Source of the DNA: an uncultured Desulfobacteraceae bacterium
Lineage (GTDB): Bacteria > Desulfobacterota > DSM-4660 > Desulfatiglandales > B25-G16
Direction of reading: 5' to 3'
Length of the DNA stretch: 64,000 nt
Assembly (NCBI GenBank): GCA_964611035.1
Contig: CAZSWT010000002.1
Coordinates: forward strand, 7,437 to 71,436
In this document: piece after piece, positions 1 to 64,000 of the stretch
Layout of the letters: the number at the start of each line of letters is the position of its first letter
Position numbering within the stretch: position 1 is the stretch's first letter
Notes under the pieces: model-generated
What the model was told of the DNA's origin: nothing
The model's input: only the letters and a program-made list of their open reading frames with translations
The model's database searches: none
Position numbers and translations under genes: made by a program

Positions 1-1
1 T

Positions 2-187
2 GAAGTCCGGGGAATAAAGGACATACGGCTGAGATCATATGCCCAGGGAAGGGCAGAGATGGAGTTAGATTTTCAGGGTGATACCCAGTCGTTAGCCAAT
101 GACTTAGAAGGTCGAAATGTAGGTAGCAGGTCCATTACAATATCTGAAATAAGCCAGAACAGGCTGGAGATTGGGCTTTCACCATAA
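2..187 (+). CDS. 3' end of a CDS cut by the window edge (hypothetical protein)
   Basis: Frame is open from the window edge to TAA 185-187 (...RSYAQGRAEMELDFQGDTQSLANDLEGRNVGSRSITISEISQNRLEIGLSP*). No motif recognised. Same strand as the two envelope genes that follow. Confidence 0.3.
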   Translation, partial: EVRGIKDIRLRSYAQGRAEMELDFQGDTQSLANDLEGRNVGSRSITISEISQNRLEIGLSP

Positions 188-289
188 TTATGACGTTTTT
201 CAGAGTGCTAAAAAACCAATCAAGGATATAACCTATTCCTATTTACTGGTCATATACGAGAGGTGGTCTATTTTAAAGAGGAGGGGAAT

Positions 290-2275
290 ATGAAAAGAAA
301 AGGCTTGCTCGTAGCCGTTATTATATCCTTCATGTTTGTATTTGGATGTGTTGCAGGTCAGAAAAATTTTAACACTGGCCAGGAACTCAGTAAAAAGGGA
401 CGCTGGGGTGATGCGATAGGATTTTATGAGAATGCACTGAAAGAAAATCCGCAAAACAAGGAATATGCGCAGTCTTTAGCCAAGGCAAAAAAGGAATTGG
501 CGCTTGTTCATTACAGAAAGGCGAAAAAACTATTGGCAGATAACCCGGACTCTACCTTTCCAGAATTAGACAGGATTGTGAAGGAGGCAGAGCGTGCTCA
601 CGGTTTAGATCCACAGAATAGCACGATCACCACTCTGTTTAGTGATCTTGTGAAAAGAAAGGATGCTCTATTAGCAACTATCGCATCTCTGTACACTCAG
701 GCAAATTCCCATGTGGCCAACAAGGAGTGGATGGATGCTATAGAGAAATTAAGAAGAGTGAAAAAATTATTTCCAGGATACGAAGAAACACTGGATAAAT
801 TGGCCACGGCAGAAAAAAATGCTGCGCAAATAATTTATAAACAAGGGATAGAACTCAGCAAAAAAGAGGACTGGGGGATGGCGGTAACTGCCTTCAAAGC
901 GGTTATTGAAATCGATCCGGATTATTATGATATACAGCAGCTTTTTAAAACCGCTAAGGCCAATGATAGTGTCAATTATTTCATCAAAAAGGGAGATGAA
1001 GCAATAGGGGCAAGAAATTGGGATAGAGCGATCTTTCTTCATGAAAAGGCGCTGGAATACGAGCCAGACAATGAACAGCTTATAAAAAGAATTGACGCAT
1101 TAAAACGAAAAGGTGGCCAAGCCCATTTTGATAACGCAATGAAACTTTCTTCCCAAAGAAAGTTGAAAAGAGCGGTTGAGGAATTGCGTGTATCGTTACA
1201 ATATTCTCCTTCTCTTGTTGAGAGGCGTCTTTATAAAGATTTTATTCACAGCCTCTGTCAGAAACTTGATCAGAGGAGTGATGTGTATGTAGAACTAAAA
1301 AAGTGGGGCAATGCACTTGTATGGCTGAAGCAACTGGACAGCATTAATCCTGACTATAAGGGACTTTTTCGTAAATTACAGCTGGTAGAGGATAAGATTA
1401 AAAAAAGGATCAGGAAATCTATTGCGGTCTTTGACTTTTCGTATCCGATTGATAATAAGGATGCAGGCAGGATAATAGCCAGCAAGCTCGTCACCTTTTT
1501 ATCCAAAAATGCAAGTGGGGATTTGAAGATTATTGAGCGGGAAAACCTGCAATCTATCTTAAAAGAGATGCAGTTAGGTCAGACCGGGCTGGTCGATATA
1601 GATACCGCAAAAAGAGTAGGCAAGATGAGAGGGATAGATACGTTTATCCTGGGAGATGTGTTGCATTTCTCATCTAAGACTAAAAATTATCCAAGTACTA
1701 ACACTGTCAGGGTTCAGATAGATACCCGAACAGAGAGTAATCCGGCATTTGAGAGATGGCGGATCGTGCATACCAATCCCACTGAGGAGGAGATGAAAAC
1801 AGCTCCACCCATGAAAATAGAAAAACCAGTGTACCAGCTTTTCACCTATGAGACTGGGACCAGTAAAATAATGAGTTTTGTAGAGATAGCCTATAAATTA
1901 GTCGAGACTATGACCGGAGAGAACATTTTTGCCGATACTGTTTCCGGTAAACTTGGAAAACAAGATGACTATCATCATGGGCTTCCTGCAGCAAATATCA
2001 AAGAAGATCCATTAGAACTTCCCGCAGAGTTGGAGGTATTAGATACGCTGACGAACCAAAAGGTCTCAGAGGTGAGTTTAAGTATTTTAAAACACTTCCA
2101 GAGCCTGGAGTTAGTCTATTTCAATGAGGGAGAGAAACAATTAAAAAGGCGTAGATACGAAGATGCCATAGAGGGGTATACCGATGCTATCTATGATGAG
2201 CGCCTTAAGGGTATCGCAAGTCCAATATCTAAAAAATCCACTGAGATGATTGCCACACTGGCTCAGGATATGTAG
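290..2275 (+). CDS. TPR-repeat lipoprotein with C-terminal CsgG/LpoB-like periplasmic module
   Basis: ORF 263-2275; preferred start ATG 290 behind GAGGAGGGG. MKRKGLLVAVIISFMFVFGC is a lipoprotein signal with lipobox Cys. TPR-like repeats are present (GRWGDAIGFYENALKENPQN, EDWGMAVTAFKAVIEIDPDY, RNWDRAIFLHEKALEYEPDN). The module SIAVFDFS...IIERENLQSILKEMQL...VGKMRGIDTFILGDV (about nt 1421-1675) resembles CsgG/LpoB/TolB-N type domains. Confidence 0.6.
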   Translation: MKRKGLLVAVIISFMFVFGCVAGQKNFNTGQELSKKGRWGDAIGFYENALKENPQNKEYAQSLAKAKKELALVHYRKAKKLLADNPDSTFPELDRIVKEAERAHGLDPQNSTITTLFSDLVKRKDALLATIASLYTQANSHVANKEWMDAIEKLRRVKKLFPGYEETLDKLATAEKNAAQIIYKQGIELSKKEDWGMAVTAFKAVIEIDPDYYDIQQLFKTAKANDSVNYFIKKGDEAIGARNWDRAIFLHEKALEYEPDNEQLIKRIDALKRKGGQAHFDNAMKLSSQRKLKRAVEELRVSLQYSPSLVERRLYKDFIHSLCQKLDQRSDVYVELKKWGNALVWLKQLDSINPDYKGLFRKLQLVEDKIKKRIRKSIAVFDFSYPIDNKDAGRIIASKLVTFLSKNASGDLKIIERENLQSILKEMQLGQTGLVDIDTAKRVGKMRGIDTFILGDVLHFSSKTKNYPSTNTVRVQIDTRTESNPAFERWRIVHTNPTEEEMKTAPPMKIEKPVYQLFTYETGTSKIMSFVEIAYKLVETMTGENIFADTVSGKLGKQDDYHHGLPAANIKEDPLELPAELEVLDTLTNQKVSEVSLSILKHFQSLELVYFNEGEKQLKRRRYEDAIEGYTDAIYDERLKGIASPISKKSTEMIATLAQDM

Positions 2276-2321
2276 TGAGTGGATAGTAATTCATGTGTAC
2301 TTAATCTGTGTAGGCGAGGTG

Positions 2322-4607
2322 ATGAAAAAAAAATCATTTCCCTATTTTTTTTGGGCTTTTCTGTGTATCATACTTGCCCTTTATCCAAGGCCAGCGCATA
2401 CGTATACGGCAAAGATTGCTGTGTTCAACTTTAATGTGCTTAACTTAGATGCCAGGGGGTATGACGCAACTGTTACTAATACACTCATCGACTCTTTACA
2501 AAAAACATCATCTCTCAACATCCTTAATCGTAAAGAATTAGAGTCCTTTTTATACCTTAATGATCTTCAGCAGAACTGCGATCTTTCTAATGTCGTTACT
2601 ATCGGAAACAGGCTTGGTCTGGATATGATTGTTGCAGGTACTGTCAAAAAGAATGGCCTGGTAATCGAAATTTTTTGTAAGGTTGTAAACATAGCGGAGA
2701 AGTCCTTTGTATATACTAAAAAGGTGAGATCGTTTGGAGATTCAGGCTTACGGGAGGAAATTAGGCGGCTCAGCAGTAACATATCAAAGATTATTACCAT
2801 AAAAATGGGTGATGCAATAAAAGCATCCTCAACAACAGGCAGGTTAGCACATCCAGTAAAAATAGTCTGGAGGCCGGGGAGTTCAAAAATCGGTCTTTAC
2901 TGGGAAGGTGGTTCCGATTCAAAATCTCAAGGCTACAAAATCTTCCGCAGCCAATCAGAAGACGGCCCATTTGTAAAAATAGCACAGGTAACGAAAAACA
3001 ACTATGTTGATGAGGGCTTAGAGAAAAATACTGCATACTATTATAGAATTAAGGCATTCGATACAAAAGGTAAGGAGAGGGATTTCTCCGCAACTATCCG
3101 TGCTGAAACGGCAGTAACTCCAAATCCTCCTATTATTATCAACACCGAGCCTCACGTAAAGAGTATCGAGATACTATGGTCACCGAATCCAAGCAAGAGC
3201 CCTGATCCACACAAATTAATGGGATACAAGGTGTATAGGTCAAAGACAGAAGGGGGCCCTTATGCGGAGATAGCTAATCTGACGGAAAAAGATTTAGGCA
3301 GGGGGATTGATACCGCTGCCGATATAAAGTATCTGGATAGAAATCTGGCTGATGGAGAGCAACATTACTTCAAGGTAAGCGCCTACAATGAAAAAAACCT
3401 GGAAAGTGATCTCTCAAGTGGTATGAAGGGCAGCTGCCTGCCTGTAGTCAAGGGGGTTGTGGCCACAGGAGATATGATACGACAGCTCGAACTGAGGTGG
3501 ACTACCGCTACCTCGAAGCATGTAAAAGGCTATGTTATTTACAGGAGTATGTCACCTGAGGAAGGATTTTTAAAAATAACAAAAATTATTGGTCGTGAGA
3601 CTGATAGTTTTATCGATACCGAAGGCCTGGAAGATAAAACAACATATTACTACAGAGTTTCTCTTTTTGAAGATGATGAAAGAGTGGGGACCATGTCAGA
3701 TGTGGTGCCAGCTACAACAAAGGGACGTCCTCCAACACCAAGGAGACTGAAGGCAAAAAGTGGGTTGGCTAAAATGGTAAAGCTTCTGTGGAATATGTGT
3801 ACCGAAAAGGAGGTCAAAGGGTATAAATTGTATCGCTCAACCGCAAGGGAAGGGGAATATATTCCGATTAAAACGATAGATAACCAAAATAAGAACAAGT
3901 ACCTTGATAAGGGAACCAAGGGTATACTATTTTCTGTATTCAGTGGAGGTGGTTTCTTAAAGGACAACACCACCTATTATTATAAGGTGACATCCTATAA
4001 TAAGGTAGACATTGAAAGTAAGCCATCAGACATAATTTCCGCAACTACCAAACCGCGGCCTGCCAGACCTTCTGGATTCGGAGGGGAAAGCCTTCATGTG
4101 AAAGAAATACCCCTTTTCTGGCAGCCAAATCCAGAGGATGATATCGCAAAATATCATATCTTCAGGAGTTCAGGTGATGAAAAAGATTTTTCTGAAATAG
4201 CCTCAGTTGAAGGAAAGACATCTTATGTAGACAATAGGCTTGAAGATGGCTGTGAATATAGATATAAAATGACAGCCGAGGATAAGGATAGCCTCATAAG
4301 TGATTTTTCAGATACAATAACCAGCAAAACAAAACCTAAACCAAAGGCACCTACAGGGCTAAGTGCATACGTTGAACAAGACAAGACAGTTCTTACCTGG
4401 TCACAAAACACAGAGTCGGATATTACATCATACAATGTTTTTGAAAAAGGATTTTTAGGTCCACGAAAGGTAGACACGGTGAAAGAGCCGCAATGCAGTG
4501 TAGTTTCTCCTAAATCAGGAAAGAGTAGGGATTACACTGTAACAGCGGTTGATAAGGATGGCTTAGAAAGTAAGCCAAGTCAGTCTGTCACTGTAGTTGG
4601 AAAATAG
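2322..4607 (+). CDS. exported protein: N-terminal CsgG/LpoB-like module plus six fibronectin-type-III-like repeats
   Basis: ORF 2250-4607; start ATG 2322 behind GGCGAGG, with a hydrophobic signal MKKKSFPYFFWAFLCIILALYP. Module AKIAVFNFN...LNRKELESFL...IGNRLGLDMIVAGTV. Six repeats follow the FN3-like pattern GY(K/V/H)x(F/Y)RS...Yxxx(A/S)x(D/N), e.g. GYKIFRSQSEDGPF...AYYYRIKAFD, GYKVYRSKTEGGPY...HYFKVSAYN, GYKLYRSTAREGEY...TYYYKVTSYN. Confidence 0.6.
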   Translation: MKKKSFPYFFWAFLCIILALYPRPAHTYTAKIAVFNFNVLNLDARGYDATVTNTLIDSLQKTSSLNILNRKELESFLYLNDLQQNCDLSNVVTIGNRLGLDMIVAGTVKKNGLVIEIFCKVVNIAEKSFVYTKKVRSFGDSGLREEIRRLSSNISKIITIKMGDAIKASSTTGRLAHPVKIVWRPGSSKIGLYWEGGSDSKSQGYKIFRSQSEDGPFVKIAQVTKNNYVDEGLEKNTAYYYRIKAFDTKGKERDFSATIRAETAVTPNPPIIINTEPHVKSIEILWSPNPSKSPDPHKLMGYKVYRSKTEGGPYAEIANLTEKDLGRGIDTAADIKYLDRNLADGEQHYFKVSAYNEKNLESDLSSGMKGSCLPVVKGVVATGDMIRQLELRWTTATSKHVKGYVIYRSMSPEEGFLKITKIIGRETDSFIDTEGLEDKTTYYYRVSLFEDDERVGTMSDVVPATTKGRPPTPRRLKAKSGLAKMVKLLWNMCTEKEVKGYKLYRSTAREGEYIPIKTIDNQNKNKYLDKGTKGILFSVFSGGGFLKDNTTYYYKVTSYNKVDIESKPSDIISATTKPRPARPSGFGGESLHVKEIPLFWQPNPEDDIAKYHIFRSSGDEKDFSEIASVEGKTSYVDNRLEDGCEYRYKMTAEDKDSLISDFSDTITSKTKPKPKAPTGLSAYVEQDKTVLTWSQNTESDITSYNVFEKGFLGPRKVDTVKEPQCSVVSPKSGKSRDYTVTAVDKDGLESKPSQSVTVVGK

Positions 4608-4640
4608 CTTCAATGGACAATTATCAATTATCAATCATAA

Positions 4641-5195
4641 ATGATCAACGGACAACGGACAATACAGAAAAATATTTATTACTGGGAGTTTCAACGTAGC
4701 GGAGTTTCAGTACATGTTGCCTCTTCACATAGAGGCGCAGTCATGGTAAAGTTAGATTTTGCAAAGGAAAATAGTTTTATGACTGAGCTAATTTTCTCTG
4801 CGCCGAACGCTGAATTAATTGAAGATCGTACACATAATGAAGGCCTCATAGGAATTATCGAGGCATATTTTAAAGGAAATAATCCAGCAATTAATGTACC
4901 GTGGGACATCAATGTGACCCCCTTCATGTATAATGTCTACAGGAGTGCATGTACAATACCCTATGGTGAAACAAAAACATATAAAGATGTTGCATTCATG
5001 GCAGGTACCCCAAATGGGGCACGGGCTGTTGGACAGGCATTAAAGAAAAACCCCCTTGTCATTCTTATCCCGTGTCATAGGGTAGTTGCGGTGAATGGTT
5101 TAGGTGGTTTTAATTCAGGAATTGATATGAAACGATATTTATTCGCCCTTGAGCAGGGTGAAAAGAGTGTAGGGAGAATTAATTATGCAACCTAA
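4641..5195 (+). CDS. ogt: methylated-DNA--protein-cysteine methyltransferase
   Basis: Active-site motif IPCHRVV plus YGETKTYKDVA...GARAVGQALKKNP, typical of the MGMT/Ogt C-terminal domain. The first about 10 codons overlap a CAACGGACA word repeat. Confidence 0.85.
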   Translation: MINGQRTIQKNIYYWEFQRSGVSVHVASSHRGAVMVKLDFAKENSFMTELIFSAPNAELIEDRTHNEGLIGIIEAYFKGNNPAINVPWDINVTPFMYNVYRSACTIPYGETKTYKDVAFMAGTPNGARAVGQALKKNPLVILIPCHRVVAVNGLGGFNSGIDMKRYLFALEQGEKSVGRINYAT

Positions 5196-6279
5196 AACAG
5201 CGTATATTTTCCCTGGGCAGGGATCTCAATATTTAGGAATGGGACATGAGTTCTATGATAATTTCGAGATTGCTGCCTTTGTCTTTTACAGGGCAAACAG
5301 GTTACTGAATAGGGAGTTTGAAAAGATAATATTCGGCAAAATACCTGACAAATTTCGTGATAGAGTCAGTCATGTCGATGAGCTTGGCATTAAAAGAGGG
5401 CTTAAAACCCATTTAGATAAACAGGTTCAGATCGCTACCTACATTTCCTCGTGGGCAGCCTTTTCAGCCTTTCGAGAAAGATTGGAGGAAGAAAAACTAA
5501 GCCTCAAGCCGGCAGTCATGGCTGGGCATAGTTTTGGTGAATATACTGCACTTACTGCAGCAGAGGGTATGAATTACGATACCGGCCTGCAACTGGTTAA
5601 TCAACGTCAGAGTATCATGACCTCGTGTGCCAAAGCTATTGATGGTGGACTGGTAGCCATCATAAATAAGAATAGGGACATTACTCAGGAGGATGTTCGA
5701 AATATTACATACTACGCAGGAAGAGAAATCTTGCACATAGCCCTTTATAACTCACCCAAACAGAATGTCTTTGGGGGTACAAGTAAAAACATCGGTGCAG
5801 CAAAGCAGTTGCTCAAGGAATCAGAATTTAGAGCGATAGATTTGCCGGTTTTGGGTCCATGGCATACACCGCTTATGGTTGCTGCCAGTGAGAATTTAAA
5901 AAAGTATATCGAAGAAAAAGAGTTTTCTTTTAAAGAGTTTGAAACACCTATTATCGCAAATACCTTGACAGATGATGACATTGATCCAAAGATCATCACT
6001 CACCCTGATGAGATCAAAGAAGAGCTTATACATCAGCTGGATCATCCGGTTTTGTGGGCTCAGACCATTAAAAAAATCGTTGAAGAATATAAGATAACAC
6101 GAATCATTATCTTTGGGCCGGGCAAGATAACACAAAAGATAATAAATGATGAGTATCCTGATGTAAAGGTGTGTCGAATAGAGGATTTAGACACATTAGG
6201 AGAAACGATGTATGAGATAAAATATCCTGGGAGAAAAAAGGAAGAGCCCTCTGAGGATACACAACCTTTGGATGAATAA
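5185..6279 (+). CDS. fabD: FabD-like malonyl-CoA:ACP transacylase family acyltransferase (stand-alone paralog)
   Basis: AYIFPGQGSQYLGMG and the active-site GHSFGEYTAL motif. Overlaps the ogt stop by 11 nt. Longer than canonical FabD, with an insertion after the N-terminal motif and an acidic tail. Confidence 0.7.
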   Translation: MQPKTAYIFPGQGSQYLGMGHEFYDNFEIAAFVFYRANRLLNREFEKIIFGKIPDKFRDRVSHVDELGIKRGLKTHLDKQVQIATYISSWAAFSAFRERLEEEKLSLKPAVMAGHSFGEYTALTAAEGMNYDTGLQLVNQRQSIMTSCAKAIDGGLVAIINKNRDITQEDVRNITYYAGREILHIALYNSPKQNVFGGTSKNIGAAKQLLKESEFRAIDLPVLGPWHTPLMVAASENLKKYIEEKEFSFKEFETPIIANTLTDDDIDPKIITHPDEIKEELIHQLDHPVLWAQTIKKIVEEYKITRIIIFGPGKITQKIINDEYPDVKVCRIEDLDTLGETMYEIKYPGRKKEEPSEDTQPLDE

Positions 6280-6304
6280 ATCAACAAAGGTTTTTGCTGC
6301 CTGA

Positions 6305-6859
6305 CTACTTGTAAGGAATCTCGCTTACCCCCGCTTTCTTGTAGAAAAGCTGCTCGAGGGCAATTTCATAGTCACGCGATCCTATAATAAGGGATTTATT
6401 GCGGGAGAGCTGTTTCACTATTACTTCTTCAGTCCTTTCAAATTTTTCATTCACCTGATTGATAATACCGTCTATTAACGTATAAATTTCAAGGTCAGTT
6501 CCATATACTTCTATCACATTGGGATCATTGATCATTACTTCCAGGATGTATTGCGTTAAATACAGGGCATATGGATTTGGACGAGGGACAAGGGTTCGTA
6601 TAGGTGCAGTGAAATATTTAAAGTCAAACTCACTACTTTTATATGCCTTGTTAAGGCCCTGCATGATGAGATCAGAAACTGCTTGAGAATTTTCTGTCTC
6701 AATTATCTTGTTAAGGAGGATGGCTTGGGAAACCTTATTATGAATTTCTGATAGCTTAAATTTAAAAAACCGGTCTCTCCGAAAGGATTCCCTTTTTTCC
6801 TTGCGCTCTAATCGATTTATTAATTTGTCCTGGGTACTTCCACTATATCTATATTTCAT
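6305..6859 (-). CDS. hypothetical protein
   Basis: 184-codon ORF with coding-like composition, downstream of and co-oriented with the zinc-ribbon gene. No motif recognised. Confidence 0.5.
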   Translation of the reverse strand: MKYRYSGSTQDKLINRLERKEKRESFRRDRFFKFKLSEIHNKVSQAILLNKIIETENSQAVSDLIMQGLNKAYKSSEFDFKYFTAPIRTLVPRPNPYALYLTQYILEVMINDPNVIEVYGTDLEIYTLIDGIINQVNEKFERTEEVIVKQLSRNKSLIIGSRDYEIALEQLFYKKAGVSEIPYK

Positions 6860-6926
6860 TTTTTTATTACTGCGTAACGCCTTTCTTAAAAAAGGTTATG
6901 GTATGGTATATTGCTTACTCCAGGGC

Positions 6927-7220
6927 TCATGTGTCTGTAGGAGGTGCTTTTTTCGATACCTCTTTCGACGCATTTTTGGTGTCATCCCTTTTCGGTTTCT
7001 TTTCTTTATCTTCTTTTTTTGCTGGTCTATTTTTAGATGCCCCTGATGCGTAATCAGTTACATACCAACCTGACCCTTTGAGATGAAAGGTATTTTGTGA
7101 AATAATCTTTTTCATCGATCCACCGCATATCTCACATTCCCCTAAAGGTGAATCAGAGAATTTTTGCCACATCTCAGTTATGTGGCCACATTTACTACAT
7201 TTATATTCATAGATAGGCAT
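6927..7220 (-). CDS. FmdB-family zinc-ribbon putative regulatory protein
   Basis: MPIYEYKCSKCGHITE...GECEICGG is the CxxC...CxxC FmdB/CxxC_CxxC_SSSS signature. Lys-rich tail. Confidence 0.8.
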   Translation of the reverse strand: MPIYEYKCSKCGHITEMWQKFSDSPLGECEICGGSMKKIISQNTFHLKGSGWYVTDYASGASKNRPAKKEDKEKKPKRDDTKNASKEVSKKAPPTDT

Positions 7221-7246
7221 TATTTATTCTCCGTGTGTCATACTCA

Positions 7247-7786
7247 TCACACCATACAGATATCAATATTCATTTTATCAGGGTTATAAGAACCCAGAAT
7301 ATATGATAGGTTTGGTAGCGATAATTGTTGCAGGATTTCAAAGGTTGTGTGATTTACGATTTTTTCCTCTTCTATCCTGTTATTCTCCTCCGGAGTATCG
7401 AATCTCACTCGAAATTGACAGAACCGTACAATATGCACCAACTCATGGGTGAGTATATACGCCAAAAGGGGGAGAAGTTTAATGTTAGTGTCCCTTTGAA
7501 GGGCTTGCAAAATGTGGTGATCCTGCAAATAAATAAGGTAAAATTCATGTCGTTTATGAAGGGGCTCTATTTCTGCTTTGCCGTCTGAGATATATTTCTT
7601 CAATAGGGCAAAGACATTATCTTTAATTTCTTCGCCGAATAAAGAAGAAAGAGTTCTTATATCAAAGCGATTCCTTTTCCACTGTAAGAGCGATAATTTA
7701 AAATAGTTGCTCGTCATATCTTCAGCAATATCTAAGGCGTCCCCAACAACACTCAACTGATTTTTATTAAAATATTGCAGGGTCAT
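7247..7786 (-). CDS. hypothetical protein with HExxH motif
   Basis: 179-codon ORF containing LTHELVHIV, a possible zinc-metallopeptidase-like motif. No other similarity recognised. Confidence 0.45.
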   Translation of the reverse strand: MTLQYFNKNQLSVVGDALDIAEDMTSNYFKLSLLQWKRNRFDIRTLSSLFGEEIKDNVFALLKKYISDGKAEIEPLHKRHEFYLIYLQDHHILQALQRDTNIKLLPLLAYILTHELVHIVRFCQFRVRFDTPEENNRIEEEKIVNHTTFEILQQLSLPNLSYILGSYNPDKMNIDICMV

Positions 7787-7843
7787 AATACATATAAAAT
7801 AATTCGAAAAATGAATATGTCAATACTGTTTATAGAATCCATA

Positions 7844-7920
7844 TGGTGGCGGTGCAGGGACTCGAACCCCGGACACTACGGATATGAGCCGTATGCTCTA
7901 ACCACCTGAGCTACACCGCC
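7844..7920 (-). tRNA. tRNA with CAT anticodon (elongator Met type, or tRNA-Ile2 read after lysidine modification)
   Basis: The reverse complement GGCGGTG-TA-GCTC-AGGTGGTTA-GAGC-A-TACGG-CTCATAT-CCGTA-GTGTC-CGGGG-TTCGAGT-CCCTG-CACCGCC-ACCA folds as a canonical cloverleaf. G1-C72 is paired, so it is not an initiator. CCA is encoded. Confidence 0.9.
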
Positions 7921-8065
7921 ATGGTTGCTTATTATTGATAAAAATCCTTTTTTGTCAATCAAATAATACTACCCAATCCCTTTGATGTAGGTCATCAATG
8001 ATTGACAATAGCAGGAAGATACATTAAAGAAATAGAAAACGTTAAAGTTCTTACAAGGAGCGTAC

Positions 8066-8335
8066 ATGAAATGCCCATATTGTGATAAGGAGATTCCCGG
8101 TATGACGTGCCCTGCATGTCAAAAATCAATTCCTGAAGAGAGCAACTACTGCCTTTATTGCGGGGCAGACCTGCACAGTACTTCCATAGAAGAGGATGAT
8201 ACAACGAGTGCTGGAGATGTAAATAGTATTGATTTTGAGGATAGAATTCCCTGTTCAGATGGAAATTGCATTGGAATAATAATAGATGGAAAATGCAATA
8301 TTTGTGGAAAACGGTATAAGGGCAAAAAAAAGTAG
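8066..8335 (+). CDS. double zinc-ribbon domain protein
   Basis: CPYC...CPAC...CLYC plus C-terminal CSDGNC...CNIC cysteine pairs. Confidence 0.6.
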   Translation: MKCPYCDKEIPGMTCPACQKSIPEESNYCLYCGADLHSTSIEEDDTTSAGDVNSIDFEDRIPCSDGNCIGIIIDGKCNICGKRYKGKKK

Positions 8336-8363
8336 GCATTTTAGGCGGGAATTGGCTTATTAT

Positions 8364-8732
8364 ATGTATGAGTTACAGATAATTACGCAATTTGCAGCTG
8401 CGCATCAGTTGAGAAACTATAGGGGTAAATGCGAGAAGCTTCATGGGCATAATTGGCGGATAGAAGTTTTTGTTGAGGGAGAAAAACTCAATGATACTGG
8501 GCTATTGATAGATTTTAAAGAGGTCAAAGATGCTACACACAGAATCCTGGAAGAACTTGATCATTCATTCTTAAATGAGCTTTCCCAATTTAAAGATCAG
8601 AATCCCTCGTCAGAAAATATTGCTGCCTATATTTTTACGCGGTTAAGCAACGAGCTTAATGATACAAATATCAAGGTCAGTAAGGTTACAGCCTGGGAAT
8701 CAGACTCTGCAAGCAGCAGTTACATTGGCTAA
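8364..8732 (+). CDS. queD: 6-carboxy-5,6,7,8-tetrahydropterin synthase
   Basis: FAAAHQL...CEKLHGHNWRIEVFV...LIDFKEVK are typical QueD/PTPS motifs. ATG 8364 is preferred over the upstream ORF start at 8286, which overlaps the zinc-ribbon gene. Confidence 0.85.
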   Translation: MYELQIITQFAAAHQLRNYRGKCEKLHGHNWRIEVFVEGEKLNDTGLLIDFKEVKDATHRILEELDHSFLNELSQFKDQNPSSENIAAYIFTRLSNELNDTNIKVSKVTAWESDSASSSYIG

Positions 8733-8887
8733 TGATATATATTCAACTTGAATAATTTTTTTTAATAAAAATTCGTGCGCGATTCACATGCATGAATCCA
8801 CTGTACGCAAGGCTTTTCAATGAAAGCCATGAATGTATGATCTAGAACGCTGTTTCTCTTAAATAGTGCACGGTAAAAGGTTGATGT

Positions 8888-9226
8888 ATGAAAAACGATT
8901 TTACCGAAAAAAGATCAGAACCCCGAAGCATCATAGATCAATATCATAGTGTAGAATTTTCACTACATGACTGCGCGTTTACGTATCAATTCAAAATTTG
9001 GGATATATCATCAAAAGGAATATGTGTATTGGTAAAGGAAGATTCTAATTTATTGAATTATTTAAAGGTTGGCTCTGTATCGGAACTGAAATACTACACG
9101 AATAATGCCTTAAAACCTATTGAATACTTGAAAACAAAGATCAGGCATATCACGAAAGATGAAGAAGGAAGATTTAAAGGGCTTTATTTGGTTGGATTAT
9201 CTATTCTTGAACCCCCAAAACTCTAA
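8888..9226 (+). CDS. PilZ domain protein (putative c-di-GMP receptor)
   Basis: RSEPR (RxxxR) near the N-terminus and DISSKG (DxSxxG). Confidence 0.6.
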   Translation: MKNDFTEKRSEPRSIIDQYHSVEFSLHDCAFTYQFKIWDISSKGICVLVKEDSNLLNYLKVGSVSELKYYTNNALKPIEYLKTKIRHITKDEEGRFKGLYLVGLSILEPPKL

Positions 9227-9307
9227 TCAACAACGATTTATACCGACGGTTTTTCTCTCCTACCGGATATTTGCATAAAAGTTTGCTATTTTTTGGCGTT
9301 ATATGAT

Positions 9308-10117
9308 ATGAAAAAAATACCTATGACCCAACAAAGAAAATATGACGTGAAATTTAAGGCCTCTCTTTCCCTTTTACTTACCATACTACTGCTCCATCTT
9401 TTTATAGCCTCTTCAGATTCATCTGAAAAGTTTCCTAAACCGAAGGGGGCTATCAATGATTATGCCGAGGTTATTACTCCGCAATATGAACGCCCTATGG
9501 ATCTGCTTGCCCGTGAAGTATTGCAGAAGACCGGGACCTCTGTCGTTGTTGTCACCTTGAAAAGTATCGGAGACAATGACCCTGCTGATTATGCAAACAG
9601 GCTGTATGAGGTCTGGGGTATTGGAAAAAAGGGGGAAGATAAAGGGGTGCTTATTTTGCTTGCTGTTGAGGAAAGGAAGGTACGGATTGAAACTGGCTAT
9701 GGTGTTGAAGGAATCTTACCTGACGGACTCGTTGGTGAGATACTCGATACGTATGTAGTACCGTATCTTAAAAAAGGTAACTACGACAAGGGCCTGTCAA
9801 ACGCCCTTGTAGCTGTATCATCAGTGATCGCAAAAGATGCAGGGATTTCTCTCACTGGAAGCAGCACAACAAACTATCAAACGAAAAAAAAGATAAAAGA
9901 AAAATCACGCATCAATCTATTTTCTGTTATTCTGTTTTTCATCGTTTTGACAATGCTCCTTGGTACAAGGCGGGGAAGGACAATACTTCCCTTCATCCTG
10001 CTTATGCTTTTAGCTGGGGGCAGAGGCGGTGGCAGTAGCTTTGGAGGTTTTGGAGGTGGATTTGGAGGTTTTGGCGGTGGCTTGAGCGGTGGGGGAGGTG
10101 CAGGCCGTGGATTTTAA
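9308..10117 (+). CDS. TPM-domain (YgcG-like) membrane protein with Gly-rich tail
   Basis: INDYAEVI...YANRLYEVWGIGKKGEDKGVLILLAVEERKVRIETGYG is the TPM/TLP18.3 fold signature. A TM segment and a GGFGGGFGGFGGG tail follow. The start could be TTG 9293 or ATG 9308. Confidence 0.8.
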   Translation: MKKIPMTQQRKYDVKFKASLSLLLTILLLHLFIASSDSSEKFPKPKGAINDYAEVITPQYERPMDLLAREVLQKTGTSVVVVTLKSIGDNDPADYANRLYEVWGIGKKGEDKGVLILLAVEERKVRIETGYGVEGILPDGLVGEILDTYVVPYLKKGNYDKGLSNALVAVSSVIAKDAGISLTGSSTTNYQTKKKIKEKSRINLFSVILFFIVLTMLLGTRRGRTILPFILLMLLAGGRGGGSSFGGFGGGFGGFGGGLSGGGGAGRGF

Positions 10118-10131
10118 AAAGAGGTACAACA

Positions 10132-10860
10132 ATGAGGAAGATAAAAAAGCCAGAAGAGATATTTGCTGAAATAGAAGGGGATTTTAGGAAAATCTTTAAC
10201 AATTCCCTCATTTCCGTCATTCTTTATGGGAGTGGTGCAGGAAGTGACTTCAATCCTCACACGTCGGATTTGAATTTCCTTATAATCCTTTCAGAAGAAG
10301 CCATAGATCACCTGGATTGGGCTATTGAAACAGTATCCCGATGGAGGAAAAGGAATGTGGCTACACCCTTGTTCATGACACAATCGTATATCCAATCTTC
10401 CCTGGATTCATATCCCCTCGAATTCCTCAACATAAAGAAAAACTACATCCTTGTGTATGGCGAAGATGTACTCAAAGACATATCCATAGAAGGTCCTCAT
10501 CTCAGGCTTCAGTGTGAACGGGAAATCAAAGGTAAACTCCTCCTTTTGCGGGAAGGCTTTCTGGAGACAGAGGGAAAACAAAAGAGGATAAAGGAACTAA
10601 TCAAAACGTCAATCACCGCCTTTATATCTATCTTTAATGGACTTTTACACCTTAAAGGTGTTGAGATACCCCCAACCAGGAGGGAAATTATACAATCGGC
10701 TGCAAAAGAAATACCTATCAACCAGGAGATTTTTATGAAATGCCTGGATATAAAGCAAGGCAAGGCAAAGTTTTCATCATCTGAAATAAAGGACCTCTTT
10801 ACAGCCTATATGATAGAGGTAAGAAAATTATGGGAAGTTGTTGATAAAATGGAAATATAA
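10132..10860 (+). CDS. nucleotidyltransferase-domain protein
   Basis: ILYGSGAGSDFNPHTSDLNFLIIL matches the GS...D.D minimal NTase motif. Confidence 0.55.
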   Translation: MRKIKKPEEIFAEIEGDFRKIFNNSLISVILYGSGAGSDFNPHTSDLNFLIILSEEAIDHLDWAIETVSRWRKRNVATPLFMTQSYIQSSLDSYPLEFLNIKKNYILVYGEDVLKDISIEGPHLRLQCEREIKGKLLLLREGFLETEGKQKRIKELIKTSITAFISIFNGLLHLKGVEIPPTRREIIQSAAKEIPINQEIFMKCLDIKQGKAKFSSSEIKDLFTAYMIEVRKLWEVVDKMEI

Positions 10861-10875
10861 GGAGGGAGGTTACAA

Positions 10876-11454
10876 ATGACCAAAGGAACAAGAAATCTCG
10901 TTATCGCTCTTGCGATAATTGTTATTATTCTCTTCTCTATGTATTCTTTTTTTAAGGGCACGTATAATACCTTTGTGACGCTTGATGAGACGGTCAAGGC
11001 ATCATGGGCACAGGTAGAAAATCAGCTACAGAGACGATATGACCTTATCCCAAACCTTGTGGAAACGGTAAAAGGGTATGCCAAGCAGGAAAGAGATGTT
11101 TTTATTGATGTAACCAAGGCGAGATCACAGGTTGGGAGCGCAGGGAATATACCGGATAAGATCAAGGCAAACAATGGGCTCTCAGGGGCCTTGAGCAGAT
11201 TACTTGTTGTAGTGGAAAGATATCCTGATCTCAAATCAAATCAAAACTTTATGAGGCTTCAGGATGAACTGGCAGGCACAGAGAACAGAATATCTGTTGA
11301 AAGAAGACGCTATAATGAGTCAGTAAAGGCCTACAATGTGAAAATAAGAAGTTTTCCAGCAAATATTCTCGCTGGGATGTATGGGTTTAGCAAGGCCACC
11401 TTCTTTGAAGTTCCCGCAGAAGCAAAGGCCACACCCAAGGTTAAATTTGAATGA
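10876..11454 (+). CDS. lemA: LemA family protein
   Basis: N-terminal TM segment followed by ETVKASWAQVENQLQRRYDLIPNLVETVKGYAKQE...RYPDLKSNQNF. Confidence 0.9.
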   Translation: MTKGTRNLVIALAIIVIILFSMYSFFKGTYNTFVTLDETVKASWAQVENQLQRRYDLIPNLVETVKGYAKQERDVFIDVTKARSQVGSAGNIPDKIKANNGLSGALSRLLVVVERYPDLKSNQNFMRLQDELAGTENRISVERRRYNESVKAYNVKIRSFPANILAGMYGFSKATFFEVPAEAKATPKVKFE

Positions 11455-11533
11455 TTGAGTGAGCATCAAAAACACAGGAAAGGGGTAAAAAACGTAGCCT
11501 TCAGCCACACAATTCCTGCTAAAGAAGTAGTGC

Positions 11534-12163
11534 TTACGTGTGTGCTGAGTATATTTTTTGCTGCAAATCTCTTAAATATGCCTCTGGGTCACGTAATATC
11601 TGCTTATACAGCTCTTTCCCTATAAATCTTTTGCTTTGTTGGGTTAAAAAATATGGTCTATGTTTTCTTACTTCCTGGTACACTCGCTTATCTGGGGGGA
11701 GGATTTTTCTAAAAGTACAGATGACCACTAAATCTATAAAGAGATCTTCATGACCAAATTCCATGTCCTCGGGAGAGAACTCAATAGAAACCCATGAATG
11801 ACCTAATTCGTGCAAAAAACTATACTTCCAATACTCATGCATTTTAAAATCCCTGGCAGGAATTAGGACTTCTGCAAAAAGACTTTCATCATATGCATCT
11901 CGAAATTTAGTGCTTGACCCTCTTTGTAATTCCTCATCCACGAGTATGAAAAGATCAATAGGATCAAATTTTATATGATACTCGCGGCAGACTTCACTGA
12001 AAGATCTACATAACTCCTCAAAGGCTTTTATCGCCTTTTCTTCATCTATCTCAAGGAGTTCTTTGAAAATCGTTGCTTGTATTTGGATTTTATTGGGGCC
12101 AAAATCGAAGTCAATAAGTTCAGCCGTGAGATCTGGATATTTTGTCTGCAATGTTTCATCCAC
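11534..12163 (-). CDS. hypothetical protein with HExxH motif
   Basis: 209-codon ORF containing FLHELGHSW. No further similarity recognised. Confidence 0.45.
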   Translation of the reverse strand: MDETLQTKYPDLTAELIDFDFGPNKIQIQATIFKELLEIDEEKAIKAFEELCRSFSEVCREYHIKFDPIDLFILVDEELQRGSSTKFRDAYDESLFAEVLIPARDFKMHEYWKYSFLHELGHSWVSIEFSPEDMEFGHEDLFIDLVVICTFRKILPPDKRVYQEVRKHRPYFLTQQSKRFIGKELYKQILRDPEAYLRDLQQKIYSAHT

Positions 12164-12459
12164 TACACACCTCCTATCGTATTTTCGCCCTCTGTTGCTT
12201 CATGGGAAAGGTGAGACTGATATATATTTTTTATACCCGCGCGCTGTTCTACTACAATTCTGCTGATTGTGTCGTACCGCTGTGGCAACCTGTAGAGTGC
12301 CATACCTTGATTATTCTATTAATATCAATACATTAGATCATACCTATATTGCCTTAATTTTTCGTGCGTGTCAAGCAAGAAATAATGCAAAAAAGTCCTT
12401 TAAAAATTACACCGCATAGTGTTAATGAATTGATGAGCAGTAAGGACAGTTTCTTGATA

Positions 12460-13515
12460 TTATTTTGAAATATCCGTTGTTATTTCCTTTAAATATTTTG
12501 CATTTTCTTCAGGGCTCGTACTGTTTAGATATATACCGGAGCCTAATTCAAATCCTGCCACTTTATAGAGTTTTGGAAGTATTTGGAGATGCCAATGACA
12601 ATAGTCCGCAGGGTCCTCTTGATATGGTGCCGAATAAATCATGTAATTATAATCCGGATTATCAAGACCATGATACAATCTTTGTAGAATATCAATTAAC
12701 ACTCTGGCTAAATCTTTCCTTTCAATAGGAGAGATTTTTGCAAATGAAGCCCTGTGTTTTTTTGGAAGAATCCACGTTTCAAAAGGACTTCGTGAGAAAA
12801 AGGGAGCAAAAGCAATAAAATGCTCAGTTTCTGATATTATCCTTTTTCCTGAAATCTTTTCCTGCTCTATCAAATTGCAATATATACACCTGCCCATGGT
12901 ATCGAAATATCTCACCGCCTCCTCTATCATATGTCTGATATGAATTGGTATAATTGGGCTGGCAATTATCTGGGAATGCGGATGCTGTAATGATGTGCCG
13001 GCTCCTGGGCCATTATTTCTAAATATAGTTATTAGCTCGACATTGGGTTTTTCTATAAGCGCCTGGTATCGTTCAATGTATGATGAGATTATAAGCTCAA
13101 CTGATTTATATGGCATTGTGGCAATGGTCTGGAAGTGTTCTGGATGTTCAATTACGACCTCATGATAGCCTACTCCGTTCATTTTTATGAAAAAATTTCC
13201 CGCGCCCTCTGTAATTCGAGATGGTTCCCCACCTTCAACTAAGGCAGGAAACTTATTTTGCACAACCCTAAGAGTCCATTTAGATTGCGCATCCTCACCA
13301 GGCTCTTCATAATAGGCCAGAATAGCTTTTCCACAGATCTCTTCATTGCCTGGGCAAAATGGGCATTTCGCTTTCTCTTCCCTATCCCGTTTAGTTATTC
13401 TTTGCTGGGCCTTGTGATGCTTAAATTGATCAGGCCGCTTACGTCGCTCTGGAGCTATTATTACCCAGTCTTTTGTAATAGGATTTTGTCGTAATTCGGA
13501 CATGGTATTCACCAT
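12460..13515 (-). CDS. galT: galactose-1-phosphate uridylyltransferase family (HIT superfamily) protein
   Basis: CPFCPGNE zinc site and SLQHPHSQI, the His-Pro-His active site. Confidence 0.8.
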   Translation of the reverse strand: MVNTMSELRQNPITKDWVIIAPERRKRPDQFKHHKAQQRITKRDREEKAKCPFCPGNEEICGKAILAYYEEPGEDAQSKWTLRVVQNKFPALVEGGEPSRITEGAGNFFIKMNGVGYHEVVIEHPEHFQTIATMPYKSVELIISSYIERYQALIEKPNVELITIFRNNGPGAGTSLQHPHSQIIASPIIPIHIRHMIEEAVRYFDTMGRCIYCNLIEQEKISGKRIISETEHFIAFAPFFSRSPFETWILPKKHRASFAKISPIERKDLARVLIDILQRLYHGLDNPDYNYMIYSAPYQEDPADYCHWHLQILPKLYKVAGFELGSGIYLNSTSPEENAKYLKEITTDISK

Positions 13516-13805
13516 TTTTTGTTAGTTGAGGCCTATAGTATTTATTTGCCGTTACTTTTTCAATTGAAAAGCTCAATTTTTTTGAGCATTTTGCGTAAGA
13601 TTGTAAAGAGGGTAGGGTTCCCACGCAATTTATATTTACAAACATCTCACTATAGGTTTAGAGTTTGATAGATGCAGAGGTGATGTGTGTGAAAGATGTA
13701 GTAATGGCAAAGTATAGTATATTAATTTGCTGGTAGGGCAATAGCAATACGGAACTGTTATGTTTACAATCATTGATAATAGATTGGTTGAAATGTGGAG
13801 GAGTT

Positions 13806-14573
13806 ATGATCGAAGTAGTTTTTTTGGGTGTTGGCGAGGCATTTGACGAGAAGCTTCCAAACACATCTATTTTGATTCGTTATAGGGCAGGAGCCACCCC
13901 TGTCACATTGCTGCTCGACTGCGGCTTTACTGCTCCGCCTCAGTTCTGGAGAGAAGAGCCAGATGCTGATATACTGGACGGTATATGGATTTCCCATTTT
14001 CACGGTGACCATTGCCTGGGGATTCCTGCATTATTGGTTCGCTTCTGGGAAGAAGGACGTAAAAAGGCGTTAACACTTTTAGGACAAAAGGGAATAGCTA
14101 CCTTCATGCGCAAATCTCTTGATCTGGCCTATCCTAGTATGTATGAAAGATTAAGATTCCCACTCAAGTTTTTAGAGGTGGAGCCAGGGAAGGAGGTAAC
14201 GATTTTCGGCCTTATTTTTCAGTCTGCTGTTGCCAGTCATTCCCAAAGAGATCTGGCCTTGAGAATAGACGCACAAGAAAAATCAATCTATTACAGTGGT
14301 GATGGCAAGGCCACACCTGAAAGCATGGCCCTTGCGAAGGGCAGCCAACTTATCATCCATGAGGCTTTCTCTTTAGAGGTCGAAATCCCAGGACACGGAA
14401 CCGTTACTGGATCGATTAAGATGGCAAAAGAATGTGGCGCATCTAACCTTGCCCTTGTCCATATACAAAGAAAGGTGCGAAGCCAGCTGATTGATGAGAT
14501 GCAAAGATTCACACAGATGGCAGGATCACTAAACCTGATGGTTCCAGAACCTGGTTTTAGGATAACGCTTTAA
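13806..14573 (+). CDS. MBL-fold metallo-hydrolase (RNase Z-like)
   Basis: ISHFHGDHCLG motif. ATG 13806 sits behind GGAGGAG. Confidence 0.7.
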   Translation: MIEVVFLGVGEAFDEKLPNTSILIRYRAGATPVTLLLDCGFTAPPQFWREEPDADILDGIWISHFHGDHCLGIPALLVRFWEEGRKKALTLLGQKGIATFMRKSLDLAYPSMYERLRFPLKFLEVEPGKEVTIFGLIFQSAVASHSQRDLALRIDAQEKSIYYSGDGKATPESMALAKGSQLIIHEAFSLEVEIPGHGTVTGSIKMAKECGASNLALVHIQRKVRSQLIDEMQRFTQMAGSLNLMVPEPGFRITL

Positions 14574-14701
14574 CGTATAATCTCCTCTCGCTGATAGTGT
14601 ATGAATTGTGAAGGGAGCCAATGAAAGAAACAAAAAAAGGACAATTGAAATTACAAAATTCTGGGAAGCTCGTGTTAAACTCACGCTATATTTTTTATAT
14701 T

Positions 14702-14730
14702 TTGACATTCACGCTATATTTTACTATAAT
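14702..14730 (+). promoter_or_regulatory. consensus sigma70-type promoter (TTGACA-17-TATAAT)
   Basis: TTGACA 14702-14707, a 17-nt spacer, and TATAAT 14725-14730. TCACGCTATATTTT occurs twice (14681 and 14709). The nearest downstream gene is the PilZ CDS at 14977. Confidence 0.45.
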
Positions 14731-14744
14731 ATAAATTTAAGAAA

Positions 14745-14865
14745 GTCGTAAAAAATCAAAAAGCATCCATTTTCGTCATTCCCGCGAAAGCGGGAATCCA
14801 GTGATTTCAAGATGATATGGATGCCGGATCAAGTCCGGCATGACGGTTTTGAGACTTTTTGCGAG
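14745..14865. repeat. MITE-like palindromic element (CGTAAAAAGTC family) containing two internal hairpins
   Basis: Arms are GTCGTAAAAAATC (14745) and GACTTTTTGCGAG (ending 14865). Inner hairpins are ATTCCCGCGAAAGCGGGAAT and ATGCCGGATCAAGTCCGGCAT. Confidence 0.6.
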
Positions 14866-14976
14866 TTTGCCAGATTCAGGTAATACTAAAAATAAGTCTA
14901 TCAACAGTAATGGGCTTTATATCAATTAAAAAACGTATCATAGCCTCTATATATTCCTCTTATAAGGAGTTTTCGA

Positions 14977-15399
14977 ATGACTACTTTGGAGATACAATCG
15001 AATGAATCCAGAATTACTGCCCGTTTGATTGAATTGATTAAGAATATGTCCGAAGACGAGCAGCGAACTCTTTTGAAAGACTTAGAGGGAAGGCCATTTG
15101 AAGGAAGAAGAAAACATGTGAGGAAACCCTTCCTTATGGCCGTAGATTACTCTACTCAGGATCATGTCTACAAGGATTTCATTCAAGATATAAGTTCTGG
15201 CGGAGTGTTTATACAAACCCATATGCCATTTACTGTTGGGCAAGAGGTTTCGCTGACTTTTCCGCTCCCCAACTACCAGAAACATATCAAGGTTATAGGC
15301 GAAGTTGTCAGGTCTACCCCTCAGGGAGTCGGTGTGAAATTCAAGATGGCCGACAAAGACCAGGAGTCGATGATTACATCCCTTTTGGAGCCAATTTAG
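14977..15399 (+). CDS. PilZ domain protein
   Basis: RRKHVR (RxxxR) and DISSGG (DxSxxG). SD AAGGAG lies upstream. Confidence 0.7.
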   Translation: MTTLEIQSNESRITARLIELIKNMSEDEQRTLLKDLEGRPFEGRRKHVRKPFLMAVDYSTQDHVYKDFIQDISSGGVFIQTHMPFTVGQEVSLTFPLPNYQKHIKVIGEVVRSTPQGVGVKFKMADKDQESMITSLLEPI

Positions 15400-15650
15400 G
15401 CCTTTTCCGGCTCATCAGGTTCCTTCATTGTCTATCTTTCACAAAGGATCTGATCACCATCAGCAGTATCAATTCTTACCGCTCTATCGCGTGATACCTT
15501 CCCGATTTTTATCTCTTTTGAGAACAAATGTGGGCCAACGTCTATTAAAGAGTAATTATTGAGGGTATAAAAATGATGATTGCTGAAACAATTATGCGGA
15601 GGTGATAAAAAGAAGCTCGAAGTAGTTCATCAACCTTCGATGGGAGAAAA

Positions 15651-16694
15651 TTGATGAAAATCATTGATTTGCGTAGTGACACTGTTACATTGCCAACGGA
15701 ACAGATGCGGCAGGCTATGTATCATGCGGAGCTGGGTGATGATGTATATGGTGAGGATCCATCTACTCAACGCCTTGAGAAGATGGCCGCTGAACTGATG
15801 GGAAAGGAAGCGGCGCTTCTGGTCCCGAGCGGGACAATGGGTAACCTAATATGTATGCTTACTCATTGCGCCAGGGGAGAAGAAGTAATCCTGGGTGATG
15901 CGTCGCATATGTTTATTAACGAAGCTGGTGGCATGTCAGCATTGGGTGGAATACAGCCGCATATTATTCCCAATCAGCCTGATGGTACATTACGTTTAGA
16001 GGATATCGAGGCTGCCATTCGTGGCGATAACATACACTTTCCACGCACAAGGCTGATCTGCCTTGAGAACACCCATAACCGTTGCAATGGAGCTGCCCTT
16101 ACCTCTCAGTATATTGAATCAGTCGCAGCACTGGCAAGACGGTATGACCTCCTATTACACCTCGATGGTGCTCGGATATTCAACGCCGCTGTTGCCTTGG
16201 GAGTAGATGTCAAGGAATTGACTCAAAGTGTTGATTCCCTGATTTTTTGCTTGTCAAAGGGGCTTTCCTCACCAGTTGGGTCAATTGTGTGTGGTTCGAA
16301 AGAATTCATTGCCAGAGCACTACGGACACGTAAGATATTAGGCGGTGGAATGCGCCAGACAGGGGTCATTGCTGCACCAGGAACTATTGCCCTGGAACAG
16401 ATGGTTGATCGATTGGCAGAGGATCATATCAATGCCCGCTGCCTTGCCGAAGGTATTGCTCAGATTCCTGGATTGTCAATTAACCTCGAAAGGGTACAGA
16501 CGAATATTATTTATTTTGATCTTGTCAGTGATAAAATTGTGAGAGATGTGTTCATGAAGCAGCTTGAAAAGAAAGGAATCAAGCTATTGGCCACAGGACC
16601 ATCTCGTTTTCGAGTGGTGACGCACTATGGAATTAGCTCAGAGGATATTAATGCGACCTTGATGCGTTTAGGAGAGATAATGGGGCAGTCGTAG
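15651..16694 (+). CDS. ltaE: low-specificity L-threonine aldolase
   Basis: DLRSDTVTLPT, GDDVYGEDPS, HLDGARIFNA and CLSKGL (PLP lysine context). Confidence 0.85.
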   Translation: MMKIIDLRSDTVTLPTEQMRQAMYHAELGDDVYGEDPSTQRLEKMAAELMGKEAALLVPSGTMGNLICMLTHCARGEEVILGDASHMFINEAGGMSALGGIQPHIIPNQPDGTLRLEDIEAAIRGDNIHFPRTRLICLENTHNRCNGAALTSQYIESVAALARRYDLLLHLDGARIFNAAVALGVDVKELTQSVDSLIFCLSKGLSSPVGSIVCGSKEFIARALRTRKILGGGMRQTGVIAAPGTIALEQMVDRLAEDHINARCLAEGIAQIPGLSINLERVQTNIIYFDLVSDKIVRDVFMKQLEKKGIKLLATGPSRFRVVTHYGISSEDINATLMRLGEIMGQS

Positions 16695-16739
16695 TTGAGT
16701 CCTGGGCATAAGGTTCTAATGGATCCTAAGATTGATAGT

Positions 16740-16863
16740 CTCGTAAAAAGTCATTTTAATCGCTCATGATGCCCATTTTGGGATTCATGAAATGCTTTGC
16801 TCAACATTTTATGAATCTTTTTCCAAAAGTGGCCAAAATCGCTCGCAAAAGACTTTTTAAGAG
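16740..16863. repeat. MITE-like palindromic element (CGTAAAAAGTC family)
   Basis: Arms are CTCGTAAAAAGTC and GACTTTTTAAGAG. The inner palindrome is TTCATGAAATG...CATTTTATGAA. Confidence 0.6.
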
Positions 16864-16894
16864 TTTGTAAGGATTAAACTAACATATTAAATAG

Positions 16895-18010
16895 TTAGGA
16901 TAAATAACTGATTATAATATTTAATATACTACGAATAGGCTCTGCGGCACCCCAGAGGAGCTGGTCTCCCACAGTAAAGGCAGCCACATATTCAGGCCCT
17001 AAGAGCATCTTTCGCAGTCTACCTACGGGAATGGTCAGTGTAGAGTTTACCGCCGCAGGTGTTAAGAATTGAAGGGTAGATTCTTTATCATTAGGGATTA
17101 GTTTCACCCACTGATTGCCCTTTTCAATTATCTCGGAGACTTCATCAAGAGGTATATCTTTATCAAGCTTGATCGTCAGGCCCTGACTGTGGCATCTCAT
17201 GGCACCCACGCGAACGCATAGACCGTCTACGGGTATCGGTTTTTTTGTTTGCAAAATCTTGTTTGTTTCAGCGGAGCCTTTCCATTCCTCTCTGGTCTGT
17301 CCGGATTCCATTGCAGAGTCAATCCATGGAATCAGACTGCCAGCAAGAGGAGCCGAAAAATTTTCAACTGGAAATGTGTTGCTTCTCAATTCCTTTGTCA
17401 CAACCTCATCAATGGCTATGGCCGTGGATGCCGGGTCATCAAGCAGGGTTCTGGAGGCATCCCCGAGGATGGTCATTTGGGAAATCAACTCTTTCATGTG
17501 CCTGGCACCGGCGCCTGATGCGGACTGATAGGTCATAGAAGATACCCACTCAATATGACCCGAGGCAAAAAGGCCTGAAAGGGCCATAAGCATCAGACTT
17601 ACGGTACAGTTCCCACCCACATAGGTTTTGATTCCTGATGATAATCCAGCGTCTATCACAGCCATGTTTACAGGGTCCAGGACAATAATGCTATCATCCT
17701 TCATACGCAGGGCAGACGCAGAATCTATCCAGTAGCCTTTCCACCCCTGGTTGCTTAATTCGGGGTACACTTTCTTTGTATACTCACCTCCCTGGCAGGT
17801 CAGAATAATATCCATTGATGAAAGGAGCTGGATGTCAAAGGCATCCTTTAATGGAGCAATGTCAAGGCCCACATCAGGGCCTTTCCCATTGACATTTGAG
17901 GTAGTAAAAAATATTGGCTCAAAACCTTTAAAGTCCTGTTCTTCTTGCATACGGCCCAACAGAACTGATCCAACCATACCTCGCCACCCAATAAAACCGA
18001 TTCGTAACAT
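16895..18010 (-). CDS. asd: aspartate-semialdehyde dehydrogenase
   Basis: [14 protein letters not shown] and the GGNCTVSLM active-site Cys context. ATG at 18010 sits behind AAGGAGGG and is preferred over the TTG at 18061. Confidence 0.9.
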
Positions 18011-18088
18011 TATGCCCTCCTTACAGCTCGATTTTTCACATAAAATGTTATATAAACGCAATCTCTCATCGCTTCAAGGAAAAAATGT

Positions 18089-18319
18089 AACCGTTCACAG
18101 GTTCAGGGTTCAACGTTCACGGTTAAGGACAAATAAGGGCATTGAAGACCCGAAGTCTTCGTTAAAAATGCTCATTTTCCCAAGTAATTGTCAATTTGGC
18201 TCCAAATTTTGGATTAGGCCTGACGCAGCTGACGCTTTTCTCGTAAATACGCAACCCAAATGCAGACCGGGGACGAGAATGGAACCTTGAACCACTGAAC
18301 CTTTAAACCCATGAACGCC
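18089..18319. repeat. inverted-repeat element built on GTTCA words
   Basis: The left arm CCGTTCACAGGTTCAGGGTTCAACGTTCACGGTT matches the reverse complement of GGAACCTTGAACCACTGAACCTTTAAACCCATGAACGCC in most positions by eye. Confidence 0.5.
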
Positions 18320-18411
18320 TACGAAAAAATTTAGCGCTGCCTTTTAATCCTACAGCCCAAAGAGCAAAAATGTGGGCGGCCAATAAGTTATTTCCTTTTT
18401 TGAAGCCGCTT

Positions 18412-19182
18412 TTAGGAGGGAGGGGTCGTTGGCATCTCAAGCATATCCCCTAACACATGAGAGACCGATTCATGGATCACCAGGTTTGCCCTGGAATCAA
18501 GGGGTGTTTCATCGCGATTTATTATCATCAGCTTTGCACCGCTTTGAACTGCTGTAAGAGGAACAGAAGCAGCAGGATATACCACGAGTGAAGAACCTAA
18601 TACGATACAGAGGTCACATTCGTGAGCGTGTGTAATTGCTTGTGCCATCTTTTCTTCAGGCATGGCCTGGCCAAATGAGATAGTATCTGGTTTGAGGATG
18701 CCGGAGCAGTCGTCACAATACGGGACTTTCACGCCTGATTGTATCCGTTGTTGGATTTCATCCCTGTCATATTTTTTTCCACAACTGAGACATGAAACTG
18801 AAAAAGCGGTACCGTGAATTTCAATGATTTTGTCTGGCGAGTTTCCTGACTTGTGGTGAAGCCAGTCGATGTTCTGGGTGACTACTGATAGGAGCTTCCC
18901 CATGTCTTCCAGAACTTTAATCGCACGGTGAGCACGGTTTGGGACAGCATCTTTCATAGTCTGATAAAACTCTGTGCTCATCTGCCAGTATTTTTCCCTG
19001 GTGTTTTCATCCGATATAATTTTCTCAAAGAGAAAATCTGATGGATCGTACCTGCTCCAGACACCTCCCGGGCTTCTGAAATCAGGAATACCTGATTCCG
19101 TACTCAGTCCGGCGCCTGAGAACACGAGAATCTTTTCAGATTTTTGTATCATATCTGCGCCTTTGGCAATCAATGGATCCAT
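18412..19182 (-). CDS. cobB: NAD-dependent protein deacylase (Sir2 family)
   Basis: FSGAGLSTESGIPDFRS, TQNIDWLH and the Zn site CLSC...CDDC. Confidence 0.85.
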   Translation of the reverse strand: MDPLIAKGADMIQKSEKILVFSGAGLSTESGIPDFRSPGGVWSRYDPSDFLFEKIISDENTREKYWQMSTEFYQTMKDAVPNRAHRAIKVLEDMGKLLSVVTQNIDWLHHKSGNSPDKIIEIHGTAFSVSCLSCGKKYDRDEIQQRIQSGVKVPYCDDCSGILKPDTISFGQAMPEEKMAQAITHAHECDLCIVLGSSLVVYPAASVPLTAVQSGAKLMIINRDETPLDSRANLVIHESVSHVLGDMLEMPTTPPS

Positions 19183-19435
19183 ACGCTCTTGTCCCCTTAA
19201 TTTTTCTCCATGGATGTGTAATTAAGGTCAGCTCATCCTACAGAAAATAACATCAATTCTGCGCTGTAAGTTTCCTGAAATATGTATAGAACCTGTAAAA
19301 TATATTCACTGGATACAGTTTATATAAAAAGGCTTCCCCATTCAACAGCAAAAAAAGACACTCACGTCTTTTGTGATGTGTTTGAGCAGGTATAAAATGG
19401 ACCGTACCAAGGCATATAAAATGGTATGTATACGT

Positions 19436-20038
19436 TCAAAAGGTGTGGCTGGAGCTGAAAAAGGGGTTTGTAAGGCGCTCTCTGCCAACTGTGGTTGCCG
19501 GGCCATGTCCTGGATATACTCGCACATCATCTCCTAAGGGGAAGATCTTTGTTACAACCCCATCTATCAATTTGTTATGATCTCCTCCAGGGAAATCGGT
19601 TCTTCCTATAGAACCTGCAAAAAGGGTATCACCAGTAAAGATAGCGCCAGGAGAATGGAAGCTCACTCCCCCGGGAGAGTGGCCAGGAGTATGAATCACT
19701 GAGATACTATAAGTGCCGAAGTGTAGTTCCTGGCCATCATAGAGATATCCATCTGGTTTAAAATGTAGGCCTGGAGTATCAAGGTTGTGAATGAATAGGG
19801 GAGCCTTGGTTATTTGTTTTAGTTCACCAGTACCCCCAATATGATCAATGTGACCATGGGTAATAAGTATATAGAGAATCTTCAGAGCATTCCCTGAGAT
19901 TTCTTTTACAATACGTAATACTTCATCTCCAGGGTCAATTACCACTCCCTCTTTTGTTTCTTTGCAACCTAAAATATAACAATTGGCCTGATAAGGGCCA
20001 ACAACTAATTTTCTAAGCATGGTGCATAGCTCCATCAT
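19436..20038 (-). CDS. MBL-fold hydrolase (glyoxalase II-like)
   Basis: ITHGHIDHIGG and HTPGHSPGG motifs. Confidence 0.75.
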   Translation of the reverse strand: MMELCTMLRKLVVGPYQANCYILGCKETKEGVVIDPGDEVLRIVKEISGNALKILYILITHGHIDHIGGTGELKQITKAPLFIHNLDTPGLHFKPDGYLYDGQELHFGTYSISVIHTPGHSPGGVSFHSPGAIFTGDTLFAGSIGRTDFPGGDHNKLIDGVVTKIFPLGDDVRVYPGHGPATTVGRERLTNPFFSSSHTF

Positions 20039-20284
20039 ATTGTACTATGTCTGCCGTTTTTTATGGATATTACAGCAGGCCATATTTCATCACTTCTTAA
20101 TTGTAAAAATAAGGTAGAATTTTATATTGTCAAGCTATCCCCTTTGCTGAGTAAGAAAGAAATTGATATAGAAGATGAGAGTATGCAATAGTAGTTAGCT
20201 GATTGTAAGAATACTCATATAGTGTGAATAAATGTCATAGGAGAGTGTAAGATTGGTGTTACCCAAAGAAAAAAAAGAGAATTT

Positions 20285-20407
20285 ATGGATACAATTAAAA
20301 TAATGCCCTGTCTTGATATGAAAGAGGGGAGGGTGGTCAGAGGTGAAGGATTATTTAAGGGAAAAGGGATTAAGCGTGAATTAATAATCTTACATAGAAA
20401 GAACTGA
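20285..20407 (+). pseudogene. 40-codon ORF resembling the N-terminus of HisF (probable gene remnant or leader peptide)
   Basis: MDTIKIMPCLDMKEGRVVRGEGLF resembles the HisF N-terminus RIIPCLDV(K/R)DGxVVKGVxF. It ends in TGATG, overlapping the next start codon. Confidence 0.35.
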
Positions 20408-21483
20408 TGACACGCAAAGAATATTTGATGGAACAAAAGGAGGAAAAGGGACGAAAACTTTTTGGGATTTTCCCTGCCTACTACCCCAAAGAGATCCTCT
20501 GGGCTATGAACGTGCTGCCAGTGGAGATCTGGGATCCGCCACTCGAGGTTAGCCATGCGAACGCTCACCTGCAGCCCTATATTTGCTCGGTAGTTAAACT
20601 GGGATTAGAGCTTATACTGCAGGGCAAGTGCAAGGACATAGATGGCTTTTTGTTCCCTCACACCTGTGACTCTATCCAGAATCTGGCCTCTATTGTCTCT
20701 GATTACCTGAACCTTGATAAGCCCTGCTATTTTTTTTACCATCCCAAGGCTCCGTACAGTGCTGCATCCAGGCGCTACTATCTGGAGGAGCTTAAGGGCC
20801 TGGTGTTAAGGCTGGAAACACAACTTGGGGCCCTTGATTTCTCTGAACTGAAACAGCAGGTAAAAAAGGGGCATAATGTGGCCGCATTGCTCAAAGAACT
20901 GTATAGGCTCAGGGCCTGTAGTGAACTTACCGCCTCTAATACCGATTTTTACCAGATAATCCGAAGGGGTGAATACCTGCATCCTGATGATTTCCTGCCC
21001 CTGCTTGAGGAATTCCTTTCCATCTCAAGGGGCCACAGTCGCAAGGGTCCATCAGTAATTCTGAGCGGTATTCTGCCAAATCCCCCTGAGGTCCTCAAAA
21101 TCCTGGACAAAATGGGGGTGAGGGTTGCTGACGACGATCTTTTGAATTGTGGCAGACGGCTTTTGGCACCTGAGAGTAGAAACGAAGATCCCTTTGAAGC
21201 TATGGCCGAGGATTATTTTGGTATGCCCCCGTGCACAACCAAAAACTCGTCTCTGAAAGCACGTGCGGATTATCTTTTTAAAAAAATTGAGCGTAGCAAA
21301 GCCAAAGCGGTAATCTTTTATATGGTAAAATTCTGTGAGACTGAGCTATTTGATGTGCCACATCTTGTAGAAGAGCTGAAAAATAGGGGGCTGGCTACTC
21401 TCCTTATAGACTCCGAGGTAAACCAGGGTCTCAGCGGTCAGTTAGAAACCCGTGTTGAGGCCTTTGTAGAAATGATCAGTTAG
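20407..21483 (+). CDS. 2-hydroxyacyl-CoA dehydratase / BcrB-BadE family subunit
   Basis: LFGIFPAYYPKEILWAMNVLPVEIW...HLQPYICSV...FPHTCDSIQN matches the HGD-D family pattern. Confidence 0.7.
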   Translation: MTRKEYLMEQKEEKGRKLFGIFPAYYPKEILWAMNVLPVEIWDPPLEVSHANAHLQPYICSVVKLGLELILQGKCKDIDGFLFPHTCDSIQNLASIVSDYLNLDKPCYFFYHPKAPYSAASRRYYLEELKGLVLRLETQLGALDFSELKQQVKKGHNVAALLKELYRLRACSELTASNTDFYQIIRRGEYLHPDDFLPLLEEFLSISRGHSRKGPSVILSGILPNPPEVLKILDKMGVRVADDDLLNCGRRLLAPESRNEDPFEAMAEDYFGMPPCTTKNSSLKARADYLFKKIERSKAKAVIFYMVKFCETELFDVPHLVEELKNRGLATLLIDSEVNQGLSGQLETRVEAFVEMIS

Positions 21484-21492
21484 AGGATTTTT

Positions 21493-22806
21493 ATGTCATT
21501 GCTTAAGAATGTACGTTACCATTTCATGAAGGACCTTGGTGCCCCAGCACTCATGCGTTTTTCTCGGTTAAAGAAGAAAAAGCGCCCAACAAATCCCAAC
21601 CCCAATTTTGGGCCATCACTGAAGAGCGCCAATCGTTTAAAGGAGATTATGGCCAGACATTACTTCCTGTCACGCTACGCTGAGGGAGCGAAACCTGTGG
21701 CCTGGGTAACCAGTGGTGCACCTGTTGAGCTGCTGAGGGCTTTTGATTTCTACACATTCTATCCAGAAAACCACGGAGCTCTCTGTGGGGCGAAAAAGAT
21801 GGGGCCGGAACTGTGCGCCATAGCAGAGGAACATGGCTATCACCAAGACCTGTGCTCATATGCACGCATAGACTTAGGGCACTATTTCTCTGGCATAACC
21901 CCGGTCGGTAAATTACCAAAGCCGGACCTTTTGTTCGCCTCCAACAATATTTGTCAGACAGTAGTCTACTGGTATAAGGCTTTGGCCCATTACTGGAAGG
22001 TGCCACTTGTTCTCTTTGATACGCCGTATAACTTTTCAACTATAACAGAACATGATATCTCTTACATGGTCCGTCAGTTCGAAGAGATGATTCCATTATT
22101 AGAGCAGGTCTCCGGGCAGCGTTTCAACTATAAGAAGTTTCAGGAAATTATTCGTATTGCAAAGGAAGGCTCTCTCACCTGGGGTGAGGTTTTGGCTACC
22201 ATGAAGTCCCAACCAGCGCCAATGACAATCTTTGATGCATTTGGACATCTTGCCCCCATTGTTTCGCTGCGCGGGCTGCCTGTGACCCTGGAATATTATC
22301 GCATCCTTTTAGATGAGCTGAAGGAGCGAATTGAGCATGGCGTGGGGGCTATCAAACATGAGCGCAAGAGGCTCATGTGGGACAACATCGCTATCTGGTA
22401 TAAAGTACGAGATCTCTCCGATATCTTTGCCGCTCACGGTATGAACTTTGTTACTGCCACTTATACAAACGCATGGGCGGAGACTATTTACGATTTAGAT
22501 GTGAACCAACCATTCGAGTCCATGGCCAAGGCCTATAGCCTTGTAATACTAAATAATAACCTTACTAATCGGTTAGAGCTTATGGAACGACTTATTAAGG
22601 AGTATCGAGTTGACGGCCTCGTGATCCACTCGGCGAGAAGTTGTAAGCCTTATTCGGTTGGTCAGTATGATCTTGCCCGCCTTTTGATGGACAGGTTTAA
22701 CATTCCCTCTGTGGTCATAGAGGCAGACATCACTGATTCCAGGGTGTACTTCGAGGAACAGACACGCACCCGGATTGAGGCTTTTTTTGAGGCTATGGAG
22801 ATTTAG
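21493..22806 (+). CDS. 2-hydroxyacyl-CoA dehydratase / BcrC-BadD family subunit
   Basis: KPVAWVTSGAPVELLRAFDFYTFYPENHGA...DLCSYARIDLG...HSARSCKPYS matches the HGD-D family pattern. Adjacent to its partner subunit. Confidence 0.7.
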   Translation: MSLLKNVRYHFMKDLGAPALMRFSRLKKKKRPTNPNPNFGPSLKSANRLKEIMARHYFLSRYAEGAKPVAWVTSGAPVELLRAFDFYTFYPENHGALCGAKKMGPELCAIAEEHGYHQDLCSYARIDLGHYFSGITPVGKLPKPDLLFASNNICQTVVYWYKALAHYWKVPLVLFDTPYNFSTITEHDISYMVRQFEEMIPLLEQVSGQRFNYKKFQEIIRIAKEGSLTWGEVLATMKSQPAPMTIFDAFGHLAPIVSLRGLPVTLEYYRILLDELKERIEHGVGAIKHERKRLMWDNIAIWYKVRDLSDIFAAHGMNFVTATYTNAWAETIYDLDVNQPFESMAKAYSLVILNNNLTNRLELMERLIKEYRVDGLVIHSARSCKPYSVGQYDLARLLMDRFNIPSVVIEADITDSRVYFEEQTRTRIEAFFEAMEI

Positions 22807-23078
22807 AAGGCCGAATCTGAGCTATTTCACTGTCATAGAAGTAAGACTTCGATTAGAAAATAGGATTATCGTAAAAGAAGTATATGTGTGCCCGCATCAT
22901 TGCCAAACTTTGGCGTTCTTGTCTTGACATCCTCTCCTAATAGTCTTATCTTTTCTAATTAAATTCCTGTTTTACATATAAGGTAGTAGGTGAAAAATAA
23001 CCATTGTCGAATATACTACTTTATTAAAATGAGAGTGAGGCATTAACGGAATAGTAACAATGAAAGGAGAATATAAGC

Positions 23079-23561
23079 ATGAAAATTGCACTCGCTACAG
23101 ATGATAATATGGGGTTAGATGCAGTCCTAAGTCACCATTTTGGTAGGTGCCCCTATTATATAGTGGTGGACGTTGATGACAAGAAAATCAAGGATGTCAA
23201 GGCAGTAAAAAACCCCTTCTATGAAAGCCATGGCCAAACTGGTGAGGTGCCTAATTTTATACATAGCTTAGGAGCTGATGTAATCATCGCTGGTGGCATG
23301 GGGCCAAAAGCTATCGGCTTTTTTCAACAACTCGGCATTCAAGCACTTACAGGTGCTTCCGGCATAGTGGGGGACGTAACAAAGTCTTACATACATGGAC
23401 AGATTGAGGGAGCGGTTCCATGCAGTGATCACGATTCCTCACACTCTATCGAGACCCATGAACATGATGAGGCAGAACGATTGGAAGAAGAGATGGTTGC
23501 CTTAAGAAGAGACTTAGCAAAAGCTCAACAAATCCTAAAAAAGTTAGAGGAAAAAAAGTGA
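23079..23561 (+). CDS. NifB/NifX-family (dinitrogenase FeMo-cofactor-binding domain) protein with coiled-coil tail
   Basis: MKIALATDD...SHHFGRCPYYIVVDV...GADVIIAGGMGPKA. Confidence 0.7.
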   Translation: MKIALATDDNMGLDAVLSHHFGRCPYYIVVDVDDKKIKDVKAVKNPFYESHGQTGEVPNFIHSLGADVIIAGGMGPKAIGFFQQLGIQALTGASGIVGDVTKSYIHGQIEGAVPCSDHDSSHSIETHEHDEAERLEEEMVALRRDLAKAQQILKKLEEKK

Positions 23562-23588
23562 AAAAGGAGAGGTAAACAAGGGGGTAAA

Positions 23589-25031
23589 ATGATAATGAAA
23601 AATCAGCGTTTTCAACTAAGCAGAAAGATTTTTCTGTGCTTGGTTGTTGTCTTTTTTTCAGCCTTCTGGCTTAGCCAGAATGTCGTGGCAAAAAATGGCA
23701 TCCCAGATAGTTTTGCTGAGTTGGCAGCTAAACAGGCCCATGTGGCTGTGAATATTTCTACGACAAAAACAATTAAGGCAATAAGAAGATTTTCTCCCTT
23801 TCAGAGCAGGGAGTTTAAGGATTTTTTCGGGGATGAGTTTTTCCGTCACTTCTTTGGCCAAACACCTGAACAGGAGATGAAACAGAGAAGCCTCGGTTCA
23901 GGTGTTGTTGTGAGTGGAGACGGCTACATCTTGACCAATAACCATGTAGTCGCGGATGCAGACGAAATCCTGGTCACGCTTTCTGATAAGAAGAAATATG
24001 AGGCACAGATTATTGGCAGAGATCCCAAAAGTGATCTTGCCCTGATAAAGATCAAGACAGAAAACACTATCCCAGCTGCCAGACTCGGAGATTCAGATAA
24101 GCTGATGGTAGGTGATTGGGTTGTGGCTATAGGAAATCCTTTTGGTCTCGGAAGTACTGTAACCGCAGGCATTGTAAGCGCAAAGGGACGGGTAATAGGT
24201 GCAGGACCATATGATAATTTTATTCAAACAGATGCCTCAATAAACCCAGGAAATTCAGGTGGACCTCTCTTCAATCTTGATGGAGAGGTTATCGGTATAA
24301 ATACAGCAATAGTTGCCCCAAGTGGAGGAAATGTAGGTATCGGTTTTGCTATACCGATTAACATGGCGAAATCCGTTATGCCCCAGTTGAAAGAGAGAGG
24401 AAAGGTTATAAGGGGTTGGCTCGGTGTTAGCATTCAAGTAGTTACACAAGAGATTAAGGAAAAATTCGGCCTTAAAACGGAAGAGGGGGCTCTCATAGGG
24501 GAGGTCACTAAGGACAGTCCTGCTGATAAGGGAGGCCTCAAGAGGGGAGATGTAATAATCAGCTTTGACGGCAAAAAGGTCAAGGCGATGAAAACCCTCC
24601 CATCTATGGTTGCAGAAACACCAGTAGGCAAAGAGGTAGAGATACTCATAATCAGAAAGGGGAAAGAAAAAAGGCTAACAGTCAAGATAGGGGAGTTAAA
24701 AGAGGAAACCAAAACAGCTGTTGCTATCACTCCTGAGATCGAGAAGGCTTTTGGATTATCTGTTCAAGAACTTACACCTGAACTTGCGGAAAGCTTGTCT
24801 TTAAAGGGTGAGAACGGAGTAGTTATATCAGGTATAAACAAAGGCAGTCCAGCTTCTGATGCAGGATTGCAAAGAGGTGATCTGATTCAAGAGATAGAAC
24901 ATGAGCCGATAGAAAACTTAAGTGATTATAAAAGGATAATGAAGGAGTCGTCATCAAAAAAACAGATCCTCATTGTGATAAAACATAGAGGTCATTCAAG
25001 ATATGTGGTACTAAAAAAAGGTAAGAAGTAA
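23589..25031 (+). CDS. degP: periplasmic serine endoprotease DegP/HtrA (two PDZ domains)
   Basis: Signal peptide, TNNHVV (His), DLALIK (Asp) and [14 protein letters not shown] (Ser), followed by two PDZ-like segments. Confidence 0.9.
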
Positions 25032-25077
25032 CATTTTTTTATCATTTTATTGACTTTGTATGTAGATAGCAGTCCAT

Positions 25078-25116
25078 ATACTATCAGAAAAGGCATAATG
25101 CCTTTTCTGATAGTAT
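25078..25116. terminator. 39-nt near-perfect palindrome downstream of degP (terminator or protein-binding site)
   Basis: ATACTATCAGAAAAGGCAT-A-ATGCCTTTTCTGATAGTAT, with 19-nt arms. No clean U-tract follows. Confidence 0.4.
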
Positions 25117-25286
25117 TATATGATTAAAAAAATTCTATTGTCTAATTATCATTATTTGATATATACACCCAGTCAGGTTTCTTTTCTTTTTTTTCAAAAA
25201 AATTAATATTCTTTATCCACATCAGGCCCATGTATTGTGGACCTGAATCGATTACTAACATTCCCAATAATTTATAACTATATGAA

Positions 25287-27359
25287 ATGAACAACAGTTT
25301 TTTTTCAAAAATTCAATATAGTATAAACAATGCTATACTTTCCTTCACCCGTCGTGAACATTTTTTTATGATCGTGATGGGCGGAATTGCGGGTGCCGTG
25401 GGAGGATATGGAGCTGTTGGTTTTCGAAAGCTAATTGCAATAGCTGCCCAATTAGGGTGGGGTAACGCAACAGGGATGGAGGGAAAAGATCTATTAAGCA
25501 TGGCCCTTGCAGCGCCATTTTGGATAAAGCTCTTAATTCCAGCAATAGGGGGCCTTCTGGTAGGAATTATCGTCTATTTTTTTGCACCTGAGGCAAAAGG
25601 GCATGGTGTGCCAGAAGTGATGGAGGCTGTTGCCCTAAAAAATGGTAGAATGAGAACTCGTGTAGTCTTTGCCAAGGCCTTTGCATCTGCTATTTGTATC
25701 GGTTCTGGTGGCTCGGTAGGCCGTGAAGGTCCTATAGTACAAATTGGTTCCGCAATTTCTTCAGCTATTGGAAGATTGTTTAAAATATCTGGGGGCCGAC
25801 TTCGAATTTTGGTAGCTTGTGGTGCAGCAGCAGGTATTGCAGCTACCTTTAATGCCCCCATGGCCGGTGCCCTCTTTTCTTTAGAAATTATACTGAGTGA
25901 ATTAGCTGCATTACAGTTTATACCTATAGTAGTTTCCTCAGTTATTGCTACTGCCTTATCCAGGCACTACCTGGGAAACTTTCCTGCCTTTGAGGTCCCT
26001 CCCTATGATCTTTTGCATTATAGTGAATTATTGCTCTATTTAGTACTGGGAGTCTTAGCTGGGGTCGTTGCCTATATCTTTATCCGTCTCCTTTACGGTA
26101 TGGAAGATTTTTTTGAAAAATGGAAACTGCCGGAATTAATTAAGCCTGCTATCGGTGGAACTATTATCGGATGCATTGGGATTTTTTTCCCTAATGTCCT
26201 TGGTGTAGGATATGAATCAATTACCCAAATCTTACATGGTGAACTGTTTGGGATTATGCTTTTCGGGCTCCTGATTGCCAAAATATTAGCTACAAGCATA
26301 ACCATTGGCTCAGGTAGTTCAGGGGGTATATTTGCACCCTCGCTGTTTATGGGGGCAGCATTAGGGGGTGTCTTTGGACAGGTTGTTCATACTCTTTTCC
26401 CTTACACGACCGCATTACCTGGTGCATATGCCTTAGTGGGCATGGGTGCAGTTGTTGCCGGCACTACCAGAGCCCCTATTACCGCCATGATTATTATCTT
26501 TGAGATGACATCCAATTATCTCATAATACTGCCTTTAATGTTTGCATGTACTATGGGATTAGTGATCTCAGCACAGCTTTCAAGAGAGTCAATTTATACC
26601 CTTAAATTAGTCCGAAGGGGAGTAAATATCTATGGCGGAAAGGAACTCAATGTACTTAAGCGTCTCAAGGTTGCTCAGGTGATGATTCCTGACATTGAGC
26701 TGGTATCTCCGTCGACATCCTTGGCCGAACTTGCTACGAGGATGATGGCAAGTTCCCATACCCACTTTTTTGTAGTTAAAAATGATAACCGAATACAGGG
26801 TCATATCTCACTTGAAAATTTGCGACCTATTCTAAAAGATTATGAGACTGTTCATGACGTTGTAATTGCCTCAGATCTCATGGACCAAGAAGTGACAGTG
26901 GTGAATACTAAAGAATCCCTTGATATGGTTATGCAGCTCTTTGGAAAATTTGAGCTTGATCAAATCCCTGTAGTAGATAAAGGGCAGTTGGTTGGCACGA
27001 TACGTAGAGGTGATGTCATAGAGGCTTACAACAGGGAAATCTTTAAATTAGATATGGCCTCTGGCTTGGCAACGTCTTTTCGCCTCCAACAAAAGATACA
27101 CTCGCAGAGGTTGGCGTTAGTGGGAGGGTTCCTGGTATCGGAAATCACTGCTCCCAGTATTTTTATAGGAAAGAGCTTAAGTGAGTTAAAGCTTCGGCAG
27201 CGTTATAGGGCCACAATCTTAACAATCAAAAGGCAGCCGGAAGAGGGAAGCAATAAGGTTTCATATATGCTCCCCACACCTTCTACTATAATAAAAGAGG
27301 GAGATAGCCTTATAATTTTTGGCTTGAAGGAAGATTTTTCCCGTTTTCCACATGATTGA
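25287..27359 (+). CDS. ClC-family chloride channel/antiporter with CBS pair and TrkA-C-like tail
   Basis: GSGGSVGREGP, GAAAGIAATFNAPMAG and GGIFAPSLF motifs. The C-terminal cytosolic region carries CBS-like repeats. Confidence 0.85.
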   Translation: MNNSFFSKIQYSINNAILSFTRREHFFMIVMGGIAGAVGGYGAVGFRKLIAIAAQLGWGNATGMEGKDLLSMALAAPFWIKLLIPAIGGLLVGIIVYFFAPEAKGHGVPEVMEAVALKNGRMRTRVVFAKAFASAICIGSGGSVGREGPIVQIGSAISSAIGRLFKISGGRLRILVACGAAAGIAATFNAPMAGALFSLEIILSELAALQFIPIVVSSVIATALSRHYLGNFPAFEVPPYDLLHYSELLLYLVLGVLAGVVAYIFIRLLYGMEDFFEKWKLPELIKPAIGGTIIGCIGIFFPNVLGVGYESITQILHGELFGIMLFGLLIAKILATSITIGSGSSGGIFAPSLFMGAALGGVFGQVVHTLFPYTTALPGAYALVGMGAVVAGTTRAPITAMIIIFEMTSNYLIILPLMFACTMGLVISAQLSRESIYTLKLVRRGVNIYGGKELNVLKRLKVAQVMIPDIELVSPSTSLAELATRMMASSHTHFFVVKNDNRIQGHISLENLRPILKDYETVHDVVIASDLMDQEVTVVNTKESLDMVMQLFGKFELDQIPVVDKGQLVGTIRRGDVIEAYNREIFKLDMASGLATSFRLQQKIHSQRLALVGGFLVSEITAPSIFIGKSLSELKLRQRYRATILTIKRQPEEGSNKVSYMLPTPSTIIKEGDSLIIFGLKEDFSRFPHD

Positions 27360-27472
27360 TAGCCCTTGCCTTACGATTGCTTTACGCACATGAAGGAACA
27401 TCCAAGAATAAAGATACTGTTTTCTAAAAATAATATAAACGCAGGATGTCAAAAAAATGTCAAAAAAATGGG

Positions 27473-27501
27473 TTGACAATCTTGAGCGACAGGGATAGAA
27501 A
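27473..27501 (+). promoter_or_regulatory. possible sigma70 promoter of the rpsF operon
   Basis: TTGACA 27473-27478, a 17-nt spacer, and TAGAAA. An A-rich direct repeat ATGTCAAAAAA x2 lies upstream. Confidence 0.3.
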
Positions 27502-27549
27502 TGGATACAAATTTCAACATATAAATAGAGAAAGAAGGTATCCTATTCA

Positions 27550-27924
27550 ATGAATCATTACGAAACAATTTATATTGTAAACCCCACTTTGGACGATGAC
27601 TCTTTAAAAGAGGCAATTGATAAATTTTCGGATCTCATCAAAAAGCTAAAAGGCTCTATTGTAAAGGTTAATGAGTGGGGAAAAAGAAAATTAGCCTACG
27701 ACGTTAAGCGATTTGACAAAGGCGCCTATGTAGTATTAGATTTTTGCGCTCTTCCTAAAATGGTAACAGAGTTAGAGAGGAATCTGAAATTAGATGATCG
27801 AATCTTAAAATATATTACCGTAAAGATTGATGAAAATATTGATCCGAAGGATTTAGTAAGTAAGGAGAAGGAAATACAAGATACAATAGAAAAAAGCCAC
27901 AATGAACATGTTGAGGAAAAATAA
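27550..27924 (+). CDS. rpsF: 30S ribosomal protein S6
   Basis: [12 protein letters not shown]...EWGKRKLAY. Confidence 0.9.
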
Positions 27925-28205
27925 TGGCCTATAATGATACCTATAATTATCAAAGAAAAAGAGTTTTTATTAAGCACAAGATCTGTCGCTTTTGTGCTGA
28001 TTCAAGCCTAAAGATCGACTACAAAGATTCAAAGAATCTTGCAGCTTTTACTACCGAAAGAGGTAAGATCATACCTCGAAGAATTTCTGGAAACTGCGCT
28101 AAGCATCAAAGGATACTGGCGTTAGCTATAAAAAGAGCGAGAAATATTGCTCTGTTACCTTTTACTACTGCAAAAATAAAGACGAAGGAATATAGGGAAC
28201 TGTAA
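27924..28205 (+). CDS. rpsR: 30S ribosomal protein S18
   Basis: CRFCAD...IDYKD...[15 protein letters not shown]. The start overlaps the rpsF stop (TAATG). Confidence 0.9.
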
Positions 28206-28336
28206 GATTTAGCTTTGAGGTATATAGAATTATTTTTTAGTTCCCCAAGCCCTTGTTATTCTTTATTCACCTTTCTTTACGGAAATTGTAGTTCCTTACC
28301 TTAATATTTACAAAAAAATTAGAATGGGAAAAAGGC

Positions 28337-28792
28337 ATGAAAATTATTTTATTACAAAATTTTGAATCTCTTGGTTTTGAAGGCGATATCGTAGATGTCG
28401 CTAAGGGGTATGCAAGAAATTATCTCATTCCAAAAGGTACAGCCATTGAGTCCAGTAATGCGAATTTAAAGGCCTTGGAGATGAGAAAAGGTAAAATAAC
28501 AGCTCGACATATGAAGGATAAAGAGGAATCCGAAAGAGCCGCGGAAAAAATCTCTCAAATAACCGTAACAATGATACGTAAGGCTGGTGAAGAGGGCAAA
28601 CTTTACGGTTCTGTCACAAGCAGAGATATTGCTCAAGAGCTCGAAAGGGAAGGTATTATTGTAGATAGAAGAAAAATTGTTACGGATGAGGCAATTAGAA
28701 CTCTTGGGGAGTTTGAAGTTGCTATTAAACTCCACCCGGAGGTTATGGCTAAAATAAAAGTCATTGTTGAGAAAGAGGAAGAAAAGGCGTAA
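28337..28792 (+). CDS. rplI: 50S ribosomal protein L9
   Basis: MKIILLQNFESLGFEGDIVDVAKGYARNYLIPKG. Confidence 0.9.
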   Translation: MKIILLQNFESLGFEGDIVDVAKGYARNYLIPKGTAIESSNANLKALEMRKGKITARHMKDKEESERAAEKISQITVTMIRKAGEEGKLYGSVTSRDIAQELEREGIIVDRRKIVTDEAIRTLGEFEVAIKLHPEVMAKIKVIVEKEEEKA

Positions 28793-28796
28793 TCTG

Positions 28797-30161
28797 ATGG
28801 CTATGCCTAAAAAGAAAGTAGATACGGTTTATTCTCCCTATAAGGTCCCCCCACATAATCTGGAGGCTGAACAGGCTATAGTGGGAGGGATATTAATCAA
28901 TAATGATGCGCTTAATCAGGTTGTGGATATCCTCTCTGGTGAAGATTTTTATAGAGAGGCCCATGCACTCATATATGAGGGAATGCTTACCCTATATAAT
29001 AGGGATGATCCGGTAGATGTAATAACCCTTTCCCAGGTGTTAAAGGAAAAAGGTGCCCTGGATAAGGTAGGAGGGACGGAGTATTTAGCCTCTCTGGCAG
29101 AGGCAACAGCAACTTCTGCTGGAATAATGTATCATGCTGAAATTGTGAAAGATTTATCTACACGAAGAAATCTGATTCGACAATGTTCTCATATATCTGA
29201 AGTATGTTTTGAGCCTGGCAATGATACTGAAGACATTCTTGATTCAGCCGAACAGTATATATTTGAGATAGGTGAAAGGAATATAGATCAAAACTTTTTA
29301 CAGCTCGATGAAGTTGTCAAGAACAGTTTCAAGAAAATAGAAACCACTACGGGCAGTAATATAACAGGTATTTCAACCGGATTTACCGATTTTGATAATC
29401 TCACCTCTGGTCTTCAACACTCTGATTTTATAATTATTGCTGGGAGGCCAAGCATGGGTAAAACAGCATTGGCCTTAAATATTGCACTTAATGCTGCACT
29501 TGTAGATAAAGTAGGTGTAGCGGTATTCTCACTTGAGATGTCAAGCCTCCAACTCGGCATCAGGCTATTGGGCTGTGATGCTATGATAGATGCATGGAAA
29601 TTAAGGAAAGGAGCTCTGCAAGATGATGAATACCTTCGTTTAACAGACTCGGCTAATAGACTTTCAGAGTTACCTATCTATATTGATGATTCGTCTGGTT
29701 TGTCTTCCCTGGAGATAAAGGCAAAGGCCAGACGATTGAAAAAAAAGCACAATATATCGTTAGTTATTATCGATTACCTCCAATTAATGCAGAGCAAAAA
29801 GGCGGTTGAATCAAGACAGTTGGAGATTTCTGATATATCAAGATCTTTGAAGGCTCTTGCAAAGGATTTAGATATCCCTGTTCTGGCAGTTTCACAGTTG
29901 AACAGGAAGGTTGAGGACAGGCCCAATAAGAGACCGATGTTAGCTGATTTGAGGGAGTCAGGTGCTATAGAGCAGGATGCAGATCTGATCTTGTTTATTT
30001 ATCGAGAAGAACTGTATAATCGGACAGAGGAAAACAAGGGAAAGGCAGAACTTATTGTTGCCAAACATAGAAATGGTCCTACTGGCTTAGTTAATTTGAC
30101 ATTTAGGGAAAAATATACAAAATTCCAAAATTACTATAAAGATGATTTAGTAGAAGGGTGA
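28797..30161 (+). CDS. dnaB: replicative DNA helicase
   Basis: PPHNLEAEQAIVGGIL, Walker A GRPSMGKTA, IIDYLQLM and SQLNR. ATG 28797 lies just after the rplI stop. Confidence 0.9.
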   Translation: MAMPKKKVDTVYSPYKVPPHNLEAEQAIVGGILINNDALNQVVDILSGEDFYREAHALIYEGMLTLYNRDDPVDVITLSQVLKEKGALDKVGGTEYLASLAEATATSAGIMYHAEIVKDLSTRRNLIRQCSHISEVCFEPGNDTEDILDSAEQYIFEIGERNIDQNFLQLDEVVKNSFKKIETTTGSNITGISTGFTDFDNLTSGLQHSDFIIIAGRPSMGKTALALNIALNAALVDKVGVAVFSLEMSSLQLGIRLLGCDAMIDAWKLRKGALQDDEYLRLTDSANRLSELPIYIDDSSGLSSLEIKAKARRLKKKHNISLVIIDYLQLMQSKKAVESRQLEISDISRSLKALAKDLDIPVLAVSQLNRKVEDRPNKRPMLADLRESGAIEQDADLILFIYREELYNRTEENKGKAELIVAKHRNGPTGLVNLTFREKYTKFQNYYKDDLVEG

Positions 30162-30216
30162 GAAAGAAGAACATTTGTTGAATGACAACTTTCATATAAC
30201 AACTTGAGGCATAGCC

Positions 30217-31830
30217 ATAGAGAAGGTATATGGCAAAATTGGTGGTCTCAAGGCCAGCCATTTAAAAAGACTCCACACTATTTATAGACGACGCATCTCA
30301 GAAGATGCGATAGTTTCTCGTGAGATAGCACGCCGATTAGCTGAAATTTCTTCAGACATTAAGAAACAGGTAGCACTCCTTGTAGGAAGAAGAGGGGATG
30401 TGGAATATGTGGTTGTGGGCAATGATCACAGCATTCTTATTCCTGATTTAGCTCGGTTTAGATCTGGCGTTGGTAGACTTAAAGGCCTTAGGTGTATCCA
30501 TACTCATCTCCATGGAGAGCCATTAAGTCAAGAAGATTTAATGGATTTAGCCCTCCTAAAGCTGGATTTAATGGTGTGCCTAAACATTACCAATAATGGT
30601 GTTCCTGCTGATCTTTATTATGCCCATATCCTTCCCAAAAATAATTCAGGGCAGCCATGGATTATAGAACATATACCTGATATTGGCAGACTCAATCTCA
30701 ATTTTTTAGAATTTATAAGAGATCTCGAAGCTCAGCTTGCCAAAACAGGAACACGCATTGGTATGGAAAAAAAAGAAAGGGCTGTCCTTGTACGTGTAAA
30801 TAAGTCCTCGAGGCAGGAGGCAGAGGAATCACTTGAGGAATTAAAAGAGCTGTCAATTACTGGTAATCTCCTGGTTGTAGATTCTATTATTCAGAGAAAA
30901 ACACATTTAGATTCACGGTTTCTTTTAGGGAAAGGAAAACTAAGCGAATTAGTTGTACGTTCTCTTCAAGCAGGTGCAGACCTCCTAATCTTTGATGGTG
31001 AGCTCACCCCTGCACAAGTCAGGGTTCTGACAGATTCTACAGAAATGAAGATGATTGATAGAACACAGTTGATATTAGATATATTTGTTAGAAGGGCAAT
31101 CACACGAGAAGGAAAAATTCAGGTAGAACTCGCTCAATTACGGTATGTATTGCCCAGATTAATTACCAAAAATACCGCAATGTCAAGACTTACTGGTGGG
31201 ATAGGCGGGAGAGGACCAGGAGAGACAAAGCTGGAAATCAATAGGAGGAGGGTAAGGGATAGGATTACCCTGCTAAATAAAGAATTGGCAGAGATTAGGT
31301 GCCAGAGGAAAGAGAGAAGAAAAAAAAGAAAAAATAGGGGTATGCCGGTAATCTCAATTGTCGGGTATACAAATGCAGGAAAATCCACCCTCCTTAATGC
31401 CTTTACAAGAAGTCATGTGAAGGTAGAAAACAGGCTTTTTATAACACTTGATACTGCAAGCCGCTATCTCAGGCTGAAGAAGGGGGATGCCATTATTACT
31501 GATACAGTTGGTTTTATCAAGGATTTACCAGAGGATCTTTTTAAGGCCTTTGCTGCGACCCTTGAGGAACTTCATGAAGCAGATCTTCTTCTTCATGTAG
31601 CAGATATGAGTAATTCAAGATTGAAAGATCAGATAGGGTCAGTAAAAAAAATCTTGGACAGTCTTGATCTAACTGAGATACCAACTATTTTAGTGTTAAA
31701 CAAAATCGATAGGCTGAACAAATCCCAGATCGATCATTTCGCTACGAGGCTCGGTGGAATCCCGATATCAGCTATACATCCATCTACCCTACCAAAACTG
31801 AGAAAAGCAATTGAAGGTATTATTTTCTGA
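30217..31830 (+). CDS. hflX: GTPase HflX (long form). The 5' end is uncertain: the first canonical start is GTG 30400, but conserved N-terminal sequence is encoded from about 30208.
   Basis: G1 GYTNAGKSTLLN, G3 DTVGF and G4 NKID. Upstream in-frame sequence ...KVYGKIGGLKASHLKRLHTIYRRRISEDAIVSREIARRLAEIS... has no ATG/GTG/TTG. ATA 30217 lies 7 nt after GAGG. Confidence 0.8.
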   Translation: MEKVYGKIGGLKASHLKRLHTIYRRRISEDAIVSREIARRLAEISSDIKKQVALLVGRRGDVEYVVVGNDHSILIPDLARFRSGVGRLKGLRCIHTHLHGEPLSQEDLMDLALLKLDLMVCLNITNNGVPADLYYAHILPKNNSGQPWIIEHIPDIGRLNLNFLEFIRDLEAQLAKTGTRIGMEKKERAVLVRVNKSSRQEAEESLEELKELSITGNLLVVDSIIQRKTHLDSRFLLGKGKLSELVVRSLQAGADLLIFDGELTPAQVRVLTDSTEMKMIDRTQLILDIFVRRAITREGKIQVELAQLRYVLPRLITKNTAMSRLTGGIGGRGPGETKLEINRRRVRDRITLLNKELAEIRCQRKERRKKRKNRGMPVISIVGYTNAGKSTLLNAFTRSHVKVENRLFITLDTASRYLRLKKGDAIITDTVGFIKDLPEDLFKAFAATLEELHEADLLLHVADMSNSRLKDQIGSVKKILDSLDLTEIPTILVLNKIDRLNKSQIDHFATRLGGIPISAIHPSTLPKLRKAIEGIIF

Positions 31831-31861
31831 TTACGCACCAACCAAGAGAGGTTGTTTTTTA

Positions 31862-32887
31862 TTATGACGCAGTCGTGCCCTGCCAGCTACTAGATTTGAT
31901 TTTTTGTTGTTTCCTTGTAACAATGAGGCTCTGACAAGAAGGAATAGAATTTATTAATTTCATTCCTTGGGCTGGGTCAAGGGTAAAGAGTGTGGTTGAA
32001 AGTGCATCAGCTTCTATTGCTGTAGGCGCCTGAACAGAGACGCTCGCATTAATAACAGGAGATAATCCCGTTTTAGGGTTGATAATATGATGAAAGATTT
32101 TTTCCTTGTCAAAAAATACCTCATAATTACCAGAGGTGGCTATAGACCTGTTTGTGATAGCGACTATGTCAGGGTAATTTTTTTTCTTTAGCGGGTCTTC
32201 GATGGCAATTTTCCATGGTCTGTTATTGCCTTTGTCACCTATTGTCCTAATGTCTCCCCCTGCATTTATAAGTGCATGTTTGATCCCCTGTTTCATTAGT
32301 GTCTCAATTGCCTTATCCACAATAAAGCCTTTCGCAATACCATCCAGAGTAATTCCCATGCCATCCTTTTTAAAGGACATATCATTTCCATGTAAAGAAA
32401 TCAGTTCGGCATTAACAAGTTCCAAGAGCTCAGCAATCTTTTCCTTATTTTGGATAACCTTTTTTTGGTCTTTAAAAGATTGAGCCAATAGATCTAAGAC
32501 TGGTTTCACAGTAATATCAAAAAAGCCATTACTGATTTGGTGATACTGCAAGGATTTTTTAATAACAAAGGAAAGTTCAGGAGGAACTTTATTACAAAAT
32601 CCGTCACGGTTCAGCAGTGCTACAGGGCTATCAGAATCAAACCGGCTCATTATCTTTGTAAGTCTTTCTATCTCTTCAAAGGCTAAGGCGATAGATTCCT
32701 CTGCATGGTCTTTGGAGGGATTAAAAGTGGTTATCGACACTATTGTTCCCATGCCTGTCCTGGATCTTGAGACCTTATAAAGATTTTTATCAAATTTTAG
32801 TGCTTCGGCAGAACGTATCCCTACAGGGAATGTAGCCAGCCCCAGGCCAAGCATACCAGAAATTTTCAGAAAATCTCTCCTTTTCAT
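31862..32887 (-). CDS. apbE: FAD:protein FMN transferase (ApbE family), Tat/lipoprotein-type export signal
   Basis: MKRRDFLKISGMLGLG (twin-arginine) and DGIAKGF...ATSGNYE ApbE motifs. Confidence 0.8.
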   Translation of the reverse strand: MKRRDFLKISGMLGLGLATFPVGIRSAEALKFDKNLYKVSRSRTGMGTIVSITTFNPSKDHAEESIALAFEEIERLTKIMSRFDSDSPVALLNRDGFCNKVPPELSFVIKKSLQYHQISNGFFDITVKPVLDLLAQSFKDQKKVIQNKEKIAELLELVNAELISLHGNDMSFKKDGMGITLDGIAKGFIVDKAIETLMKQGIKHALINAGGDIRTIGDKGNNRPWKIAIEDPLKKKNYPDIVAITNRSIATSGNYEVFFDKEKIFHHIINPKTGLSPVINASVSVQAPTAIEADALSTTLFTLDPAQGMKLINSIPSCQSLIVTRKQQKIKSSSWQGTTAS

Positions 32888-33034
32888 ACATCCGTGCTCT
32901 ATCCATTTAAAGGATTCTCTATGCATTGTATTCCTCCAGAATAAATTTTGTTACCTATCGATTTTTATGTGAATAATGTTACATTTCTCTTAAATCTAAA
33001 ATTCGAAATACCCTATATCATTTGGATAAATAGA

Positions 33035-33346
33035 TTACAAGATCTTTTTCTTGTTAATTTTTTGCTTACTCTTCTCAACTATCATGTCATAGTGTATTTT
33101 TTTGTTCTTAATGGTTACAATGAATTTTACCTGTTTTCCATGTAGAATATGTTCTTCAGATTGTCTCCTGAGGTTGGCAAAGTCTGCTGTCTCAAGGAAA
33201 GACATAAGAAGCTCTATTTTTCCCTCAAGCCTTTTATCCTCTCTTCTTTTTTTAAGATAGTTATTCACATTTTTCCAGTATTCGCTTTTCGCCACAGTCT
33301 CAATACAATGAGATACCGTTGGAGCCAGTACTATTCGGATTGCCAT
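33035..33346 (-). CDS. hypothetical protein
   Basis: 103-codon Lys-rich ORF upstream of and co-oriented with apbE. No motif recognised. Confidence 0.35.
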   Translation of the reverse strand: MAIRIVLAPTVSHCIETVAKSEYWKNVNNYLKKRREDKRLEGKIELLMSFLETADFANLRRQSEEHILHGKQVKFIVTIKNKKIHYDMIVEKSKQKINKKKIL

Positions 33347-33448
33347 TGTGCAGTATATCCCCTTATTTATCTATCATCTCGTTTGCAATATTGTGACCCG
33401 ATAAAGTTGATTGTGATGCTCTTTTTCTATACATATATTAGTAACTAA

Positions 33449-33642
33449 TCAGGTTATCAGGTTCACGTCTGCCCGCCCCAATTGTATCGGGACAGGCGGG
33501 GTTCAAGGCTCAGGATTAGCTACTTTACGCTCGTGATATTTTTTGAGTCAATTTATGGCAGTTGGCTAGCTTCAATACCTTTCCCGTCCAGGCGGGGCTC
33601 AGCCTTCATCGCTTCTTAACCTTGAACGGTGAACCTTAGAAC
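33449..33642. repeat. structured repeat region (GTTCA words plus CCCGCC/GGCGGG hairpins)
   Basis: CAGGTTCACG...CTGCCCGCCCC...GACAGGCGGGG...CCAGGCGGGG...CCTTGAACGGTGAACCTTAGAAC. Related to the words at 18089-18319, 38681-38712 and 44720-44860. Confidence 0.4.
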
Positions 33643-33676
33643 TTTTAACTTGGGTAGTTATATATTATATCTTTCA

Positions 33677-33705
33677 TTGATAAAACCACGCTATAGTGCT
33701 ATAAA
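33677..33705 (+). promoter_or_regulatory. possible sigma70 promoter of the 33768 gene
   Basis: TTGATA-17-TATAAA. The spacer contains CACGCTATA, as in the 14702 promoter. The gene has a strong SD (AGGAGG) and a GTG start. Confidence 0.35.
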
Positions 33706-33767
33706 TTTTTTAAATTATATCGCGGCAGAGTTGATCACATATATATAATCAGCCAGGAGGTAAGAGT

Positions 33768-34334
33768 GTGACGAAAAAATTTATTTTTATCCTCTTTATT
33801 ATTATTTTTATTGTTTCATCTTTTGGTCCGCTTTTGGCTCATAATAGAAAAGCCTCTGAAATAACCGTTGAAGAGAGCATTAAAGAAATTTTGGATTCTG
33901 TCAATGAAATTATAAAGTCCGGTATCCAGGCTATCGAGGAAGAATTAAAGGAATTTCAAAAGGAATTAAAAGAAAAAGGAGGCACTGTCCACAGAAAGGC
34001 AGAGAGGTCCATAGTGGAGAAACTTCAAAAAATACTTATAGAACTAAGGAAAATAGAAAAGGCCATGAAGGAAAATCTGGCAGAAGGAAAAGACCTCTCA
34101 AAAGAGAAACGTGAGCAATATAGAAATAATCGGCAAAACCTGGAAGAAAAGGTAGCTCAGCTTAAAAAGAGAATAAAAGAATTTACTGAAGATATAGAAA
34201 AGGAATACAGGTTACTAAAAGAGCCTATCAGTAAAAGAGCTCAAGAGCTTCTTAAGGAAATGGAAAGGGCTATTAATCGCATGCAAGAAAGGCTGAAAAG
34301 GAAGCGCAGTACTGATAAAACCCTCTCCATATGA
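33768..34334 (+). CDS. secreted Lys/Glu-rich coiled-coil protein (hypothetical)
   Basis: Signal-like KKFIFILFIIIFIVSSFGPLLA, followed by heptad-like charged repeats. Confidence 0.5.
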   Translation: MTKKFIFILFIIIFIVSSFGPLLAHNRKASEITVEESIKEILDSVNEIIKSGIQAIEEELKEFQKELKEKGGTVHRKAERSIVEKLQKILIELRKIEKAMKENLAEGKDLSKEKREQYRNNRQNLEEKVAQLKKRIKEFTEDIEKEYRLLKEPISKRAQELLKEMERAINRMQERLKRKRSTDKTLSI

Positions 34335-34413
34335 TGAGAGCTTTGCTAACTCATATTTCCTTAAAGAGGATGAGCTTTTCTTCAGTTCCAAGGCTCTCGG
34401 GCTGGTCTTTTCA

Positions 34414-34496
34414 GCAACTTATCTGCGGGGGAGTTTTGCCCCCTCCGCATTGCCCCGATAAATCTGGGCCTGCGGTTTCCCCCACTGATAAGTTGC
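34414..34496. repeat. stem-enclosed GC-rich hairpin element between convergent genes
   Basis: Outer arms GCAACTTATC and GATAAGTTGC are perfect 10 bp. The inner sequence is TGCGGGGGAGTTTTGCCCCCTCCGCA followed by CCCCGATAAATCTGGGCC. Confidence 0.5.
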
Positions 34497-34609
34497 GAAA
34501 AGACAGCGCCCTTACACCAGTCACTTCAGAAAAGTCCATCCTCTTCATTAGGGTGACAAAAATTGTCAGGTTTTGCAAAGCTCTAATGATGTAGTGTAGC
34601 TGCGAGTTG

Positions 34610-35347
34610 TTATTCAAATTTTAAATTTATGGTGAAAATTCTATTCGAGTCTTTTTCTTTCAATTGTAACCTGAGTAATTTGGCGGACTTTGCTTCTCCA
34701 GGAAAGAATATAAAGCCATAACTAAGGTTATTGGGAGAAAGGGATTTACTTTTCAAGCTTTTGCTTTCAAAGTCTTCCATGACCTCTCTTCGGGCCTGAT
34801 ATGCTGAGTCATAGCCTTTTAAACCGCCTGCAGTTCCTCCTGCAGCAGCACCTATAGCTGCTCCCTTTCCTGCTGCAGAGGCAACATTTTCACCAGTAAC
34901 AATACCAATAGCTGCTCCAATGAGTGCACCAGCAGTCGCAGACATTACACCTGCATAAGCTCCTTCCTTAAAGATCTTTTTGGTTTGCGCGTATTTCGTT
35001 ACCCTCTCGTATGCAAATTTATCTGTTAACACAGGCCAGAGGTTACCTTCTTTATCCTGAAGAAATGTTTGATTGGCAACAATATATAGTCCTTTTTGGC
35101 CTTGGTTATCTGCCACAATTTGAACCGGAAGCATGCCTGCTGATCTTACATCAAAACCAAAGGCCTCTTGAGCTTCCTTTTTGTCAACAAAAGCCCTTGA
35201 GCCGATTGTGGCATTCGCAACCTGAGTAGCATTTGGATAAGCAGATGGATACTTAAATGATAGTGGCCTGGCCTTGTAAGAAGGGGCGCAGCCTGATAAA
35301 AAGAAAATAAATATAATAGTTAAGCATAAAAAATAATTCTTTTTCAT
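34610..35347 (-). CDS. lipoprotein with glycine-zipper region (hypothetical)
   Basis: MKKNYFLCLTIIFIFFLSGC lipobox and GAAIGAAAGGTAGG glycine zipper. ATG 35347 sits behind GGAG. Confidence 0.55.
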   Translation of the reverse strand: MKKNYFLCLTIIFIFFLSGCAPSYKARPLSFKYPSAYPNATQVANATIGSRAFVDKKEAQEAFGFDVRSAGMLPVQIVADNQGQKGLYIVANQTFLQDKEGNLWPVLTDKFAYERVTKYAQTKKIFKEGAYAGVMSATAGALIGAAIGIVTGENVASAAGKGAAIGAAAGGTAGGLKGYDSAYQARREVMEDFESKSLKSKSLSPNNLSYGFIFFPGEAKSAKLLRLQLKEKDSNRIFTINLKFE

Positions 35348-35424
35348 AATTTTTTTCTCCATTAGTCAATATAAATTAATAATAGAATATTCTCGGTAAA
35401 TGTCCAGATTTTTTTAAAAAATAC

Positions 35425-36411
35425 TTATTCATTGGTAAGGTTACGTAATGAGATATGTTGAAGTAAAAATAGCAGTGAGCCTAAAATAACAGTAGGAATA
35501 AATCCTGAGGCATGAAGAAGAATGGCCATTGATAATGCCTTTTCCTTGCTGAAACCATAAAAGATTAATCCATATTGGCATGCCACATGAAATGTACCGA
35601 TATATCCAGGCGCAGATGGCAATGTGACACTAAGACACAGTAGTATCAGAATAAAAAAAGGGGCTAAAAAAGGCAATGACAAACCCATTGAAAAACAAAG
35701 GATGTAAATCTGAAATGCAGTAAGACACCAAAGTGTAAGAGAGTAAAATATTACTGCGAAAAGTTGAGATGGACCTTTAACAAGGACAAGACCGTTGCTG
35801 AAATCTTTCAGCATATCAACAATCCTCTTTCTTATTTTATGCGGTAAAAAGAAAAGAAAACGTCCAAAGATATTGAGAAAGGTGTGGGTCTTTCTTTTCA
35901 GCCCGATAAGGAGAAAAATTGAAACGATAAAAAGAATTAACAGGAAAAATCCTCCTGCTTTTAGGGCCTTTTCTATTGATTCCCATTCAGAAGGGAAATC
36001 ATTAAAAAGGATAACAAATAATACCATTAGAAGTATGGTAAAAACATCAAAGAGTCTCTCAATAACAATGGTTGCTAATGAGGCACTTTTACTTATGTTT
36101 TCCATACGTCCAATGTAGTTTGCCCTTATAAATTCACCCAATCGTGCGGGAAGAACATAGTTTGCGGCAAAACCTATAACTGTGGAAGAAAATAGACTGA
36201 ATAGACCGATTTTTTTTATTGGCTCTAAAAGATGAAACCATCGTAAGGCCCGTATAAAATAGAAGGAAAAAGTTAACACGACAATTGGGATAAAAAAAAG
36301 AATATTAGTTGATTTAATGGATAAATACAGGAGGCTTAAATCCACATTATGAAATGCAATATATAGAAATACGACACTAATTAAAAGACCAAGCCAGAAT
36401 TTCCATTTCAT
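35425..36411 (-). CDS. UPF0104 / lysylphosphatidylglycerol-synthase-TM-type (flippase-like) membrane protein
   Basis: Polytopic membrane protein with the pattern FIRALRW...LPARLGEFIRA typical of this family. Confidence 0.6.
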   Translation of the reverse strand: MKWKFWLGLLISVVFLYIAFHNVDLSLLYLSIKSTNILFFIPIVVLTFSFYFIRALRWFHLLEPIKKIGLFSLFSSTVIGFAANYVLPARLGEFIRANYIGRMENISKSASLATIVIERLFDVFTILLMVLFVILFNDFPSEWESIEKALKAGGFFLLILFIVSIFLLIGLKRKTHTFLNIFGRFLFFLPHKIRKRIVDMLKDFSNGLVLVKGPSQLFAVIFYSLTLWCLTAFQIYILCFSMGLSLPFLAPFFILILLCLSVTLPSAPGYIGTFHVACQYGLIFYGFSKEKALSMAILLHASGFIPTVILGSLLFLLQHISLRNLTNE

Positions 36412-37349
36412 GGTGTATCTTTTTTCTTTTGAAAGAATTCCCGTGCCTGATTAACATCTTCATCGATCTGCTGGGAAAGCTCTTTGCTGCTTGCAAAAGT
36501 TATTTCATCCCGTAGGTGGGAAAGAAAATTAACCTTAATCTTTTGCTTTAATATATTGGCAGATAAATCAAAAATATAGGTCTCAACCGACAAGGTTTTA
36601 TCCTTGAATGTCGGATTATAGCCGATGTTGGTCAATCCTTGATAAATCTTGCCGCCTATATCTATTAAAACAATATACACACCCTCCTTTGGTATTAGCT
36701 CATCAGTCAATTTTAGGTTTGCCGTAGGGTAGCCTAATAAAGGACCACCCCTATTCCTACCGCTAATAACCTCTCCTCTTATCTGGTAATTCCTTCCAAG
36801 TAATTTTTTTGCACCTACTACATTTCCTTCCATAATAAGGTTTCTGATTGATGTACTCGATACCAAAACATTTCCTGTATAAACGGGATCTACTTGCTGG
36901 ACATTAAAATTGAACAGAGAACCCATTTCTCTCAGGACTTCTATATTACCTTGTCTGTTATGGCCAAAGGTATAATCATAGCCAACTACTATCTCTTTAA
37001 CCCTTAATTTATCCACCAAGATATCTTTTACAAAATCTCTGGCTGAAATAGCAGCAAATTCTGCTGTAAACTTTATTATAAGAAGTAAGTCGATCCCTTG
37101 ATTTATTATCAGTTCTTTCTTTTGTTCTAAAAGCGTTATGAGTGGTTTAGCCTTCGTTGGAAACATTACCTTTATAGGATGTGGTTCAAATGTAATAACC
37201 ACAGATATTCCGTGTAAACCCCTGGCCCTCTCTATAATCTTTTTAAAAATTTTCTGATGTGCCCAATGGACTCCATCAAAGTTTCCTATAGTAACTACAG
37301 GATTTGTAATATTTTTAGGGAGATTATTGAGATTACAAATAATGCTCAT
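36408..37349 (-). CDS. ribF: bifunctional riboflavin kinase / FMN adenylyltransferase
   Basis: TIGNFDGVHWAHQ...GYDYTFG...GRNRGGPLLGYPTANL. Confidence 0.9.
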   Translation of the reverse strand: MSIICNLNNLPKNITNPVVTIGNFDGVHWAHQKIFKKIIERARGLHGISVVITFEPHPIKVMFPTKAKPLITLLEQKKELIINQGIDLLLIIKFTAEFAAISARDFVKDILVDKLRVKEIVVGYDYTFGHNRQGNIEVLREMGSLFNFNVQQVDPVYTGNVLVSSTSIRNLIMEGNVVGAKKLLGRNYQIRGEVISGRNRGGPLLGYPTANLKLTDELIPKEGVYIVLIDIGGKIYQGLTNIGYNPTFKDKTLSVETYIFDLSANILKQKIKVNFLSHLRDEITFASSKELSQQIDEDVNQAREFFQKKKDTP

Positions 37350-37407
37350 AATGAATTAACTGATCAATGAAAAATTATCAATTATTCCCAATAGATCGGG
37401 ACTAATT

Positions 37408-38199
37408 TTAAATTGTAATATGCAGGCTCAGGTAATTATCAACAATCTTAATCACTTTTTTAAGTTCTTGAGTTTCTGGAAGAGTAGAGGCAATCTTTTC
37501 TATATAGTTCCGTTTCTTAATTTCTTGGAATGTCGGATAAAAATTTATATCATATACCCAACCGATTTGTAGAAGTTTAAAGTCATTTAAATTTTTAATG
37601 GCACTTGAACTTGATGTTTGACAGGAATACAGATCATTCAAAACTGTATTAGAATATCCAGGGGTATCTGGCAATCCTAATTCGAGAACCGGATTATGAT
37701 TATAATTTTGTTCTCTATAATAATTTATTACTACCCTCCAGATGTCCAGTTTATCTGCATCCCTGAGTAATTTGCAAAAAAAGAGACAACGAGGGTCTAT
37801 ATCCGCAGGAAGCGTATGAATATTGTGATAAATGATGCCCTTTATAATCAAATTTTTTTCCACCTCAGTTAAATCTTTTAAGATGTGCGAATTTGTAAGT
37901 ATCTGTGTTCCTATTTTTGCATGATCTTCAGAGAGATCATCCCTGAATGTTCTATATTTTTGATACTGATAAAAGCGCCCGATATCATGAAACAGACCGA
38001 GAACTTCTGCAATTAATATATCATTCTCAGATAAGTTTAATCTCTGGCCGATACCTATTATCTCTTCTCTTACTTTCCAGGAATGCTCTTCTTTTAGATG
38101 GATAGCCCAGTCGTTTTCTTGATCCTGGCCTTTAGAGTAAAAATTTGATACGTAATCATTAAACCAGGATTGAAAATATTTTACATTATCTCTGTTCAT
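37408..38199 (-). CDS. HD-domain phosphohydrolase
   Basis: LGLFHDIGRF and RDADKLDI motifs. Confidence 0.65.
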   Translation of the reverse strand: MNRDNVKYFQSWFNDYVSNFYSKGQDQENDWAIHLKEEHSWKVREEIIGIGQRLNLSENDILIAEVLGLFHDIGRFYQYQKYRTFRDDLSEDHAKIGTQILTNSHILKDLTEVEKNLIIKGIIYHNIHTLPADIDPRCLFFCKLLRDADKLDIWRVVINYYREQNYNHNPVLELGLPDTPGYSNTVLNDLYSCQTSSSSAIKNLNDFKLLQIGWVYDINFYPTFQEIKKRNYIEKIASTLPETQELKKVIKIVDNYLSLHITI

Positions 38200-38872
38200 T
38201 TTATTGCATCTTGGAAAACTACGTCCTCTGGGCCTCCGGCTCGTAGATCCTACGGCTCGGAGAGCGCGGTCAGAGTTCTTTGGCTATGCCTGGAAATAAA
38301 AAAGGGAGTATTGGCATAAAAACAGAAGATTATTATGTTTTTCTGTTTTGTTTTTAGCATTACTCCATTATTCCCTGGCCCAGACCTGATTTACAAAGCA
38401 TATTTATTTTATATTTTGTTTAAGAGTTATTACAATGATAATAATACTTTCTAAGTAAGTCGCACCAGGGCGGGCCATCACTCCATTATTCCAAAAAACA
38501 CTGAAATGACAGGCATCACAAATCCGCCATACTTCTGGCGGATAACTCAAAGCCACGTCATCTGGGCGTGGATTCGTTACTATATGAGTAGGCATAATTT
38601 CCTTTCATTCAGCTGTGCTATATGCCTTTTCTTTGAAAGTTCTTTATCCTATTTCTAATTTATTAACAACCTTTAATCTTAACCGTTCACAGGTTCACAG
38701 GTTCAGTGTTGATCTAAAACCCGCCTGCCATGCGAGACCTGAGAATATATGGAAGAACATGTTATTGGGCTGTTCAGAGCATGTTTGAAGAAATAAATCG
38801 GAGTTAAGGCATGAGCGGGCAGGTCAAGCACTTTCCAGCCTATGAGCAAGGTTATTGAAAGAAGGGTACTAC

Positions 38873-39646
38873 TTATTTATGGGAGTTAAGCTTAAACACT
38901 ATTTGTAATCCATCCAGGGTCAAGAATTCTTCAATATAATCGATGTTCTCAGCTTCTGATTTTATCAATGTGGCAAGGCCACCTGTTGCAATAACGGTAA
39001 GATTAGATCCCATCTCTTTTTTTATGCGATTTACTATTCCATCAACGAGGCCAGCATAACCATACACAAGGCCTGAATTTATACTGCTTATGGTTTCCTT
39101 GGCTATTACAGATTTAGGTTTGTCAAATATCTCAACTCGAGGTAGCTTAGAGGCCTTTTGAAAAAGAGCCTCAGCAGAGATAATTATGCCAGGGGCTATT
39201 GCTCCCCCCTCATAGGCACCTTCAGAGGATATGTAATCAAAGGTTGTAGCTGTACCAAAGTCTACCACAATGAGGCCCGTTTTATATTTCTGGTATGCAG
39301 CTATTGCATTAACGATCCTGTCAGCACCAACTTCTTTTGGATTATCATATTTAATGGCTAATCCTGTCTTTATATCCGGGCCAACAATCATTGGTTCATG
39401 TTTAAAATGAAGTAAGCAAAACTCTTTTAGGGAGCTAAGAAGAGGTGGTACAACGCAAGAGATAATTACATCACGTATGCTCTGTATCTCTAATTGTGCT
39501 GGGATAAACAGGTTGTTGATTAATACAGTGAATTCGTCACTGGTCATATCTCTTTCTGTTCTTATTCGCCAGTGATTACGCAGTATATCATCTTGAAAGA
39601 TACCAATAACAATGTTTGTATTACCTGCATCGATACATAGTAGCAT
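38873..39646 (-). CDS. coaX: type III pantothenate kinase
   Basis: MLLCIDAGNTNIVIGIF...VVDFGTATTFD...ATGGLA. The start is taken at ATG 39646. Confidence 0.85.
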   Translation of the reverse strand: MLLCIDAGNTNIVIGIFQDDILRNHWRIRTERDMTSDEFTVLINNLFIPAQLEIQSIRDVIISCVVPPLLSSLKEFCLLHFKHEPMIVGPDIKTGLAIKYDNPKEVGADRIVNAIAAYQKYKTGLIVVDFGTATTFDYISSEGAYEGGAIAPGIIISAEALFQKASKLPRVEIFDKPKSVIAKETISSINSGLVYGYAGLVDGIVNRIKKEMGSNLTVIATGGLATLIKSEAENIDYIEEFLTLDGLQIVFKLNSHK

Positions 39647-39703
39647 AGGAACAAGTATCCAGTGGTTCGACAGGCTCACCATCCTGAGCTATGTCGAAGG
39701 ATT

Positions 39704-40567
39704 TCAAGTTTTGGCTTTCATTATAGCATCAATCATAGTTACTGTCTCTTTGGTGGCCTTCACATTGTGAACCCTCACAATATTTGCTCCATTCAGCACA
39801 GAAGCAGCAACAGTAGCCATTGTACCACTTTCACGAGATTCTAATGAAAGGCCAAGCACATGTCCAATAAAAGCCTTATTAGATGCACCCACCAGAAGTG
39901 GTTGCCCAAGAGAAGAAAATGTATGTAACTTGTTTATTATCTTGAGATTATCATCAAAGGATTTACCAAAGCCAATACCGGGATCAATGATAATAACATC
40001 TCTTTTTATACCTGAACTAATAGCCTGTTCTATGGCCTTGCGTAAGAAATCTATTATTTCACCAAAAAGGTCTTTGTAAGTAGGGTTTGTCTGCATATTT
40101 TTTGGTGTTCCTTTCATATGCATCAACACAATGGGTACGCCTGCATCTGCAACCAATTGACCCATTGTAGGATCAAATTTCAGTGCACTTATGTCGTTGA
40201 CCATTGTGGCACCAGCCTCTATTGCCTGACTGGCTACCTCACTCTTATAGGTATCTATGCTAATTGGAATGTCTATCTCTTGGGCGAGAGTCTTGATAAC
40301 AGGTATTACTCTCCTTAACTCTTCATCAAGTGGGAGGGGATCTGAAAAAGGCCTTGTCGATTCTCCTCCTACATCAATAATATCAGCACCCTCGGCGGCC
40401 ATTTTCAAACCGTGCTTCACTGCATCATTTTCGCGGAAATGAGTACCTCCATCAAAAAAAGAGTCAGGGGTAATATTCAGGATACCCATAATAAATGTTT
40501 TAGAATCAAGCTCAAGATTATAGTCTAACCATTTTAAGTTATTAGCTTTTTTTCCCTTTTGAATCAC
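39704..40567 (-). CDS. folP: dihydropteroate synthase
   Basis: [26 protein letters not shown] and DPGIGFGK. Confidence 0.9.
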
Positions 40568-42395
40568 TTTTTTTTCTTTCCGTTGATTTTGTTGTGTGTC
40601 TTTTTCTTCTCTTTTTGCCTACTATTTCATCGATCTCATGGCCATTGAGGGTCTCTTTTTCCAAAAGGGCCTTGGCTAAATTGTTAAGGGTATTTAGGTT
40701 ATTACTTATAAGTTTATGAGTCTTTTTATAGGAAGAATCTATAAGATTATTAACCTCCTCATCAATCTTTCGTGCTGTTTCTTCACTATAATCCCTGTGC
40801 TGGGAAATCTCACGTCCCAAGAATATCTCTTCCTCTTTTTTCCCGAAACTCAATGGGCCGAGTTTTTCGTTCATACCATATTCACAGATCATCTTTCTTG
40901 CTATCTCGGTTGCCCTCTCTATATCATTGCTTGCACCAGTCGTCTGGGTATTTAAGGCGATCTCCTCGGCTATTCTGCCTCCCATCAGGATGCAGATGTT
41001 ATTTGAAAGATACTCCTTTGTATAGGTATGTTTATCATCTAAAGGGAGTTGCTGTGTCAGGCCAAGAGCCATGCCTCTTGGAATTATGGTCACTTTATGT
41101 ATGGGATCGGTATTAGGGAGAAGTTTTGCTATTAAGGTATGTCCTGCTTCATGGTAGGAGGTAGTTTTTTTCTCATCATCGCTTATGATCATGCTCTTCC
41201 TTTCTGCACCCATAAGCACCTTATCTTTCGCATCTTCCATGTCTTGCATATCTATTTTGTCTTTGTTTCTCCTGGCTGCAAGCAACGCTGACTCATTAAC
41301 CATATTTTCAAGGTCTGCACCGGTAAAACCCGGTGTTCCCCTGGCAATTACAGAAAGAGCAACATCATCGCTAATCCTTGTTTTTTTTGTGTGTACCTTT
41401 AATATGTTTTCCCGTCCCCTGACATCAGGCACCGGTACAACTACCTGCCTGTCAAATCTTCCTGGTCGTAATAATGCAGGGTCAAGTACGTCAGGCCTAT
41501 TAGTGGCTGAAATAAGGATAACTCCTTCATTAGATTCGAATCCATCCATTTCCACTAAGAGTTGATTTAATGTTTGTTCTCTTTCATCGTGACCCCCTCC
41601 TAATCCAGCTCCTCGATGTCGACCGACAGCATCAATCTCATCTAAGAAGATGATGCAGGGGGCATTCTTTTTACCCTGGACAAAGAGATCCCTCACCCGG
41701 GATGCTCCGACACCTACAAACATTTCTACAAAATCAGAACCACTTATGCTCAAGAAAGGGACACCTGCCTCTCCTGCTATAGCCCTGGCTAACAAAGTCT
41801 TGCCTGTTCCGGGGGCACCAACCAGAAGCACGCCTTTTGGGATTCTGCCTCCTAAACGGGTAAATTTCTTTGGGTCTCTTAGAAATTCTATAATCTCTTG
41901 AAGTTCTTCCTTAGCTTCTTCAATGCCAGCGACATCATCAAAGGTTACCTTATTTTTTTCGTTAGTTGCCAGCCTTGCCCGGCTTTTCCCGAAAGAGAGT
42001 GCCTTGCCTCCTCCTGCCTGCATTTGGCGCATAAAGAAAATCCAGACACCAATTAAAAGAAGCATAGGGAACCAGGATACAAGAATTGTCATATACCATG
42101 GAGACGCGTCATCCGGTTTTGCAGTTATCTCGATCTCCTTATTGCGTAAGATTTTTATTAGCTCAAGATCCTTAGGTGCAAATGTTTTAAAGAATCTGCC
42201 CTGATTTGAGTTACCAGATATTTTGTCCCCTTGAATGGTTACCTGGCTGACCTCGCCTTGTTCTACCATGTTCAAGAATTCACTATAGCTTAACTGGCCA
42301 GTCTGTTTAGTTTCTTTTTTAAAAATTTGAAATAGCAGGATCATCATAAGGCTGATAACCAGCCAGAGAGTAAGATTTTTAGAAAATGTGTTCAA
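40542..42395 (-). CDS. ftsH: ATP-dependent zinc metalloprotease FtsH
   Basis: [41 protein letters not shown] and HEAGH. TTG start sits behind AAAGGAG. Confidence 0.95.
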
Positions 42396-42683
42396 CTGTG
42401 TTCTCCTTTATAATCACTTTAAAATTTTATAGTGTCCGTTGATAGTTGTTAGTTGTCCGTGGGTTCACTTACCTGATTTTTGCTTATTACCAATTGATTT
42501 GATATAAGCACTTAATTTAGGAGTTAGTTCTTCAATCAATTTCTGTAATGAATTTATCTCTGTTTCAGATAACAGTTTTCTTTTATATGCCCTTCTAAGC
42601 CAGTGCTTTACTTCAAAGAGAGATCCCCTTGCAATTTTAGCAAATCTCCGATTATCGGCAAAGCTACCACGTCCTGTCCCTTT

Positions 42684-42938
42684 TTACCCTGTTAAATAAG
42701 ATTTGAGCCTCCTTCTTAAAAACATCTTCCCATGAAATGTTTTCAAATATTTTTCCCTCCTTGTTGCATCTTCTTTATCAAGACACGCCTCATAGTAAAT
42801 CAGCTTGAATGGCCCTTTATCCTTTGTAGATTCAACAAGTTGCTTATTTTGTTGCTCAAATCTTAGCTTGAGGTTCTTGATAAACCCTGTATAAAAATCT
42901 TCATCCTTCATGCTATGCAATACATATGTGTAAAACAC
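42684..42938 (-). CDS. GIY-YIG nuclease-domain protein (84 aa)
   Basis: FYTYVLHS...DFYTGFIKNLKLRFEQQNK...REKYLK follows the GIY-(x10)-YIG pattern with conserved Arg/Glu. GTG start sits behind GAGGTTAGG. Confidence 0.75.
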   Translation of the reverse strand: MFYTYVLHSMKDEDFYTGFIKNLKLRFEQQNKQLVESTKDKGPFKLIYYEACLDKEDATRREKYLKTFHGKMFLRRRLKSYLTG

Positions 42939-42965
42939 ATCCTAACCTCAAGCTATTTAACAGGG
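42687..42965 (-). mobile_element. 279-bp GIY-YIG mini-cassette with perfect 12-bp terminal inverted repeats
   Basis: CCCTGTTAAATA at 42687-42698 and its exact reverse complement TATTTAACAGGG at 42954-42965 bracket the 84-codon GIY-YIG ORF. Confidence 0.6.
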
Positions 42966-43247
42966 CAAGTATTTGCCCCTATACTGTCTGCTGAATTTAC
43001 CAGTTGTTTGCCAATTGTACCCTGAGGAAAACGGTCCCATTTTAAAACTACTCCCCATACAAAATCTGCTATTTCCTCTGCTAATTGATAAACACGAAGA
43101 TTTTCAAACCCTGTCCTCGCCATACCATTGTATCCTATCATATCTCGTTTCTAATTCAGCAACGGACAATTGACAATGATCGACTGACATTGTCTAAAAT
43201 AGACAAATTATAAAAATATCATTTAAAATTTTTTAGTATAGCACATT

Positions 43248-44681
43248 TCATTCAACTTTACATCTTAAAATCCTTTTTGTTTCCTGTTTGATCTTGTATC
43301 TATCATCAATCCTTATGCCATAAACCCACACTATATCATCATGGCTTACAAGAATAGGAATTTTTTTTCTCTCCTCCGATGGAATTTTATTATCAATAAA
43401 GATATCTTTCACCTTTTTAAACCCATTCACACCAAGGGGTATAAATTTGTCTCCCGTTCTGAAGTTTCTTGCTCTCAGAGGCCATTTGAGCCTGTCAAGG
43501 TCAAGGAATGCCTCTTCAGGCGAATGAGCGGACAACATGAAATCATTTTTAGATATCTCCGAGAAGGAGATTGTTTTATTGATCTCATGAATTTGAAATT
43601 TCCCCATATTATTTATAGAGTAGGAGAAATTGTGAGTTTCAATCATATCTCCTAAAGAAAATCTGAGCCTATTATATATCTTCTTTACTATAATATTTTC
43701 AGGAAGATTTACTTTGATTTGAGGTTTATCACTATTGATGAGATTTATAATAGTCTTGATATGCCCTCTATCAATCTTTTTGAGGTTTCCCTTTATTTTT
43801 TGTATTGCCTGCCTGATAATACGATACTGAAGAGAACATGAGATGGTATTAAAGGTGGTAAGGGAAAGGTCTAAGGAATGTTTTGAGGAATCAAAAGTTA
43901 TCTTCTTCAATGCTTTCTTTGCCTCTTCATCTATAAATTGGGTTTCTTGTCTGCATAGAAATGCAAGTTCACCTAAGTGTTCGACAAGCTTTGGTTGATA
44001 GTCAAGAAGTAGTGGTAGCAACTCTAAGCGTATCTTGTTTCTTAGATACCTTGTTTCAAGGTTTGAACTATCTATTATAAAAGATTCGTCATTTTGTTTT
44101 AAATAGGTATGGATTTCATCCCTCGTTATATCTATGAGAGGTCTTATAAAACAATTTTGTCGAATTGGAGGTATTCCGGATAAACCGGTTAGCCCAGTCC
44201 CCCTTAGAAAATGCATAAGAACTGTTTCTGCCTGGTCATTCATATTATGGCCAAGGGCGAGCTTTTGGGCATGATTTTCATCTATTGTTTTTTGAAAAAA
44301 TTGATATCTCATCTCTCTTGCTTTTTCCTCAATAGAGCTCGCATGTGCCTTTGTTATGTTATTTGACTTATCACAGACCAAAGCCAGGTTTAGTCTCTTC
44401 GCTAACTTGGCAACAAATTCTGTTTCTATTTCATCTTCTTTGGGTCTCAATCCATGATCAAAATGGGCAACAGTTAGACTGATATTCAAGCACTTCCTAA
44501 GTTCATAAAGGATTTTCAAAAGGCAAACAGAATCTGCTCCTCCAGATACAGCTACAATAACGCTATCCCCCCTGTTGATCATTCGATATTCAAGGATAGC
44601 TGACAAAACCTTTTTTTCAGTGGGATGTAGGTTTAGTTTGTTGATATTTGAAATTTGAAAATTGAAACTTGAAAATGACAT
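43248..44681 (-). CDS. tilS: tRNA(Ile)-lysidine synthetase
   Basis: PP-loop VAVSGGADSVCLL and LALGHNMNDQAET. The start is taken at ATG 44681; the first about 12 codons are encoded by TTCAA word repeats. Confidence 0.85.
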   Translation of the reverse strand: MSFSSFNFQISNINKLNLHPTEKKVLSAILEYRMINRGDSVIVAVSGGADSVCLLKILYELRKCLNISLTVAHFDHGLRPKEDEIETEFVAKLAKRLNLALVCDKSNNITKAHASSIEEKAREMRYQFFQKTIDENHAQKLALGHNMNDQAETVLMHFLRGTGLTGLSGIPPIRQNCFIRPLIDITRDEIHTYLKQNDESFIIDSSNLETRYLRNKIRLELLPLLLDYQPKLVEHLGELAFLCRQETQFIDEEAKKALKKITFDSSKHSLDLSLTTFNTISCSLQYRIIRQAIQKIKGNLKKIDRGHIKTIINLINSDKPQIKVNLPENIIVKKIYNRLRFSLGDMIETHNFSYSINNMGKFQIHEINKTISFSEISKNDFMLSAHSPEEAFLDLDRLKWPLRARNFRTGDKFIPLGVNGFKKVKDIFIDNKIPSEERKKIPILVSHDDIVWVYGIRIDDRYKIKQETKRILRCKVE

Positions 44682-44917
44682 ATAAAACTCATACCTTATA
44701 TTCAATCCCTTAATAATATGATAACCGTTCACGGTTCACCGTTATCCGTTGTCCGAAAGGGGAGATATTCATCTGGATCAACCCATTGTTTGGGCTGTTG
44801 ATGGATTGTCTATTTAAGCGGTTCACTGCCACTGTTGGCTTATCGGTGAACGCTTACATAATACAATAAATAAATCCCAGCTTTGACGAGGTAAATTAAA
44901 TATAAGATTAAATCGTC

Positions 44918-45086
44918 ATAAATCAAGTTTCAAGTATCAAATATACATTGACCTGTGATAGTAAGTTTTATTAAAATTCTAAAATGGTCAGGGGGTTAAC
45001 AAGTAGCATTACTAAAATTTAAAGTTATAAGTAATCAAAGTCACAGAATATCAAAATAAATCAAGTTTCAAGTTTCAAGTATCAAG
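44918..45086. repeat. direct repeats ATAAATCAAGTTTCAAGTATCAA flanking about 115 bp upstream of dgt
   Basis: Copies lie at 44918-44940 and 45056-45086 (the latter with one extra TTCAAG unit). An inverted related copy lies at 44641-44678, inside the tilS 5' end. Confidence 0.6.
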
Positions 45087-45094
45087 TCTCAGCA

Positions 45095-46264
45095 ATGAAT
45101 AAGGCCAAAATCTTAAAAGATATTAAACAACAACTCCGTCTTTTAGAAAAGGATAGGCTTTCTCCTTATGCTACCTTGAGCACTCAGGCTGTCAGACGAA
45201 GAGAGGAGCCAGAGATTGTTGACAGCCACAGGGAGGATTTTTCGATTGATGCAGATAGGATTCTCCATTCTTTAGCCTATTCCCGATACATTGATAAGAC
45301 CCAGGTTTTCTATCTTATAAAAAATGATCACATTACCCATCGCGTCCTTCATGTGCAATTAGTCTCCAAGATTGGCAGAACGATAGGCCGTCTTTTACGA
45401 CTTAATGAGGATCTTATCGAGGCTATTGCTCTTGGCCACGATATAGGTCATACACCGTTTGGCCACGATGGTGAGAGGTTCCTTTCAGATTTATCTCAAA
45501 AATATGGGCTGGGTAATTTTTTACACAACGTACAAGGTGTGCGTTTTTTAGAGGCAATAGAAAGGAAGGGAGTTGGTTGGAACTTATCTCTTCAGGTTTT
45601 GGATGGCATCCTTTGTCATAATGGCGAGGTGCATAATCCTGCCTTATATCCTGATAAAGATAAAGATTTTACTCGATTGGAAGAAGATATAAAAAAGGTA
45701 ATAGAGGATCCAAATGCACCTATCTGGCCTATGACAATAGAGGGATGCACCGTGAGGATGGCAGATACCATTAGTTATATAGGGAGAGATATAGAGGATG
45801 CAATCAGACTGGGTTTGATAAAAAGGAATGAAATGCCGCCGGATTGTCGCCGTATATTGGGAGAAACAAATGGAACTATTGTATATACCCTGGTTGAGGA
45901 TTTAATAGCGGAAAGCCTGGAGAAACCCTCTCTCTCATTTAGCCCTGAGGTTGCACACGCCTTAAAAAGGCTTAAAGATTTCAACCAAGAGTTTATATAT
46001 ACCAATCCCAAGACGAAAAGCCAAACCGATAAGTTACTATTGATGTTTGAGATGCTTTTTAATAAATATTATAATGATCTAAAAGCAGGTAATGATAATT
46101 CAGTTATTTTTAAAGAATTTTTAGATGGGATGTCCTCTCAGTATAGAGATACTACACCTCTTGCCATGATTGTCCGGGATTTTATCTCTGGAATGACAGA
46201 TGATTATTTTTTACGCCAATGCCAGGAGAACCTCATGCCCCAGATATTATCAGGGCATTATTGA
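45095..46264 (+). CDS. dgt: dGTP triphosphohydrolase-like HD protein
   Basis: DFSIDADRILHSLAYSRYIDKTQVF, THRVLHVQLVS and GHDIGHTPFGHDGE. Confidence 0.85.
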   Translation: MNKAKILKDIKQQLRLLEKDRLSPYATLSTQAVRRREEPEIVDSHREDFSIDADRILHSLAYSRYIDKTQVFYLIKNDHITHRVLHVQLVSKIGRTIGRLLRLNEDLIEAIALGHDIGHTPFGHDGERFLSDLSQKYGLGNFLHNVQGVRFLEAIERKGVGWNLSLQVLDGILCHNGEVHNPALYPDKDKDFTRLEEDIKKVIEDPNAPIWPMTIEGCTVRMADTISYIGRDIEDAIRLGLIKRNEMPPDCRRILGETNGTIVYTLVEDLIAESLEKPSLSFSPEVAHALKRLKDFNQEFIYTNPKTKSQTDKLLLMFEMLFNKYYNDLKAGNDNSVIFKEFLDGMSSQYRDTTPLAMIVRDFISGMTDDYFLRQCQENLMPQILSGHY

Positions 46265-46324
46265 AACATTTTGGAATTTCTACAACCTATTGCATAGATC
46301 TCTTAGTTTCAATGGATTTATACT

Positions 46325-46487
46325 CCAATTGTAACTTCTCTATAAGTCCGGGTAATTCCTTGCCAATGCCATTTGCCGTCATTGCGAGGAGCGGAGCGAC
46401 GTGGCAATCTCATTGCTATAATAGAGATTGCTTCGCTTTGCTCGCAATGACAGAACCCGAACTTATTGAGAAGTTACCTCCAATTGG
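46325..46487. repeat. nested palindromes: outer IR enclosing a gene-less GTCATTGCGAG hairpin (46378-46451)
   Basis: Outer arm CCAATTGTAACTTCTCTATAAGTCCGGGT pairs with the reverse complement of ACCCGAACTTATTGAGAAGTTACCTCCAATTGG. Inner element: GTCATTGCGAGGAGCGGAGCGACGTGGCAATCT-loop-AGATTGCTTCGCTTTGCTCGCAATGAC. Confidence 0.7.
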
Positions 46488-46590
46488 GGCGAATGCCCCA
46501 AACTCATAGCTAAATAATAGCTATTTTTAAGCTACATTGTAACTACTTGTTACTGTTACAATTTTCTCAAATATTTTTTTCAAAAACTTG

Positions 46591-46619
46591 TTGACAAACA
46601 AATTATAAAAAAGTAGATA
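46591..46619 (+). promoter_or_regulatory. possible sigma70 promoter upstream of the ABC operon
   Basis: TTGACA 46591-46596, a 17-nt spacer, and TAGATA 46614-46619. Confidence 0.3.
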
Positions 46620-46757
46620 ACCAAAGTTAATCACTCAATTGTTGGAAAAATCCTTTTTTTTACAGTAAATATGCTCTCATTATTATACATTCCTCATAAG
46701 CTTAAAGTAGTCTTTAGAAATAAAAAATTATTAAAGATTATAGAAGAACCCAAAGAA

Positions 46758-46794
46758 CCTGTTATGTAATATAATTTTACATAATAGGTTTTTT
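46758..46794 (+). terminator. intrinsic-terminator-like hairpin in the operon leader (possible attenuator)
   Basis: CCTGTTATGTAA-TATAATT-TTACATAATAGG forms a 12-bp stem with one G-U pair, followed by TTTTTT. It lies 59 nt upstream of the first operon start codon. Confidence 0.5.
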
Positions 46795-46852
46795 ACTTTT
46801 TATTTATCCAATTACAACAAATGTAAAAGCTAAATATGGAGGCTTAAACGGT

Positions 46853-47674
46853 ATGAACACCGCAGGTGAAGCAAAAGAAGGGGATGTTCTCCTAAAACTC
46901 GAAAATATTCATATGGCCTTTGGAAAGGTAGCTGCCTTGAATGGTGTTGACTTAGAGGTAAAAAAGGGAGAGATACATTCTATTATTGGGCCAAATGGTG
47001 CTGGCAAAACAGTGATGATGAACTGTATTAATGGCCTTTATCGCCCCCAGCAGGGAAATATTTTTTTTAAGGGACAGAAAATTAATAATCTTGCTCCTCA
47101 TAAGATTGCTGCTCTTGGAATCGGCAGGACCTTCCAGAAGCTTGAGCTGTATGGTGGAATGACCGTTACTGAAAATATCAGGATGGGCTCCCACATACAT
47201 CTCAAAAGTAATATCCTGAGTGGCTCTATTTATGTCGGTAATCCAAAAAGAGAAGAGATAGAAGACCGAAAATTTATCGAGGAGGAAATCATCGATTTGT
47301 TAGAGATCGAGTCTATCCGTGATCAGGTTGCACACATGCTTCCTTATGGCTCACAGAAGAGAGTTGAGCTCGGAAGGGCCCTGGCGCTCAGGCCAGAGGT
47401 TATCCTTTTGGATGAACCCATGGCAGGCTTGAACTTAGAAGAAGTTGAAGACATGGCCAGGTTTATTCTCGACATAAACGAAGAGAAACGCTGGAAGATA
47501 ACCTGTGTATTAGTAGAGCACGATATGGGTGTGGTAATGGATATCTCCCACAGGGTTCTTGTCCTTGATTTCGGCAATATGGTCACTGATGGAACCCCGG
47601 ATGAGGTTGGCAAAAACCCCCAGGTTGTTAAGGCATATTTAGGTGAAGAGGATCTTTACGTAACAAGGAGATAA
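46853..47674 (+). CDS. livG: Liv-type ABC transporter ATP-binding protein
   Basis: Walker A GPNGAGKT, signature-like YGSQKRVELGRAL, Walker B ILLDEPMAGL, and the VEHDM motif typical of LivG. Confidence 0.85.
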   Translation: MNTAGEAKEGDVLLKLENIHMAFGKVAALNGVDLEVKKGEIHSIIGPNGAGKTVMMNCINGLYRPQQGNIFFKGQKINNLAPHKIAALGIGRTFQKLELYGGMTVTENIRMGSHIHLKSNILSGSIYVGNPKREEIEDRKFIEEEIIDLLEIESIRDQVAHMLPYGSQKRVELGRALALRPEVILLDEPMAGLNLEEVEDMARFILDINEEKRWKITCVLVEHDMGVVMDISHRVLVLDFGNMVTDGTPDEVGKNPQVVKAYLGEEDLYVTRR

Positions 47675-47675
47675 A

Positions 47676-49595
47676 ATGGCAGAAAAGATAGAGGTAACAA
47701 AAGACCTCACTATCCCACAAGTATTTTTAAAAAGATGCAAAGAATATGGAGCTGGAAAAGTTGCCATGAGAGAGAAGGAGTTTGGGTTATGGCTGCCTTA
47801 CACATGGCAGGACTACTATGATAGGGTAAAATATCTATGCCTGGGAATGGTCAGCCTTGGACTAAAGAGAGGGGACAAGGTGGCCATGATTGGTGATAAC
47901 AGGCCGGAAGGTGTCTGGGCAGAGATGGCTGCTATGTGTGCTGGAGGCATACCGGTCTGGCTCTTTCAGGATTGTATGATGGATGAGGTCAAATATATAA
48001 TAGATCATTCAGATAGCAAATTCTTGGTAGGAGAAACTCAGGAGGAGGTTGATAAGGCATTAGCCATTATGCCTGATTGCCCAAAATTAGAATACGTAAT
48101 ATGGGATGACCCAAAGGGGATGAGGCGCTACCATCAGCCAAATTTAAAAAGCATAATAAAGACCCAGGAGCTTGGCAAGGAGCTTGATGAGAAGGAACCG
48201 GATCTATTTGAAAAAATGATTAATGAAGGCAATGGTCAAGAAATCTGTCTCCTGTTTTATACATCCGGCACAACTGCCCTCCCTAAAGGCGCCCTTCTAA
48301 CCCATTACAATATGCTGAGCATGGGTAAAAATCTCATGGCAGTTGACCCATGTTATGACACCGATGACTTTGTATCCTATCTTCCCTTTGCCTGGATCGG
48401 GGAGCAGATGATGTCCATATCCTGCGGCCTCCTGATGGGCTACACACTTAATTTCCCGGAGGAACCGGAAACATCCCAGCATAATATTCGAGAGATCGGG
48501 CCTCATGTAATGTTTGCTGCGCCACGGCTTTATGAGGGCCTGACCCGTCAGGTCCAGGTAAAATATCTGGATTCCACCTGGATAAAGAGAAAGGCATATG
48601 AAATAGCTACAAAGATAGGGTATCATGTAGCGGATCTAAAGTTTGAAAAGAAGCCTATTCCATGGTACTGGAACGCCCTGAATTACTTCGCTTATGCCAC
48701 CATGCAGAAGAAGCTCAAGGATCACCTTGGAATGTCGCGACTCCGACATTGTTATACGGGCGGCGCTGCAATGGGGCCTGAGCATTTTCGCTTTTTCCAT
48801 GCCCTGGGTGTAAACTTAAAACAAATATATGGCCAAACAGAGGTAGCTGGAATATCCGTTACACACAGGGATGGGGATATAAAATTTGACACGGTTGGAA
48901 CTCCTATTCCTGAAACGGAGGTGAATATCACAGAGGATGGAGAGATCATCTCCAAAAGCCCATCAGTATTTCAGGGTTACTATAAAAATGATGAAGAAAC
49001 AAAAAAGACATTAACGGATGGATGGCTTCACTCCAGTGATACCGGTTTTATCGACGATGATGGTCATTTAGTTGTCTTTGACAGGACAAAAGATGTTTTG
49101 AAACTGAATGATGGCAGGCCCTTTGCCCCCCAATATCTCGAGGCCAGGCTTAAATTCAGTCCCTATGTACAGGATGCCTGGGTTATCGGGGATAAATTAC
49201 CCTTTGTAACTGCTGTTATGTGTATTGATTATTCCGTTGTTGGCAAATGGGCAGATGAGCATAAGATTAACTATACAAGTTATCCGGAACTTTCCCAGGA
49301 CCCAAGGGTCTATGACCTTGTTCAGAAACAGATAGAAGAGGCCAATAAAGCGCTTCCTGAACCGGCCAGGATAAACAAATTTGTTAACCTCTACAAGGCA
49401 TTTGATGCAGATGATGAAGAATTGACCAGGACCAGCAAACTAAGGAGGGGTTTTATGGAACAGCGTTACAAGGATATTGTAGAGACCCTTTATAAGGATG
49501 CAGACACGGTCCACCTGGATATGACAATCACCTATGAGGATGGAAGGGAACAGCCTATAAAGACAGATCTGCGTATTCAAGAGATAAAGGCTTGA
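47676..49595 (+). CDS. AMP-forming acyl-CoA ligase (long-chain fatty-acid-CoA-ligase-like, 639 aa)
   Basis: LFYTSGTTALPKGA, YGQTE and HSSDTGFIDDDGHLVVFDRTKD. The start is 1 nt after the ATPase stop. Confidence 0.8.
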   Translation: MAEKIEVTKDLTIPQVFLKRCKEYGAGKVAMREKEFGLWLPYTWQDYYDRVKYLCLGMVSLGLKRGDKVAMIGDNRPEGVWAEMAAMCAGGIPVWLFQDCMMDEVKYIIDHSDSKFLVGETQEEVDKALAIMPDCPKLEYVIWDDPKGMRRYHQPNLKSIIKTQELGKELDEKEPDLFEKMINEGNGQEICLLFYTSGTTALPKGALLTHYNMLSMGKNLMAVDPCYDTDDFVSYLPFAWIGEQMMSISCGLLMGYTLNFPEEPETSQHNIREIGPHVMFAAPRLYEGLTRQVQVKYLDSTWIKRKAYEIATKIGYHVADLKFEKKPIPWYWNALNYFAYATMQKKLKDHLGMSRLRHCYTGGAAMGPEHFRFFHALGVNLKQIYGQTEVAGISVTHRDGDIKFDTVGTPIPETEVNITEDGEIISKSPSVFQGYYKNDEETKKTLTDGWLHSSDTGFIDDDGHLVVFDRTKDVLKLNDGRPFAPQYLEARLKFSPYVQDAWVIGDKLPFVTAVMCIDYSVVGKWADEHKINYTSYPELSQDPRVYDLVQKQIEEANKALPEPARINKFVNLYKAFDADDEELTRTSKLRRGFMEQRYKDIVETLYKDADTVHLDMTITYEDGREQPIKTDLRIQEIKA

Positions 49596-49648
49596 AGAGG
49601 AAGCAGTGGGCAATAAAGGGAAGGTATAAGGACTTTGACTTATAAATA

Positions 49649-50091
49649 CTAAACTCTAAATCCGAAATAATAAACAAATCCAAAGGACCAAAATTAAAAA
49701 TTCAAAACAGTATGATTTAGAAGACAGGACTTTAAAGTTTACAAAGGAGGTAATAGAGTTTGTTAAAAATCTACCAAGGACTATAGCTAATATTGAGATA
49801 ATAAAACAACTTGTCCGAGCTTCTGGTTCTGTGGGAGCAAATTATATCGAAGCGAATGAGGCCTTAAGTAAAAAAGATTTTGCCATGCGCATCAAGATTT
49901 GCCGAAAAGAAGCTAAAGAAAGCAGATATTGGCTGAGACTTATTGAAGTAAATGGGCCGGATGCTGAAAAACAAAGGAAATTATTGATTCAGGAGGCAAC
50001 TGAACTTATGAAAATCTTTGGCTCCATTCTGGAGAAGACAAAATAAGTTTTGATATTATGATTTTGTATTTTGAAATTGTTTAGAGTTTAG
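49649..50091 (+). mobile_element. IR-bounded four-helix-bundle gene cassette in the ligase-livH spacer
   Basis: CTAAACTCTAAA 49649-49660 pairs with TTTAGAGTTTAG 50080-50091 (perfect 12 nt). An inner pair TCAAAAC 49702-49708 / GTTTTGA 50047-50053 lies at the gene edges. Confidence 0.55.
49693..50046 (+). CDS. four-helix-bundle protein (23S rRNA IVS protein / Avd family); no canonical start codon for the full-length frame
   Basis: The frame is open from 49660: ...YDLEDRTLKFTKEVIEFVKNLPRTIANIEIIKQLVRASGSVGANYIEANEALSKKDFAMRIKICRKEAKESRYWLRLI... The only ATG/GTG/TTG is GTG 49831, in the middle of the fold. ATT 49693 lies 5 nt after AAGGA. Confidence 0.55.
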   Translation: MKNSKQYDLEDRTLKFTKEVIEFVKNLPRTIANIEIIKQLVRASGSVGANYIEANEALSKKDFAMRIKICRKEAKESRYWLRLIEVNGPDAEKQRKLLIQEATELMKIFGSILEKTK

Positions 50092-50164
50092 AAATTAGGA
50101 TTTAGGATTTTTCATACTTTACTGCGCGCATTACTTCTTACTAAACAAAAGGGGGTAGAAGAGA

Positions 50165-51049
50165 ATGGAATTATTTTTAATGACCTTTACTACCGGGATT
50201 ATGGTTGGAGGGATATATGCCTTAGTTGCACTTGGTTGGGTTCTGATATACAAATGTTCCGGTGTACTGAACCTGGCCATGGGTGAGCTGACCCTTATAG
50301 GGGCCTATGTCACAATTTATTTTTATTTAATGGGCGTTCCCTTCATTTTATGCATCTTGTTTACCCTGATCATTGGTATTATCCTCGGTATTTTAGTGGA
50401 ACGGATTTTCTTAGACAGGCTTATCGGAGAGCCGATCCTGGCCGTTATAATGGTAACCGTGGGTCTCTCTTTTTTCCTTAAAGGATTGGTTGGGTTTGTA
50501 TGGGGAGTAGATACCAGGGTCTTCACGCCAGCTATCTTTTCCCTTAAGCCATTTACCATCGGTTTTTTGAAGATCTCAACTGTCTATTTCTGGTCCTTTG
50601 TGCTGGCCATTGTTCTCTTTCTCGTTTTTGTTGCCTTTTTTAAATATACACGCTGGGGTCTTTCCATGCAGGCAACAGCAGACGATGAGACAGCCGCCCT
50701 ATCCCTTGGAGTAAGTGCCAGGTTTGTATATGCAGCATCCTGGGCTATTGCCTTTATGGCAGCGGGCGTTGGAGGAGCACTTTTAGGAAATATAAATGGT
50801 GTTAACATTACTATTGGCTTTTTAGGGTTATTGGTATTGCCCGCCGTGGTCCTCGGCGGCCTTAACTCCATTCCCGGGGCCATAGTAGGAGGACTATTAA
50901 TAGGAGTTTTGCAGAATTTTGCCGGCACTTACTTAGATCAGTATTTCCCCGGAGGGGTAAAAGAAGTCTTTCCCTTTGCATTTATGGCAGTATTTTTACT
51001 CTTCATGCCATATGGGCTCTGGGGTTGGATAAAGATAGAGAGGATGTAA
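50165..51049 (+). CDS. livH: Liv-type ABC transporter permease
   Basis: Polytopic membrane protein of the LivH/BPD family pattern (GELTLIGAY...; ...GGLNSIPGAIVGGLLIG). Confidence 0.85.
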   Translation: MELFLMTFTTGIMVGGIYALVALGWVLIYKCSGVLNLAMGELTLIGAYVTIYFYLMGVPFILCILFTLIIGIILGILVERIFLDRLIGEPILAVIMVTVGLSFFLKGLVGFVWGVDTRVFTPAIFSLKPFTIGFLKISTVYFWSFVLAIVLFLVFVAFFKYTRWGLSMQATADDETAALSLGVSARFVYAASWAIAFMAAGVGGALLGNINGVNITIGFLGLLVLPAVVLGGLNSIPGAIVGGLLIGVLQNFAGTYLDQYFPGGVKEVFPFAFMAVFLLFMPYGLWGWIKIERM

Positions 51050-51078
51050 ATTAGCAATGTAAAATTAGCAATTTAAAA

Positions 51079-51282
51079 ATGATATGGAGTTAGACGGAGG
51101 AGAGAAGAAGACCGGAGATGATATATAAAGAATGTAATCTAACAATGTAAAATTATCAATATAAAATTAGCAAGTTAAAAATGATATGGAGTTAGACGGA
51201 GGAGAGAAGAAGACCGGAGATGATATATAAAGAATGTAATCTAACAATGTAAAATTATCAATATAAAATTAGCAAGTTAAAA
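51079..51282 (+). repeat. two identical 102-bp tandem units (cassette arm plus a truncated 14-codon 5' end of the four-helix gene)
   Basis: 51079-51180 equals 51181-51282 base for base. A diverged third copy from 51283 runs into the intact gene. Confidence 0.9.
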
Positions 51283-51287
51283 ATGAT

Positions 51288-51665
51288 ATGGAGTTAGATG
51301 CAGGGGAGAAGAAGACTGGAGATAATATAGCAGAACGTTTACTTGATTTTGCCGTAAGAGTTATAAAACTTGTCAATGCGCTACCGAAAACAATTGTTGG
51401 GAGACATATAGCAGGCCAGCTTGTTAGGTCGGGAACATCTTGTGGATCTAATTATGAAGAATCTCGTGGGGCTGAATCCAGGGCAGATTTTATTCACAAA
51501 TTAGGTATTGCTTTAAAAGAGATTAAAGAATCACGTTTTTGGTTGAAAGTCATTTACCATGCTAAAATTATGAAGCCAGAACAAATTGAATCACTCATTG
51601 TAGAATGCGGGGAATTAGCTGCCATAATTGCAAAAAGCATAATTACAGCGAAAGCAAATAAATAA
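51288..51665 (+). CDS. four-helix-bundle protein (23S rRNA IVS protein / Avd family)
   Basis: MELDAGEKKTGDNIAERLLDFAVRVIKLVNALPKT...GQLVRSGTSCGSNYEESRGAESRADFIHKLGIALKEIKESRFWLKVI. Confidence 0.8.
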   Translation: MELDAGEKKTGDNIAERLLDFAVRVIKLVNALPKTIVGRHIAGQLVRSGTSCGSNYEESRGAESRADFIHKLGIALKEIKESRFWLKVIYHAKIMKPEQIESLIVECGELAAIIAKSIITAKANK

Positions 51666-51735
51666 TTTTCCAAATATTAATTTTTAATTGCTAATTGCTA
51701 ATTTTATATTTTAACTTGAATTAAGGAGATAATCT

Positions 51736-52833
51736 ATGTCAAGAGTTTGGCTTCCGTGCGGCTATTATCATGAAAACTATGCAAAGGATCAGGGTTGGTG
51801 GCAGACACCTGTGATAAAGGGGAAGATGATTTTACTTCTCCTGATTGTTTTTGTTGGATTTCCCTTATTTTTAGACGAATACTGGATCGGTGTGGCTAAC
51901 ATGATTGGCTACACTGCACTTGGTGCCCTTGGCGTACAGCTTTTGATAGGTTATGCAGGTTTGATAACCCTGGGACATGCCGCCTTTATAGCTGTAGGTG
52001 CCTATACAAGTACCATTTTAATCCTGCAATTTCCATGGCCAGAATTTTTAATTAACTGGGGCCTTGCATATCCCATCAGCATTGTAGTTGCTGCAATTGT
52101 TGCCGGCCTGTGGAGTGTTCTCTTTGGGCTTCCTTCTGCCAGGGTCAAGGGATTTTACCTTATTTTAACTACCATGGCCGCCCAGTTTATCACAGTGGAC
52201 TTTATCCTGACCCAGTATGTAAGCCGAATTGGCGGCAGAGGACAGGCATTTTCCCTTCCACCAGGCACAATTAAGATAGGTCCCTGGGTTATAGATACGG
52301 ATTTGAAGGTATATTTTTTAATGATTATCGTTTTGACCCTTACGGTTATGATTATGGCAAATCTCCTCAGAACCAGGGTTGGAAGGGCCTGGGTTGCAAT
52401 AAGGGACAATGATATTGCAGCAGAGACCCTTGGCATTAATATTATCTGGTATAAATTGCTGAATTTCTTTGTGGCAGGATGTATAGCCGGTGTTGCAGGG
52501 GCGTTTTGGGTGGCCAACTTAGCGGCCCTGAGCCCGGAGCATTTTCCATGGTTCTGGTCTCTTTGGCTGGTAGGTGTAATACTAATCGGCGGGGCAGGGA
52601 TTGATGGCGCCATTTTTGGCTCTATATTTATGGTTATGGTCTTAGAAATTTTGCAGATGTTAGCTATGCCAGCTTCTGAAATATTTCCAAAGATCCTGAT
52701 TGATTTTGCCTTTTTAAAGGATATGGCCTTTGGCCTTGCAATATGTGCCTTCTTGATCTATGAGCCTCGAGGACTTTCTTATAGATGGTGGCAGGCCAAA
52801 AATTATTTTAACCTGTGGCCGTTTTCGTATTAA
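51736..52833 (+). CDS. livM: Liv-type ABC transporter permease
   Basis: Polytopic membrane protein with LLIGYAGLITLGHAAF and RVGRAWVAIRDNDIAAETLGIN, typical of LivM. SD AAGGAG. Confidence 0.85.
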   Translation: MSRVWLPCGYYHENYAKDQGWWQTPVIKGKMILLLLIVFVGFPLFLDEYWIGVANMIGYTALGALGVQLLIGYAGLITLGHAAFIAVGAYTSTILILQFPWPEFLINWGLAYPISIVVAAIVAGLWSVLFGLPSARVKGFYLILTTMAAQFITVDFILTQYVSRIGGRGQAFSLPPGTIKIGPWVIDTDLKVYFLMIIVLTLTVMIMANLLRTRVGRAWVAIRDNDIAAETLGINIIWYKLLNFFVAGCIAGVAGAFWVANLAALSPEHFPWFWSLWLVGVILIGGAGIDGAIFGSIFMVMVLEILQMLAMPASEIFPKILIDFAFLKDMAFGLAICAFLIYEPRGLSYRWWQAKNYFNLWPFSY

Positions 52834-52864
52834 TGAAGCTATTGCAAAATATGCTTGAGAAAAT

Positions 52865-52990
52865 GTCATTGGGAGAAGAGATATTCTTATTTAGTCATTG
52901 CGAGGAGCGGGCTTTGGCACTTGGTCATTGCGAGGAGTGGATATTCTCATTTGGTCATTGCGAGGAGGCCAGAGGCCGACGAAGCAATCT
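52865..52990 (+). repeat. tandem array (period 29-30 bp, four units) of the GTCATTG(C/G)GAGGAG left palindrome arm
   Basis: Units start at 52865 (degenerate), 52894, 52924 and 52954. Only the last continues into ...CCGACGAAGCAATCT. Confidence 0.75.
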
Positions 52991-53345
52991 TGGAAGTTCC
53001 GCAATCTTAAAAAAGTATAAATGAAGAGACAGTATTATGTCTATATATTGACCAACAAACATAATACCGTTCTCTACACAGGTATAACAAACGATCTGAA
53101 AAGAAGAGTTTACGAACATAAAGAAAAACTTGTTGATGGGTTTACAAAGAAATACAACATTACAAAATTGGTATACTATGAAGTTTTCGAAGACCCTGAA
53201 AATGCCATATTGAGAGAGAAACAGATAAAGGCTGGTTCAAGGCAAAAGAAAATCGACCTGATTAACAGCATAAATAGAGAATGGATTAATTTGTATGAGA
53301 AAATATGAGATTGCTTCGTCCCGATGAATCGGGACTCGCAATGAC
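52954..53345 (+). mobile_element. GIY-YIG gene carried in the loop of a GTCATTGCGAG...CGAAGCAATCT palindrome
   Basis: The left arm is GTCATTGCGAGGAGGCCAGAGGCCGACGAAGCAATCT (52954-52990). The right arm is AGATTGCTTCGTCCCGATGAATCGGGACTCGCAATGAC (53308-53345) and overlaps the stop codon. Confidence 0.55.
53021..53308 (+). CDS. GIY-YIG nuclease-domain protein (95 aa)
   Basis: YYVYILTNKHNTVLYTGITNDLKRRVYEHK...YYEVFEDPENAILREKQIK. Confidence 0.85.
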   Translation: MKRQYYVYILTNKHNTVLYTGITNDLKRRVYEHKEKLVDGFTKKYNITKLVYYEVFEDPENAILREKQIKAGSRQKKIDLINSINREWINLYEKI

Positions 53346-53356
53346 GAAGTGTCAAT

Positions 53357-53398
53357 GTCATTGCGAGCGAATTTACGAAACGTTTTAATAGCAATGAC
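53357..53398. repeat. short gene-less GTCATTGCGAG...GCAATGAC hairpin
   Basis: GTCATTGCGAGCGAATTTACGAAACGTTTTAATAGCAATGAC. Confidence 0.55.
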
Positions 53399-53430
53399 TT
53401 TTTATTTTTTATCAGGTATACTTGATAAAT

Positions 53431-53568
53431 TCGTAAAAAGTCAAAAATGGGATGGCAAAGTAAAAAGTTCCAAATGCAAGGCTTGCGAATCTTGAGGAAT
53501 GAGGCGTACTTACCAGTACGCGCAATGACAAAAGATGAAGCGTAACGTAGCAGTTGGACTTTTTACGA
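53431..53568. repeat. MITE-like palindromic element (CGTAAAAAGTC family)
   Basis: Arms are TCGTAAAAAGTC (53431) and GACTTTTTACGA (53558-53568). Confidence 0.6.
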
Positions 53569-53590
53569 AGTCGTCATACGTGATTCATTC

Positions 53591-53730
53591 CTAAAAAGTC
53601 ATGAACCGGGGTCATTGCGAGGAGCATAGCGACGAAGCAATCTAATAAATACAATAAGTTATGCTATATGAGATTGCTTCGTCCCGATGAATCGGGACTC
53701 GCAATGACATGCTTTTTGACTTTTTACGAG
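53591..53730. repeat. CTAAAAAGTCA...TGACTTTTTACGAG element enclosing a gene-less GTCATTGCGAG palindrome (53611-53708)
   Basis: Inner element: GTCATTGCGAGGAGCATAGCGACGAAGCAATCT, a 27-nt loop, then AGATTGCTTCGTCCCGATGAATCGGGACTCGCAATGAC. The right arm is identical to that of the GIY-YIG cassette. Confidence 0.7.
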
Positions 53731-53832
53731 ATATTTATATAACAGTTGAAAGGAGGTGAATTACAGGGATAATATAACAATTATTGTTTAGGCGGGTTTA
53801 ATTTTTATTTATCTTTTAAAAAGGGGGAAGCA

Positions 53833-55113
53833 ATGAAGATGAAAAAGATTTTAATTGTTTTATGTGCCGTTGTATTTTTGTTTGGCCTATCATCTATGGC
53901 TTTAGCCAAGGTGATAAAGGTAGGTGGCATTAAGGATACAACAGGTGCTACGTCTGATGTGGGAAAAGACGCCGCACTCGGTCAGGAAGAATTCTGGGCG
54001 CACTATGTAAACGATCATGGTGGCATTAATGGAAAGAAAGTAAAATATATCTGGTTTGACTATGGTTACCGAATCCCTGAGGCCCTTACCAAATATAAGC
54101 TCCTTAAAAGGATGAAAGTTCTCGCTATCATGGGATGGGGAACAGGTGATACCGAGGCCCTTTCACCGACTATCAATAGGGATAAGATTCCCTATGTATC
54201 GGATTCCTACTCTGCTCACCTCACACGGCCAAAAGACTGGGTAGGAAAGGATGGAAAAAAACATGGGGGCACAGCCTATAACCTGTTTTTTTCATCCGAT
54301 TACTCCACCAATGCCAGATCCTGTTTGACAGCCTGGTATGACAAGAAATGGAAACCAAGGGGAGAGAGCAGGAAGCCCCGTCTTGCATGTTGCTATATGT
54401 TTGGCTCTCCGTATGCAAGCGCCCCTATTGCTGCTATCAAGAACCATGCTGAGCTGCTCGGTTTTGATATAGGCAAGGATCAGGATGTGAGTCTATTTGC
54501 CATTGATACCAAGAGCCAGATCATGGCGCTTCAAAAGTTTAAGCCGGATATCATCTGGCACGGAAACACAACTATGTCGGTGTCTGCCACCATAAGGGAT
54601 GCATATGCCCTGGGGTTACGGGCGGATCATATCGTTAACAACTGGGGTTTTGATGAAAACCTACCGCGCCTTGCCGGAGAGGCTATGAATGCAAAGGATG
54701 CACTGTGTGTAATGGGTGCAACTCCTAATGGTTTTTATGGACAAAAATGCGACTTGATGGATGAGGTGGTAAAGTATGCCAAGAAAATCAATCCTGGTGT
54801 CCCTCAGAAAAAGCGTATATGCAGAACTGTTCAGGGTTGGTCCAATGGCCTTGTCCTCTGGGAAGCGATGAAACGGGCAGATAAGGCAGGCGATCTAACC
54901 GGCCCAGGAATTATGAAAAAGGGCTTTGAAACCATGCGGGATTTCCATATCGGTTTATGTACTGGTAATGTTACCTATACAGCCAATGACCATAGGCCAA
55001 CAGGAGGTTGCTGGGTTCAGGAATGGAAAGACGGCAAGTTTCAGAAGGTGGACTTTGTTAATGTGAAAGAGCGGTGGCCAAAACAATGGGCCTCTGAATG
55101 GCACGGATGGTAA
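53833..55113 (+). CDS. ABC transporter periplasmic substrate-binding protein (LivK/Peripla_BP_6-like)
   Basis: Signal peptide MKMKKILIVLCAVVFLFGLSSMALA. About 400-aa periplasmic protein encoded between the permease and ATPase genes. Confidence 0.8.
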   Translation: MKMKKILIVLCAVVFLFGLSSMALAKVIKVGGIKDTTGATSDVGKDAALGQEEFWAHYVNDHGGINGKKVKYIWFDYGYRIPEALTKYKLLKRMKVLAIMGWGTGDTEALSPTINRDKIPYVSDSYSAHLTRPKDWVGKDGKKHGGTAYNLFFSSDYSTNARSCLTAWYDKKWKPRGESRKPRLACCYMFGSPYASAPIAAIKNHAELLGFDIGKDQDVSLFAIDTKSQIMALQKFKPDIIWHGNTTMSVSATIRDAYALGLRADHIVNNWGFDENLPRLAGEAMNAKDALCVMGATPNGFYGQKCDLMDEVVKYAKKINPGVPQKKRICRTVQGWSNGLVLWEAMKRADKAGDLTGPGIMKKGFETMRDFHIGLCTGNVTYTANDHRPTGGCWVQEWKDGKFQKVDFVNVKERWPKQWASEWHGW

Positions 55114-55129
55114 ACAAGGAGGTTTCCAA

Positions 55130-55939
55130 TTGGAAGCAGCAGAAAAGATATTAATGGTAAATAATATTGAGGTCAAATACCATGAGGTGATCCTTGTGCT
55201 CAAGGGTGTCTCTATTGAAATCCCAAGAGGTGGTATAGTTGCCCTCTTGGGTGCCAACGGAGCAGGTAAAAGCACAACCCTGAAATCCATTTCCGGACTC
55301 CTTAAGGTGGAGGTTGGAGAGGTTACTGATGGGGCCATTGAGTTTGAAGGTGTGCGGATACACAAAAAAACTGCGGTAGAGATTGCCAAGATGGGTATTA
55401 TACAGGTAATTGAAGGCCGCAGGGTATTTGAGCATCTCACCGTTGAGGAGAACCTCAAGGTTGGGGCGCATTTGAGAAAGTCAGGGTCTGTCAAGGATGG
55501 ATTGGAGCTGGTCTACCACTATTTTCCCAGGCTAAGGGAAAAGAGGAGTGAAGTTGCAGGATTTGTGAGCGGAGGAGAGCAGCAGATGGCGGTAGTCGGC
55601 AGGGCCCTGATGACAGAGCCCAAGCTGGTACTATTAGATGAGCCATCTATGGGACTTGCCCCTATGTTAATCCATGAGATATTCAATATCTTAACGAGGC
55701 TTAACAAGGACGAACACATATCTATTCTTCTGGTTGAGCAAAATGTAAAGCTGGCCCTGAATGTGGCCCCATACGCATATGTAATGGAAACCGGGCGTAT
55801 TGTCATGGATGATACGTCTGAAAGATTAAAAGAAAATGAAGATATTAAGGATTTTTATCTCGGGCTCTCTGAAAAAGGAAAGTCAAAGAGCTTCGCAGAG
55901 GTAAAACACTATAAGAGAAGAAAAAGATGGCTAACGTAG
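55130..55939 (+). CDS. livF: Liv-type ABC transporter ATP-binding protein
   Basis: GANGAGKST, SGGEQQMAVVGRAL and LVLLDEPSMGLAP. TTG start lies 7 nt after AAGGAGG. Confidence 0.85.
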   Translation: MEAAEKILMVNNIEVKYHEVILVLKGVSIEIPRGGIVALLGANGAGKSTTLKSISGLLKVEVGEVTDGAIEFEGVRIHKKTAVEIAKMGIIQVIEGRRVFEHLTVEENLKVGAHLRKSGSVKDGLELVYHYFPRLREKRSEVAGFVSGGEQQMAVVGRALMTEPKLVLLDEPSMGLAPMLIHEIFNILTRLNKDEHISILLVEQNVKLALNVAPYAYVMETGRIVMDDTSERLKENEDIKDFYLGLSEKGKSKSFAEVKHYKRRKRWLT

Positions 55940-55969
55940 CCCTAAAATTTAAATAGGGAGGTTTTTATT

Positions 55970-56569
55970 ATGCCTAAGAAATCTACAGTATTATTAATCG
56001 CGCTTATTTTTGGTATGGGGGTGCTATTTGCCTCTTGTGCCGCTGTTCAGGTAAAACCTACTGCGGCCAATTTTAAGGCACCAACAATAGCAATCGAAAT
56101 GATAGAGGTACCCCAGTATGATGGGTACTGGTATTATGGGGGAAATATAAAACCAACAAAAGGTAAGGCAGGGAATCATGGTGCACCCTTGCCATTAATC
56201 ATTACCTTTAATATCACGAATCCAAATCCATATCCGATTCTACTGGAGGATTACAGTTTTGTCATTGCATTTGAAGACTTTGATATGACTACTGTCAAAG
56301 GCTATGAGTCCCAGTGGATTCCGGCTGGTAAGACAAATCAAGTCAAGGCAGCCACCATGTTTACCACTCGTTCAGTATTATTGAAGCTTTTGGTAACCAG
56401 TGGATTCAAATTAAAGGCCAAAGGAACCAATGCCTGGGCCGCAATGGAAAAATATTGGACTACAATTCCTGATATGGCCTTTCCCATTAACATTTATGAA
56501 GGGAATTTCGGCTTTAGGGCCGATGGTGTCTCTAAGGCAGTTCCATTTAAAGGCACTTATGCCCCATAA
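55970..56569 (+). CDS. lipoprotein, possibly LEA14/LEA_2-like fold (hypothetical)
   Basis: The lipobox LFASC is present. ITFNITNPNPYPILLEDYSFVIAF resembles the LEA_2 NPN...l..l.y.l pattern; this is a weak assignment. Confidence 0.5.
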   Translation: MPKKSTVLLIALIFGMGVLFASCAAVQVKPTAANFKAPTIAIEMIEVPQYDGYWYYGGNIKPTKGKAGNHGAPLPLIITFNITNPNPYPILLEDYSFVIAFEDFDMTTVKGYESQWIPAGKTNQVKAATMFTTRSVLLKLLVTSGFKLKAKGTNAWAAMEKYWTTIPDMAFPINIYEGNFGFRADGVSKAVPFKGTYAP

Positions 56570-56606
56570 TTGGGGATGAACAGATGGGTTTAATCATCTA
56601 AAAAAA

Positions 56607-56643
56607 ATAGACCGCCAGAGGTGCTGCCTTTGGCGGTCTATTT
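56607..56643 (+). terminator. 15-bp-stem hairpin between the lipoprotein gene and the second ligase gene
   Basis: ATAGACCGCCAGAGG-TGCTG-CCTTTGGCGGTCTAT followed by TT. The U-tract is weak, so it could be an RNA-processing or stability element rather than a full terminator. Confidence 0.45.
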
Positions 56644-56680
56644 ACTTATCGATAGCATATTGATTTGAAAGAGGTAAGCT

Positions 56681-58204
56681 ATGGGTTTATATGATTTTAC
56701 TATTTATGATGTTATAAACCGGAATGCCAGGTGTTTTAAACAGAGGCCAGCCTGGTTAGAGTTATCTGATGGCCGGGAAATAACATTCGGCGAGTTAAAG
56801 GATATGGTTGATCATCTGGCCAAAGGCCTGCAAGATGTGGGATTGAAGAAAGGTGATCGGATTGGAATATTAGGCAAAAACAGTCTTGAATACTTTCTAC
56901 TTTATGGTGCGGCTTCTGCATTAGGGCTAATTGTTATTGCTATAAACTGGCGTTTGTCAGCCGATGAGGTGGAAAATAACCTGGCTGATGGAGCGCCACG
57001 ATTGGTCTTTGCTGATTCCGAGTTCCAGGAGTTGATCCAGGGGCTAAAGGATAAACTAACATCTGTGGAGACATATTATAACTTGAGTGGAAAAGAAGGC
57101 TCTTTTGAAGATTTCAATCGATTGCTTGATAATAATGCAGATTTTAAATTAGAAGAGGTAGCTACAGATGACGGCACTGTTATAATCCATACAGCAGCAG
57201 TAGAAGGTAAGCCAAGGGGCGCACTTGTGACCCATCGCAATATTCTCTCTGCAACCACACAGTTTGCTCATGTATTCAAGATATATAAAGAAGATGTTCA
57301 CCTCAATCTTCTTCCACTCTTCCATGTAGGGGGTCTGTTTATCGCTATGACCGCATTTCATGCAGGGGCCCTGAATATTAATGTGAGTAGATTTGACGCA
57401 GACCAGGCCGTGGATTTTATTCAGGAAAAAAAGATTACCATGCTATTTGACTTTGCCCCGATACTGGCCTCAATCCTTGACAGCCAAGAAAAGAGCGGGA
57501 AAGATATCAGCTCTTTAAGACTGGTGGCTGGTCTTGACAGTCCTGAGACCATAGAAAGGTATCAAAAGGCAACAGGCGGAGAGTTTTTTGTGGTTTATGG
57601 TCAGACAGAGGTTTCAGCATTGGTAACTATTTCACCATACAATGAAAAACCTGGATCTGCTGGAAGACCTTTGCCCCTTGCTGATGTACGACTTTTTGAT
57701 GACTATGATAAAGAGGTTGAAACTGGCAAGGTAGGTGAGATTGTGGTGAGGGGGCCTATGGTTTTTAAGGGTTACTGGAATCTACCTGAGGAAACATCCT
57801 ACACATTTAGGGAGGGTTGGCATCATACGGGAGACCAGGGACGTTTTGACGAGGAAGGCTTTCTTTGGTATGCTGGACGCAAAGCAGAAAAAGAGCTTAT
57901 TAAGCCGGGAGGGGAAAATGTTTACCCAGCTGAGGTAGAAAAGGTGATCCTCCAGCATCCTGCAGTTGAGAGAACCGTTGTTTTTGGAGTGCCTGATCCT
58001 AAATGGAAAGAAGGAATCAAGGCAGTATGTGAGTTGAAAGAAGGGCAGAGCCTTGAACCACAGGAGCTTATAGATTTTGTTGGTGAACGTATTGCCAGAT
58101 TCAAGAAACCTCAATATGTGGAATTTATCACGGATATTCCCCTTCTTGAGGATGGCTCTCCGGACAGGGCCAAGGCTAAGGAATTGTATGGGGGAGAGCA
58201 ATAA
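56681..58204 (+). CDS. AMP-forming acyl-CoA ligase (507 aa)
   Basis: VYGQTE, GWHHTGDQGRFDEEGFLWYAGRK, GENVYPAEVE and a C-terminal FKKPQYVEF. Confidence 0.85.
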   Translation: MGLYDFTIYDVINRNARCFKQRPAWLELSDGREITFGELKDMVDHLAKGLQDVGLKKGDRIGILGKNSLEYFLLYGAASALGLIVIAINWRLSADEVENNLADGAPRLVFADSEFQELIQGLKDKLTSVETYYNLSGKEGSFEDFNRLLDNNADFKLEEVATDDGTVIIHTAAVEGKPRGALVTHRNILSATTQFAHVFKIYKEDVHLNLLPLFHVGGLFIAMTAFHAGALNINVSRFDADQAVDFIQEKKITMLFDFAPILASILDSQEKSGKDISSLRLVAGLDSPETIERYQKATGGEFFVVYGQTEVSALVTISPYNEKPGSAGRPLPLADVRLFDDYDKEVETGKVGEIVVRGPMVFKGYWNLPEETSYTFREGWHHTGDQGRFDEEGFLWYAGRKAEKELIKPGGENVYPAEVEKVILQHPAVERTVVFGVPDPKWKEGIKAVCELKEGQSLEPQELIDFVGERIARFKKPQYVEFITDIPLLEDGSPDRAKAKELYGGEQ

Positions 58205-58270
58205 GCGTAACTTCTTAATATTTCAGAGAACACTTGGCAGTAAAATAAATATGACTAACTGATGTATATT

Positions 58271-58327
58271 GTAGGGGTTCGATTTATCGAACCCTTGCGT
58301 ATCGGGCTTGATAAATCAAGCCCCTAC
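58271..58327. repeat. double-hairpin-within-a-stem element
   Basis: GTAGGGG[TTCGATTTATCGAA]CCC-TTGCGTATC-GGG[CTTGATAAATCAAG]CCCCTAC. Confidence 0.6.
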
Positions 58328-58387
58328 AAAAAAACCCCAAAATATTGAGAAGATACCAATAAACTGATTAAAAAAATGAAAATCAAA

Positions 58388-58416
58388 AGCTCTACTTAAA
58401 ACGTAGGGCTTTTTTG
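58388..58416. terminator. bidirectional rho-independent terminator between convergent genes
   Basis: AGCTCTAC-TTAAAAC-GTAGGGCT is followed by TTTTTTG on the plus strand. An A-run upstream gives a U-tract on the minus strand. Confidence 0.6.
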
Positions 58417-58449
58417 TTTCTGTGATGGGTGTATTTTTAAGCTTGTTAA

Positions 58450-58689
58450 TCATAGGGAGACTGCTATAGCAGGCTCATTAATAGTTTCTATTTTATCCGA
58501 TGAGGTTGGAAGTCTCTCTCCGGCATCTACCATATCCTCTATATATATCTCGGCAGCATCTTTTATGTTTATTAACGCATCTTGTCGAGAATAACCCCAA
58601 CTGGAACAACCTGGAAGTGTTGGGATAGATGCACTCCATCTCCCATCTTCCTCTTCTTTGAGATCAACCCTTAAAACAAAAGTCTTCAT
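58450..58689 (-). CDS. hicB: HicB-family antitoxin-like protein (UPF0150)
   Basis: FVLRVDLKEEEDGRWSASIPTLPGCSSWGYSRQDALINIKDAAEIYIEDM. Confidence 0.7.
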   Translation of the reverse strand: MKTFVLRVDLKEEEDGRWSASIPTLPGCSSWGYSRQDALINIKDAAEIYIEDMVDAGERLPTSSDKIETINEPAIAVSL

Positions 58690-58719
58690 ATCTTACCTCC
58701 CATTAGATAATGATTGAAA

Positions 58720-58746
58720 AGTATAACATCTTCAAATAAATGTCAA
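58720..58746 (-). promoter_or_regulatory. possible promoter of hicB
   Basis: On the minus strand, TTGACA (58746-58741), a 15-nt spacer, and TATACT (58725-58720). The spacer is shorter than optimal. Confidence 0.3.
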
Positions 58747-58902
58747 ATATTGAAGTCCAAAAATTAAATTTGAGCTTCGTTTCCGAATTCCAGAACACAG
58801 AAGCCTTTGACATTTGTGTAAACCTATACTAACCATGTTTAATAAATTTGGATTTTGGCAACGGACTACTGACAACTCCTTTCAACGGACATCATAGGAA
58901 TC

Positions 58903-59643
58903 ATGGAGTCAAAAAAAACAGAGGCGATTATTTTAAGGACGAAAGATTTTGGTGAATCTGATCTCATCGTTACTGTTTTTTCCTCTCTTTTCGGAACCCT
59001 AAGAGGCGTGGCCAAAGGTGGCCGCAAGAGCTCCAAACGATTTGTTAATTCTCTTACTACTTTTTCCTTGGTAAATCTTGCGTTTAGAGAGCGAAGAACC
59101 GGTGATCTTGCGTTGCTTGAAACGTGCGAATTAATCGAAGGTTTTCCTGCAATTCGATCAGATTACAATCTATTGTTAAGGGCAAGCTATATGGTGGAGC
59201 TGACAGAGACCCTTTTCCCATCCAATGTGCAAAGTTCTGAGATGTTTCAGTTGTTGAAATTTGGCCTGGGTTCTCTATCAGAAAAGCAAAATACCGAAGA
59301 GACTATGATTATGTTTCAGGCACGGGCCATGAAGATAGGCGGGTTTGGAATTAATTTATCTCGGTGCGGCCTTTGCATGCGACGATATGAGGGGAAGGGT
59401 AGGGCATTATTCCATCCCCCAAGTGGTTCAATAGTATGTTTGAGCTGTGAGAAGGAATCGGTTTTAAATCCTGGGATGGGCCCAAAAACAGTGCAAGTCC
59501 TTGAGGATTTTCAGTCTACTGACCCATCACTATTACAAAATGTACAATGCGATGATGATATAATAACTGAGCTGAAAAAGGTTTTAATGATGCATGTTGA
59601 ACATCGTTTAGGCAAGAGACTAAAATCTGCTAAATATCTTTAA
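58903..59643 (+). CDS. recO: DNA repair protein RecO
   Basis: TEAIILRTKDFGESDLIVTVFS...; C-terminal Cys cluster CGLC...CLSC. Confidence 0.85.
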   Translation: MESKKTEAIILRTKDFGESDLIVTVFSSLFGTLRGVAKGGRKSSKRFVNSLTTFSLVNLAFRERRTGDLALLETCELIEGFPAIRSDYNLLLRASYMVELTETLFPSNVQSSEMFQLLKFGLGSLSEKQNTEETMIMFQARAMKIGGFGINLSRCGLCMRRYEGKGRALFHPPSGSIVCLSCEKESVLNPGMGPKTVQVLEDFQSTDPSLLQNVQCDDDIITELKKVLMMHVEHRLGKRLKSAKYL

Positions 59644-59906
59644 GCCATCAGTTTCTAATAGACCGTTGACATTTAGCCGTTATCTTTGTGTATTTAAGGT
59701 GGTTACCTTCTTGACATCTTGTAAGGCAGGTGATATTTTTCGCAGAACTTTTTGGTGGCTAATGTTCATTGTGTTCATTGTGTTTGTTGTGTTTATTTTA
59801 AACTGTAGCTGATTTTAGTCACTTTAACTCGCAACCAGTAATTAGACAATTGACAATGAACAACGGACAACTGTCAACGGACAACAAACAAAGAGAAAGG
59901 ATTTCT

Positions 59907-60782
59907 ATGACATTTCAGGAATTGATCATTGGCCTGGAAAGATTCTGGGCAGATAGAGGATGTCTAATCCAGCAGCCGTATGACCTGGAGGTTGGGGCAG
60001 GGACCTTTAACCCGGCTACTCTTTTGAGGACATTGGGTCCTGAACCGTGGTCTGTTGCCTATGTAGAGCCTTCCAGGCGCCCTACTGATGGCAGATACGG
60101 TGAGAATCCCAACCGTTTGGGGCATTATTATCAATATCAGGTGATTATAAAACCTTCTCCCATTGATATTCAGGAAATCTATCTCGAAAGTTTAAAGGCA
60201 CTGGGAATAGATCCCCTTGATCATGATATCCGCTTTGTGGAGGATGATTGGGAATCCCCCACCCTTGGAGCATCAGGTCTTGGGTGGGAGGTCTGGCTGG
60301 ATGGCATGGAGATCACCCAGTTTACCTATTTTCAACTGGCAGGCGGCATTCGCCTTGATCCGATTTCCGTGGAAATAACCTATGGTCTGGAAAGGATCGC
60401 TATGTATTTGCAAGAAAAAGAGAGCGTTTATGATCTTGCATGGAATGAAAATGTTACTTACGGAGATGTTCATAAAAAAGGGGAGTGGGAAAACTCTGTA
60501 TATTGTTTTGAAATGGCTAATATAGATATGCTTTTAAAGATGTTTGAAATGTGTGAAAAGGAATCTCTTACAATAAGCAAAAAAGGGATTGTCCTGCCAG
60601 CATATGATTATTGTCTCAAATGTTCCCACATTTTTAATATACTTGAAGCTAGGGGGGCAATCAGTGTTACAGAAAGAACATCTTTCATTGGAAGGATTAG
60701 GGAATTGGCTAGTTTGGTAGCAAAAAATTATTTAAAGCAGAGAGAAGAGATGGGGTACCCCCTGATGAGAGAAAGTGCCTAA
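59907..60782 (+). CDS. glyQ: glycine--tRNA ligase alpha subunit
   Basis: [19 protein letters not shown]...[17 protein letters not shown]...FTYFQ. ATG 59907 sits behind GAGAAAGG. The upstream 19 codons of the ORF are CAACGGACA word repeats. Confidence 0.9.
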
Positions 60783-60874
60783 AGTGAGCTAAAATCAGGG
60801 CCCCTTTCAGGCTTAATAATTACAATCTCCCACCTTTGGTGGCAACAATCTGAAGAAATAGTTAAAGAGGATAT

Positions 60875-62950
60875 ATGACTGCTGAACTGCTTTTAGAGAT
60901 AGGCACAGAAGAGATTCCCTCAGACTATCTTGAGAACGGTTTAAAAGAGCTTAAGCGATTGGCAGAATTTTATTTAAAAGAAAACCGAATCGAGATTGAA
61001 GGAGGTCTTCATACATACGGAACTCCAAGACGGTTGGTTTTAGTCGGCAAGGCCATCGCTGATAAACAGGAAGATATGATCCAGGAGATAACAGGGCCTC
61101 CTAAAAAGGCTGCATTTGATGAAGAGGGAAACCCCACAAAGGCAGCATTTGGTTTTGCTAAGAAACAGGGAGTGTCTGTGGATGAGCTAAAATTATTGGA
61201 AACACCAAAAGGCGTCTACCTTCATATTAAGCGTAAAATGCCAGGAAAGCTTACAATAACTATCCTATCCGAAGTGTTACCCAAATTAATAGCGAATATT
61301 CCCTGGCCAAAGTCGATGCGTTGGGGAAGTGAAGAGTTTTCGTTTGTTAGGCCTATCCAATGGGTACTCGCACTTTTTAACGGTAAAACCATTCCCTTTG
61401 AAGTAGCTGGGATAACGAGTGGGCCTCAAACCAGCGGTCATAGGTTTATGGCACCCCAGAGGATGGAAATAGAAGGCCTTGAAGATTATCTACAAAAAAT
61501 GAATGAAAGCTCTGTAATTATTGATCAAAAAGAGAGAGAAGATAGGGTTGAAAAAACTGTCATCACAGTCGCTAAAAAAGTATCAGGCATACCTGTGATA
61601 GACCCCGAATTATTAACTACAGTGGCTAATATGGTGGAGTTCCCATCTGCCATTTGCGGTGGTTTTGATAAGGCATTTCTTACACTCCCTGATCCTGTTC
61701 TCATAACAGCAATGAAAGAGCATCAGAGATATTTTTCTGTTAGAGACCATGAGGGGAATCTGATGCCAAATTTCGTGGCTGTTAATAATACGATTGCAAG
61801 GGATGAATCTATTGTTAAAAGAGGGCATGAAAGAGTTTTGCAGGCAAGATTGGCCGATGCAAATTTCTTTTTTAAAGAAGACAGAAAAAGACTCCTTAAG
61901 GATAGGCTGGAGGATTTAAAAACAGTTATCTATCAGGCAGAGTTAGGGACATCCTTTGCCAAGGTACAACGTTTTACCCGATTAGCAGAATACTTGGCTG
62001 AACAGATAGTGCCGGAAAAGATACATGATGTTGGACTTGTTGCGAAGCTCTGTAAATGTGATTTGGTTACTGAGATGGTTATGGAGTTTCCCTCCCTTCA
62101 GGGTGTAATGGGGAAAGAATATGCCAGATTGGACGGCTACCCTGAAGATATCTGTATAGCTATTTCAGATCATTATTTACCTGTTCAAGCAGAATCTCAA
62201 CTCCCTGAATCTTTTATTGGGTCAATTGTTGGCATAGCTGATAGGCTGGATACCCTTGTAGGGTTTTTTATACTGGGCCTTGAGCCTGACGGAACAGCTG
62301 ATCCCTATGCCCTCAGGAGACAGGCCTTGGCTATTATTAGGATAGTGAGGGATAAAAAGATTGCTATTTCCTTTCAGGAACTCATTAATAAATCAGCATG
62401 TATTCTTAATGAAACTATTTCATTTGACCTAAAAGAGGTCACAAATAAGGTAATCAATTTTATAAAGGAACGCTTTAAGAATTTGTTGTTATCTGAAGGA
62501 ATTACGCAAGATTTTATAGAGGCAGTAATTTCTATCGATTTTAATTTCCTCCATCAAGTAGAGAAAAAAATCGAAGCCTTACAAAGATTTCGAGACATTT
62601 CGAAAGATTTTGAAACCTTAGCGATAGCGTTTAAACGGATCATTAACATAGGAAAAGGCTTTGAAGAAACGTATAGGGTGAATCCTGATTTATTTGAGCA
62701 TAAAAGTGAAGAAGGTTTATGGAAAACATTTCAGTTAGTAAAAGATGAAGTAAAAAGAGAGATAGATAGAGAAAATTACTTTGAGGCATTGAATATACTA
62801 TCCAGAATAATTAAGCAGGTAGATGAATTTTTTTCCGAAGTAATGGTCATGGCAGAAGATAAAAGGGTAAGAGAAAACAGGCTTGGAATTCTAAAAAGCC
62901 TGCATCAGTTTTTTTTGCAGGTAGCTGATTTTTCAAAATTTTCTATTTAG
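60875..62950 (+). CDS. glyS: glycine--tRNA ligase beta subunit
   Basis: LLEIGTEEIPS...TPRRL...KSMRWG...FPSLQGVMG...ADRLDTLVG...DPYALRR. Confidence 0.9.
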   Translation: MTAELLLEIGTEEIPSDYLENGLKELKRLAEFYLKENRIEIEGGLHTYGTPRRLVLVGKAIADKQEDMIQEITGPPKKAAFDEEGNPTKAAFGFAKKQGVSVDELKLLETPKGVYLHIKRKMPGKLTITILSEVLPKLIANIPWPKSMRWGSEEFSFVRPIQWVLALFNGKTIPFEVAGITSGPQTSGHRFMAPQRMEIEGLEDYLQKMNESSVIIDQKEREDRVEKTVITVAKKVSGIPVIDPELLTTVANMVEFPSAICGGFDKAFLTLPDPVLITAMKEHQRYFSVRDHEGNLMPNFVAVNNTIARDESIVKRGHERVLQARLADANFFFKEDRKRLLKDRLEDLKTVIYQAELGTSFAKVQRFTRLAEYLAEQIVPEKIHDVGLVAKLCKCDLVTEMVMEFPSLQGVMGKEYARLDGYPEDICIAISDHYLPVQAESQLPESFIGSIVGIADRLDTLVGFFILGLEPDGTADPYALRRQALAIIRIVRDKKIAISFQELINKSACILNETISFDLKEVTNKVINFIKERFKNLLLSEGITQDFIEAVISIDFNFLHQVEKKIEALQRFRDISKDFETLAIAFKRIINIGKGFEETYRVNPDLFEHKSEEGLWKTFQLVKDEVKREIDRENYFEALNILSRIIKQVDEFFSEVMVMAEDKRVRENRLGILKSLHQFFLQVADFSKFSI

Positions 62951-63068
62951 TAGTTCGGTGTGAAGTGTCTGGAATGATCAAACCAGACAAACTCTTTACT
63001 ATACAACTCCTTGCTACCTCCAATCCCTAAATCCCTAAATTCACAATTCCTCAATTATAAAGGTTTTA

Positions 63069-64000
63069 TTAGTTATCTGGTTTTTTTACTAAAAAATACA
63101 TCTCTCCATCATGTTTAAGATTGCCTGCAGCTAATTCCGCATAAGGGTCACTACCCCAAAAAATGTCTGCTCGTCCCGCACCTTTTATAACCCCTCCAGT
63201 ATCTTGATTTAAAAGAAATCTTGAAAAAGGAACCCATCCAGTTATAGTTCCATCTTTCCCCATAATGGGTTTCTGACAGCGAATATACACCAGGGCTCCC
63301 TTTGGAAATAGCCTATCATCAACTGCTAAAGACCTTCCAGGTGTTAAAGGAACACCGATGTTGCCCAGAGGCCCACTATCAAGTAGTCGGAAAAAAACAT
63401 ACGATGGATTATAATTCAATATCTCATCTTTAATGTCAGGGTTTTGTTTTATAAAAGATCTGATAGTCTGAAGGGATAAATTATCAGCTGTGATATATCC
63501 ATTATCTATCATATATCTGCCTATACTTTTATAGGGATGCCCATTTGAGGCACTATAACCAACTCCGATTGTCTTTCCGTTTGGTAATCGTATCCTCCCT
63601 GAACCCTGAATTTGTAATATGGCTACGTCGAGAGTATCCTTGAGCCATGCAATTTCAAGATTTTGTCTTTCTAGAACCTTGTTTTCCATTATGTCTTTTC
63701 TTGTGAAATAGGGGACAAGACTATTGCCTTTTATCCTGGCCGTAATGCGCTGTCCGGAAAATTTCGGTCGGAAAAGGCCCAAATTCATTGTCAATAGATT
63801 GTCTGGCCTTCTATATATTGGATATCTGTGCATAGAATCACGCTCAAGGCTTCCATCAAAGATCGGCTCAAAATATCCAGTGAAAAAGACCTTTTTACTT
63901 CCCCAAAAACCAGCTGTCTTATATAAGTAAAATTTTTCCCTTAGATCTCTATTGAATTTTTTGCTATCTGAACTTTGCTTGAAAATTGATAAAAAGGTCT
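63069..64000 (-). CDS. mltA: membrane-bound lytic murein transglycosylase A (5' end beyond the window)
   Basis: The frame stays open upstream of M63833 to the window edge (...TGYFEPIFDGSLERDSMHRYPIYRRPD...). C-terminal 3D-domain motif DTGGVIKGAGRADIFWG. Confidence 0.8.
   Translation of the reverse strand, partial: TFLSIFKQSSDSKKFNRDLREKFYLYKTAGFWGSKKVFFTGYFEPIFDGSLERDSMHRYPIYRRPDNLLTMNLGLFRPKFSGQRITARIKGNSLVPYFTRKDIMENKVLERQNLEIAWLKDTLDVAILQIQGSGRIRLPNGKTIGVGYSASNGHPYKSIGRYMIDNGYITADNLSLQTIRSFIKQNPDIKDEILNYNPSYVFFRLLDSGPLGNIGVPLTPGRSLAVDDRLFPKGALVYIRCQKPIMGKDGTITGWVPFSRFLLNQDTGGVIKGAGRADIFWGSDPYAELAAGNLKHDGEMYFLVKKPDN

Follow-up and report, generated by a model that had tools for sequence, protein, structure and literature searches.

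Putative hairpin-loop gene cassettes in the enlarged spacers of a liv-like transport operon of an uncultured Desulfobacteraceae bacterium

The intervening sequence (IVS) of the Coxiella 23S rRNA comprises a 28-bp stem, an S23p ORF and, at the RNase III site, a variable set of tandem heptamers. Its excision by RNase III has been demonstrated; the ORF is decaying, and the RNA has been judged the relevant part of the element (PMC4990558). In CPR bacteria, rRNA insertions other than introns contain ORFs of the PF05635 or GIY-YIG family. In mRNAs, the Correia elements of Neisseria are targets for RNase III binding or cleavage (PMC2649163), and PF05635 genes situated within cas operons were earlier taken to represent a functional association (PMC3936711). 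Literature searches returned no description outside rRNA of the hairpin-cassette architecture reported here.

The window analysed in this study is a 64,000-nt stretch of contig CAZSWT010000002.1. It contains a liv-like ABC-transporter/acyl-CoA-ligase operon of the Desulfatiglandales type, the gene order of which was verified using Pfam and NCBIfam (Table 1). The operon junctions measure, in order, 1, 569, 686, 999, 16, 30 and 111 nt, so that the first-pass annotation was correct in describing three as oversized and the others as 1–111 nt. It had also placed one four-helix-bundle (FHB, PF05635) gene in each of spacers 1 and 2 and a GIY-YIG gene in spacer 3, and these assignments were confirmed with Pfam and TIGR02436; every arm sequence that it quoted was found in the three spacers. 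In total, a stretch of 11 kb contains three FHB and two GIY-YIG cassettes whose arms all differ, and all five genes are, as claimed, co-oriented with their neighbours. With regard to the claim that the cassettes lack promoters of their own, promoter-consensus matches numbered 46, against 30 ± 6 expected. A strong terminator-like site follows the last operon gene (58385–58413), and none was found inside the cassettes. The IVS-like character proposed for these spacers holds: the FHB cassettes share tandem-heptamer arms with the Coxiella IVS (PMC4990558), and the two gene families are those of the CPR insertions. We propose, with a probability of about 0.55, that the oversized spacers and the tilS-ftsH spacer contain hairpin-loop gene cassettes, in which a small FHB or GIY-YIG ORF is situated between complementary arms belonging to the element.

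Table 1. Operon genes, spacers and cassette features, with positions in the window
Feature	Position	Strand	Evidence or remarks
FHB3 cassette, tilS-ftsH spacer	42432–43189	−	5′ arm 43189–43160, 3′ arm 42461–42432
GIY2 cassette, 288 nt	42682–42969	−	ORF 42938–42684; PF01541, 44.4 bits
Gene-less GIY-type hairpin upstream of operon	46378–46451	+	z = −5.2
LivG-like ATPase	46853–47674	+	Pfam/NCBIfam
AMP-ligase (lig1)	47676–49595	+	Pfam/NCBIfam
Spacer 1 (lig1-livH, 569 nt), FHB1 cassette	49596–50164	+	Junction table
FHB1 outer 5′ arm, degenerate AGTAAGC-type heptamers	49600–49614	+	GAAGCAGTGGGCAAT; L017/L021 alignment, duplex, fold
FHB1 inner 5′ arm, heptamer-like	49649–49681	+	CTAAACT CTAAATC CGAAATA ATAAACA; includes CTAAACTCTAAA at 49649
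FHB1 gene	49693–50046	+	PF05635, 61.7 bits; TIGR02436, 81.2 bits
FHB1 inner 3′ arm, period-7 array	50080–50110	+	TTTAGAG TTTAGAA ATTAGGA TTTAGGA TTT; TTTAGAGTTTAG at 50080
FHB1 outer 3′ arm	50130–50142	+	ATTACTTCTTACT; L017/L021 alignment, duplex, fold
LivH-like permease	50165–51049	+	Pfam/NCBIfam
102-nt tandem repeat, 2.8 copies, 95% identity	51044–51329	+	Tandem Repeats Finder score 509
Spacer 2 (livH-livM, 686 nt), FHB2 cassette	51050–51735	+	Junction table
FHB2 gene	51288–51665	+	PF05635, 66.4 bits; TIGR02436, 89.6 bits
FHB2 3′ arm	51684–51710	+	TTAATTG CTAATTG CTAATTT TATATT
LivM-like permease	51736–52833	+	Pfam/NCBIfam
Spacer 3 (livM-binding protein, 999 nt)	52834–53832	+	GIY1 cassette, gene-less copy, further palindromes
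GTCATTGCGAGGAG, three copies, 30-nt spacing	52894–52990	+	Third copy (52954–52990) is the full GIY1 5′ arm
GIY1 gene, 95 aa, GIY-YIG catalytic domain only (UPF0213/UvrC-N-like)	53021–53308	+	PF01541, 65.5 bits
GIY1 3′ arm	53308–53345	+	Overlaps stop codon; identical to 53671–53708
Gene-less GIY-type hairpin, second copy in spacer 3	53611–53708	+	z = −5.4
Binding protein	53833–55113	+	Pfam/NCBIfam
LivF-like ATPase	55130–55939	+	Pfam/NCBIfam
199-aa ORF	55970–56569	+	
AMP-ligase, last operon gene	56681–58204	+	Pfam/NCBIfam

In spacer 1, the outer arms pair with one another in duplex and fold predictions. The FHB1 gene has the four-helix identity ascribed to it, and requires correction in that its 5′ part lacks a canonical start codon: no ATG, GTG or TTG occurs before codon ~58, and the first canonical start does not appear before 49831. 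The start is probably the AUU at 49693, behind an AAAGGA Shine-Dalgarno-like motif; dN/dS is 0.09–0.14 for the codons that precede the first canonical start. Spacer 2 contains the FHB gene and arms as described, and its 5′ part proved to be a tandem repeat that triplicates the FHB2 5′ arm (51056–51071, 51158–51173 and 51260–51275) and the first 14 codons of FHB2. The arm sequence AATATAAAATTAGCAA, at 51158 and 51260, lies opposite TTGCTAATTTTATATT at 51695. This AU-rich stem contains no more than 16 perfect pairs and would need to enclose a loop of ~420–520 nt that is under translation. The 686-nt junction, the repeat-bearing size, was seen again in four independent metagenome contigs (L001–L004). 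FHB2 is related to PDB 2RLD (E = 4.6e–19), and its 3′ arm motif is also found beside FHB2-type genes of other phyla.

Spacer 3 likewise contains the expected GIY-YIG cassette, to which the gene-less hairpin and other palindromes must be added; its last ~110 nt are a native leader common to relatives. The GIY1 arms consist of GTCATTGCGAGG...CGAAGCAATCT opposite AGATTGCTTCG...CTCGCAATGAC, and the protein matches PDB 1ZG2 and 1YD6 and has more than 8000 relatives. The loop of the second, gene-less copy retains the last bases of a GIY-YIG ORF, and this copy is therefore a probable deletion derivative. The hairpin upstream of the operon lies in a 96-aa ORF that is probably spurious and gave no match in a Pfam search. 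For the motif GTCATTGCGAG, 11 occurrences were counted where 0.56 would be expected.

The arms of the FHB cassettes are built of tandem heptamers in inverted arrangement, such that reverse-complementing the 5′ unit gives the 3′ unit, and seven heptamer arrays were found in the window, against 0.15 expected. At 72 metagenomic FHB2-like loci, lag-7/lag-14 autocorrelation was observed in both 100-nt flanks (0.42 versus ~0.26) and not in the ORF. Pairing energy at these loci was −49.8 kcal/mol for the locus's own arms, compared with −36.0 when the arm of another locus was used and −32.1 when the arm was shuffled. When each gene was replaced by GAAA, the arms of all four cassettes tested were more stable than dinucleotide shuffles (z = −2.9 for FHB1, −3.7 for FHB2, −3.2 for FHB3 and −8.1 for GIY1, the last with a fold energy of −51 kcal/mol and a branched, junction-like shape). 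The stable stems anticipated by the first-pass annotation were thus found for the arms and for spacer 3 as a whole (z = −8.6), but the complete spacers 1 and 2 were of ordinary stability (z = −1.0 and +1.1, respectively).

The AAAATTAGCAA/TTGCTAATTGCTAATTTT arms also flank FHB2-type genes of Edwardsbacteria (L091) and WOR-3 (L092), where the surrounding gene clusters are unrelated. GIY1-type genes of Desulfobacterales have matching arms on both sides, and a Planctomycetaceae contig carries a GIY1-type gene with the same 5′ arm and a diverged 3′ side. These comparisons indicate that the arms accompany their gene when it crosses phyla and enters unrelated contexts. The earlier statement that arms differ from cassette to cassette is valid between subfamilies but not within a subfamily, where conservation of the arms extends across phyla.

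The other two cassette genes are present as reported, but they are nested, with GIY2 inside FHB3 on the minus strand. FHB3 is consequently in two pieces (43141–42970 and 42681–42465); the rejoined protein scores 93.4 bits and covers the whole PF05635 profile, and intact homologues exist with 93–96% amino acid identity to it, two of which (P0241 and P0257) have the FHB3 arms in two other genomic contexts. The cassette was observed after tilS, after phosphoglucomutase (L183) and between GCHY-1 and purH (L184), with the same arms and 93–95% amino acid identity. GIY2 has a perfect 12-bp inverted repeat, CCCTGTTAAATA (42965–42954) and TATTTAACAGGG (42698–42687), and alignment with the intact L183 and L184 copies reveals that it took the place of 7 nt (TCGCTGA). 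Neither a target-site duplication nor any other transposition signature was found. The nested insertion, the occurrence of one cassette in three contexts and the gene-less remnants point to mobility at the DNA level; judged by these sequence comparisons, the gene plus its arms constitutes a DNA-level element, either mobile or formerly mobile.

Junctions were compared in 80 related species having the same eight-gene operon. The three junctions are typically 10–120, 20–170 and 80–210 nt long elsewhere. In the nearest relative (L006, LivH 98% identical) they measure 114, 52 and 182 nt, with no cassette genes; in L007 (LivH 95%) all three cassettes are absent and the spacer-1 homologue is 86 nt. 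Empty spacer-2 homologues are 17–52 nt long. These results uphold the view that the cassettes are insertions and not fixed operon genes. At these junctions several species contain apparent remnants: an internally deleted copy (L016), arms only (L090) and a 5′ arm only (L024). All operon cases examined showed co-orientation, as did ~85% of neighbour calls at 80 metagenomic loci.

Purifying selection maintains the integrity of the FHB genes, dN/dS (computed for FHB genes only) being 0.06–0.2 in three subfamilies and 0.08–0.20 for FHB2. Synonymous difference (pS) was 0.31–0.36 for FHB2, versus 0.66–0.82 for the adjacent livH, and 0.28 for FHB1, versus 0.54 for livH; nucleotide identity was 0.88–0.92 within the cassette and 0.75–0.85 outside. 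The cassettes could accordingly be younger than their flanks, to judge from the lower pS, for which nucleotide-level constraint could partly account.

RAYT transposases are flanked by a pair of the REP sequences on which they act, and a similar arrangement is a possible, if doubtful, explanation here. The gene would be the driver, with the GIY-YIG nuclease acting on GTCATTGCGAG...CTCGCAATGAC palindromes and an FHB pentamer binding or maintaining heptamer arrays, and the gene-less copies would be dispersed clients. A RAYT (PF01797) with inverted GTAG-type REP arms does occupy the lig1-livH junction of L074 and L085, and the livM-sbp junction of L021 holds a RAYT-like gene flanked by REP arms. 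Gene-less GIY-type hairpins occur in L009, L062 and L117 as well as in the window, 'empty' junctions of many species hold gene-less heptamer hairpins or arrays, and the GIY1 arms have the branched, junction-like form that structure-specific GIY-YIG nucleases cut. Arm motifs are also cognate to the gene subfamily, and the distance between heptamer units grows with protein distance (Spearman 0.36), but shared ancestry would by itself produce this correlation, and the wide variation of the units inside a single FHB subfamily speaks against tight sequence recognition. Moreover, a RAYT gene is as a rule present in a single copy and passed on vertically, unlike the multiple cassettes clustered here; several gene-less copies (L090, L016 and 53611–53708) resemble deletion derivatives with ORF ends in the loop, not independent clients; and we know of no catalytic activity for the FHB.

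It is unlikely that these are ordinary accessory genes, in which case the FHBs would be partners of liv-type operons, or of operons generally, the hairpins would be REP/BIME-like mRNA stabilisers or processing sites evolved in place, and absence would reflect gene loss only. Purifying selection on the FHBs and the cas-operon precedent (PMC3936711) favour this, as does the fact that a given FHB recurs at one junction in several species, which the first-pass annotation had named as evidence against insertion: orthologues of FHB1 were found at its junction in L017 and L021, and FHB2 at its own in L086 and L090. In addition, liv-type operon junctions host 32 of the 80 FHB2-like loci, at the same two junctions in more distant taxa. 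Such recurrence could reflect long co-descent or an operon-tied function instead of selfish spread. Against the accessory-gene reading are the patchy occupancy (most operon-bearing species lack any such gene), the occupation of one junction by a different FHB (L008, L011, L020, L057 and L086), a RAYT or a GIY-type palindrome, the presence of the same cassette and arms in unrelated operons and phyla, the disruption of FHB3 in the window without replacement, and a synonymous divergence about half that of livH. Very unlikely, in our estimation, are purely RNA-level elements, whose stems would be kept for segmentation of the operon mRNA and differential cistron stability, with the ORFs as passengers, as proposed for the Coxiella IVS (PMC4990558). 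The persistence of gene-less hairpins in the same junctions of many species is consistent with such a role, as are the decaying S23p ORF and the Correia elements (PMC2649163). However, selection on the FHB ORFs is strong, even in the start-codon-less FHB1, the arms move between genomes together with the genes, and spacers 1 and 2 show no exceptional degree of structure. Nor was a strand-specific pairing signal found beyond composition, the sense-strand G:U excess, considered as a processing signal, being gone after base-composition control (p = 0.14).

The cassettes land in transcribed intergenic DNA, often inside a hairpin or cassette loop already present there, with their genes oriented like the neighbours, and they can decay through internal deletion to gene-less hairpins. 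Under the preferred hypothesis of hairpin-loop gene cassettes, read-through from the host operon would express the cassette genes, and the long terminal stem would render the insertion tolerable. As for the RNA-level excision or operon segmentation suggested by the first-pass annotation, analogy with the 23S rRNA IVS makes it plausible that the transcript undergoes RNase III-type processing, although the strand-asymmetry comparison (G:U excess) lent this no support; the stem may be a substrate by which the cassette is cut from the polycistronic RNA; alternatively, it may serve as a stable insulating hairpin. The GIY-YIG nuclease might conceivably aid spread by cutting empty copies of its palindrome, followed by repair from a filled copy. 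The FHB cassettes encode no mobility enzyme, so their movement might have to rely on host or trans-acting functions or on repeat-array recombination. Selfish-looking, hairpin-wrapped genes of this kind, with the same elements and arms, are present in several bacterial phyla. If the hypothesis is correct, the rRNA IVS would be one special case of a far broader family, residing mostly in mRNA spacers.

The gene order of the liv-like operon and the lengths of its junctions (in order, 1, 569, 686, 999, 16, 30 and 111 nt) proved to be as described in the first-pass annotation, judging from the gene assignments and the junction table; a Pfam search with the 199-aa ORF of the operon gave no match. 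The annotation had also placed stem-bounded single-gene cassettes in the three large junctions (spacers 1, 2 and 3), with four-helix-bundle (FHB) genes in two of them and a GIY-YIG gene in the third. The profile matches bore this out, all of the arm sequences that it quoted were located, and the observation is extended here. FHB1 scored 61.7 bits against PF05635 and 81.2 bits against TIGR02436, FHB2 scored 66.4 and 89.6 bits, respectively, and a reconstituted FHB3 matched PF05635 end to end with 93.4 bits (curated cut-offs, 33.8 bits for PF05635 and 24 for TIGR02436). Another FHB subfamily, found in relatives and referred to as type B, scored 121.1 bits against PF05635, and GIY1 and GIY2 scored 65.5 and 44.4 bits, respectively, against PF01541 (cut-off 22.6 bits). 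By these scores, FHB1, FHB2 and FHB3 can be assigned to PF05635/TIGR02436, and GIY1 and GIY2 to the PF01541 superfamily. In the PDB, the FHB match was 2RLD (E = 4.6e-19), and GIY1 matched 1ZG2 (UPF0213; 1.5e-5) and the UvrC N-domain 1YD6 (0.006). The PADLOC defence profiles gave no hit at E <= 0.01 for four cassette proteins, and a single tRNA was all that an Rfam scan of the window returned; rRNA was absent, and the spacers matched no Rfam family. Approximately 2 kb of foreign DNA is tolerated in the junctions of this one transport operon. An assembly artefact was ruled out, since the same arrangement was found again in five independent metagenome contigs.

Coordinates of the operon, cassettes and repeats in the window and of two hairpins in relatives
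Feature	Position	Place and remarks
Operon genes	46853-58204	Co-oriented: LivG-like ATPase, lig1 (AMP-dependent ligase), LivH-like permease, LivM-like permease, periplasmic binding protein, LivF-like ATPase, 199-aa ORF, second AMP-dependent ligase
FHB1 gene		Spacer 1, lig1-livH, 569 nt
FHB1 region lacking ATG, GTG and TTG	49660-49831 region	Spacer 1
Likely FHB1 start, AUU	49693	Spacer 1
FHB2 gene		Spacer 2, livH-livM, 686 nt
102-nt tandem repeat	51044-51329	Spacer 2, 5' side
GIY1 gene, 95 aa		Spacer 3, livM-binding protein, 999 nt
GIY1 arms	52954-52990 / 53308-53345	Spacer 3
Gene-less GIY-type hairpin	53611-53708	Spacer 3; solo copy
3' arm of that hairpin, 38 nt	53671-53708	Spacer 3
CGTAAAAAGTC / GACTTTTTACG palindromes	53423-53447, 53554-53576, 53713-53729	
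Perfect 17-nt inverted repeat	53431-53447 / 53713-53729	
FHB3 and GIY2 genes	42396-43247	Minus strand, between tilS and ftsH
Gene-less GTCATTGCGAG...CTCGCAATGAC hairpin	46378-46451	
23-nt inverted repeat	46331-46353 / 46455-46477	Encloses the preceding hairpin
96-aa ORF	46219-46509	Spans the same hairpin
REPIN-like doublet	58269-58329	Directly past the last operon gene
Gene-less period-7 arrays	4610-4662, 44636-44756, 45056-45094, 59761-59891	Other intergenic regions
TGTTCATTG-type and GACAACG-type arrays	59761-59797 + 59845-59891	Inverted pair, loop ~45 nt
Gene-less GIY-type hairpin, L009	9080-9144	livM-binding-protein junction
Gene-less GIY-type hairpin, L062	6816-6932	lig1-livH junction

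The FHB cassettes have arms of a specific kind, inverted arrays of tandem 7-nt units rather than arbitrary inverted repeats, a feature that the first-pass annotation missed. The heptamers are TTTAGAG, TTTAGAA, ATTAGGA and TTTAGGA in FHB1 and TTAATTG, CTAATTG and CTAATTT in FHB2, and in relatives arrays such as (AGTAAGC/AGTAGGC)n ... (GCTTACT/GCCTACT)n, of 4 to ~14 units, were observed. Period-7 arrays number 7 in the window, compared with 0.15 expected by shuffling, and all lie in the ~18% of the DNA that is non-coding; a strict census recovered only 3 of them, because the units are degenerate, and the figure of 7 was obtained at a looser threshold. Gene-less period-7 arrays were also present in other intergenic regions, two of them as an inverted pair.

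FHB1 contains no ATG, GTG or TTG until codon ~58. Purifying selection acts on the part of the gene upstream of that first canonical start (three species; ratio, 0.09-0.14), and the start is likely to be a conserved AUU, 5-6 nt past AAAGGA. In spacer 2, the 5' arm of FHB2 and the first 14 codons are present three times, as part of a 102-nt tandem repeat (2.8 copies at 95% identity), resulting in two 14-codon mini-ORFs ahead of the real gene; this region is single copy in the close relatives L095, L086 and L090, and a partial extra upstream copy, of the FHB2 start and 5' arm, is present in L094. FHB3 is split by the GIY2 cassette, i.e. the two are nested mobile elements. The GIY2 cassette is 288 nt long with a perfect 12-bp inverted repeat at its bounds, and was placed exactly by alignment with intact FHB3. 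It took the place of 7 nt (TCGCTGA) of FHB3, and no target-site duplication was found on alignment of the split and intact forms. Base-exact mapping was possible for this insertion only: the filled-versus-empty alignments yielded no clean empty site for FHB cassettes, because the spacers had been replaced rather than simply interrupted.

The first-pass annotation had proposed long stems in the spacers. The complete spacer 3 is highly structured (z = -8.6), while the complete spacers 1 and 2 are of ordinary stability (z = -1.0 and +1.1), yet their arms pair in the minimum-energy structures. Whole-spacer folding being uninformative for spacers 1 and 2, the gene was exchanged for a GAAA loop and the arms alone were compared with dinucleotide shuffles. 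The z-scores were -2.9 for FHB1, -3.7 for FHB2, -8.1 for GIY1 and -3.2 for FHB3, and two gene-less hairpins gave -5.2 and -5.4. The sequence GTCATTGCGAG occurs in 11 copies in the window, versus 0.56 expected. Given this excess and the arms-only z-scores, the stems are real. The FHB cassettes have modest, AU-rich stems, with loops of 400-500 nt to close.

The GIY1 arms do not form a plain stem; they comprise an outer 11-bp stem, an inner stem of ~14 bp and a small hairpin in each arm. This branched, junction-like predicted fold may be relevant to a structure-specific GIY-YIG nuclease. Spacer 3 holds a second, gene-less GIY-type hairpin, the 3' arm of which is identical to that of GIY1, and gene-less hairpins of this type also occur in relatives (L009, L062 and L117). 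That of L009 lies inside the loop of a heptamer hairpin. As the L009 and L062 copies are in junctions of the same operon, these junctions attract the GIY element too. The 96-aa ORF that spans the gene-less GTCATTGCGAG...CTCGCAATGAC hairpin had no Pfam match and is probably spurious. The REPIN-like doublet past the operon consists of GTAG-tagged palindromes, TTGTAGGGGTTCGATTTATCGAACCC / GGGCTTGATAAATCAAGCCCCTACAA, of a type that, in L021, also flanks a RAYT-like gene (RAYT2) of the livM-binding-protein junction; without a Pfam hit at E <= 0.001, RAYT2 was termed RAYT-like from its motifs and REP arms only. A separate palindrome family, CGTAAAAAGTC / GACTTTTTACG, which includes the perfect 17-nt inverted repeat, was observed in spacer 3 of the window, in the corresponding livM-binding-protein junctions of L011 and L023, and in L176. 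Other REP-like repeats, of the TCATTCCCGCGAAAGCGGGAATCC type, were seen in L066, L011 and L023.

It was of interest to compare the flanks of related genes at unrelated loci. FHB2-type genes with 68-76% identity are found in Candidatus Edwardsbacteria, between radical-SAM and glycosyltransferase genes, and in WOR-3, between two sugar-nucleotide genes, in both cases with AAAATTAGCAA ... TTGCTAATTGCTAATTTT arms as in the window. Intact FHB3 cassettes (93-95% aa identity) with the same arms follow a phosphoglucomutase gene in L183 and lie between GTP cyclohydrolase and purH in L184; that of the window comes after tilS. In GIY1-type genes of Desulfobacterales (L174, L177), the arms, GTCATTGCGAGCGGAGCGAAGCAATCT / AGATTGCTTCGCTCCGCTCGCAATGAC, are perfect over 26-27 bp, and the 5' arm of GIY1 of the window recurs on a Planctomycetaceae contig. 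These sequence comparisons indicate that the arms belong to the element.

A metagenome scan recovered 80 FHB2-like loci (51-95% identity). The four FHB subfamilies are too divergent for one query alignment, so the survey was restricted to the FHB2 subfamily, and this may make the link to liv-type operons look stronger than it is. On visual inspection, inverted heptamer arrays surrounded nearly all 80 loci. For the 72 loci with 100 nt on either side, self-identity at lags 7 and 14 was 0.42 in both flanks (other lags, ~0.26; within the ORF, 0.23-0.24), and the arm pairing energy was -49.8 kcal/mol for a locus's own arms, -36.0 with the 3' arm of another locus and -32.1 with a shuffled arm. In the 29 loci with clear arrays, the 5' and 3' units are reverse complements of each other, at a distance of 0-1 in 19. 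Heptamer-unit distance grows with protein distance, as is expected from common descent of whole cassettes whether or not the protein recognizes the units. Crude ORF calls put same-strand neighbours at 49/60 upstream and 55/64 downstream. The lig1-livH or livH-livM junctions of liv-type operons, in taxa ~70% identical in LivH, accounted for 32 of the 80 loci (L094-L173); this recurrence reflects either a real preference or co-descent combined with the subfamily-restricted query.

The same operon was then located in 80 species by a protein-guided scan with one genome per species, the genes being placed by tblastn and every junction measured. Typical lig1-livH junctions were 10-120 nt long, livH-livM junctions 20-170 nt and livM-binding-protein junctions 80-210 nt. 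Had the cassettes been ordinary accessory genes, relatives would be expected to carry them at the same places, as the first-pass annotation pointed out. In the nearest species (L006; LivH 98%, lig1 95%), the junctions measure 114, 52 and 182 nt and contain no cassette gene, nor was one present in L007 (LivH 95%). Elsewhere the occupants vary: enlarged junctions hold a different FHB subfamily in L008, L011, L020, L057 and L086, an internally deleted copy in L016, arms with only the ends of the ORF in L090, a 5' arm alone in L024, and IS200-like Y1 transposases (PF01797) between GTAG-type REP arms in L074 and L085. On the other side, FHB1 orthologues (83-88% aa) are present in enlarged junctions of L017 and L021, and FHB2 orthologues (83-90% aa) occupy the same livH-livM junction in two more Thermodesulfobacteriota. 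With such mixed contents across species, occupancy is patchy and heterogeneous, which fits insertion, replacement and decay; a fixed accessory gene is a poor fit to this pattern in the 80 species. The empty junctions do not equal the window minus its cassette, as they contain other heptamer hairpins or remnants. For example, livH-livM junctions of 38-52 nt (L006, L007, L011, L014, L015, L018 and L021) have a one-sided array of the 3'-arm type, ATTTTCA ATTTTCA ATTGTCA ATTTTCA, that directly abuts the livM ribosome-binding site and represents either what a lost cassette has left behind or a landing pad.

The dN/dS values of FHB1, FHB2 and type-B FHB were 0.06-0.20, which indicates that the FHB proteins are made and selected. 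Synonymous differences (pS) between the window and L086 were 0.36 in the FHB2 cassette and 0.66 in the adjacent livH; the corresponding values were 0.31 and 0.73 for FHB2 with L090, and 0.28 and 0.54 for FHB1 with L021. Nucleotide identity was 0.88-0.92 across the cassettes, including the non-coding inner arms, and 0.75-0.85 in the flanking genes, with dips at the outer boundaries. The simplest reading of these data is that the FHB1 and FHB2 cassettes are younger than their surroundings and would have spread laterally into the same junction. Alternatively, extra constraint at the nucleotide level may have lowered cassette divergence. Between phyla, pS reached 0.65-0.8, i.e. saturation, so the synonymous sites are free to change.

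The interpretation offered in the first-pass annotation was borne out in part. Direct evidence in the sequences argues for mobility of the cassettes at the DNA level. RNase III excision has been demonstrated for the intervening sequences (IVSs) of rRNA; by analogy, the cassettes may be excised or processed at the RNA level. Cassette orientation is consistent, the arms stop just ahead of the downstream ribosome-binding sites, and a scan for terminator-like sites found none within the cassettes and a strong one downstream of the final operon gene. In a promoter scan, consensus matches were modestly above shuffles in this AT-rich DNA. A strand-asymmetry test (G:U versus A:C, sense versus antisense arm pairing) found the sense strand to be the more stable at 50 of 72 loci (39/57 non-redundant), but composition-matched shuffles reproduced the bias (p = 0.14), and it was rejected as an RNA-level signature. 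In the 23S IVS of Coxiella, which has a 28-bp terminal stem, RNase III cuts in vitro at the first of 2-3 tandem heptamers (GACAGAT), the copy number of which varies between strains (PMC4990558). The MITE-like mRNA hairpins of Correia (CREE) elements can likewise be RNase III substrates, either cleaved or protected (PMC2649163).

By location, between protein-coding genes, the cassettes are not rRNA IVSs, which sit in helix 25 or 45 of 23S rRNA, whereas the cassettes occupy intercistronic mRNA spacers; every structural feature that could be tested is common to both. The IVSs with S23p/PF05635 ORFs (Leptospira, Coxiella, Brucella and Xanthomonas) share the protein family and a layout in which a long terminal stem closes a loop with one small ORF. 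They also share, with the FHB cassettes, tandem heptamers in an arm (in Coxiella variable in number, at the 5' end), and with the cassettes in general a presumed dependence on host transcription and a patchy distribution suggestive of horizontal transfer (PMC4990558). In Coxiella, the ORF is in decay and seems not to be translated (PMC4990558), whereas the FHB ORFs are under purifying selection. In CPR bacteria, PF05635 or GIY-YIG proteins are encoded in non-intron rRNA insertions.

Several other systems resemble the cassettes in part. Integron gene cassettes are likewise co-oriented single ORFs bounded by an imperfect palindrome that acts as a folded strand, and are promoterless, as the present cassettes may be, but their attC is at the 3' end only and they are stacked beside an integrase gene and attI; here the ORFs have arms on both sides, host genes lie between the cassettes, and these are scattered in operon spacers. 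Free-standing GIY-YIG homing genes of the T4 Seg type are also inserted between genes and spread laterally; GIY1 and GIY2, unlike these, are of 84-95 aa, lack a DNA-binding domain and have hairpin arms. CREE, ERIC and BIME-type palindromes are inverted repeats in co-transcribed intergenic DNA that fold in mRNA and look like the gene-less hairpins, but carry no ORF, so that the cassettes are their gene-bearing counterpart. Cyanobacterial STRR sequences are intergenic tandem heptamer repeats. The TAACTGA repeats of Beggiatoaceae, Cyanobacteria and Bacteroidetes, which are patchy across phyla and for which neither a mechanism nor a link to PF05635 has been described, resemble the FHB arrays in their period of 7, variable copy number, almost exclusively intergenic position and orientation to the downstream gene (PMC4679880); the known heptamer repeats are direct and without a partner array, whereas FHB arrays are inverted pairs around a gene, or remnants. 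Avd, the accessory protein of diversity-generating retroelements (DGRs), binds nucleic acid as a pentameric, PF05635-like four-helix bundle (PMC10053308), but no reverse transcriptase or template repeat is near the FHB genes. PF05635 genes wedged in cas operons have been interpreted as functionally associated (PMC3936711); hitch-hiking cassettes would explain them more simply.

The data are best accounted for by a family of hairpin-loop gene cassettes that would move, or would formerly have moved, as DNA. They would become nested in intergenic hairpins, be transcribed along with host genes and degenerate to palindromes and heptamer arrays that have lost the gene. In the main rival explanation, which is REPtron-like, the FHB and GIY-YIG proteins would act on the repeats that flank them. 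The layout is indeed that of REPtrons and RAYT-REPIN systems, i.e. a single intergenic gene between inverted hairpin-forming repeats with gene-less copies elsewhere, and RAYT/REP cassettes fill the same operon junction in relatives (L074, L085). REPtron genes, however, encode HUH/Y1 transposases (PF01797), which were found only in those two relatives, whereas the cassette genes of the window belong to PF05635 or PF01541; moreover, unlike REPtrons, several different cassettes share one genome region, and the FHB arms are heptamer arrays, not GTAG-tagged REPs.

Bacterial rRNA IVSs have been known since ~1990; to our knowledge, neither their origin nor the role of their ORF is settled. A literature search, to which subscription journals were inaccessible, returned no description of this architecture outside rRNA, and nothing relevant on the arm sequences or on GIY-YIG proteins with REP or MITE elements. 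A joint reading, to which we would give a probability of only about one in five, is that PF05635 genes with inverted heptamer-array arms constitute widespread, previously undescribed mobile hairpin-loop cassettes. The 23S rRNA IVSs would then be copies that landed in rRNA, and the STRR (cyanobacteria), Beggiatoaceae and Bacteroidetes (TAACTGA) heptamers would be gene-less remnants. By binding its own array, as RNA or ssDNA, the FHB pentamer would drive or protect the element. Cleavage of the stem by RNase III would allow host operon mRNAs to survive the insertion, and small GIY-YIG nucleases with palindromes of their own would represent a parallel version, driven by the nuclease, that nests in the same loops.

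If many phyla harbour an IVS-type element that resides mainly in mRNA spacers and has an intact, selected ORF, the copies in rRNA would be a side branch and IVS biology would become testable on ordinary operons. The cassettes are also a possible source for the puzzling intergenic heptamer repeats of several phyla. For annotation, small PF05635 or GIY-YIG genes in operons, cas operons included, should not be taken as functional partners through guilt by association. Finally, the small GIY-YIG nucleases and their conserved palindromes may represent a new nuclease-repeat system, analogous to RAYT-REP.

Follow-up and report, generated by a model that had tools for sequence, protein, structure and literature searches.

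A 102-bp tandem duplication beside a four-helix-bundle gene in a livH-livM operon: probable origin by local duplication of an arm-bearing spacer

Upstream of an intact gene for a four-helix-bundle (4HB) protein, the stretch of uncultured Desulfobacteraceae DNA analysed here (64,000 nt, hereafter the window) carries a perfectly repeated 102-bp unit that contains the first 14 codons of the same gene. This arrangement raises the question of whether a mobile cassette entered its own 5' region repeatedly, truncating an older copy each time, or whether the spacer was copied in place. Comparison with related loci and with other cassettes of the same protein family points to the second answer: the array is very probably a local tandem duplication in the spacer between livH and the 4HB gene, formed in two steps.

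The array is placed between a livH-like permease gene and the 4HB gene, and a livM-like permease gene then follows downstream, its ribosome-binding site (RBS, AAGGAG) lying directly 3' of the right arm (Table 1). The two units agree at every one of their 102 bases, as a first reading of the DNA without database searches (the sequence-only reading) had stated, and such a match is not attainable by chance. Identity at period 102 extends from 51073 to 51298, a periodic stretch of 226 nt, and TRF finds 2.8 copies of this period with 95% matches over 51044-51329. The same reading described a 14-codon ORF in each unit, a left arm that pairs with the right arm, and a diverged third copy running into the full gene. 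All of these are found: the third copy differs from the units by 5 mismatches in 47 nt; positions 51158-51173 and 51260-51275 each pair with 51695-51710, perfectly over 16 nt; 51171-51180 and 51273-51282 each pair with 51709-51718 over 10 nt; and inverted repeats I1-I10 link the right arm with the left arm copies. Two details have to be amended. What was taken for a partial arm after the livH stop is no fragment; it is a shorter allele of the arm, with two instead of three copies of the 14-mer, the first of which overlaps the ATG-TAA stop of livH. The unit itself was described as arm plus 14 codons, and both parts are indeed present, but livH-derived sequence is also included. Across strains, the 14-bp repeat occurs in 1 to 4 copies (L015, L020, L013, L010; also L032 vs L033), and the number of 14-mers in the arm sets the unit length at 102 or 88-89 bp.

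Table 1. Positions of the array, its parts, and the flanking genes in the window.
Feature	Position	Strand	Remarks
livH-like branched-chain amino-acid permease gene	50165-51049	+	PF02653 E=6e-30
Left arm copy 0	51044-51078	+	14-bp repeats ATGTAAAATTAGCA, 2.6 copies; TRF period 14
Repeat unit 1	51079-51180	+	4HB start region, codons 1-14, livH-derived tail, left arm copy 1
Unit 1 ORF	51084-51128	+	14 codons, MELDGGEKKTGDDI, then stop
Unit 1 junction	51125/51126
Unit 1 livH-derived tail	51126-51137	+	TAAAGAATGTAA
Left arm copy 1	51132-51180	+
Repeat unit 2	51181-51282	+	same as unit 1 at 102/102 bases
Unit 2 ORF	51186-51230	+	MELDGGEKKTGDDI, then stop
Left arm copy 2	51234-51282	+
Third, diverged partial copy	51283-51329	+	true 5' end of the intact 4HB gene
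Intact 4HB gene	51288-51665	+	125 aa, PF05635/TIGR02436
Single right arm	51666-51720	+	7-bp repeats TTAATTG/CTAATTG; TRF period 7 at 51677-51703
livM-like permease gene	51736-52833	+	PF02653 E=1.7e-37

The composition of the unit reveals its source. It consists of the last 12-14 nt of livH with the stop, the whole left arm, and codons 1-14 of the 4HB gene. In relatives without any unit, the livH end, the arm, and the 4HB start are contiguous, which is the ancestral order. As the unit thus corresponds to a contiguous stretch of the unit-free locus, host sequence included, it is explained by plain local tandem duplication. The tail of the window unit matches the livH end in sister lineages (GAAAGAATGTAA), while the unit tail of L009 and L012 carries the ATGTGACATAGCA variant, which L007 has at its livH stop. 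The junction of L021-23 and L027 is GATGATAT followed by TGAAAGAATGTAA (longer form, GGAGATGATAT followed by TGAAAGAATGTAA), and what comes after it agrees with the last livH codons of these contigs (unit, ATTGAAAGAATGTAA; own livH, ATTGAAAGAATGTGA); the stub ORF there ends in GDDIERM by way of the livH codons ATT GAA AGA ATG and the stop. Microhomology at the junction amounts to 2-3 nt, (G)AT. The stub peptide was also considered as a conserved leader peptide, and this was rejected, because its stop differs by lineage (directly after GDDI or after GDDIERM) and the stub is missing in many strains that encode an identical protein.

The number of units varies among close relatives. Five JGI metagenome contigs from different samples (L001-L005), retrieved by the livH protein, are 98.3-99.5% identical to the window; exact-sequence look-up of the window 4HB protein matched no contig. 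L001-L004 carry exactly the two units of the window, on contigs with 4-5 kb on either side, and L005, of the window haplotype, carries one unit and ends 126 nt into the 4HB gene. The five two-unit sequences are identical over 50777-51403, and differ elsewhere in clustered patches. Among the 2265 homologue matches of the 4HB protein, all located ones at 79-99% identity (L006-L036, L119-L121) occupy the same livH-livM junction, and are therefore orthologues in related Thermodesulfobacteriota lineages rather than scattered copies; the closest match in the genome scan is a Thermodesulfobacteriota MAG, at 90% identity. The strain comparison proposed by the sequence-only reading does uncover unit-number variants, with no junction in 24 loci, one in 13 (for example, L005 in the window haplotype, and L007, L021, L022, and L027 in sister lineages), and two in 5 (the window and L001-L004). 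No three-unit array occurs among the metagenome-scan matches listed, which are mostly distant relatives, with at least four close ones. In every unit-bearing locus, the breakpoint in the 4HB gene falls after GATGATAT. L010 and L026 have no unit, yet their 4HB protein is identical to that of one-unit relatives.

These states can be ordered into two steps; we infer this order, as well as the mechanism, which may be slippage or RecA-dependent exchange. The older step would date from the ancestor shared by the window, P0003, and P0008 lineages. The segment copied head to tail would have begun about 12-14 nt ahead of the livH stop, taken in the whole left arm, and finished at 4HB codon 14, so that the 4HB sequence at the breakpoint became joined to the livH end at the 2-3-nt microhomology. 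Microhomology of this length is typical of replication slippage or illegitimate recombination. The product would be a 5' gene stub reading into a stop, followed by a second full left arm, and as both livH and the 4HB gene are still intact, the duplication is tolerated. The stubs themselves are most likely non-functional by-products.

The second step, recent and confined to the window lineage, would have added the second unit through unequal crossover or slipped-strand mispairing between existing copies. The one-unit state holds suitable direct repeats, 22 nt of them perfect and about 78 nt at 90% identity, and a recent expansion from one to two units accounts for the identity of units 1 and 2. 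The reverse reaction would drop units, yielding unit-free relatives that encode the same protein, such as L010 and L026. Compared with L007, the window has the DG and DA variants of the N-terminus the other way round in stub and intact copy, which fits exchange between copies. The proposal of recent unequal recombination made from the sequence alone is thus retained for the newest step, from one unit to two, since a one-unit state exists; the older step is instead a microhomology-mediated duplication.

Several observations weigh against this two-step duplication. The microhomologies are short (2-4 nt), and none is visible at the comparable locus L131. The only contig with the one-unit state in the window haplotype, L005, could be a collapsed assembly. 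The common breakpoint could also mark a hot spot that was hit repeatedly, and need not go back to one event. The stub of the P0003 lineage has the same sequence as the intact 5' end, a pattern that would suit gene conversion as well as a young, independent duplication.

Analogous duplications are found in other cassettes of the family. The sample comprises 159 cassettes from GTDB genomes and metagenomes of many phyla, of which 146 (loci L038-L197) are usable for flank analysis. In 12 of the 159 cassettes, a tandem repeat of period 30 bp or longer is located no more than 250 bp from the gene, compared with 3 loci with such repeats in the other 274 kb, a control that is mostly coding and, thus, overstates the contrast with ordinary spacers. 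Three independent duplications cover the whole left arm and run into the gene: 50 bp in L041 (100% identical, reaching 7-11 nt into the gene, with AGAA microhomology), 93 bp in L052 (100% identical, 27-29 nt into the gene, with 23 nt of the upstream gene), and 108 bp in L131 (97% identical, 24 nt into the gene, with 36 nt of the upstream gene). The window breakpoint lies 47 nt into the 4HB gene, so the breakpoint after codon 14, for which the sequence-only reading proposed a check in other cassette copies, is not shared by these three; variable breakpoints had been named beforehand as counting against insertion. Together with the host coding sequence that is included, such variation indicates local duplication in this set. 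Older arrays of 2.4-3.9 units are present in L045, L054, L059, and L102, and the units of L054 and L059 contain decayed gene starts.

The right arm can be duplicated as well (L006-L012, L045, L053, L079, L170). In L006-L012, a tandem copy of about 70 bp (e.g., L007:1176-1315) extends from 2 nt past the 4HB stop to the livM RBS, AAGGA, and 141 nt instead of 71 nt thus separate livM from the 4HB stop. This right-arm duplication and the variation of the 14-mer from 1 to 4 copies show the spacer to be generally slippage-prone. The frequency of flank duplications suggests that the arms raise the duplication rate, which their AT-richness, their 7/14-nt repeats, and their inverted pairing might explain. 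A duplication that begins in one gene and finishes in its neighbour damages neither, and this helps to explain which events survive.

Arms of this kind are a feature of the whole family sample. The 90-nt flanks of the 146 cassettes have a clear 7-nt periodicity: the autocorrelation reaches 0.42-0.43 for lags of 7 and 14 and 0.38-0.40 for a lag of 21, while the remaining lags give about 0.26; the cassette coding sequence gives no such 7-nt signal. Within one cassette, the left flank has a median of nine 7-mers in common with the reverse-complemented right flank; the median is one when the flanks come from different cassettes, and zero when they are compared in direct orientation. The heptads vary by cassette (TTAGCAA, CAATGAT, ATTTATC, GCAGTAA, and others), while the two arms within a cassette match. 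They often include a CAATG/CATTG core, begin just after the upstream stop codon, and finish at the downstream RBS. In Desulfobacterota, many cassettes occupy the AMP-ligase-livH or the livH-livM junction of the same operon. This 7-mer complementarity across the family is used in place of base-pair covariation among orthologues, which was dropped because the TTAGCAA/TTGCTAA heptads are nearly invariant and the variation in 14-mer copies breaks the alignment. No report tying PF05635/TIGR02436 genes to heptad arms or to arm duplication was found in the literature.

At the RNA level, the duplexes predicted between the left arms and the right arm of the window have energies of -23 to -27 kcal/mol (shuffled right arms, -13 +/- 3.5), and the predicted arm-arm helix extends to the 4HB start codon. 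In the unit-free locus L020, this helix closes the whole cassette, in both the minimum free energy (MFE) and the centroid folds. Folds of the whole region have no extra stability over shuffles (z = +0.6 to +0.9), and only the arm-arm helix is used as evidence. An Rfam scan over 49000-54000 yields no rRNA and no known RNA family, with two chance-level hits at a permissive threshold.

Such a helix allows for the possibility that the extra arms are selected. With the spacer transcribed as part of the operon, pairing of the right arm with an upstream decoy arm would free the 4HB start, or alter RNase III-type processing between livH and livM; changes between 0, 1, and 2 copies would then tune expression in the manner of a contingency locus. 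In favour of this, the right arm and any one of the three left arms can form a helix reaching the ATG, the arm-arm stem appears in both folds of L020, complete arms have been covered by duplications repeatedly in independent cassettes, and equivalent stems round PF05635 ORFs in 23S rRNA are cut by RNase III (PMC4990558). In each arm, 9 of 12 positions also agree with a sigma-70-like pattern (CTAACA-17-TAAAAT), which is a weak match. Against this, the whole-region folds are no stabler than shuffles, and survivorship bias can explain the whole-arm coverage, as surviving duplications are those that keep the flanking genes intact. The stub sequence drifts, its stop position varies by lineage, and units are easily lost (L010, L026). 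Selection on the extra arms is considered unlikely. The sigma-70-like matches are located at 51139-51167 and 51241-51269, and are probably due to chance, given the AT-rich region.

That the assembler produced the duplication, or its copy number, is very improbable. Metagenome assemblies are the only sources, and many contigs start or stop in or beside the repeat (L005, L006, L008-L012, L023-L026), which shows the assembly graphs to be tangled here. Nevertheless, the same two-unit array is recovered in five assemblies from different samples, on contigs that extend 4-5 kb beyond it in both directions. Collapsed repeats are also a far commoner assembly fault than expanded ones. With a periodic stretch of 226 nt, k-mers of at least 125 are unique, so the two-unit state can be resolved, and the one-unit and unit-free states carry substitutions of their own, which marks them as real haplotypes. 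The unit count itself rests on presumably short-read assemblies, and two is possibly a lower bound: at least three perfect units would form a cycle in a graph of k=127-141 and could not be resolved, so that two is to be read as 'at least two'.

The least credible account, and one to which we attach almost no weight, is nested insertion, in which a resident copy is truncated each time a mobile 4HB cassette inserts after its codon 14: cassettes do turn over at the neighbouring AMP-ligase-livH junction, where one lies inside the arm remnants of another, a 76%-identical gene with TAAAATTAG-type arms occurs at an unrelated locus of a Candidatus Edwardsbacteria MAG, and all multi-unit haplotypes have a single breakpoint in common, but the livH stop region within the unit belongs to the host and is no part of the cassette, only one right arm is present, with the livM RBS directly after it, tblastn finds no downstream 3' remnant of a 4HB gene at the locus, all close homologues occupy one locus with no donor copies seen, the 4HB subfamily has a sole copy in the 64-kb window, and the analogous events elsewhere have other breakpoints and take in upstream host coding sequence. 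The insertion into its own 5' region that the sequence-only reading had offered as one of two origins is accordingly rejected, on the livH sequence inside the unit, the missing second right arm, and the absence of a displaced 3' fragment.

The intact gene next to the array is maintained. Its protein matches PF05635, '23S rRNA-intervening sequence protein' (E=3e-18, 66.4 bits vs a cut-off of 33.8), and TIGR02436, 'four helix bundle protein' (E=1.4e-25, 89.6 bits vs a cut-off of 24). The closest solved structure is PDB 2RLD (E=4.6e-19, 5 chains), and by similarity to it the window protein is predicted to adopt a four-helix-bundle fold and may form a pentamer. Values of dN/dS between the window and 10 orthologues are 0.08-0.20, which indicates purifying selection. 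At synonymous sites, the 4HB gene has diverged 2-3 times less than both flanking genes when the window is compared with L006, L013, L016, L021, L028, L033, and L036. For example, its divergence is 0.116 vs 0.387 in livM for L021, and 0.46 vs about 1.2 in livH and livM for L033; L036 is more extreme, at 0.40 vs 2.56 in livH. GC3 is 0.25 in the 4HB gene vs 0.45 in the flanking genes. The low synonymous divergence may reflect either constrained synonymous sites or exchange of the cassette between lineages more recently than that of its flanks.

Local duplication aligns the array with bacterial VNTRs or minisatellites. It has in common with these a head-to-tail arrangement, a contiguous ancestral unit spanning two gene ends, microhomology of 2-4 nt, a 0/1/2 polymorphism, homogenised copies, and both gain and loss. 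It differs from them in that the window array lies in a hairpin-forming heptad spacer, and that the event recurs in unrelated cassettes of the family.

The cassette as a whole resembles the intervening sequences (IVS) of 23S rRNA. In Leptospira and Coxiella, an S23p/PF05635 ORF is enclosed in terminal inverted repeats whose stem is cut by RNase III, and in the Coxiella IVS the region just upstream of the start codon is reported to be prone to change, and the ORF is described as decaying (PMC4990558). Common to these and the window element are an ORF of the same family of about 120 aa, an inverted-repeat stem, an element size of about 0.45-0.5 kb, a sporadic distribution, and signs of horizontal spread. 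By this analogy, it is reasonable to suppose that the window element may be processed by RNase III. Unlike an IVS, it is placed between ABC-transporter operon genes rather than in helix 25 or 45 of 23S rRNA, its arms are 7/14-nt tandem repeats, and its 4HB gene is under purifying selection.

A further relationship of the PF05635 family is to Avd, which serves diversity-generating retroelements (DGRs) as an accessory protein (PMC10053308). The two belong to the same four-helix-bundle fold family, in which solved relatives such as PDB 2RLD are pentamers. The repeats of DGRs are different in kind: the window repeat is a direct tandem copy, and the five differences between unit and gene are not adenine-specific. 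Genes annotated by Pfam at about 45.3-56.3 kb of the window include no reverse transcriptase; the neighbouring genes belong to ABC_tran, AMP-binding, BPD_transp_2, GIY-YIG, and Peripla_BP_6.

A further likeness, in architecture, is to REP/BIME-like and MITE-like hairpins, which are also short inverted structures built from repeats that run from a stop codon to the next RBS in operons; gene-less 'solo arms' exist at sister loci (L036, L033, and the livM-SBP junction of L013). In contrast to such hairpins, each cassette has arms of its own, with a conserved protein gene between them. The STRR heptamer repeats of cyanobacteria are likewise short intergenic repeat hairpins.

These likenesses lead to a broader reading, in which PF05635 genes with heptad arms are widespread, undescribed IVS-like selfish elements in the intercistronic hairpins of operons in many phyla, and the arm duplication is a footprint tied to the element, beyond mere slippage. 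This is a speculative reading that we think improbable. If it were true, an Avd-like pentamer might bind its own heptad arms and promote template switching, or alternative RNase III stems might be selected; the low synonymous divergence of the cassette would then be a sign that it homed recently from lineage to lineage, or that its RNA is under constraint.

Under the preferred reading of local tandem duplication, the 102-bp repeat is a routine duplication polymorphism whose main value is negative, in that it provides no evidence of cassette self-insertion. The mechanism is ordinary; the context, an IVS-like cassette that recurrently duplicates its heptad arms, is under-described. Of wider use is that genes of the 23S-IVS/Avd family typically sit in cassette-specific inverted heptad arms, exactly between operon genes, that the arms often duplicate, and that, between close lineages, one junction may hold a different cassette or be left with a gene-less hairpin. 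To our knowledge, this protein family has had no known function outside DGRs since rRNA intervening sequences were described, and the comparative data give a concrete, testable handle on it.

Such replacement can be followed at the AMP-ligase-livH junction. In the window, this junction holds a second PF05635 cassette (49596-50164), between the AMP-ligase gene and livH, with its own arms, CTAAACTCTAAATCC and GGATTTAGGATTT; its first possible start codon (ATG, GTG, or TTG) is not reached until 49831. The cassette is nested in the arm remnants of a different cassette with GCAGTAA heptads, which is intact at the same junction in L013 (1061-1567) and L028 (994-1559). L036 has gene-less 'solo arms' there (1430-1580), and L033 (1496-1580) and L016 (999-1107) have short hairpin spacers. 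These states imply that cassettes have been replaced or turned over at the junction in lineages with 98% LivH identity.

The 76%-identical 4HB gene of the Candidatus Edwardsbacteria MAG (L037/L040) lies between radical-SAM and glycosyltransferase genes. It keeps the TGTAAAATTAG and TAATTTTACA arm motifs in another phylum and at an unrelated locus, which suggests that the arms travel with the gene.

Downstream of livM, an insert of about 830 bp (window 52834-53832) contains a GIY-YIG gene (53021-53308, 95 aa, PF01541 E=5e-18), together with many GTCATTGCGAGGAG-type repeats, small hairpins, and a 30-bp tandem repeat at 52894-52967. L013, L021, and L006 are without this insert, and have a spacer of about 170 nt with a gene-less heptad hairpin, TTGAGTGGTCAAATGGTTAAGTGG and CTTAACGACTCAACTACTTAA. 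Further upstream in the window, on the reverse strand, a degraded third PF05635-like fragment (42911-43084) has 32% identity to residues 14-75 of the 4HB protein, and contains an in-frame stop.

Follow-up and report, generated by a model that had tools for sequence, protein, structure and literature searches.

What ties a small GIY-YIG nuclease gene to the palindromic repeats that surround it, and do the gene-carrying and gene-less copies stand to each other as an autonomous element to its MITE-like derivatives, as a sequence-only reading of this DNA had proposed? Within the 64-kb window (the whole stretch of DNA analysed), that reading had distinguished four forms of the same terminal sequences, namely arms around a 95-aa GIY-YIG gene, gene-less hairpins, a shorter hairpin and tandem left arms. 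All four forms were indeed recovered, far above chance: the 11-mer GTCATTGCGAG, with at most one mismatch, gave 11 matches against 0.56 expected, a number that none of 100 shuffles reached, and every match is confined to one of two intergenic regions, 46378-46451 and 52865-53708. The inner motif CGAAGCAATCT gave 6 matches in the window against 1.24 expected. The features are as follows, the arms being given the name that the comparison below suggests for them, Ssn-related motifs (SRMs).

14774..14801, plus strand: canonical Neisseria-type SRM (CGTCATTCCCGCGAAAGCGGGAATCCAG), the one place in the window that the published SRM search pattern hits.
14820..14844, minus strand: third SRM type (GTCATGCCGGACTTGATCCGGCATCC), inverted relative to the canonical SRM at 14774..14801.
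46378..46410, plus strand: left SRM of the second gene-less doublet (motif match and fold).
46425..46451, minus strand: right SRM of the second gene-less doublet (motif matches); four related genomes lack this doublet.
52865..52893, plus strand: tandem unit 1, a degenerate, shortened SRM copy (GTCATTGGGAG..TATTCTTAT) with one mismatch to the 11-mer; it has a counterpart in the related genome L093 (GCA_030615105.1).
52894..52923, plus strand: tandem unit 2, a degenerate SRM copy with intact 5' half and decayed 3' half; absent in L093.
52924..52953, plus strand: tandem unit 3, a degenerate SRM copy in which TATTCTCAT aligns with GCAATCTCAT of intact arms.
52954..52990, plus strand: left SRM of the ssn unit, intact: GTC-ATTGC-GAG-(GGCC AGA GGCC mini-hairpin)-GACGAA-GCAAT-CT.
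53021..53308, plus strand: ssn gene, a 95-aa single-domain GIY-YIG ORF assigned to the Ssn family.
53308..53345, minus strand: right SRM of the ssn unit, intact, bearing the TCCCGATTCATCGGGA mini-hairpin; L093 has the simple form without the mini-hairpin.
53357..53398, no strand given: degenerate SRM remnant, outer 5' half ... GCAATGAC, a weak hairpin.
53611..53643, plus strand: left SRM of the gene-less doublet (motif matches and fold).
53671..53708, minus strand: right SRM of the gene-less doublet, sharing a 43-nt identity with the gene's right arm; simple form in L005 and L093.

The TGA stop of the ssn gene overlaps the right arm (53308-53345), and at two related loci (L007 and L008) a near-identical left arm lies ahead of an 83%-identical gene. 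The predicted folds of the gene-less copies reach -41.6 kcal/mol (z = -6.7) for 46378-46451 and -41.4 kcal/mol (z = -5.4) for 53611-53708. The right arm of the latter had been described as identical to that of the gene cassette, and the identity in fact runs to 43 nt, right arm included (53303-53345 = 53666-53708). The four tandem left arms at 52865, 52894, 52924 and 52954 are likewise borne out, with a period of 29/30/30 nt. The shorter hairpin at 53357-53398 does exist, although it is weak (-12.2 kcal/mol, z = -2.1), and its left half is missing in strain L005.

The 95-aa ORF consists of a lone GIY-YIG domain (PF01541, E=5e-18, residues 4-77) with no further domain found, and the nearest solved structure is that of the UPF0213 protein BH0048 (PDB 1zg2). 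Its score with the NCBIfam group I intron endonuclease model, 18.8 bits, lies below the cut-off of 56. BLASTP aligned the protein with a 94-aa Neisseria gonorrhoeae ORF situated among canonical NTS repeats (46% over 92 aa, E=1e-29). SsnA of Neisseria meningitidis, a 94-aa protein (CDD cd10448), binds the NTS CGTCATTCCCGCGMAVGCGGGAATCYRG as ssDNA only and on one strand only, its cut falling upstream of the motif by a few nucleotides (Chenal et al., Nat Commun 2025, PMC11893778). That study takes a tblastn E < 1e-10 as its criterion of Ssn homology; with the gonococcal ORF as a proxy for NMV_0044, tblastn of the 95-aa protein to N. gonorrhoeae returned E=2e-19. Residues Y8, Y19 and E66 align with the published catalytic Y6, Y17 and E64 of the meningococcal enzyme and are invariant in an 8-sequence alignment. 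Taken together, these comparisons identify the ORF, on homology, as an SsnA-family single-domain GIY-YIG nuclease, the prototype of which is SsnA of N. meningitidis. More than 8000 database proteins match it, the best 120 of these being 82-100% identical, and a one-genome-per-species scan returned 565 relatives. The best 80 of the 565, at 59-84% identity, come from more than 15 phyla, with Desulfobacterota, Chloroflexota, Cyanobacteriota, Planctomycetota, Omnitrophota, Patescibacteria, Nitrospirota, Ignavibacteria, Bacteroidota, Alpha- and Gammaproteobacteria, Spirochaetes, Atribacterota and others among their sources.

The link that the sequence-only reading drew between the arms and this type of GIY-YIG gene withstood comparison with other genomes. 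A motif lies within 300 nt of the gene in all 75 evaluable homologous loci (more than 15 phyla), with arms on both sides in inverted orientation in 42 of the 75 and on one side in 26. Near the gene the motif reaches a density of 3.5/kb, as against 0.20/kb farther off and about 0.02/kb in shuffled sequence, and the outer 11-mer occurs 506 times in the homologous loci versus 12-18 times in shuffles. Ssn homologues are known to be widespread and to cut SRMs of their own, and the published survey found an SRM nearby in 71% of homologues and on both sides in 42% (PMC11893778). More distant homologues of the window protein (39-66% identity), on plasmids and chromosomes, are accompanied by different, co-varying hairpins that share the same GTC-AT...AT-C frame.

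Planktothrix homologue, 66% identity: hairpin GTCATTCTGAG..AGAATCT.
Rhizobium homologue, 54% identity: hairpin GTCATCCCAGGG..CCCTGGGATCC.
Spirosoma homologue, 50% identity: hairpin GTCATCCCGAGG..
Neisseria gonorrhoeae homologue, 46% identity: hairpin GTCATTCCCGCG..CGCGGGAATC, which is the dRS3 core.
Azospirillum homologue, 42% identity: hairpin GTCATCCCCGCG.., between sufB and sufC.
Novosphingobium homologue, 39% identity: hairpin GTCGCCCCGTG..

The anatomy of the arms was analysed in about 100 gene-less and about 45 gene-carrying elements parsed from related loci. Every parsed arm follows the common plan (T)-GTC-ATTGC-GAG-(variable insert)-GAA-GCAAT-CT, in which the insert ranges from CGAAGC up to about 80 nt (4-80 nt) and is often a GC-rich mini-hairpin, and the paired core measures only 5 bp (ATTGC/GCAAT). 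The consensus of 88 distinct elements is a directional hairpin with GTC conserved on the 5' side of the palindrome and C on its 3' side. Across these elements, compensatory double changes were seen in 13 cells for pairing within an arm (ATTAC/GTAAT, ACTGC/GCAGT and ATCGC/GCGAT are examples), which 0 of 500 shuffles equalled, whereas left-right pairing between arms at the same positions gave 4 compensatory cells, equalled in 6 of 500 shuffles. Conservation stops at position -1, where T is found in 67% of copies and G in 3%. Because covariation is found within the arm and conservation stops at position -1, the functional unit appears to be the single directional-hairpin arm, and on this covariation the "palindromes" are read as two directional hairpins in inverted orientation. 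The earlier view of the arms as plain terminal inverted repeats is therefore not upheld, each arm being by covariation a self-folding directional hairpin, a type that experiments have identified as the ssDNA site recognised by Ssn nucleases (PMC11893778). Simple long left-right stems were considered and rejected, as covariation favours within-arm hairpins, and palindromy reaching into the arm flanks was not general among the copies checked. The stem sequences themselves are conserved, beyond structure alone. Within-arm covariation also fits recognition of each arm folded on itself.

How these arms relate to the published motif was addressed with the published SRM pattern, HGTCWYN(0-2)YYVSBRHN(0-5)WNVSBRGN(0-2)RNCYNB. 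On the window it matched no GTCATTGCGAG arm, its sole match being 14774-14801, and it did match the control loci of Neisseria, Azospirillum and Rhizobium. Since the pattern misses the arms yet finds the control loci, the window arms are most simply described as an SRM variant outside the published pattern, written as the search pattern TGTCATTGCGAG-N(4-90)-GAAGCAATCT plus co-varying forms. In the published system, the three nucleotides ahead of the palindrome (GTC) weigh most in cutting and the C behind it in binding (PMC11893778), and the GTC before and C after the window arms, together with the rare G at position -1, agree with the published "HGTC..." motif and mutagenesis. Literature searches by repeat sequence gave no match, and it was the link between dRS3 and GIY-YIG that led to the Ssn paper; the system, including the idea of an IS-like NTS-ssnA-NTS architecture, is already published. 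We assign a probability of roughly 85% to the reading that this is an Ssn/SRM locus, the arms being the cognate SRMs of the 95-aa protein. Against it stand the mismatch between the arms and the published pattern, the short paired core with its long inserts, and the arm-bearing IMG/VR stretches without ssn described below.

By homology with the characterised enzymes, the 95-aa protein would bind one strand of each arm, and would do so solely in single-stranded DNA, such as may arise in replication, repair, recombination or DNA uptake. Binding would depend on the C that follows the palindrome and cutting on the GTC that precedes it; the predicted nick lies just beyond the arm, a few nucleotides to the 5' side of the motif. 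With a paired core of only 5 bp and inserts of up to about 80 nt, the arms are putative recognition sites of this protein. Under the Ssn/SRM reading, the gene form would be ssn between two inverted SRMs, as in the published NTS-ssnA-NTS architecture; the gene-less "hairpins" would be SRM doublets, and the tandem "left arms" decayed direct SRM copies. Comparative patterns suggest dynamics of the REP/RAYT type, in which hairpins and nuclease would co-evolve, hairpins would outnumber genes, and SRM copies would be gained, lost, converted and amplified locally.

The copies indeed proved polymorphic between related genomes, a check that the earlier proposal had named: lineages differ in whether they have the gene unit or the 46378 doublet, in the size of the array, in the inserts of the arms and in the integrity of the gene. 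Among orthologues of the liv operon (LivK 79-87% identical), in L088 and L091 the livM-livK spacer is 169-228 nt long and contains neither arm nor gene, and the L094 contig begins 154 nt upstream of livK, with no arm within those 154 nt. The ssn unit is present in L093 (LivK 85%), where it is 94-96% identical to that of the window, versus an average of about 84% for the flanking genes. The L093 array has 2 units versus 4 in the window, both of its right arms are without the TCCCGATGAATCGGGA mini-hairpin, and its ssn gene carries a premature stop (CAA -> TAA). In L005 the mini-hairpin occurs on the gene's right arm only. Because the doublet's right arm has the simple form in L005 and L093, the 43-nt identity in the window points to gene conversion between neighbouring arms within the window lineage. 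The genomes in which the 46378 doublet is absent have an HD-domain protein 88-93% identical to that of the window. This doublet is enclosed by a 147-nt MITE (46331-46477) that has 23-bp terminal repeats of its own and the 8-bp direct repeat CTCCAATT, so that its presence or absence cannot be credited to the SRM itself.

The tandem arms upstream of the gene had been thought possible scars of repeated integration or excision. They do not obviously have that character; they are decayed SRM copies of a kind that recurs in many loci. By alignment, units 1-3 of the window are shortened SRMs with a decayed 3' half (GCAATCTCAT -> TATTCTCAT), in which the core stem is no longer possible. The outer motif, repeated on the same strand with a period of 20-31 nt, is found on either side of elements in many loci (L008, L013, L025, L036 and L037 among them), and a Planktothrix gene-less doublet has three tandem units on each flank. 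Tail-to-head SRM neighbours show a preferred distance of 8-14 nt. Tandem duplication by staggered nicks was considered for these spacers and rejected, as they are not decomposable into outer flanks, save in obvious arrays.

Is the locus then an autonomous transposon, in which the arm-gene-arm unit moves by means of the GIY-YIG nuclease and the gene-less doublets are mobilised in trans? Such a transposon is compatible with the Ssn identity, and autonomous mobility with MITE-like derivatives is plausible, but we hold it tentatively and as a minority view. In its favour, orthologous liv operons lack the unit that L093 has, the unit is more similar between the window and L093 than its flanking genes are, and the premature stop in L093 is what one would expect of a dispensable gene. 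Units sit within operons (liv here, sufB/sufC in Azospirillum), proteins of 59-83% identity are found in more than 15 phyla, arms occur in phage contigs, and tail-to-head neighbours mostly keep to the 8-14-nt distance. Chenal et al. themselves remarked on the IS-like architecture, likening NTS-ssnA-NTS to an insertion sequence and also to REP/BIME-transposase systems (PMC11893778).

Against such a transposon, the related genomes compared showed no target-site duplication and no clean empty site for SRM units; no direct repeats flanking SRM units were found, the 8-bp repeat belonging to the MITE at 46331-46477, which by its terminal repeats and duplication also accounts for the presence or absence of the 46378 doublet. 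With one SRM on each strand, a pair of Ssn cuts cannot free one strand, unlike in IS200/IS605, and GIY-YIG enzymes hydrolyse DNA without rejoining it. To our knowledge, no hydrolytic GIY-YIG nuclease acts as a transposase. At some loci the gene-less loops have up to 5-7 nt in common with the gene ends, and loop ends and gene ends match at 3.3-3.9 of 10 positions versus 2.7-2.9 in controls (n=16), a slight excess. Of the proposal that an autonomous element is accompanied by MITE derivatives, the arm-gene link and the polymorphism stood; no target duplication was found, and nothing establishes the gene-less copies as deletion derivatives. It is possible, if somewhat doubtful, that SRMs and NTS-ssn-NTS units are truly mobile by way of a hydrolytic ssDNA-specific nuclease plus host repair. 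If they are, the 8-14-nt spacing (about double the cut offset in the published system), the arrays of partial SRMs at the ends and the spread of SRMs to intergenic regions of phages would be footprints of insertion or repair directed by the nuclease beside SRMs already in place, and the route of mobilisation would stand apart from all known transposase classes.

A second possibility, to which we give limited credence, is a domesticated host function, in which the nuclease limits or shapes recombination of SRM-tagged ssDNA, whether incoming or replicating, and the repeats are kept by the host. SsnA influences transformation in vivo in N. meningitidis (PMC11893778), and the 95-aa protein is highly conserved. 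The Planktothrix gene has an MmeI-type restriction enzyme on one side and the DISARM gene drmA on the other. The ssn gene of the window is also probably co-transcribed with a housekeeping operon, because no terminator-like sites were found and promoter-like sites were not above expectation (7 versus 4.4 in shuffles). A host function sits less well with the patchy occurrence among close relatives and the pseudogene in L093; no PADLOC defence model matched, neither PADLOC nor PHROGs gave an informative match, and the SRMs of the window occupy no more than three loci and show no evident preference for a class of gene. The roles that remain for the Ssn/SRM locus are those of a selfish mobile unit, of a host-kept modulator of ssDNA restriction or recombination as in Neisseria, or of both, depending on lineage.

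Homing would cast the gene-less hairpins as empty targets that are cut and then receive the gene in their loop by repair, with the arms as homology. The identical arms of gene-carrying and gene-less units within one locus, and array units at two loci (L043 and L065) that differ solely by gene versus loop, would suit such a process. It is nevertheless unlikely, with little chance of being correct, given that the protein has no DNA-binding domain, its characterised relatives leave dsDNA uncut (PMC11893778), gene-less copies are far more numerous than gene copies, and the predicted cuts fall outside the arms and not in the loop. An RNA-level role, in which the transcribed arms would serve as RNase III sites, as terminators or to stabilise the RNA, the nuclease gene being incidental, is the most unlikely of all, since the strong predicted folds on both strands and the position within an operon are set against no Rfam family match (at gathering thresholds or E<=10), no terminator-like sites, conservation of the stem sequence and not of structure alone, and directional GTC/C flanks that match DNA-level determinants of an enzyme family whose prototype SsnA does not bind RNA (PMC11893778).

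Compared with known systems, the locus resembles the Ssn/NTS-SRM system (PMC11893778) in its single-domain GIY-YIG protein of about 94 aa (46% identity, same catalytic residues), in the inverted directional hairpins on both sides with GTC before and C after the palindrome, in hairpins that outnumber genes, and in the co-variation of hairpin and enzyme across lineages. Unlike the published SRM, the window variant has a core of 5 bp (ATTGC/GCAAT) with an insert of 4-80 nt, often a GC mini-hairpin, and it is often arranged in doublets, tandem decayed copies and satellite-like arrays; its hosts are mostly anaerobes, Chloroflexota, cyanobacteria and candidate phyla. With REP/REPIN-RAYT systems and BIMEs it shares multicopy short hairpins, often in inverted doublets, the co-evolution of repeat and enzyme, and, for REP/REPIN-RAYT, one small nuclease-type gene between two inverted repeats. 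RAYT, however, is an HUH (Y1) tyrosine transposase with a covalent intermediate, whereas the enzyme here is a hydrolytic GIY-YIG nuclease. As in IS200/IS605, subterminal hairpins would be recognised as ssDNA with offset cleavage (here by homology) and no target duplication, but the Y1 transposase cuts both ends on the same strand and the SRMs lie on opposite strands. The neisserial dRS3 repeats and NIMEs have the same frame, GTC-ATTCCCGCG...CGCGGGAAT-C, seen beside the Neisseria homologue, with a different stem sequence. Free-standing GIY-YIG homing endonucleases (I-TevI, Seg proteins) have the catalytic domain and intergenic location in common with it, but they possess a separate DNA-binding domain and cut dsDNA, in contrast to the catalytic domain alone found here.

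What is new is a widespread SRM variant unmatched by the published pattern, its arrangement in doublets, arrays and decayed copies, and the evidence of gain, loss, conversion and decay. The Ssn/SRM pairing is extended to a very widespread, highly conserved clade (59-83% identity, more than 15 phyla), and because the variant lies outside the published pattern, censuses based on that pattern may undercount SRMs. The arm family explains a repeat that, when metagenomes are assembled, breaks contigs and gives rise to numerous spurious small ORFs, and each new enzyme-hairpin pair is a candidate ssDNA-cutting tool. The presence/absence differences, pseudogene, conversion, array size and phage copies bear on the question of mobile versus domesticated that the 2025 paper left open.

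The phage copies come from IMG/VR stretches chosen for arms (at least 120; 1.05 Mb), which contained 39 doublets and 272 further motifs and no ssn gene. Some of these arm-bearing contigs plainly derive from phages: they have genes for endolysin and tape-measure proteins, and tandem SRMs are interspersed among their tail genes. Because the stretches carry arms without ssn, arms can evidently spread to, or persist in, gene-less DNA, or DNA far from any ssn gene. The high repeat-to-gene ratio in Neisseria is matched by these arms in DNA without an ssn gene.

The gene-less doublet of Ssn-related motifs (SRMs; 46378-46451) lies off-centre inside a MITE that is missing in four related genomes. The element ends in 23-bp terminal inverted repeats (GTAACTTCTCTATAAGTCCGGGT, 21/23 matching) and is bordered at each side by an 8-bp direct repeat, CTCCAATT.

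46331-46477: MITE, 147 nt (46323-46485 with the flanking direct repeats)

SRM hairpins are also enclosed by two copies of a second repeat family, with terminal inverted repeats TCGTAAAAAGTC...GACTTTTTACGA; the window has 10 matches where 0.6 would be expected. Two strains that carry the ssn unit (L005 and L093) lack one copy, a 158-bp stretch at about 53424-53581, and at a locus with the 83%-identical gene (L007) the terminal motif of this family comes after an SRM arm.

14746-14864, 16741-16862, 53431-53568 and 53589-53729: copies of the second repeat family

Other SRM types occur in the window as well. A canonical motif of the Neisseria type is paired, in inverted orientation, with a third SRM type in this Desulfobacterales-like genome, and no second ssn gene matching this pair was found within the 64 kb window.

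14774-14844: inverted SRM pair, canonical Neisseria-type CGTCATTCCCGCGAAAGCGGGAATCCAG and third type GTCATGCCGGACTTGATCCGGCATCC (- strand)

A second GIY-YIG protein is distant from the first (37% identity). Its gene lies between the two halves of a 12-bp inverted repeat without mismatches, CCCTGTTAAATA / TATTTAACAGGG, and interrupts a 23S_rRNA_IVP four-helix-bundle gene in the region 42465-43141 (- strand). Once the two fragments of the latter were fused, the PF05635 match became nearly full-length (positions 1-105 of 106, E=2e-20). This locus (42465-43141) carries no arms of the SRM type.

42684-42938, - strand: second GIY-YIG ORF, 84 aa, within region 42465-43141

Another small four-helix-bundle gene, in the liv operon, also shifts position between genomes, as judged from the differing liv operons of the window and two relatives: the window carries it between livH and livM, whereas its homologue is upstream of livH in L088, and the liv operon of L091 has none.

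51288-51665: four-helix-bundle gene (TIGR02436 / 23S_rRNA_IVP)

Among distant ssn homologues, that on Planktothrix agardhii plasmid p1 (L095, 18847-19131) is located between an MmeI-type restriction-modification gene and the DISARM gene drmA, and that on an Azospirillum lipoferum plasmid (L099) is bordered by sufB and sufC and shares the orientation of the operon. The SRM variant of the window is common in viral contigs, being carried by at least 120 from IMG/VR (L107-L226; for example, L170 4628-4722, L162 and L130). Some of these are clearly phage, with an endolysin, or with two SRMs in tandem after a tape-measure gene; none of the fetched IMG/VR stretches (L107-L226) encodes Ssn. In an uncultured gammaproteobacterium MAG (L065, 4838-7550), SRM-doublet units of 106 nt each form a satellite-like array with a higher-order repeat of 1039 nt; every higher-order repeat contains a single ssn gene, which has a degenerate left arm.
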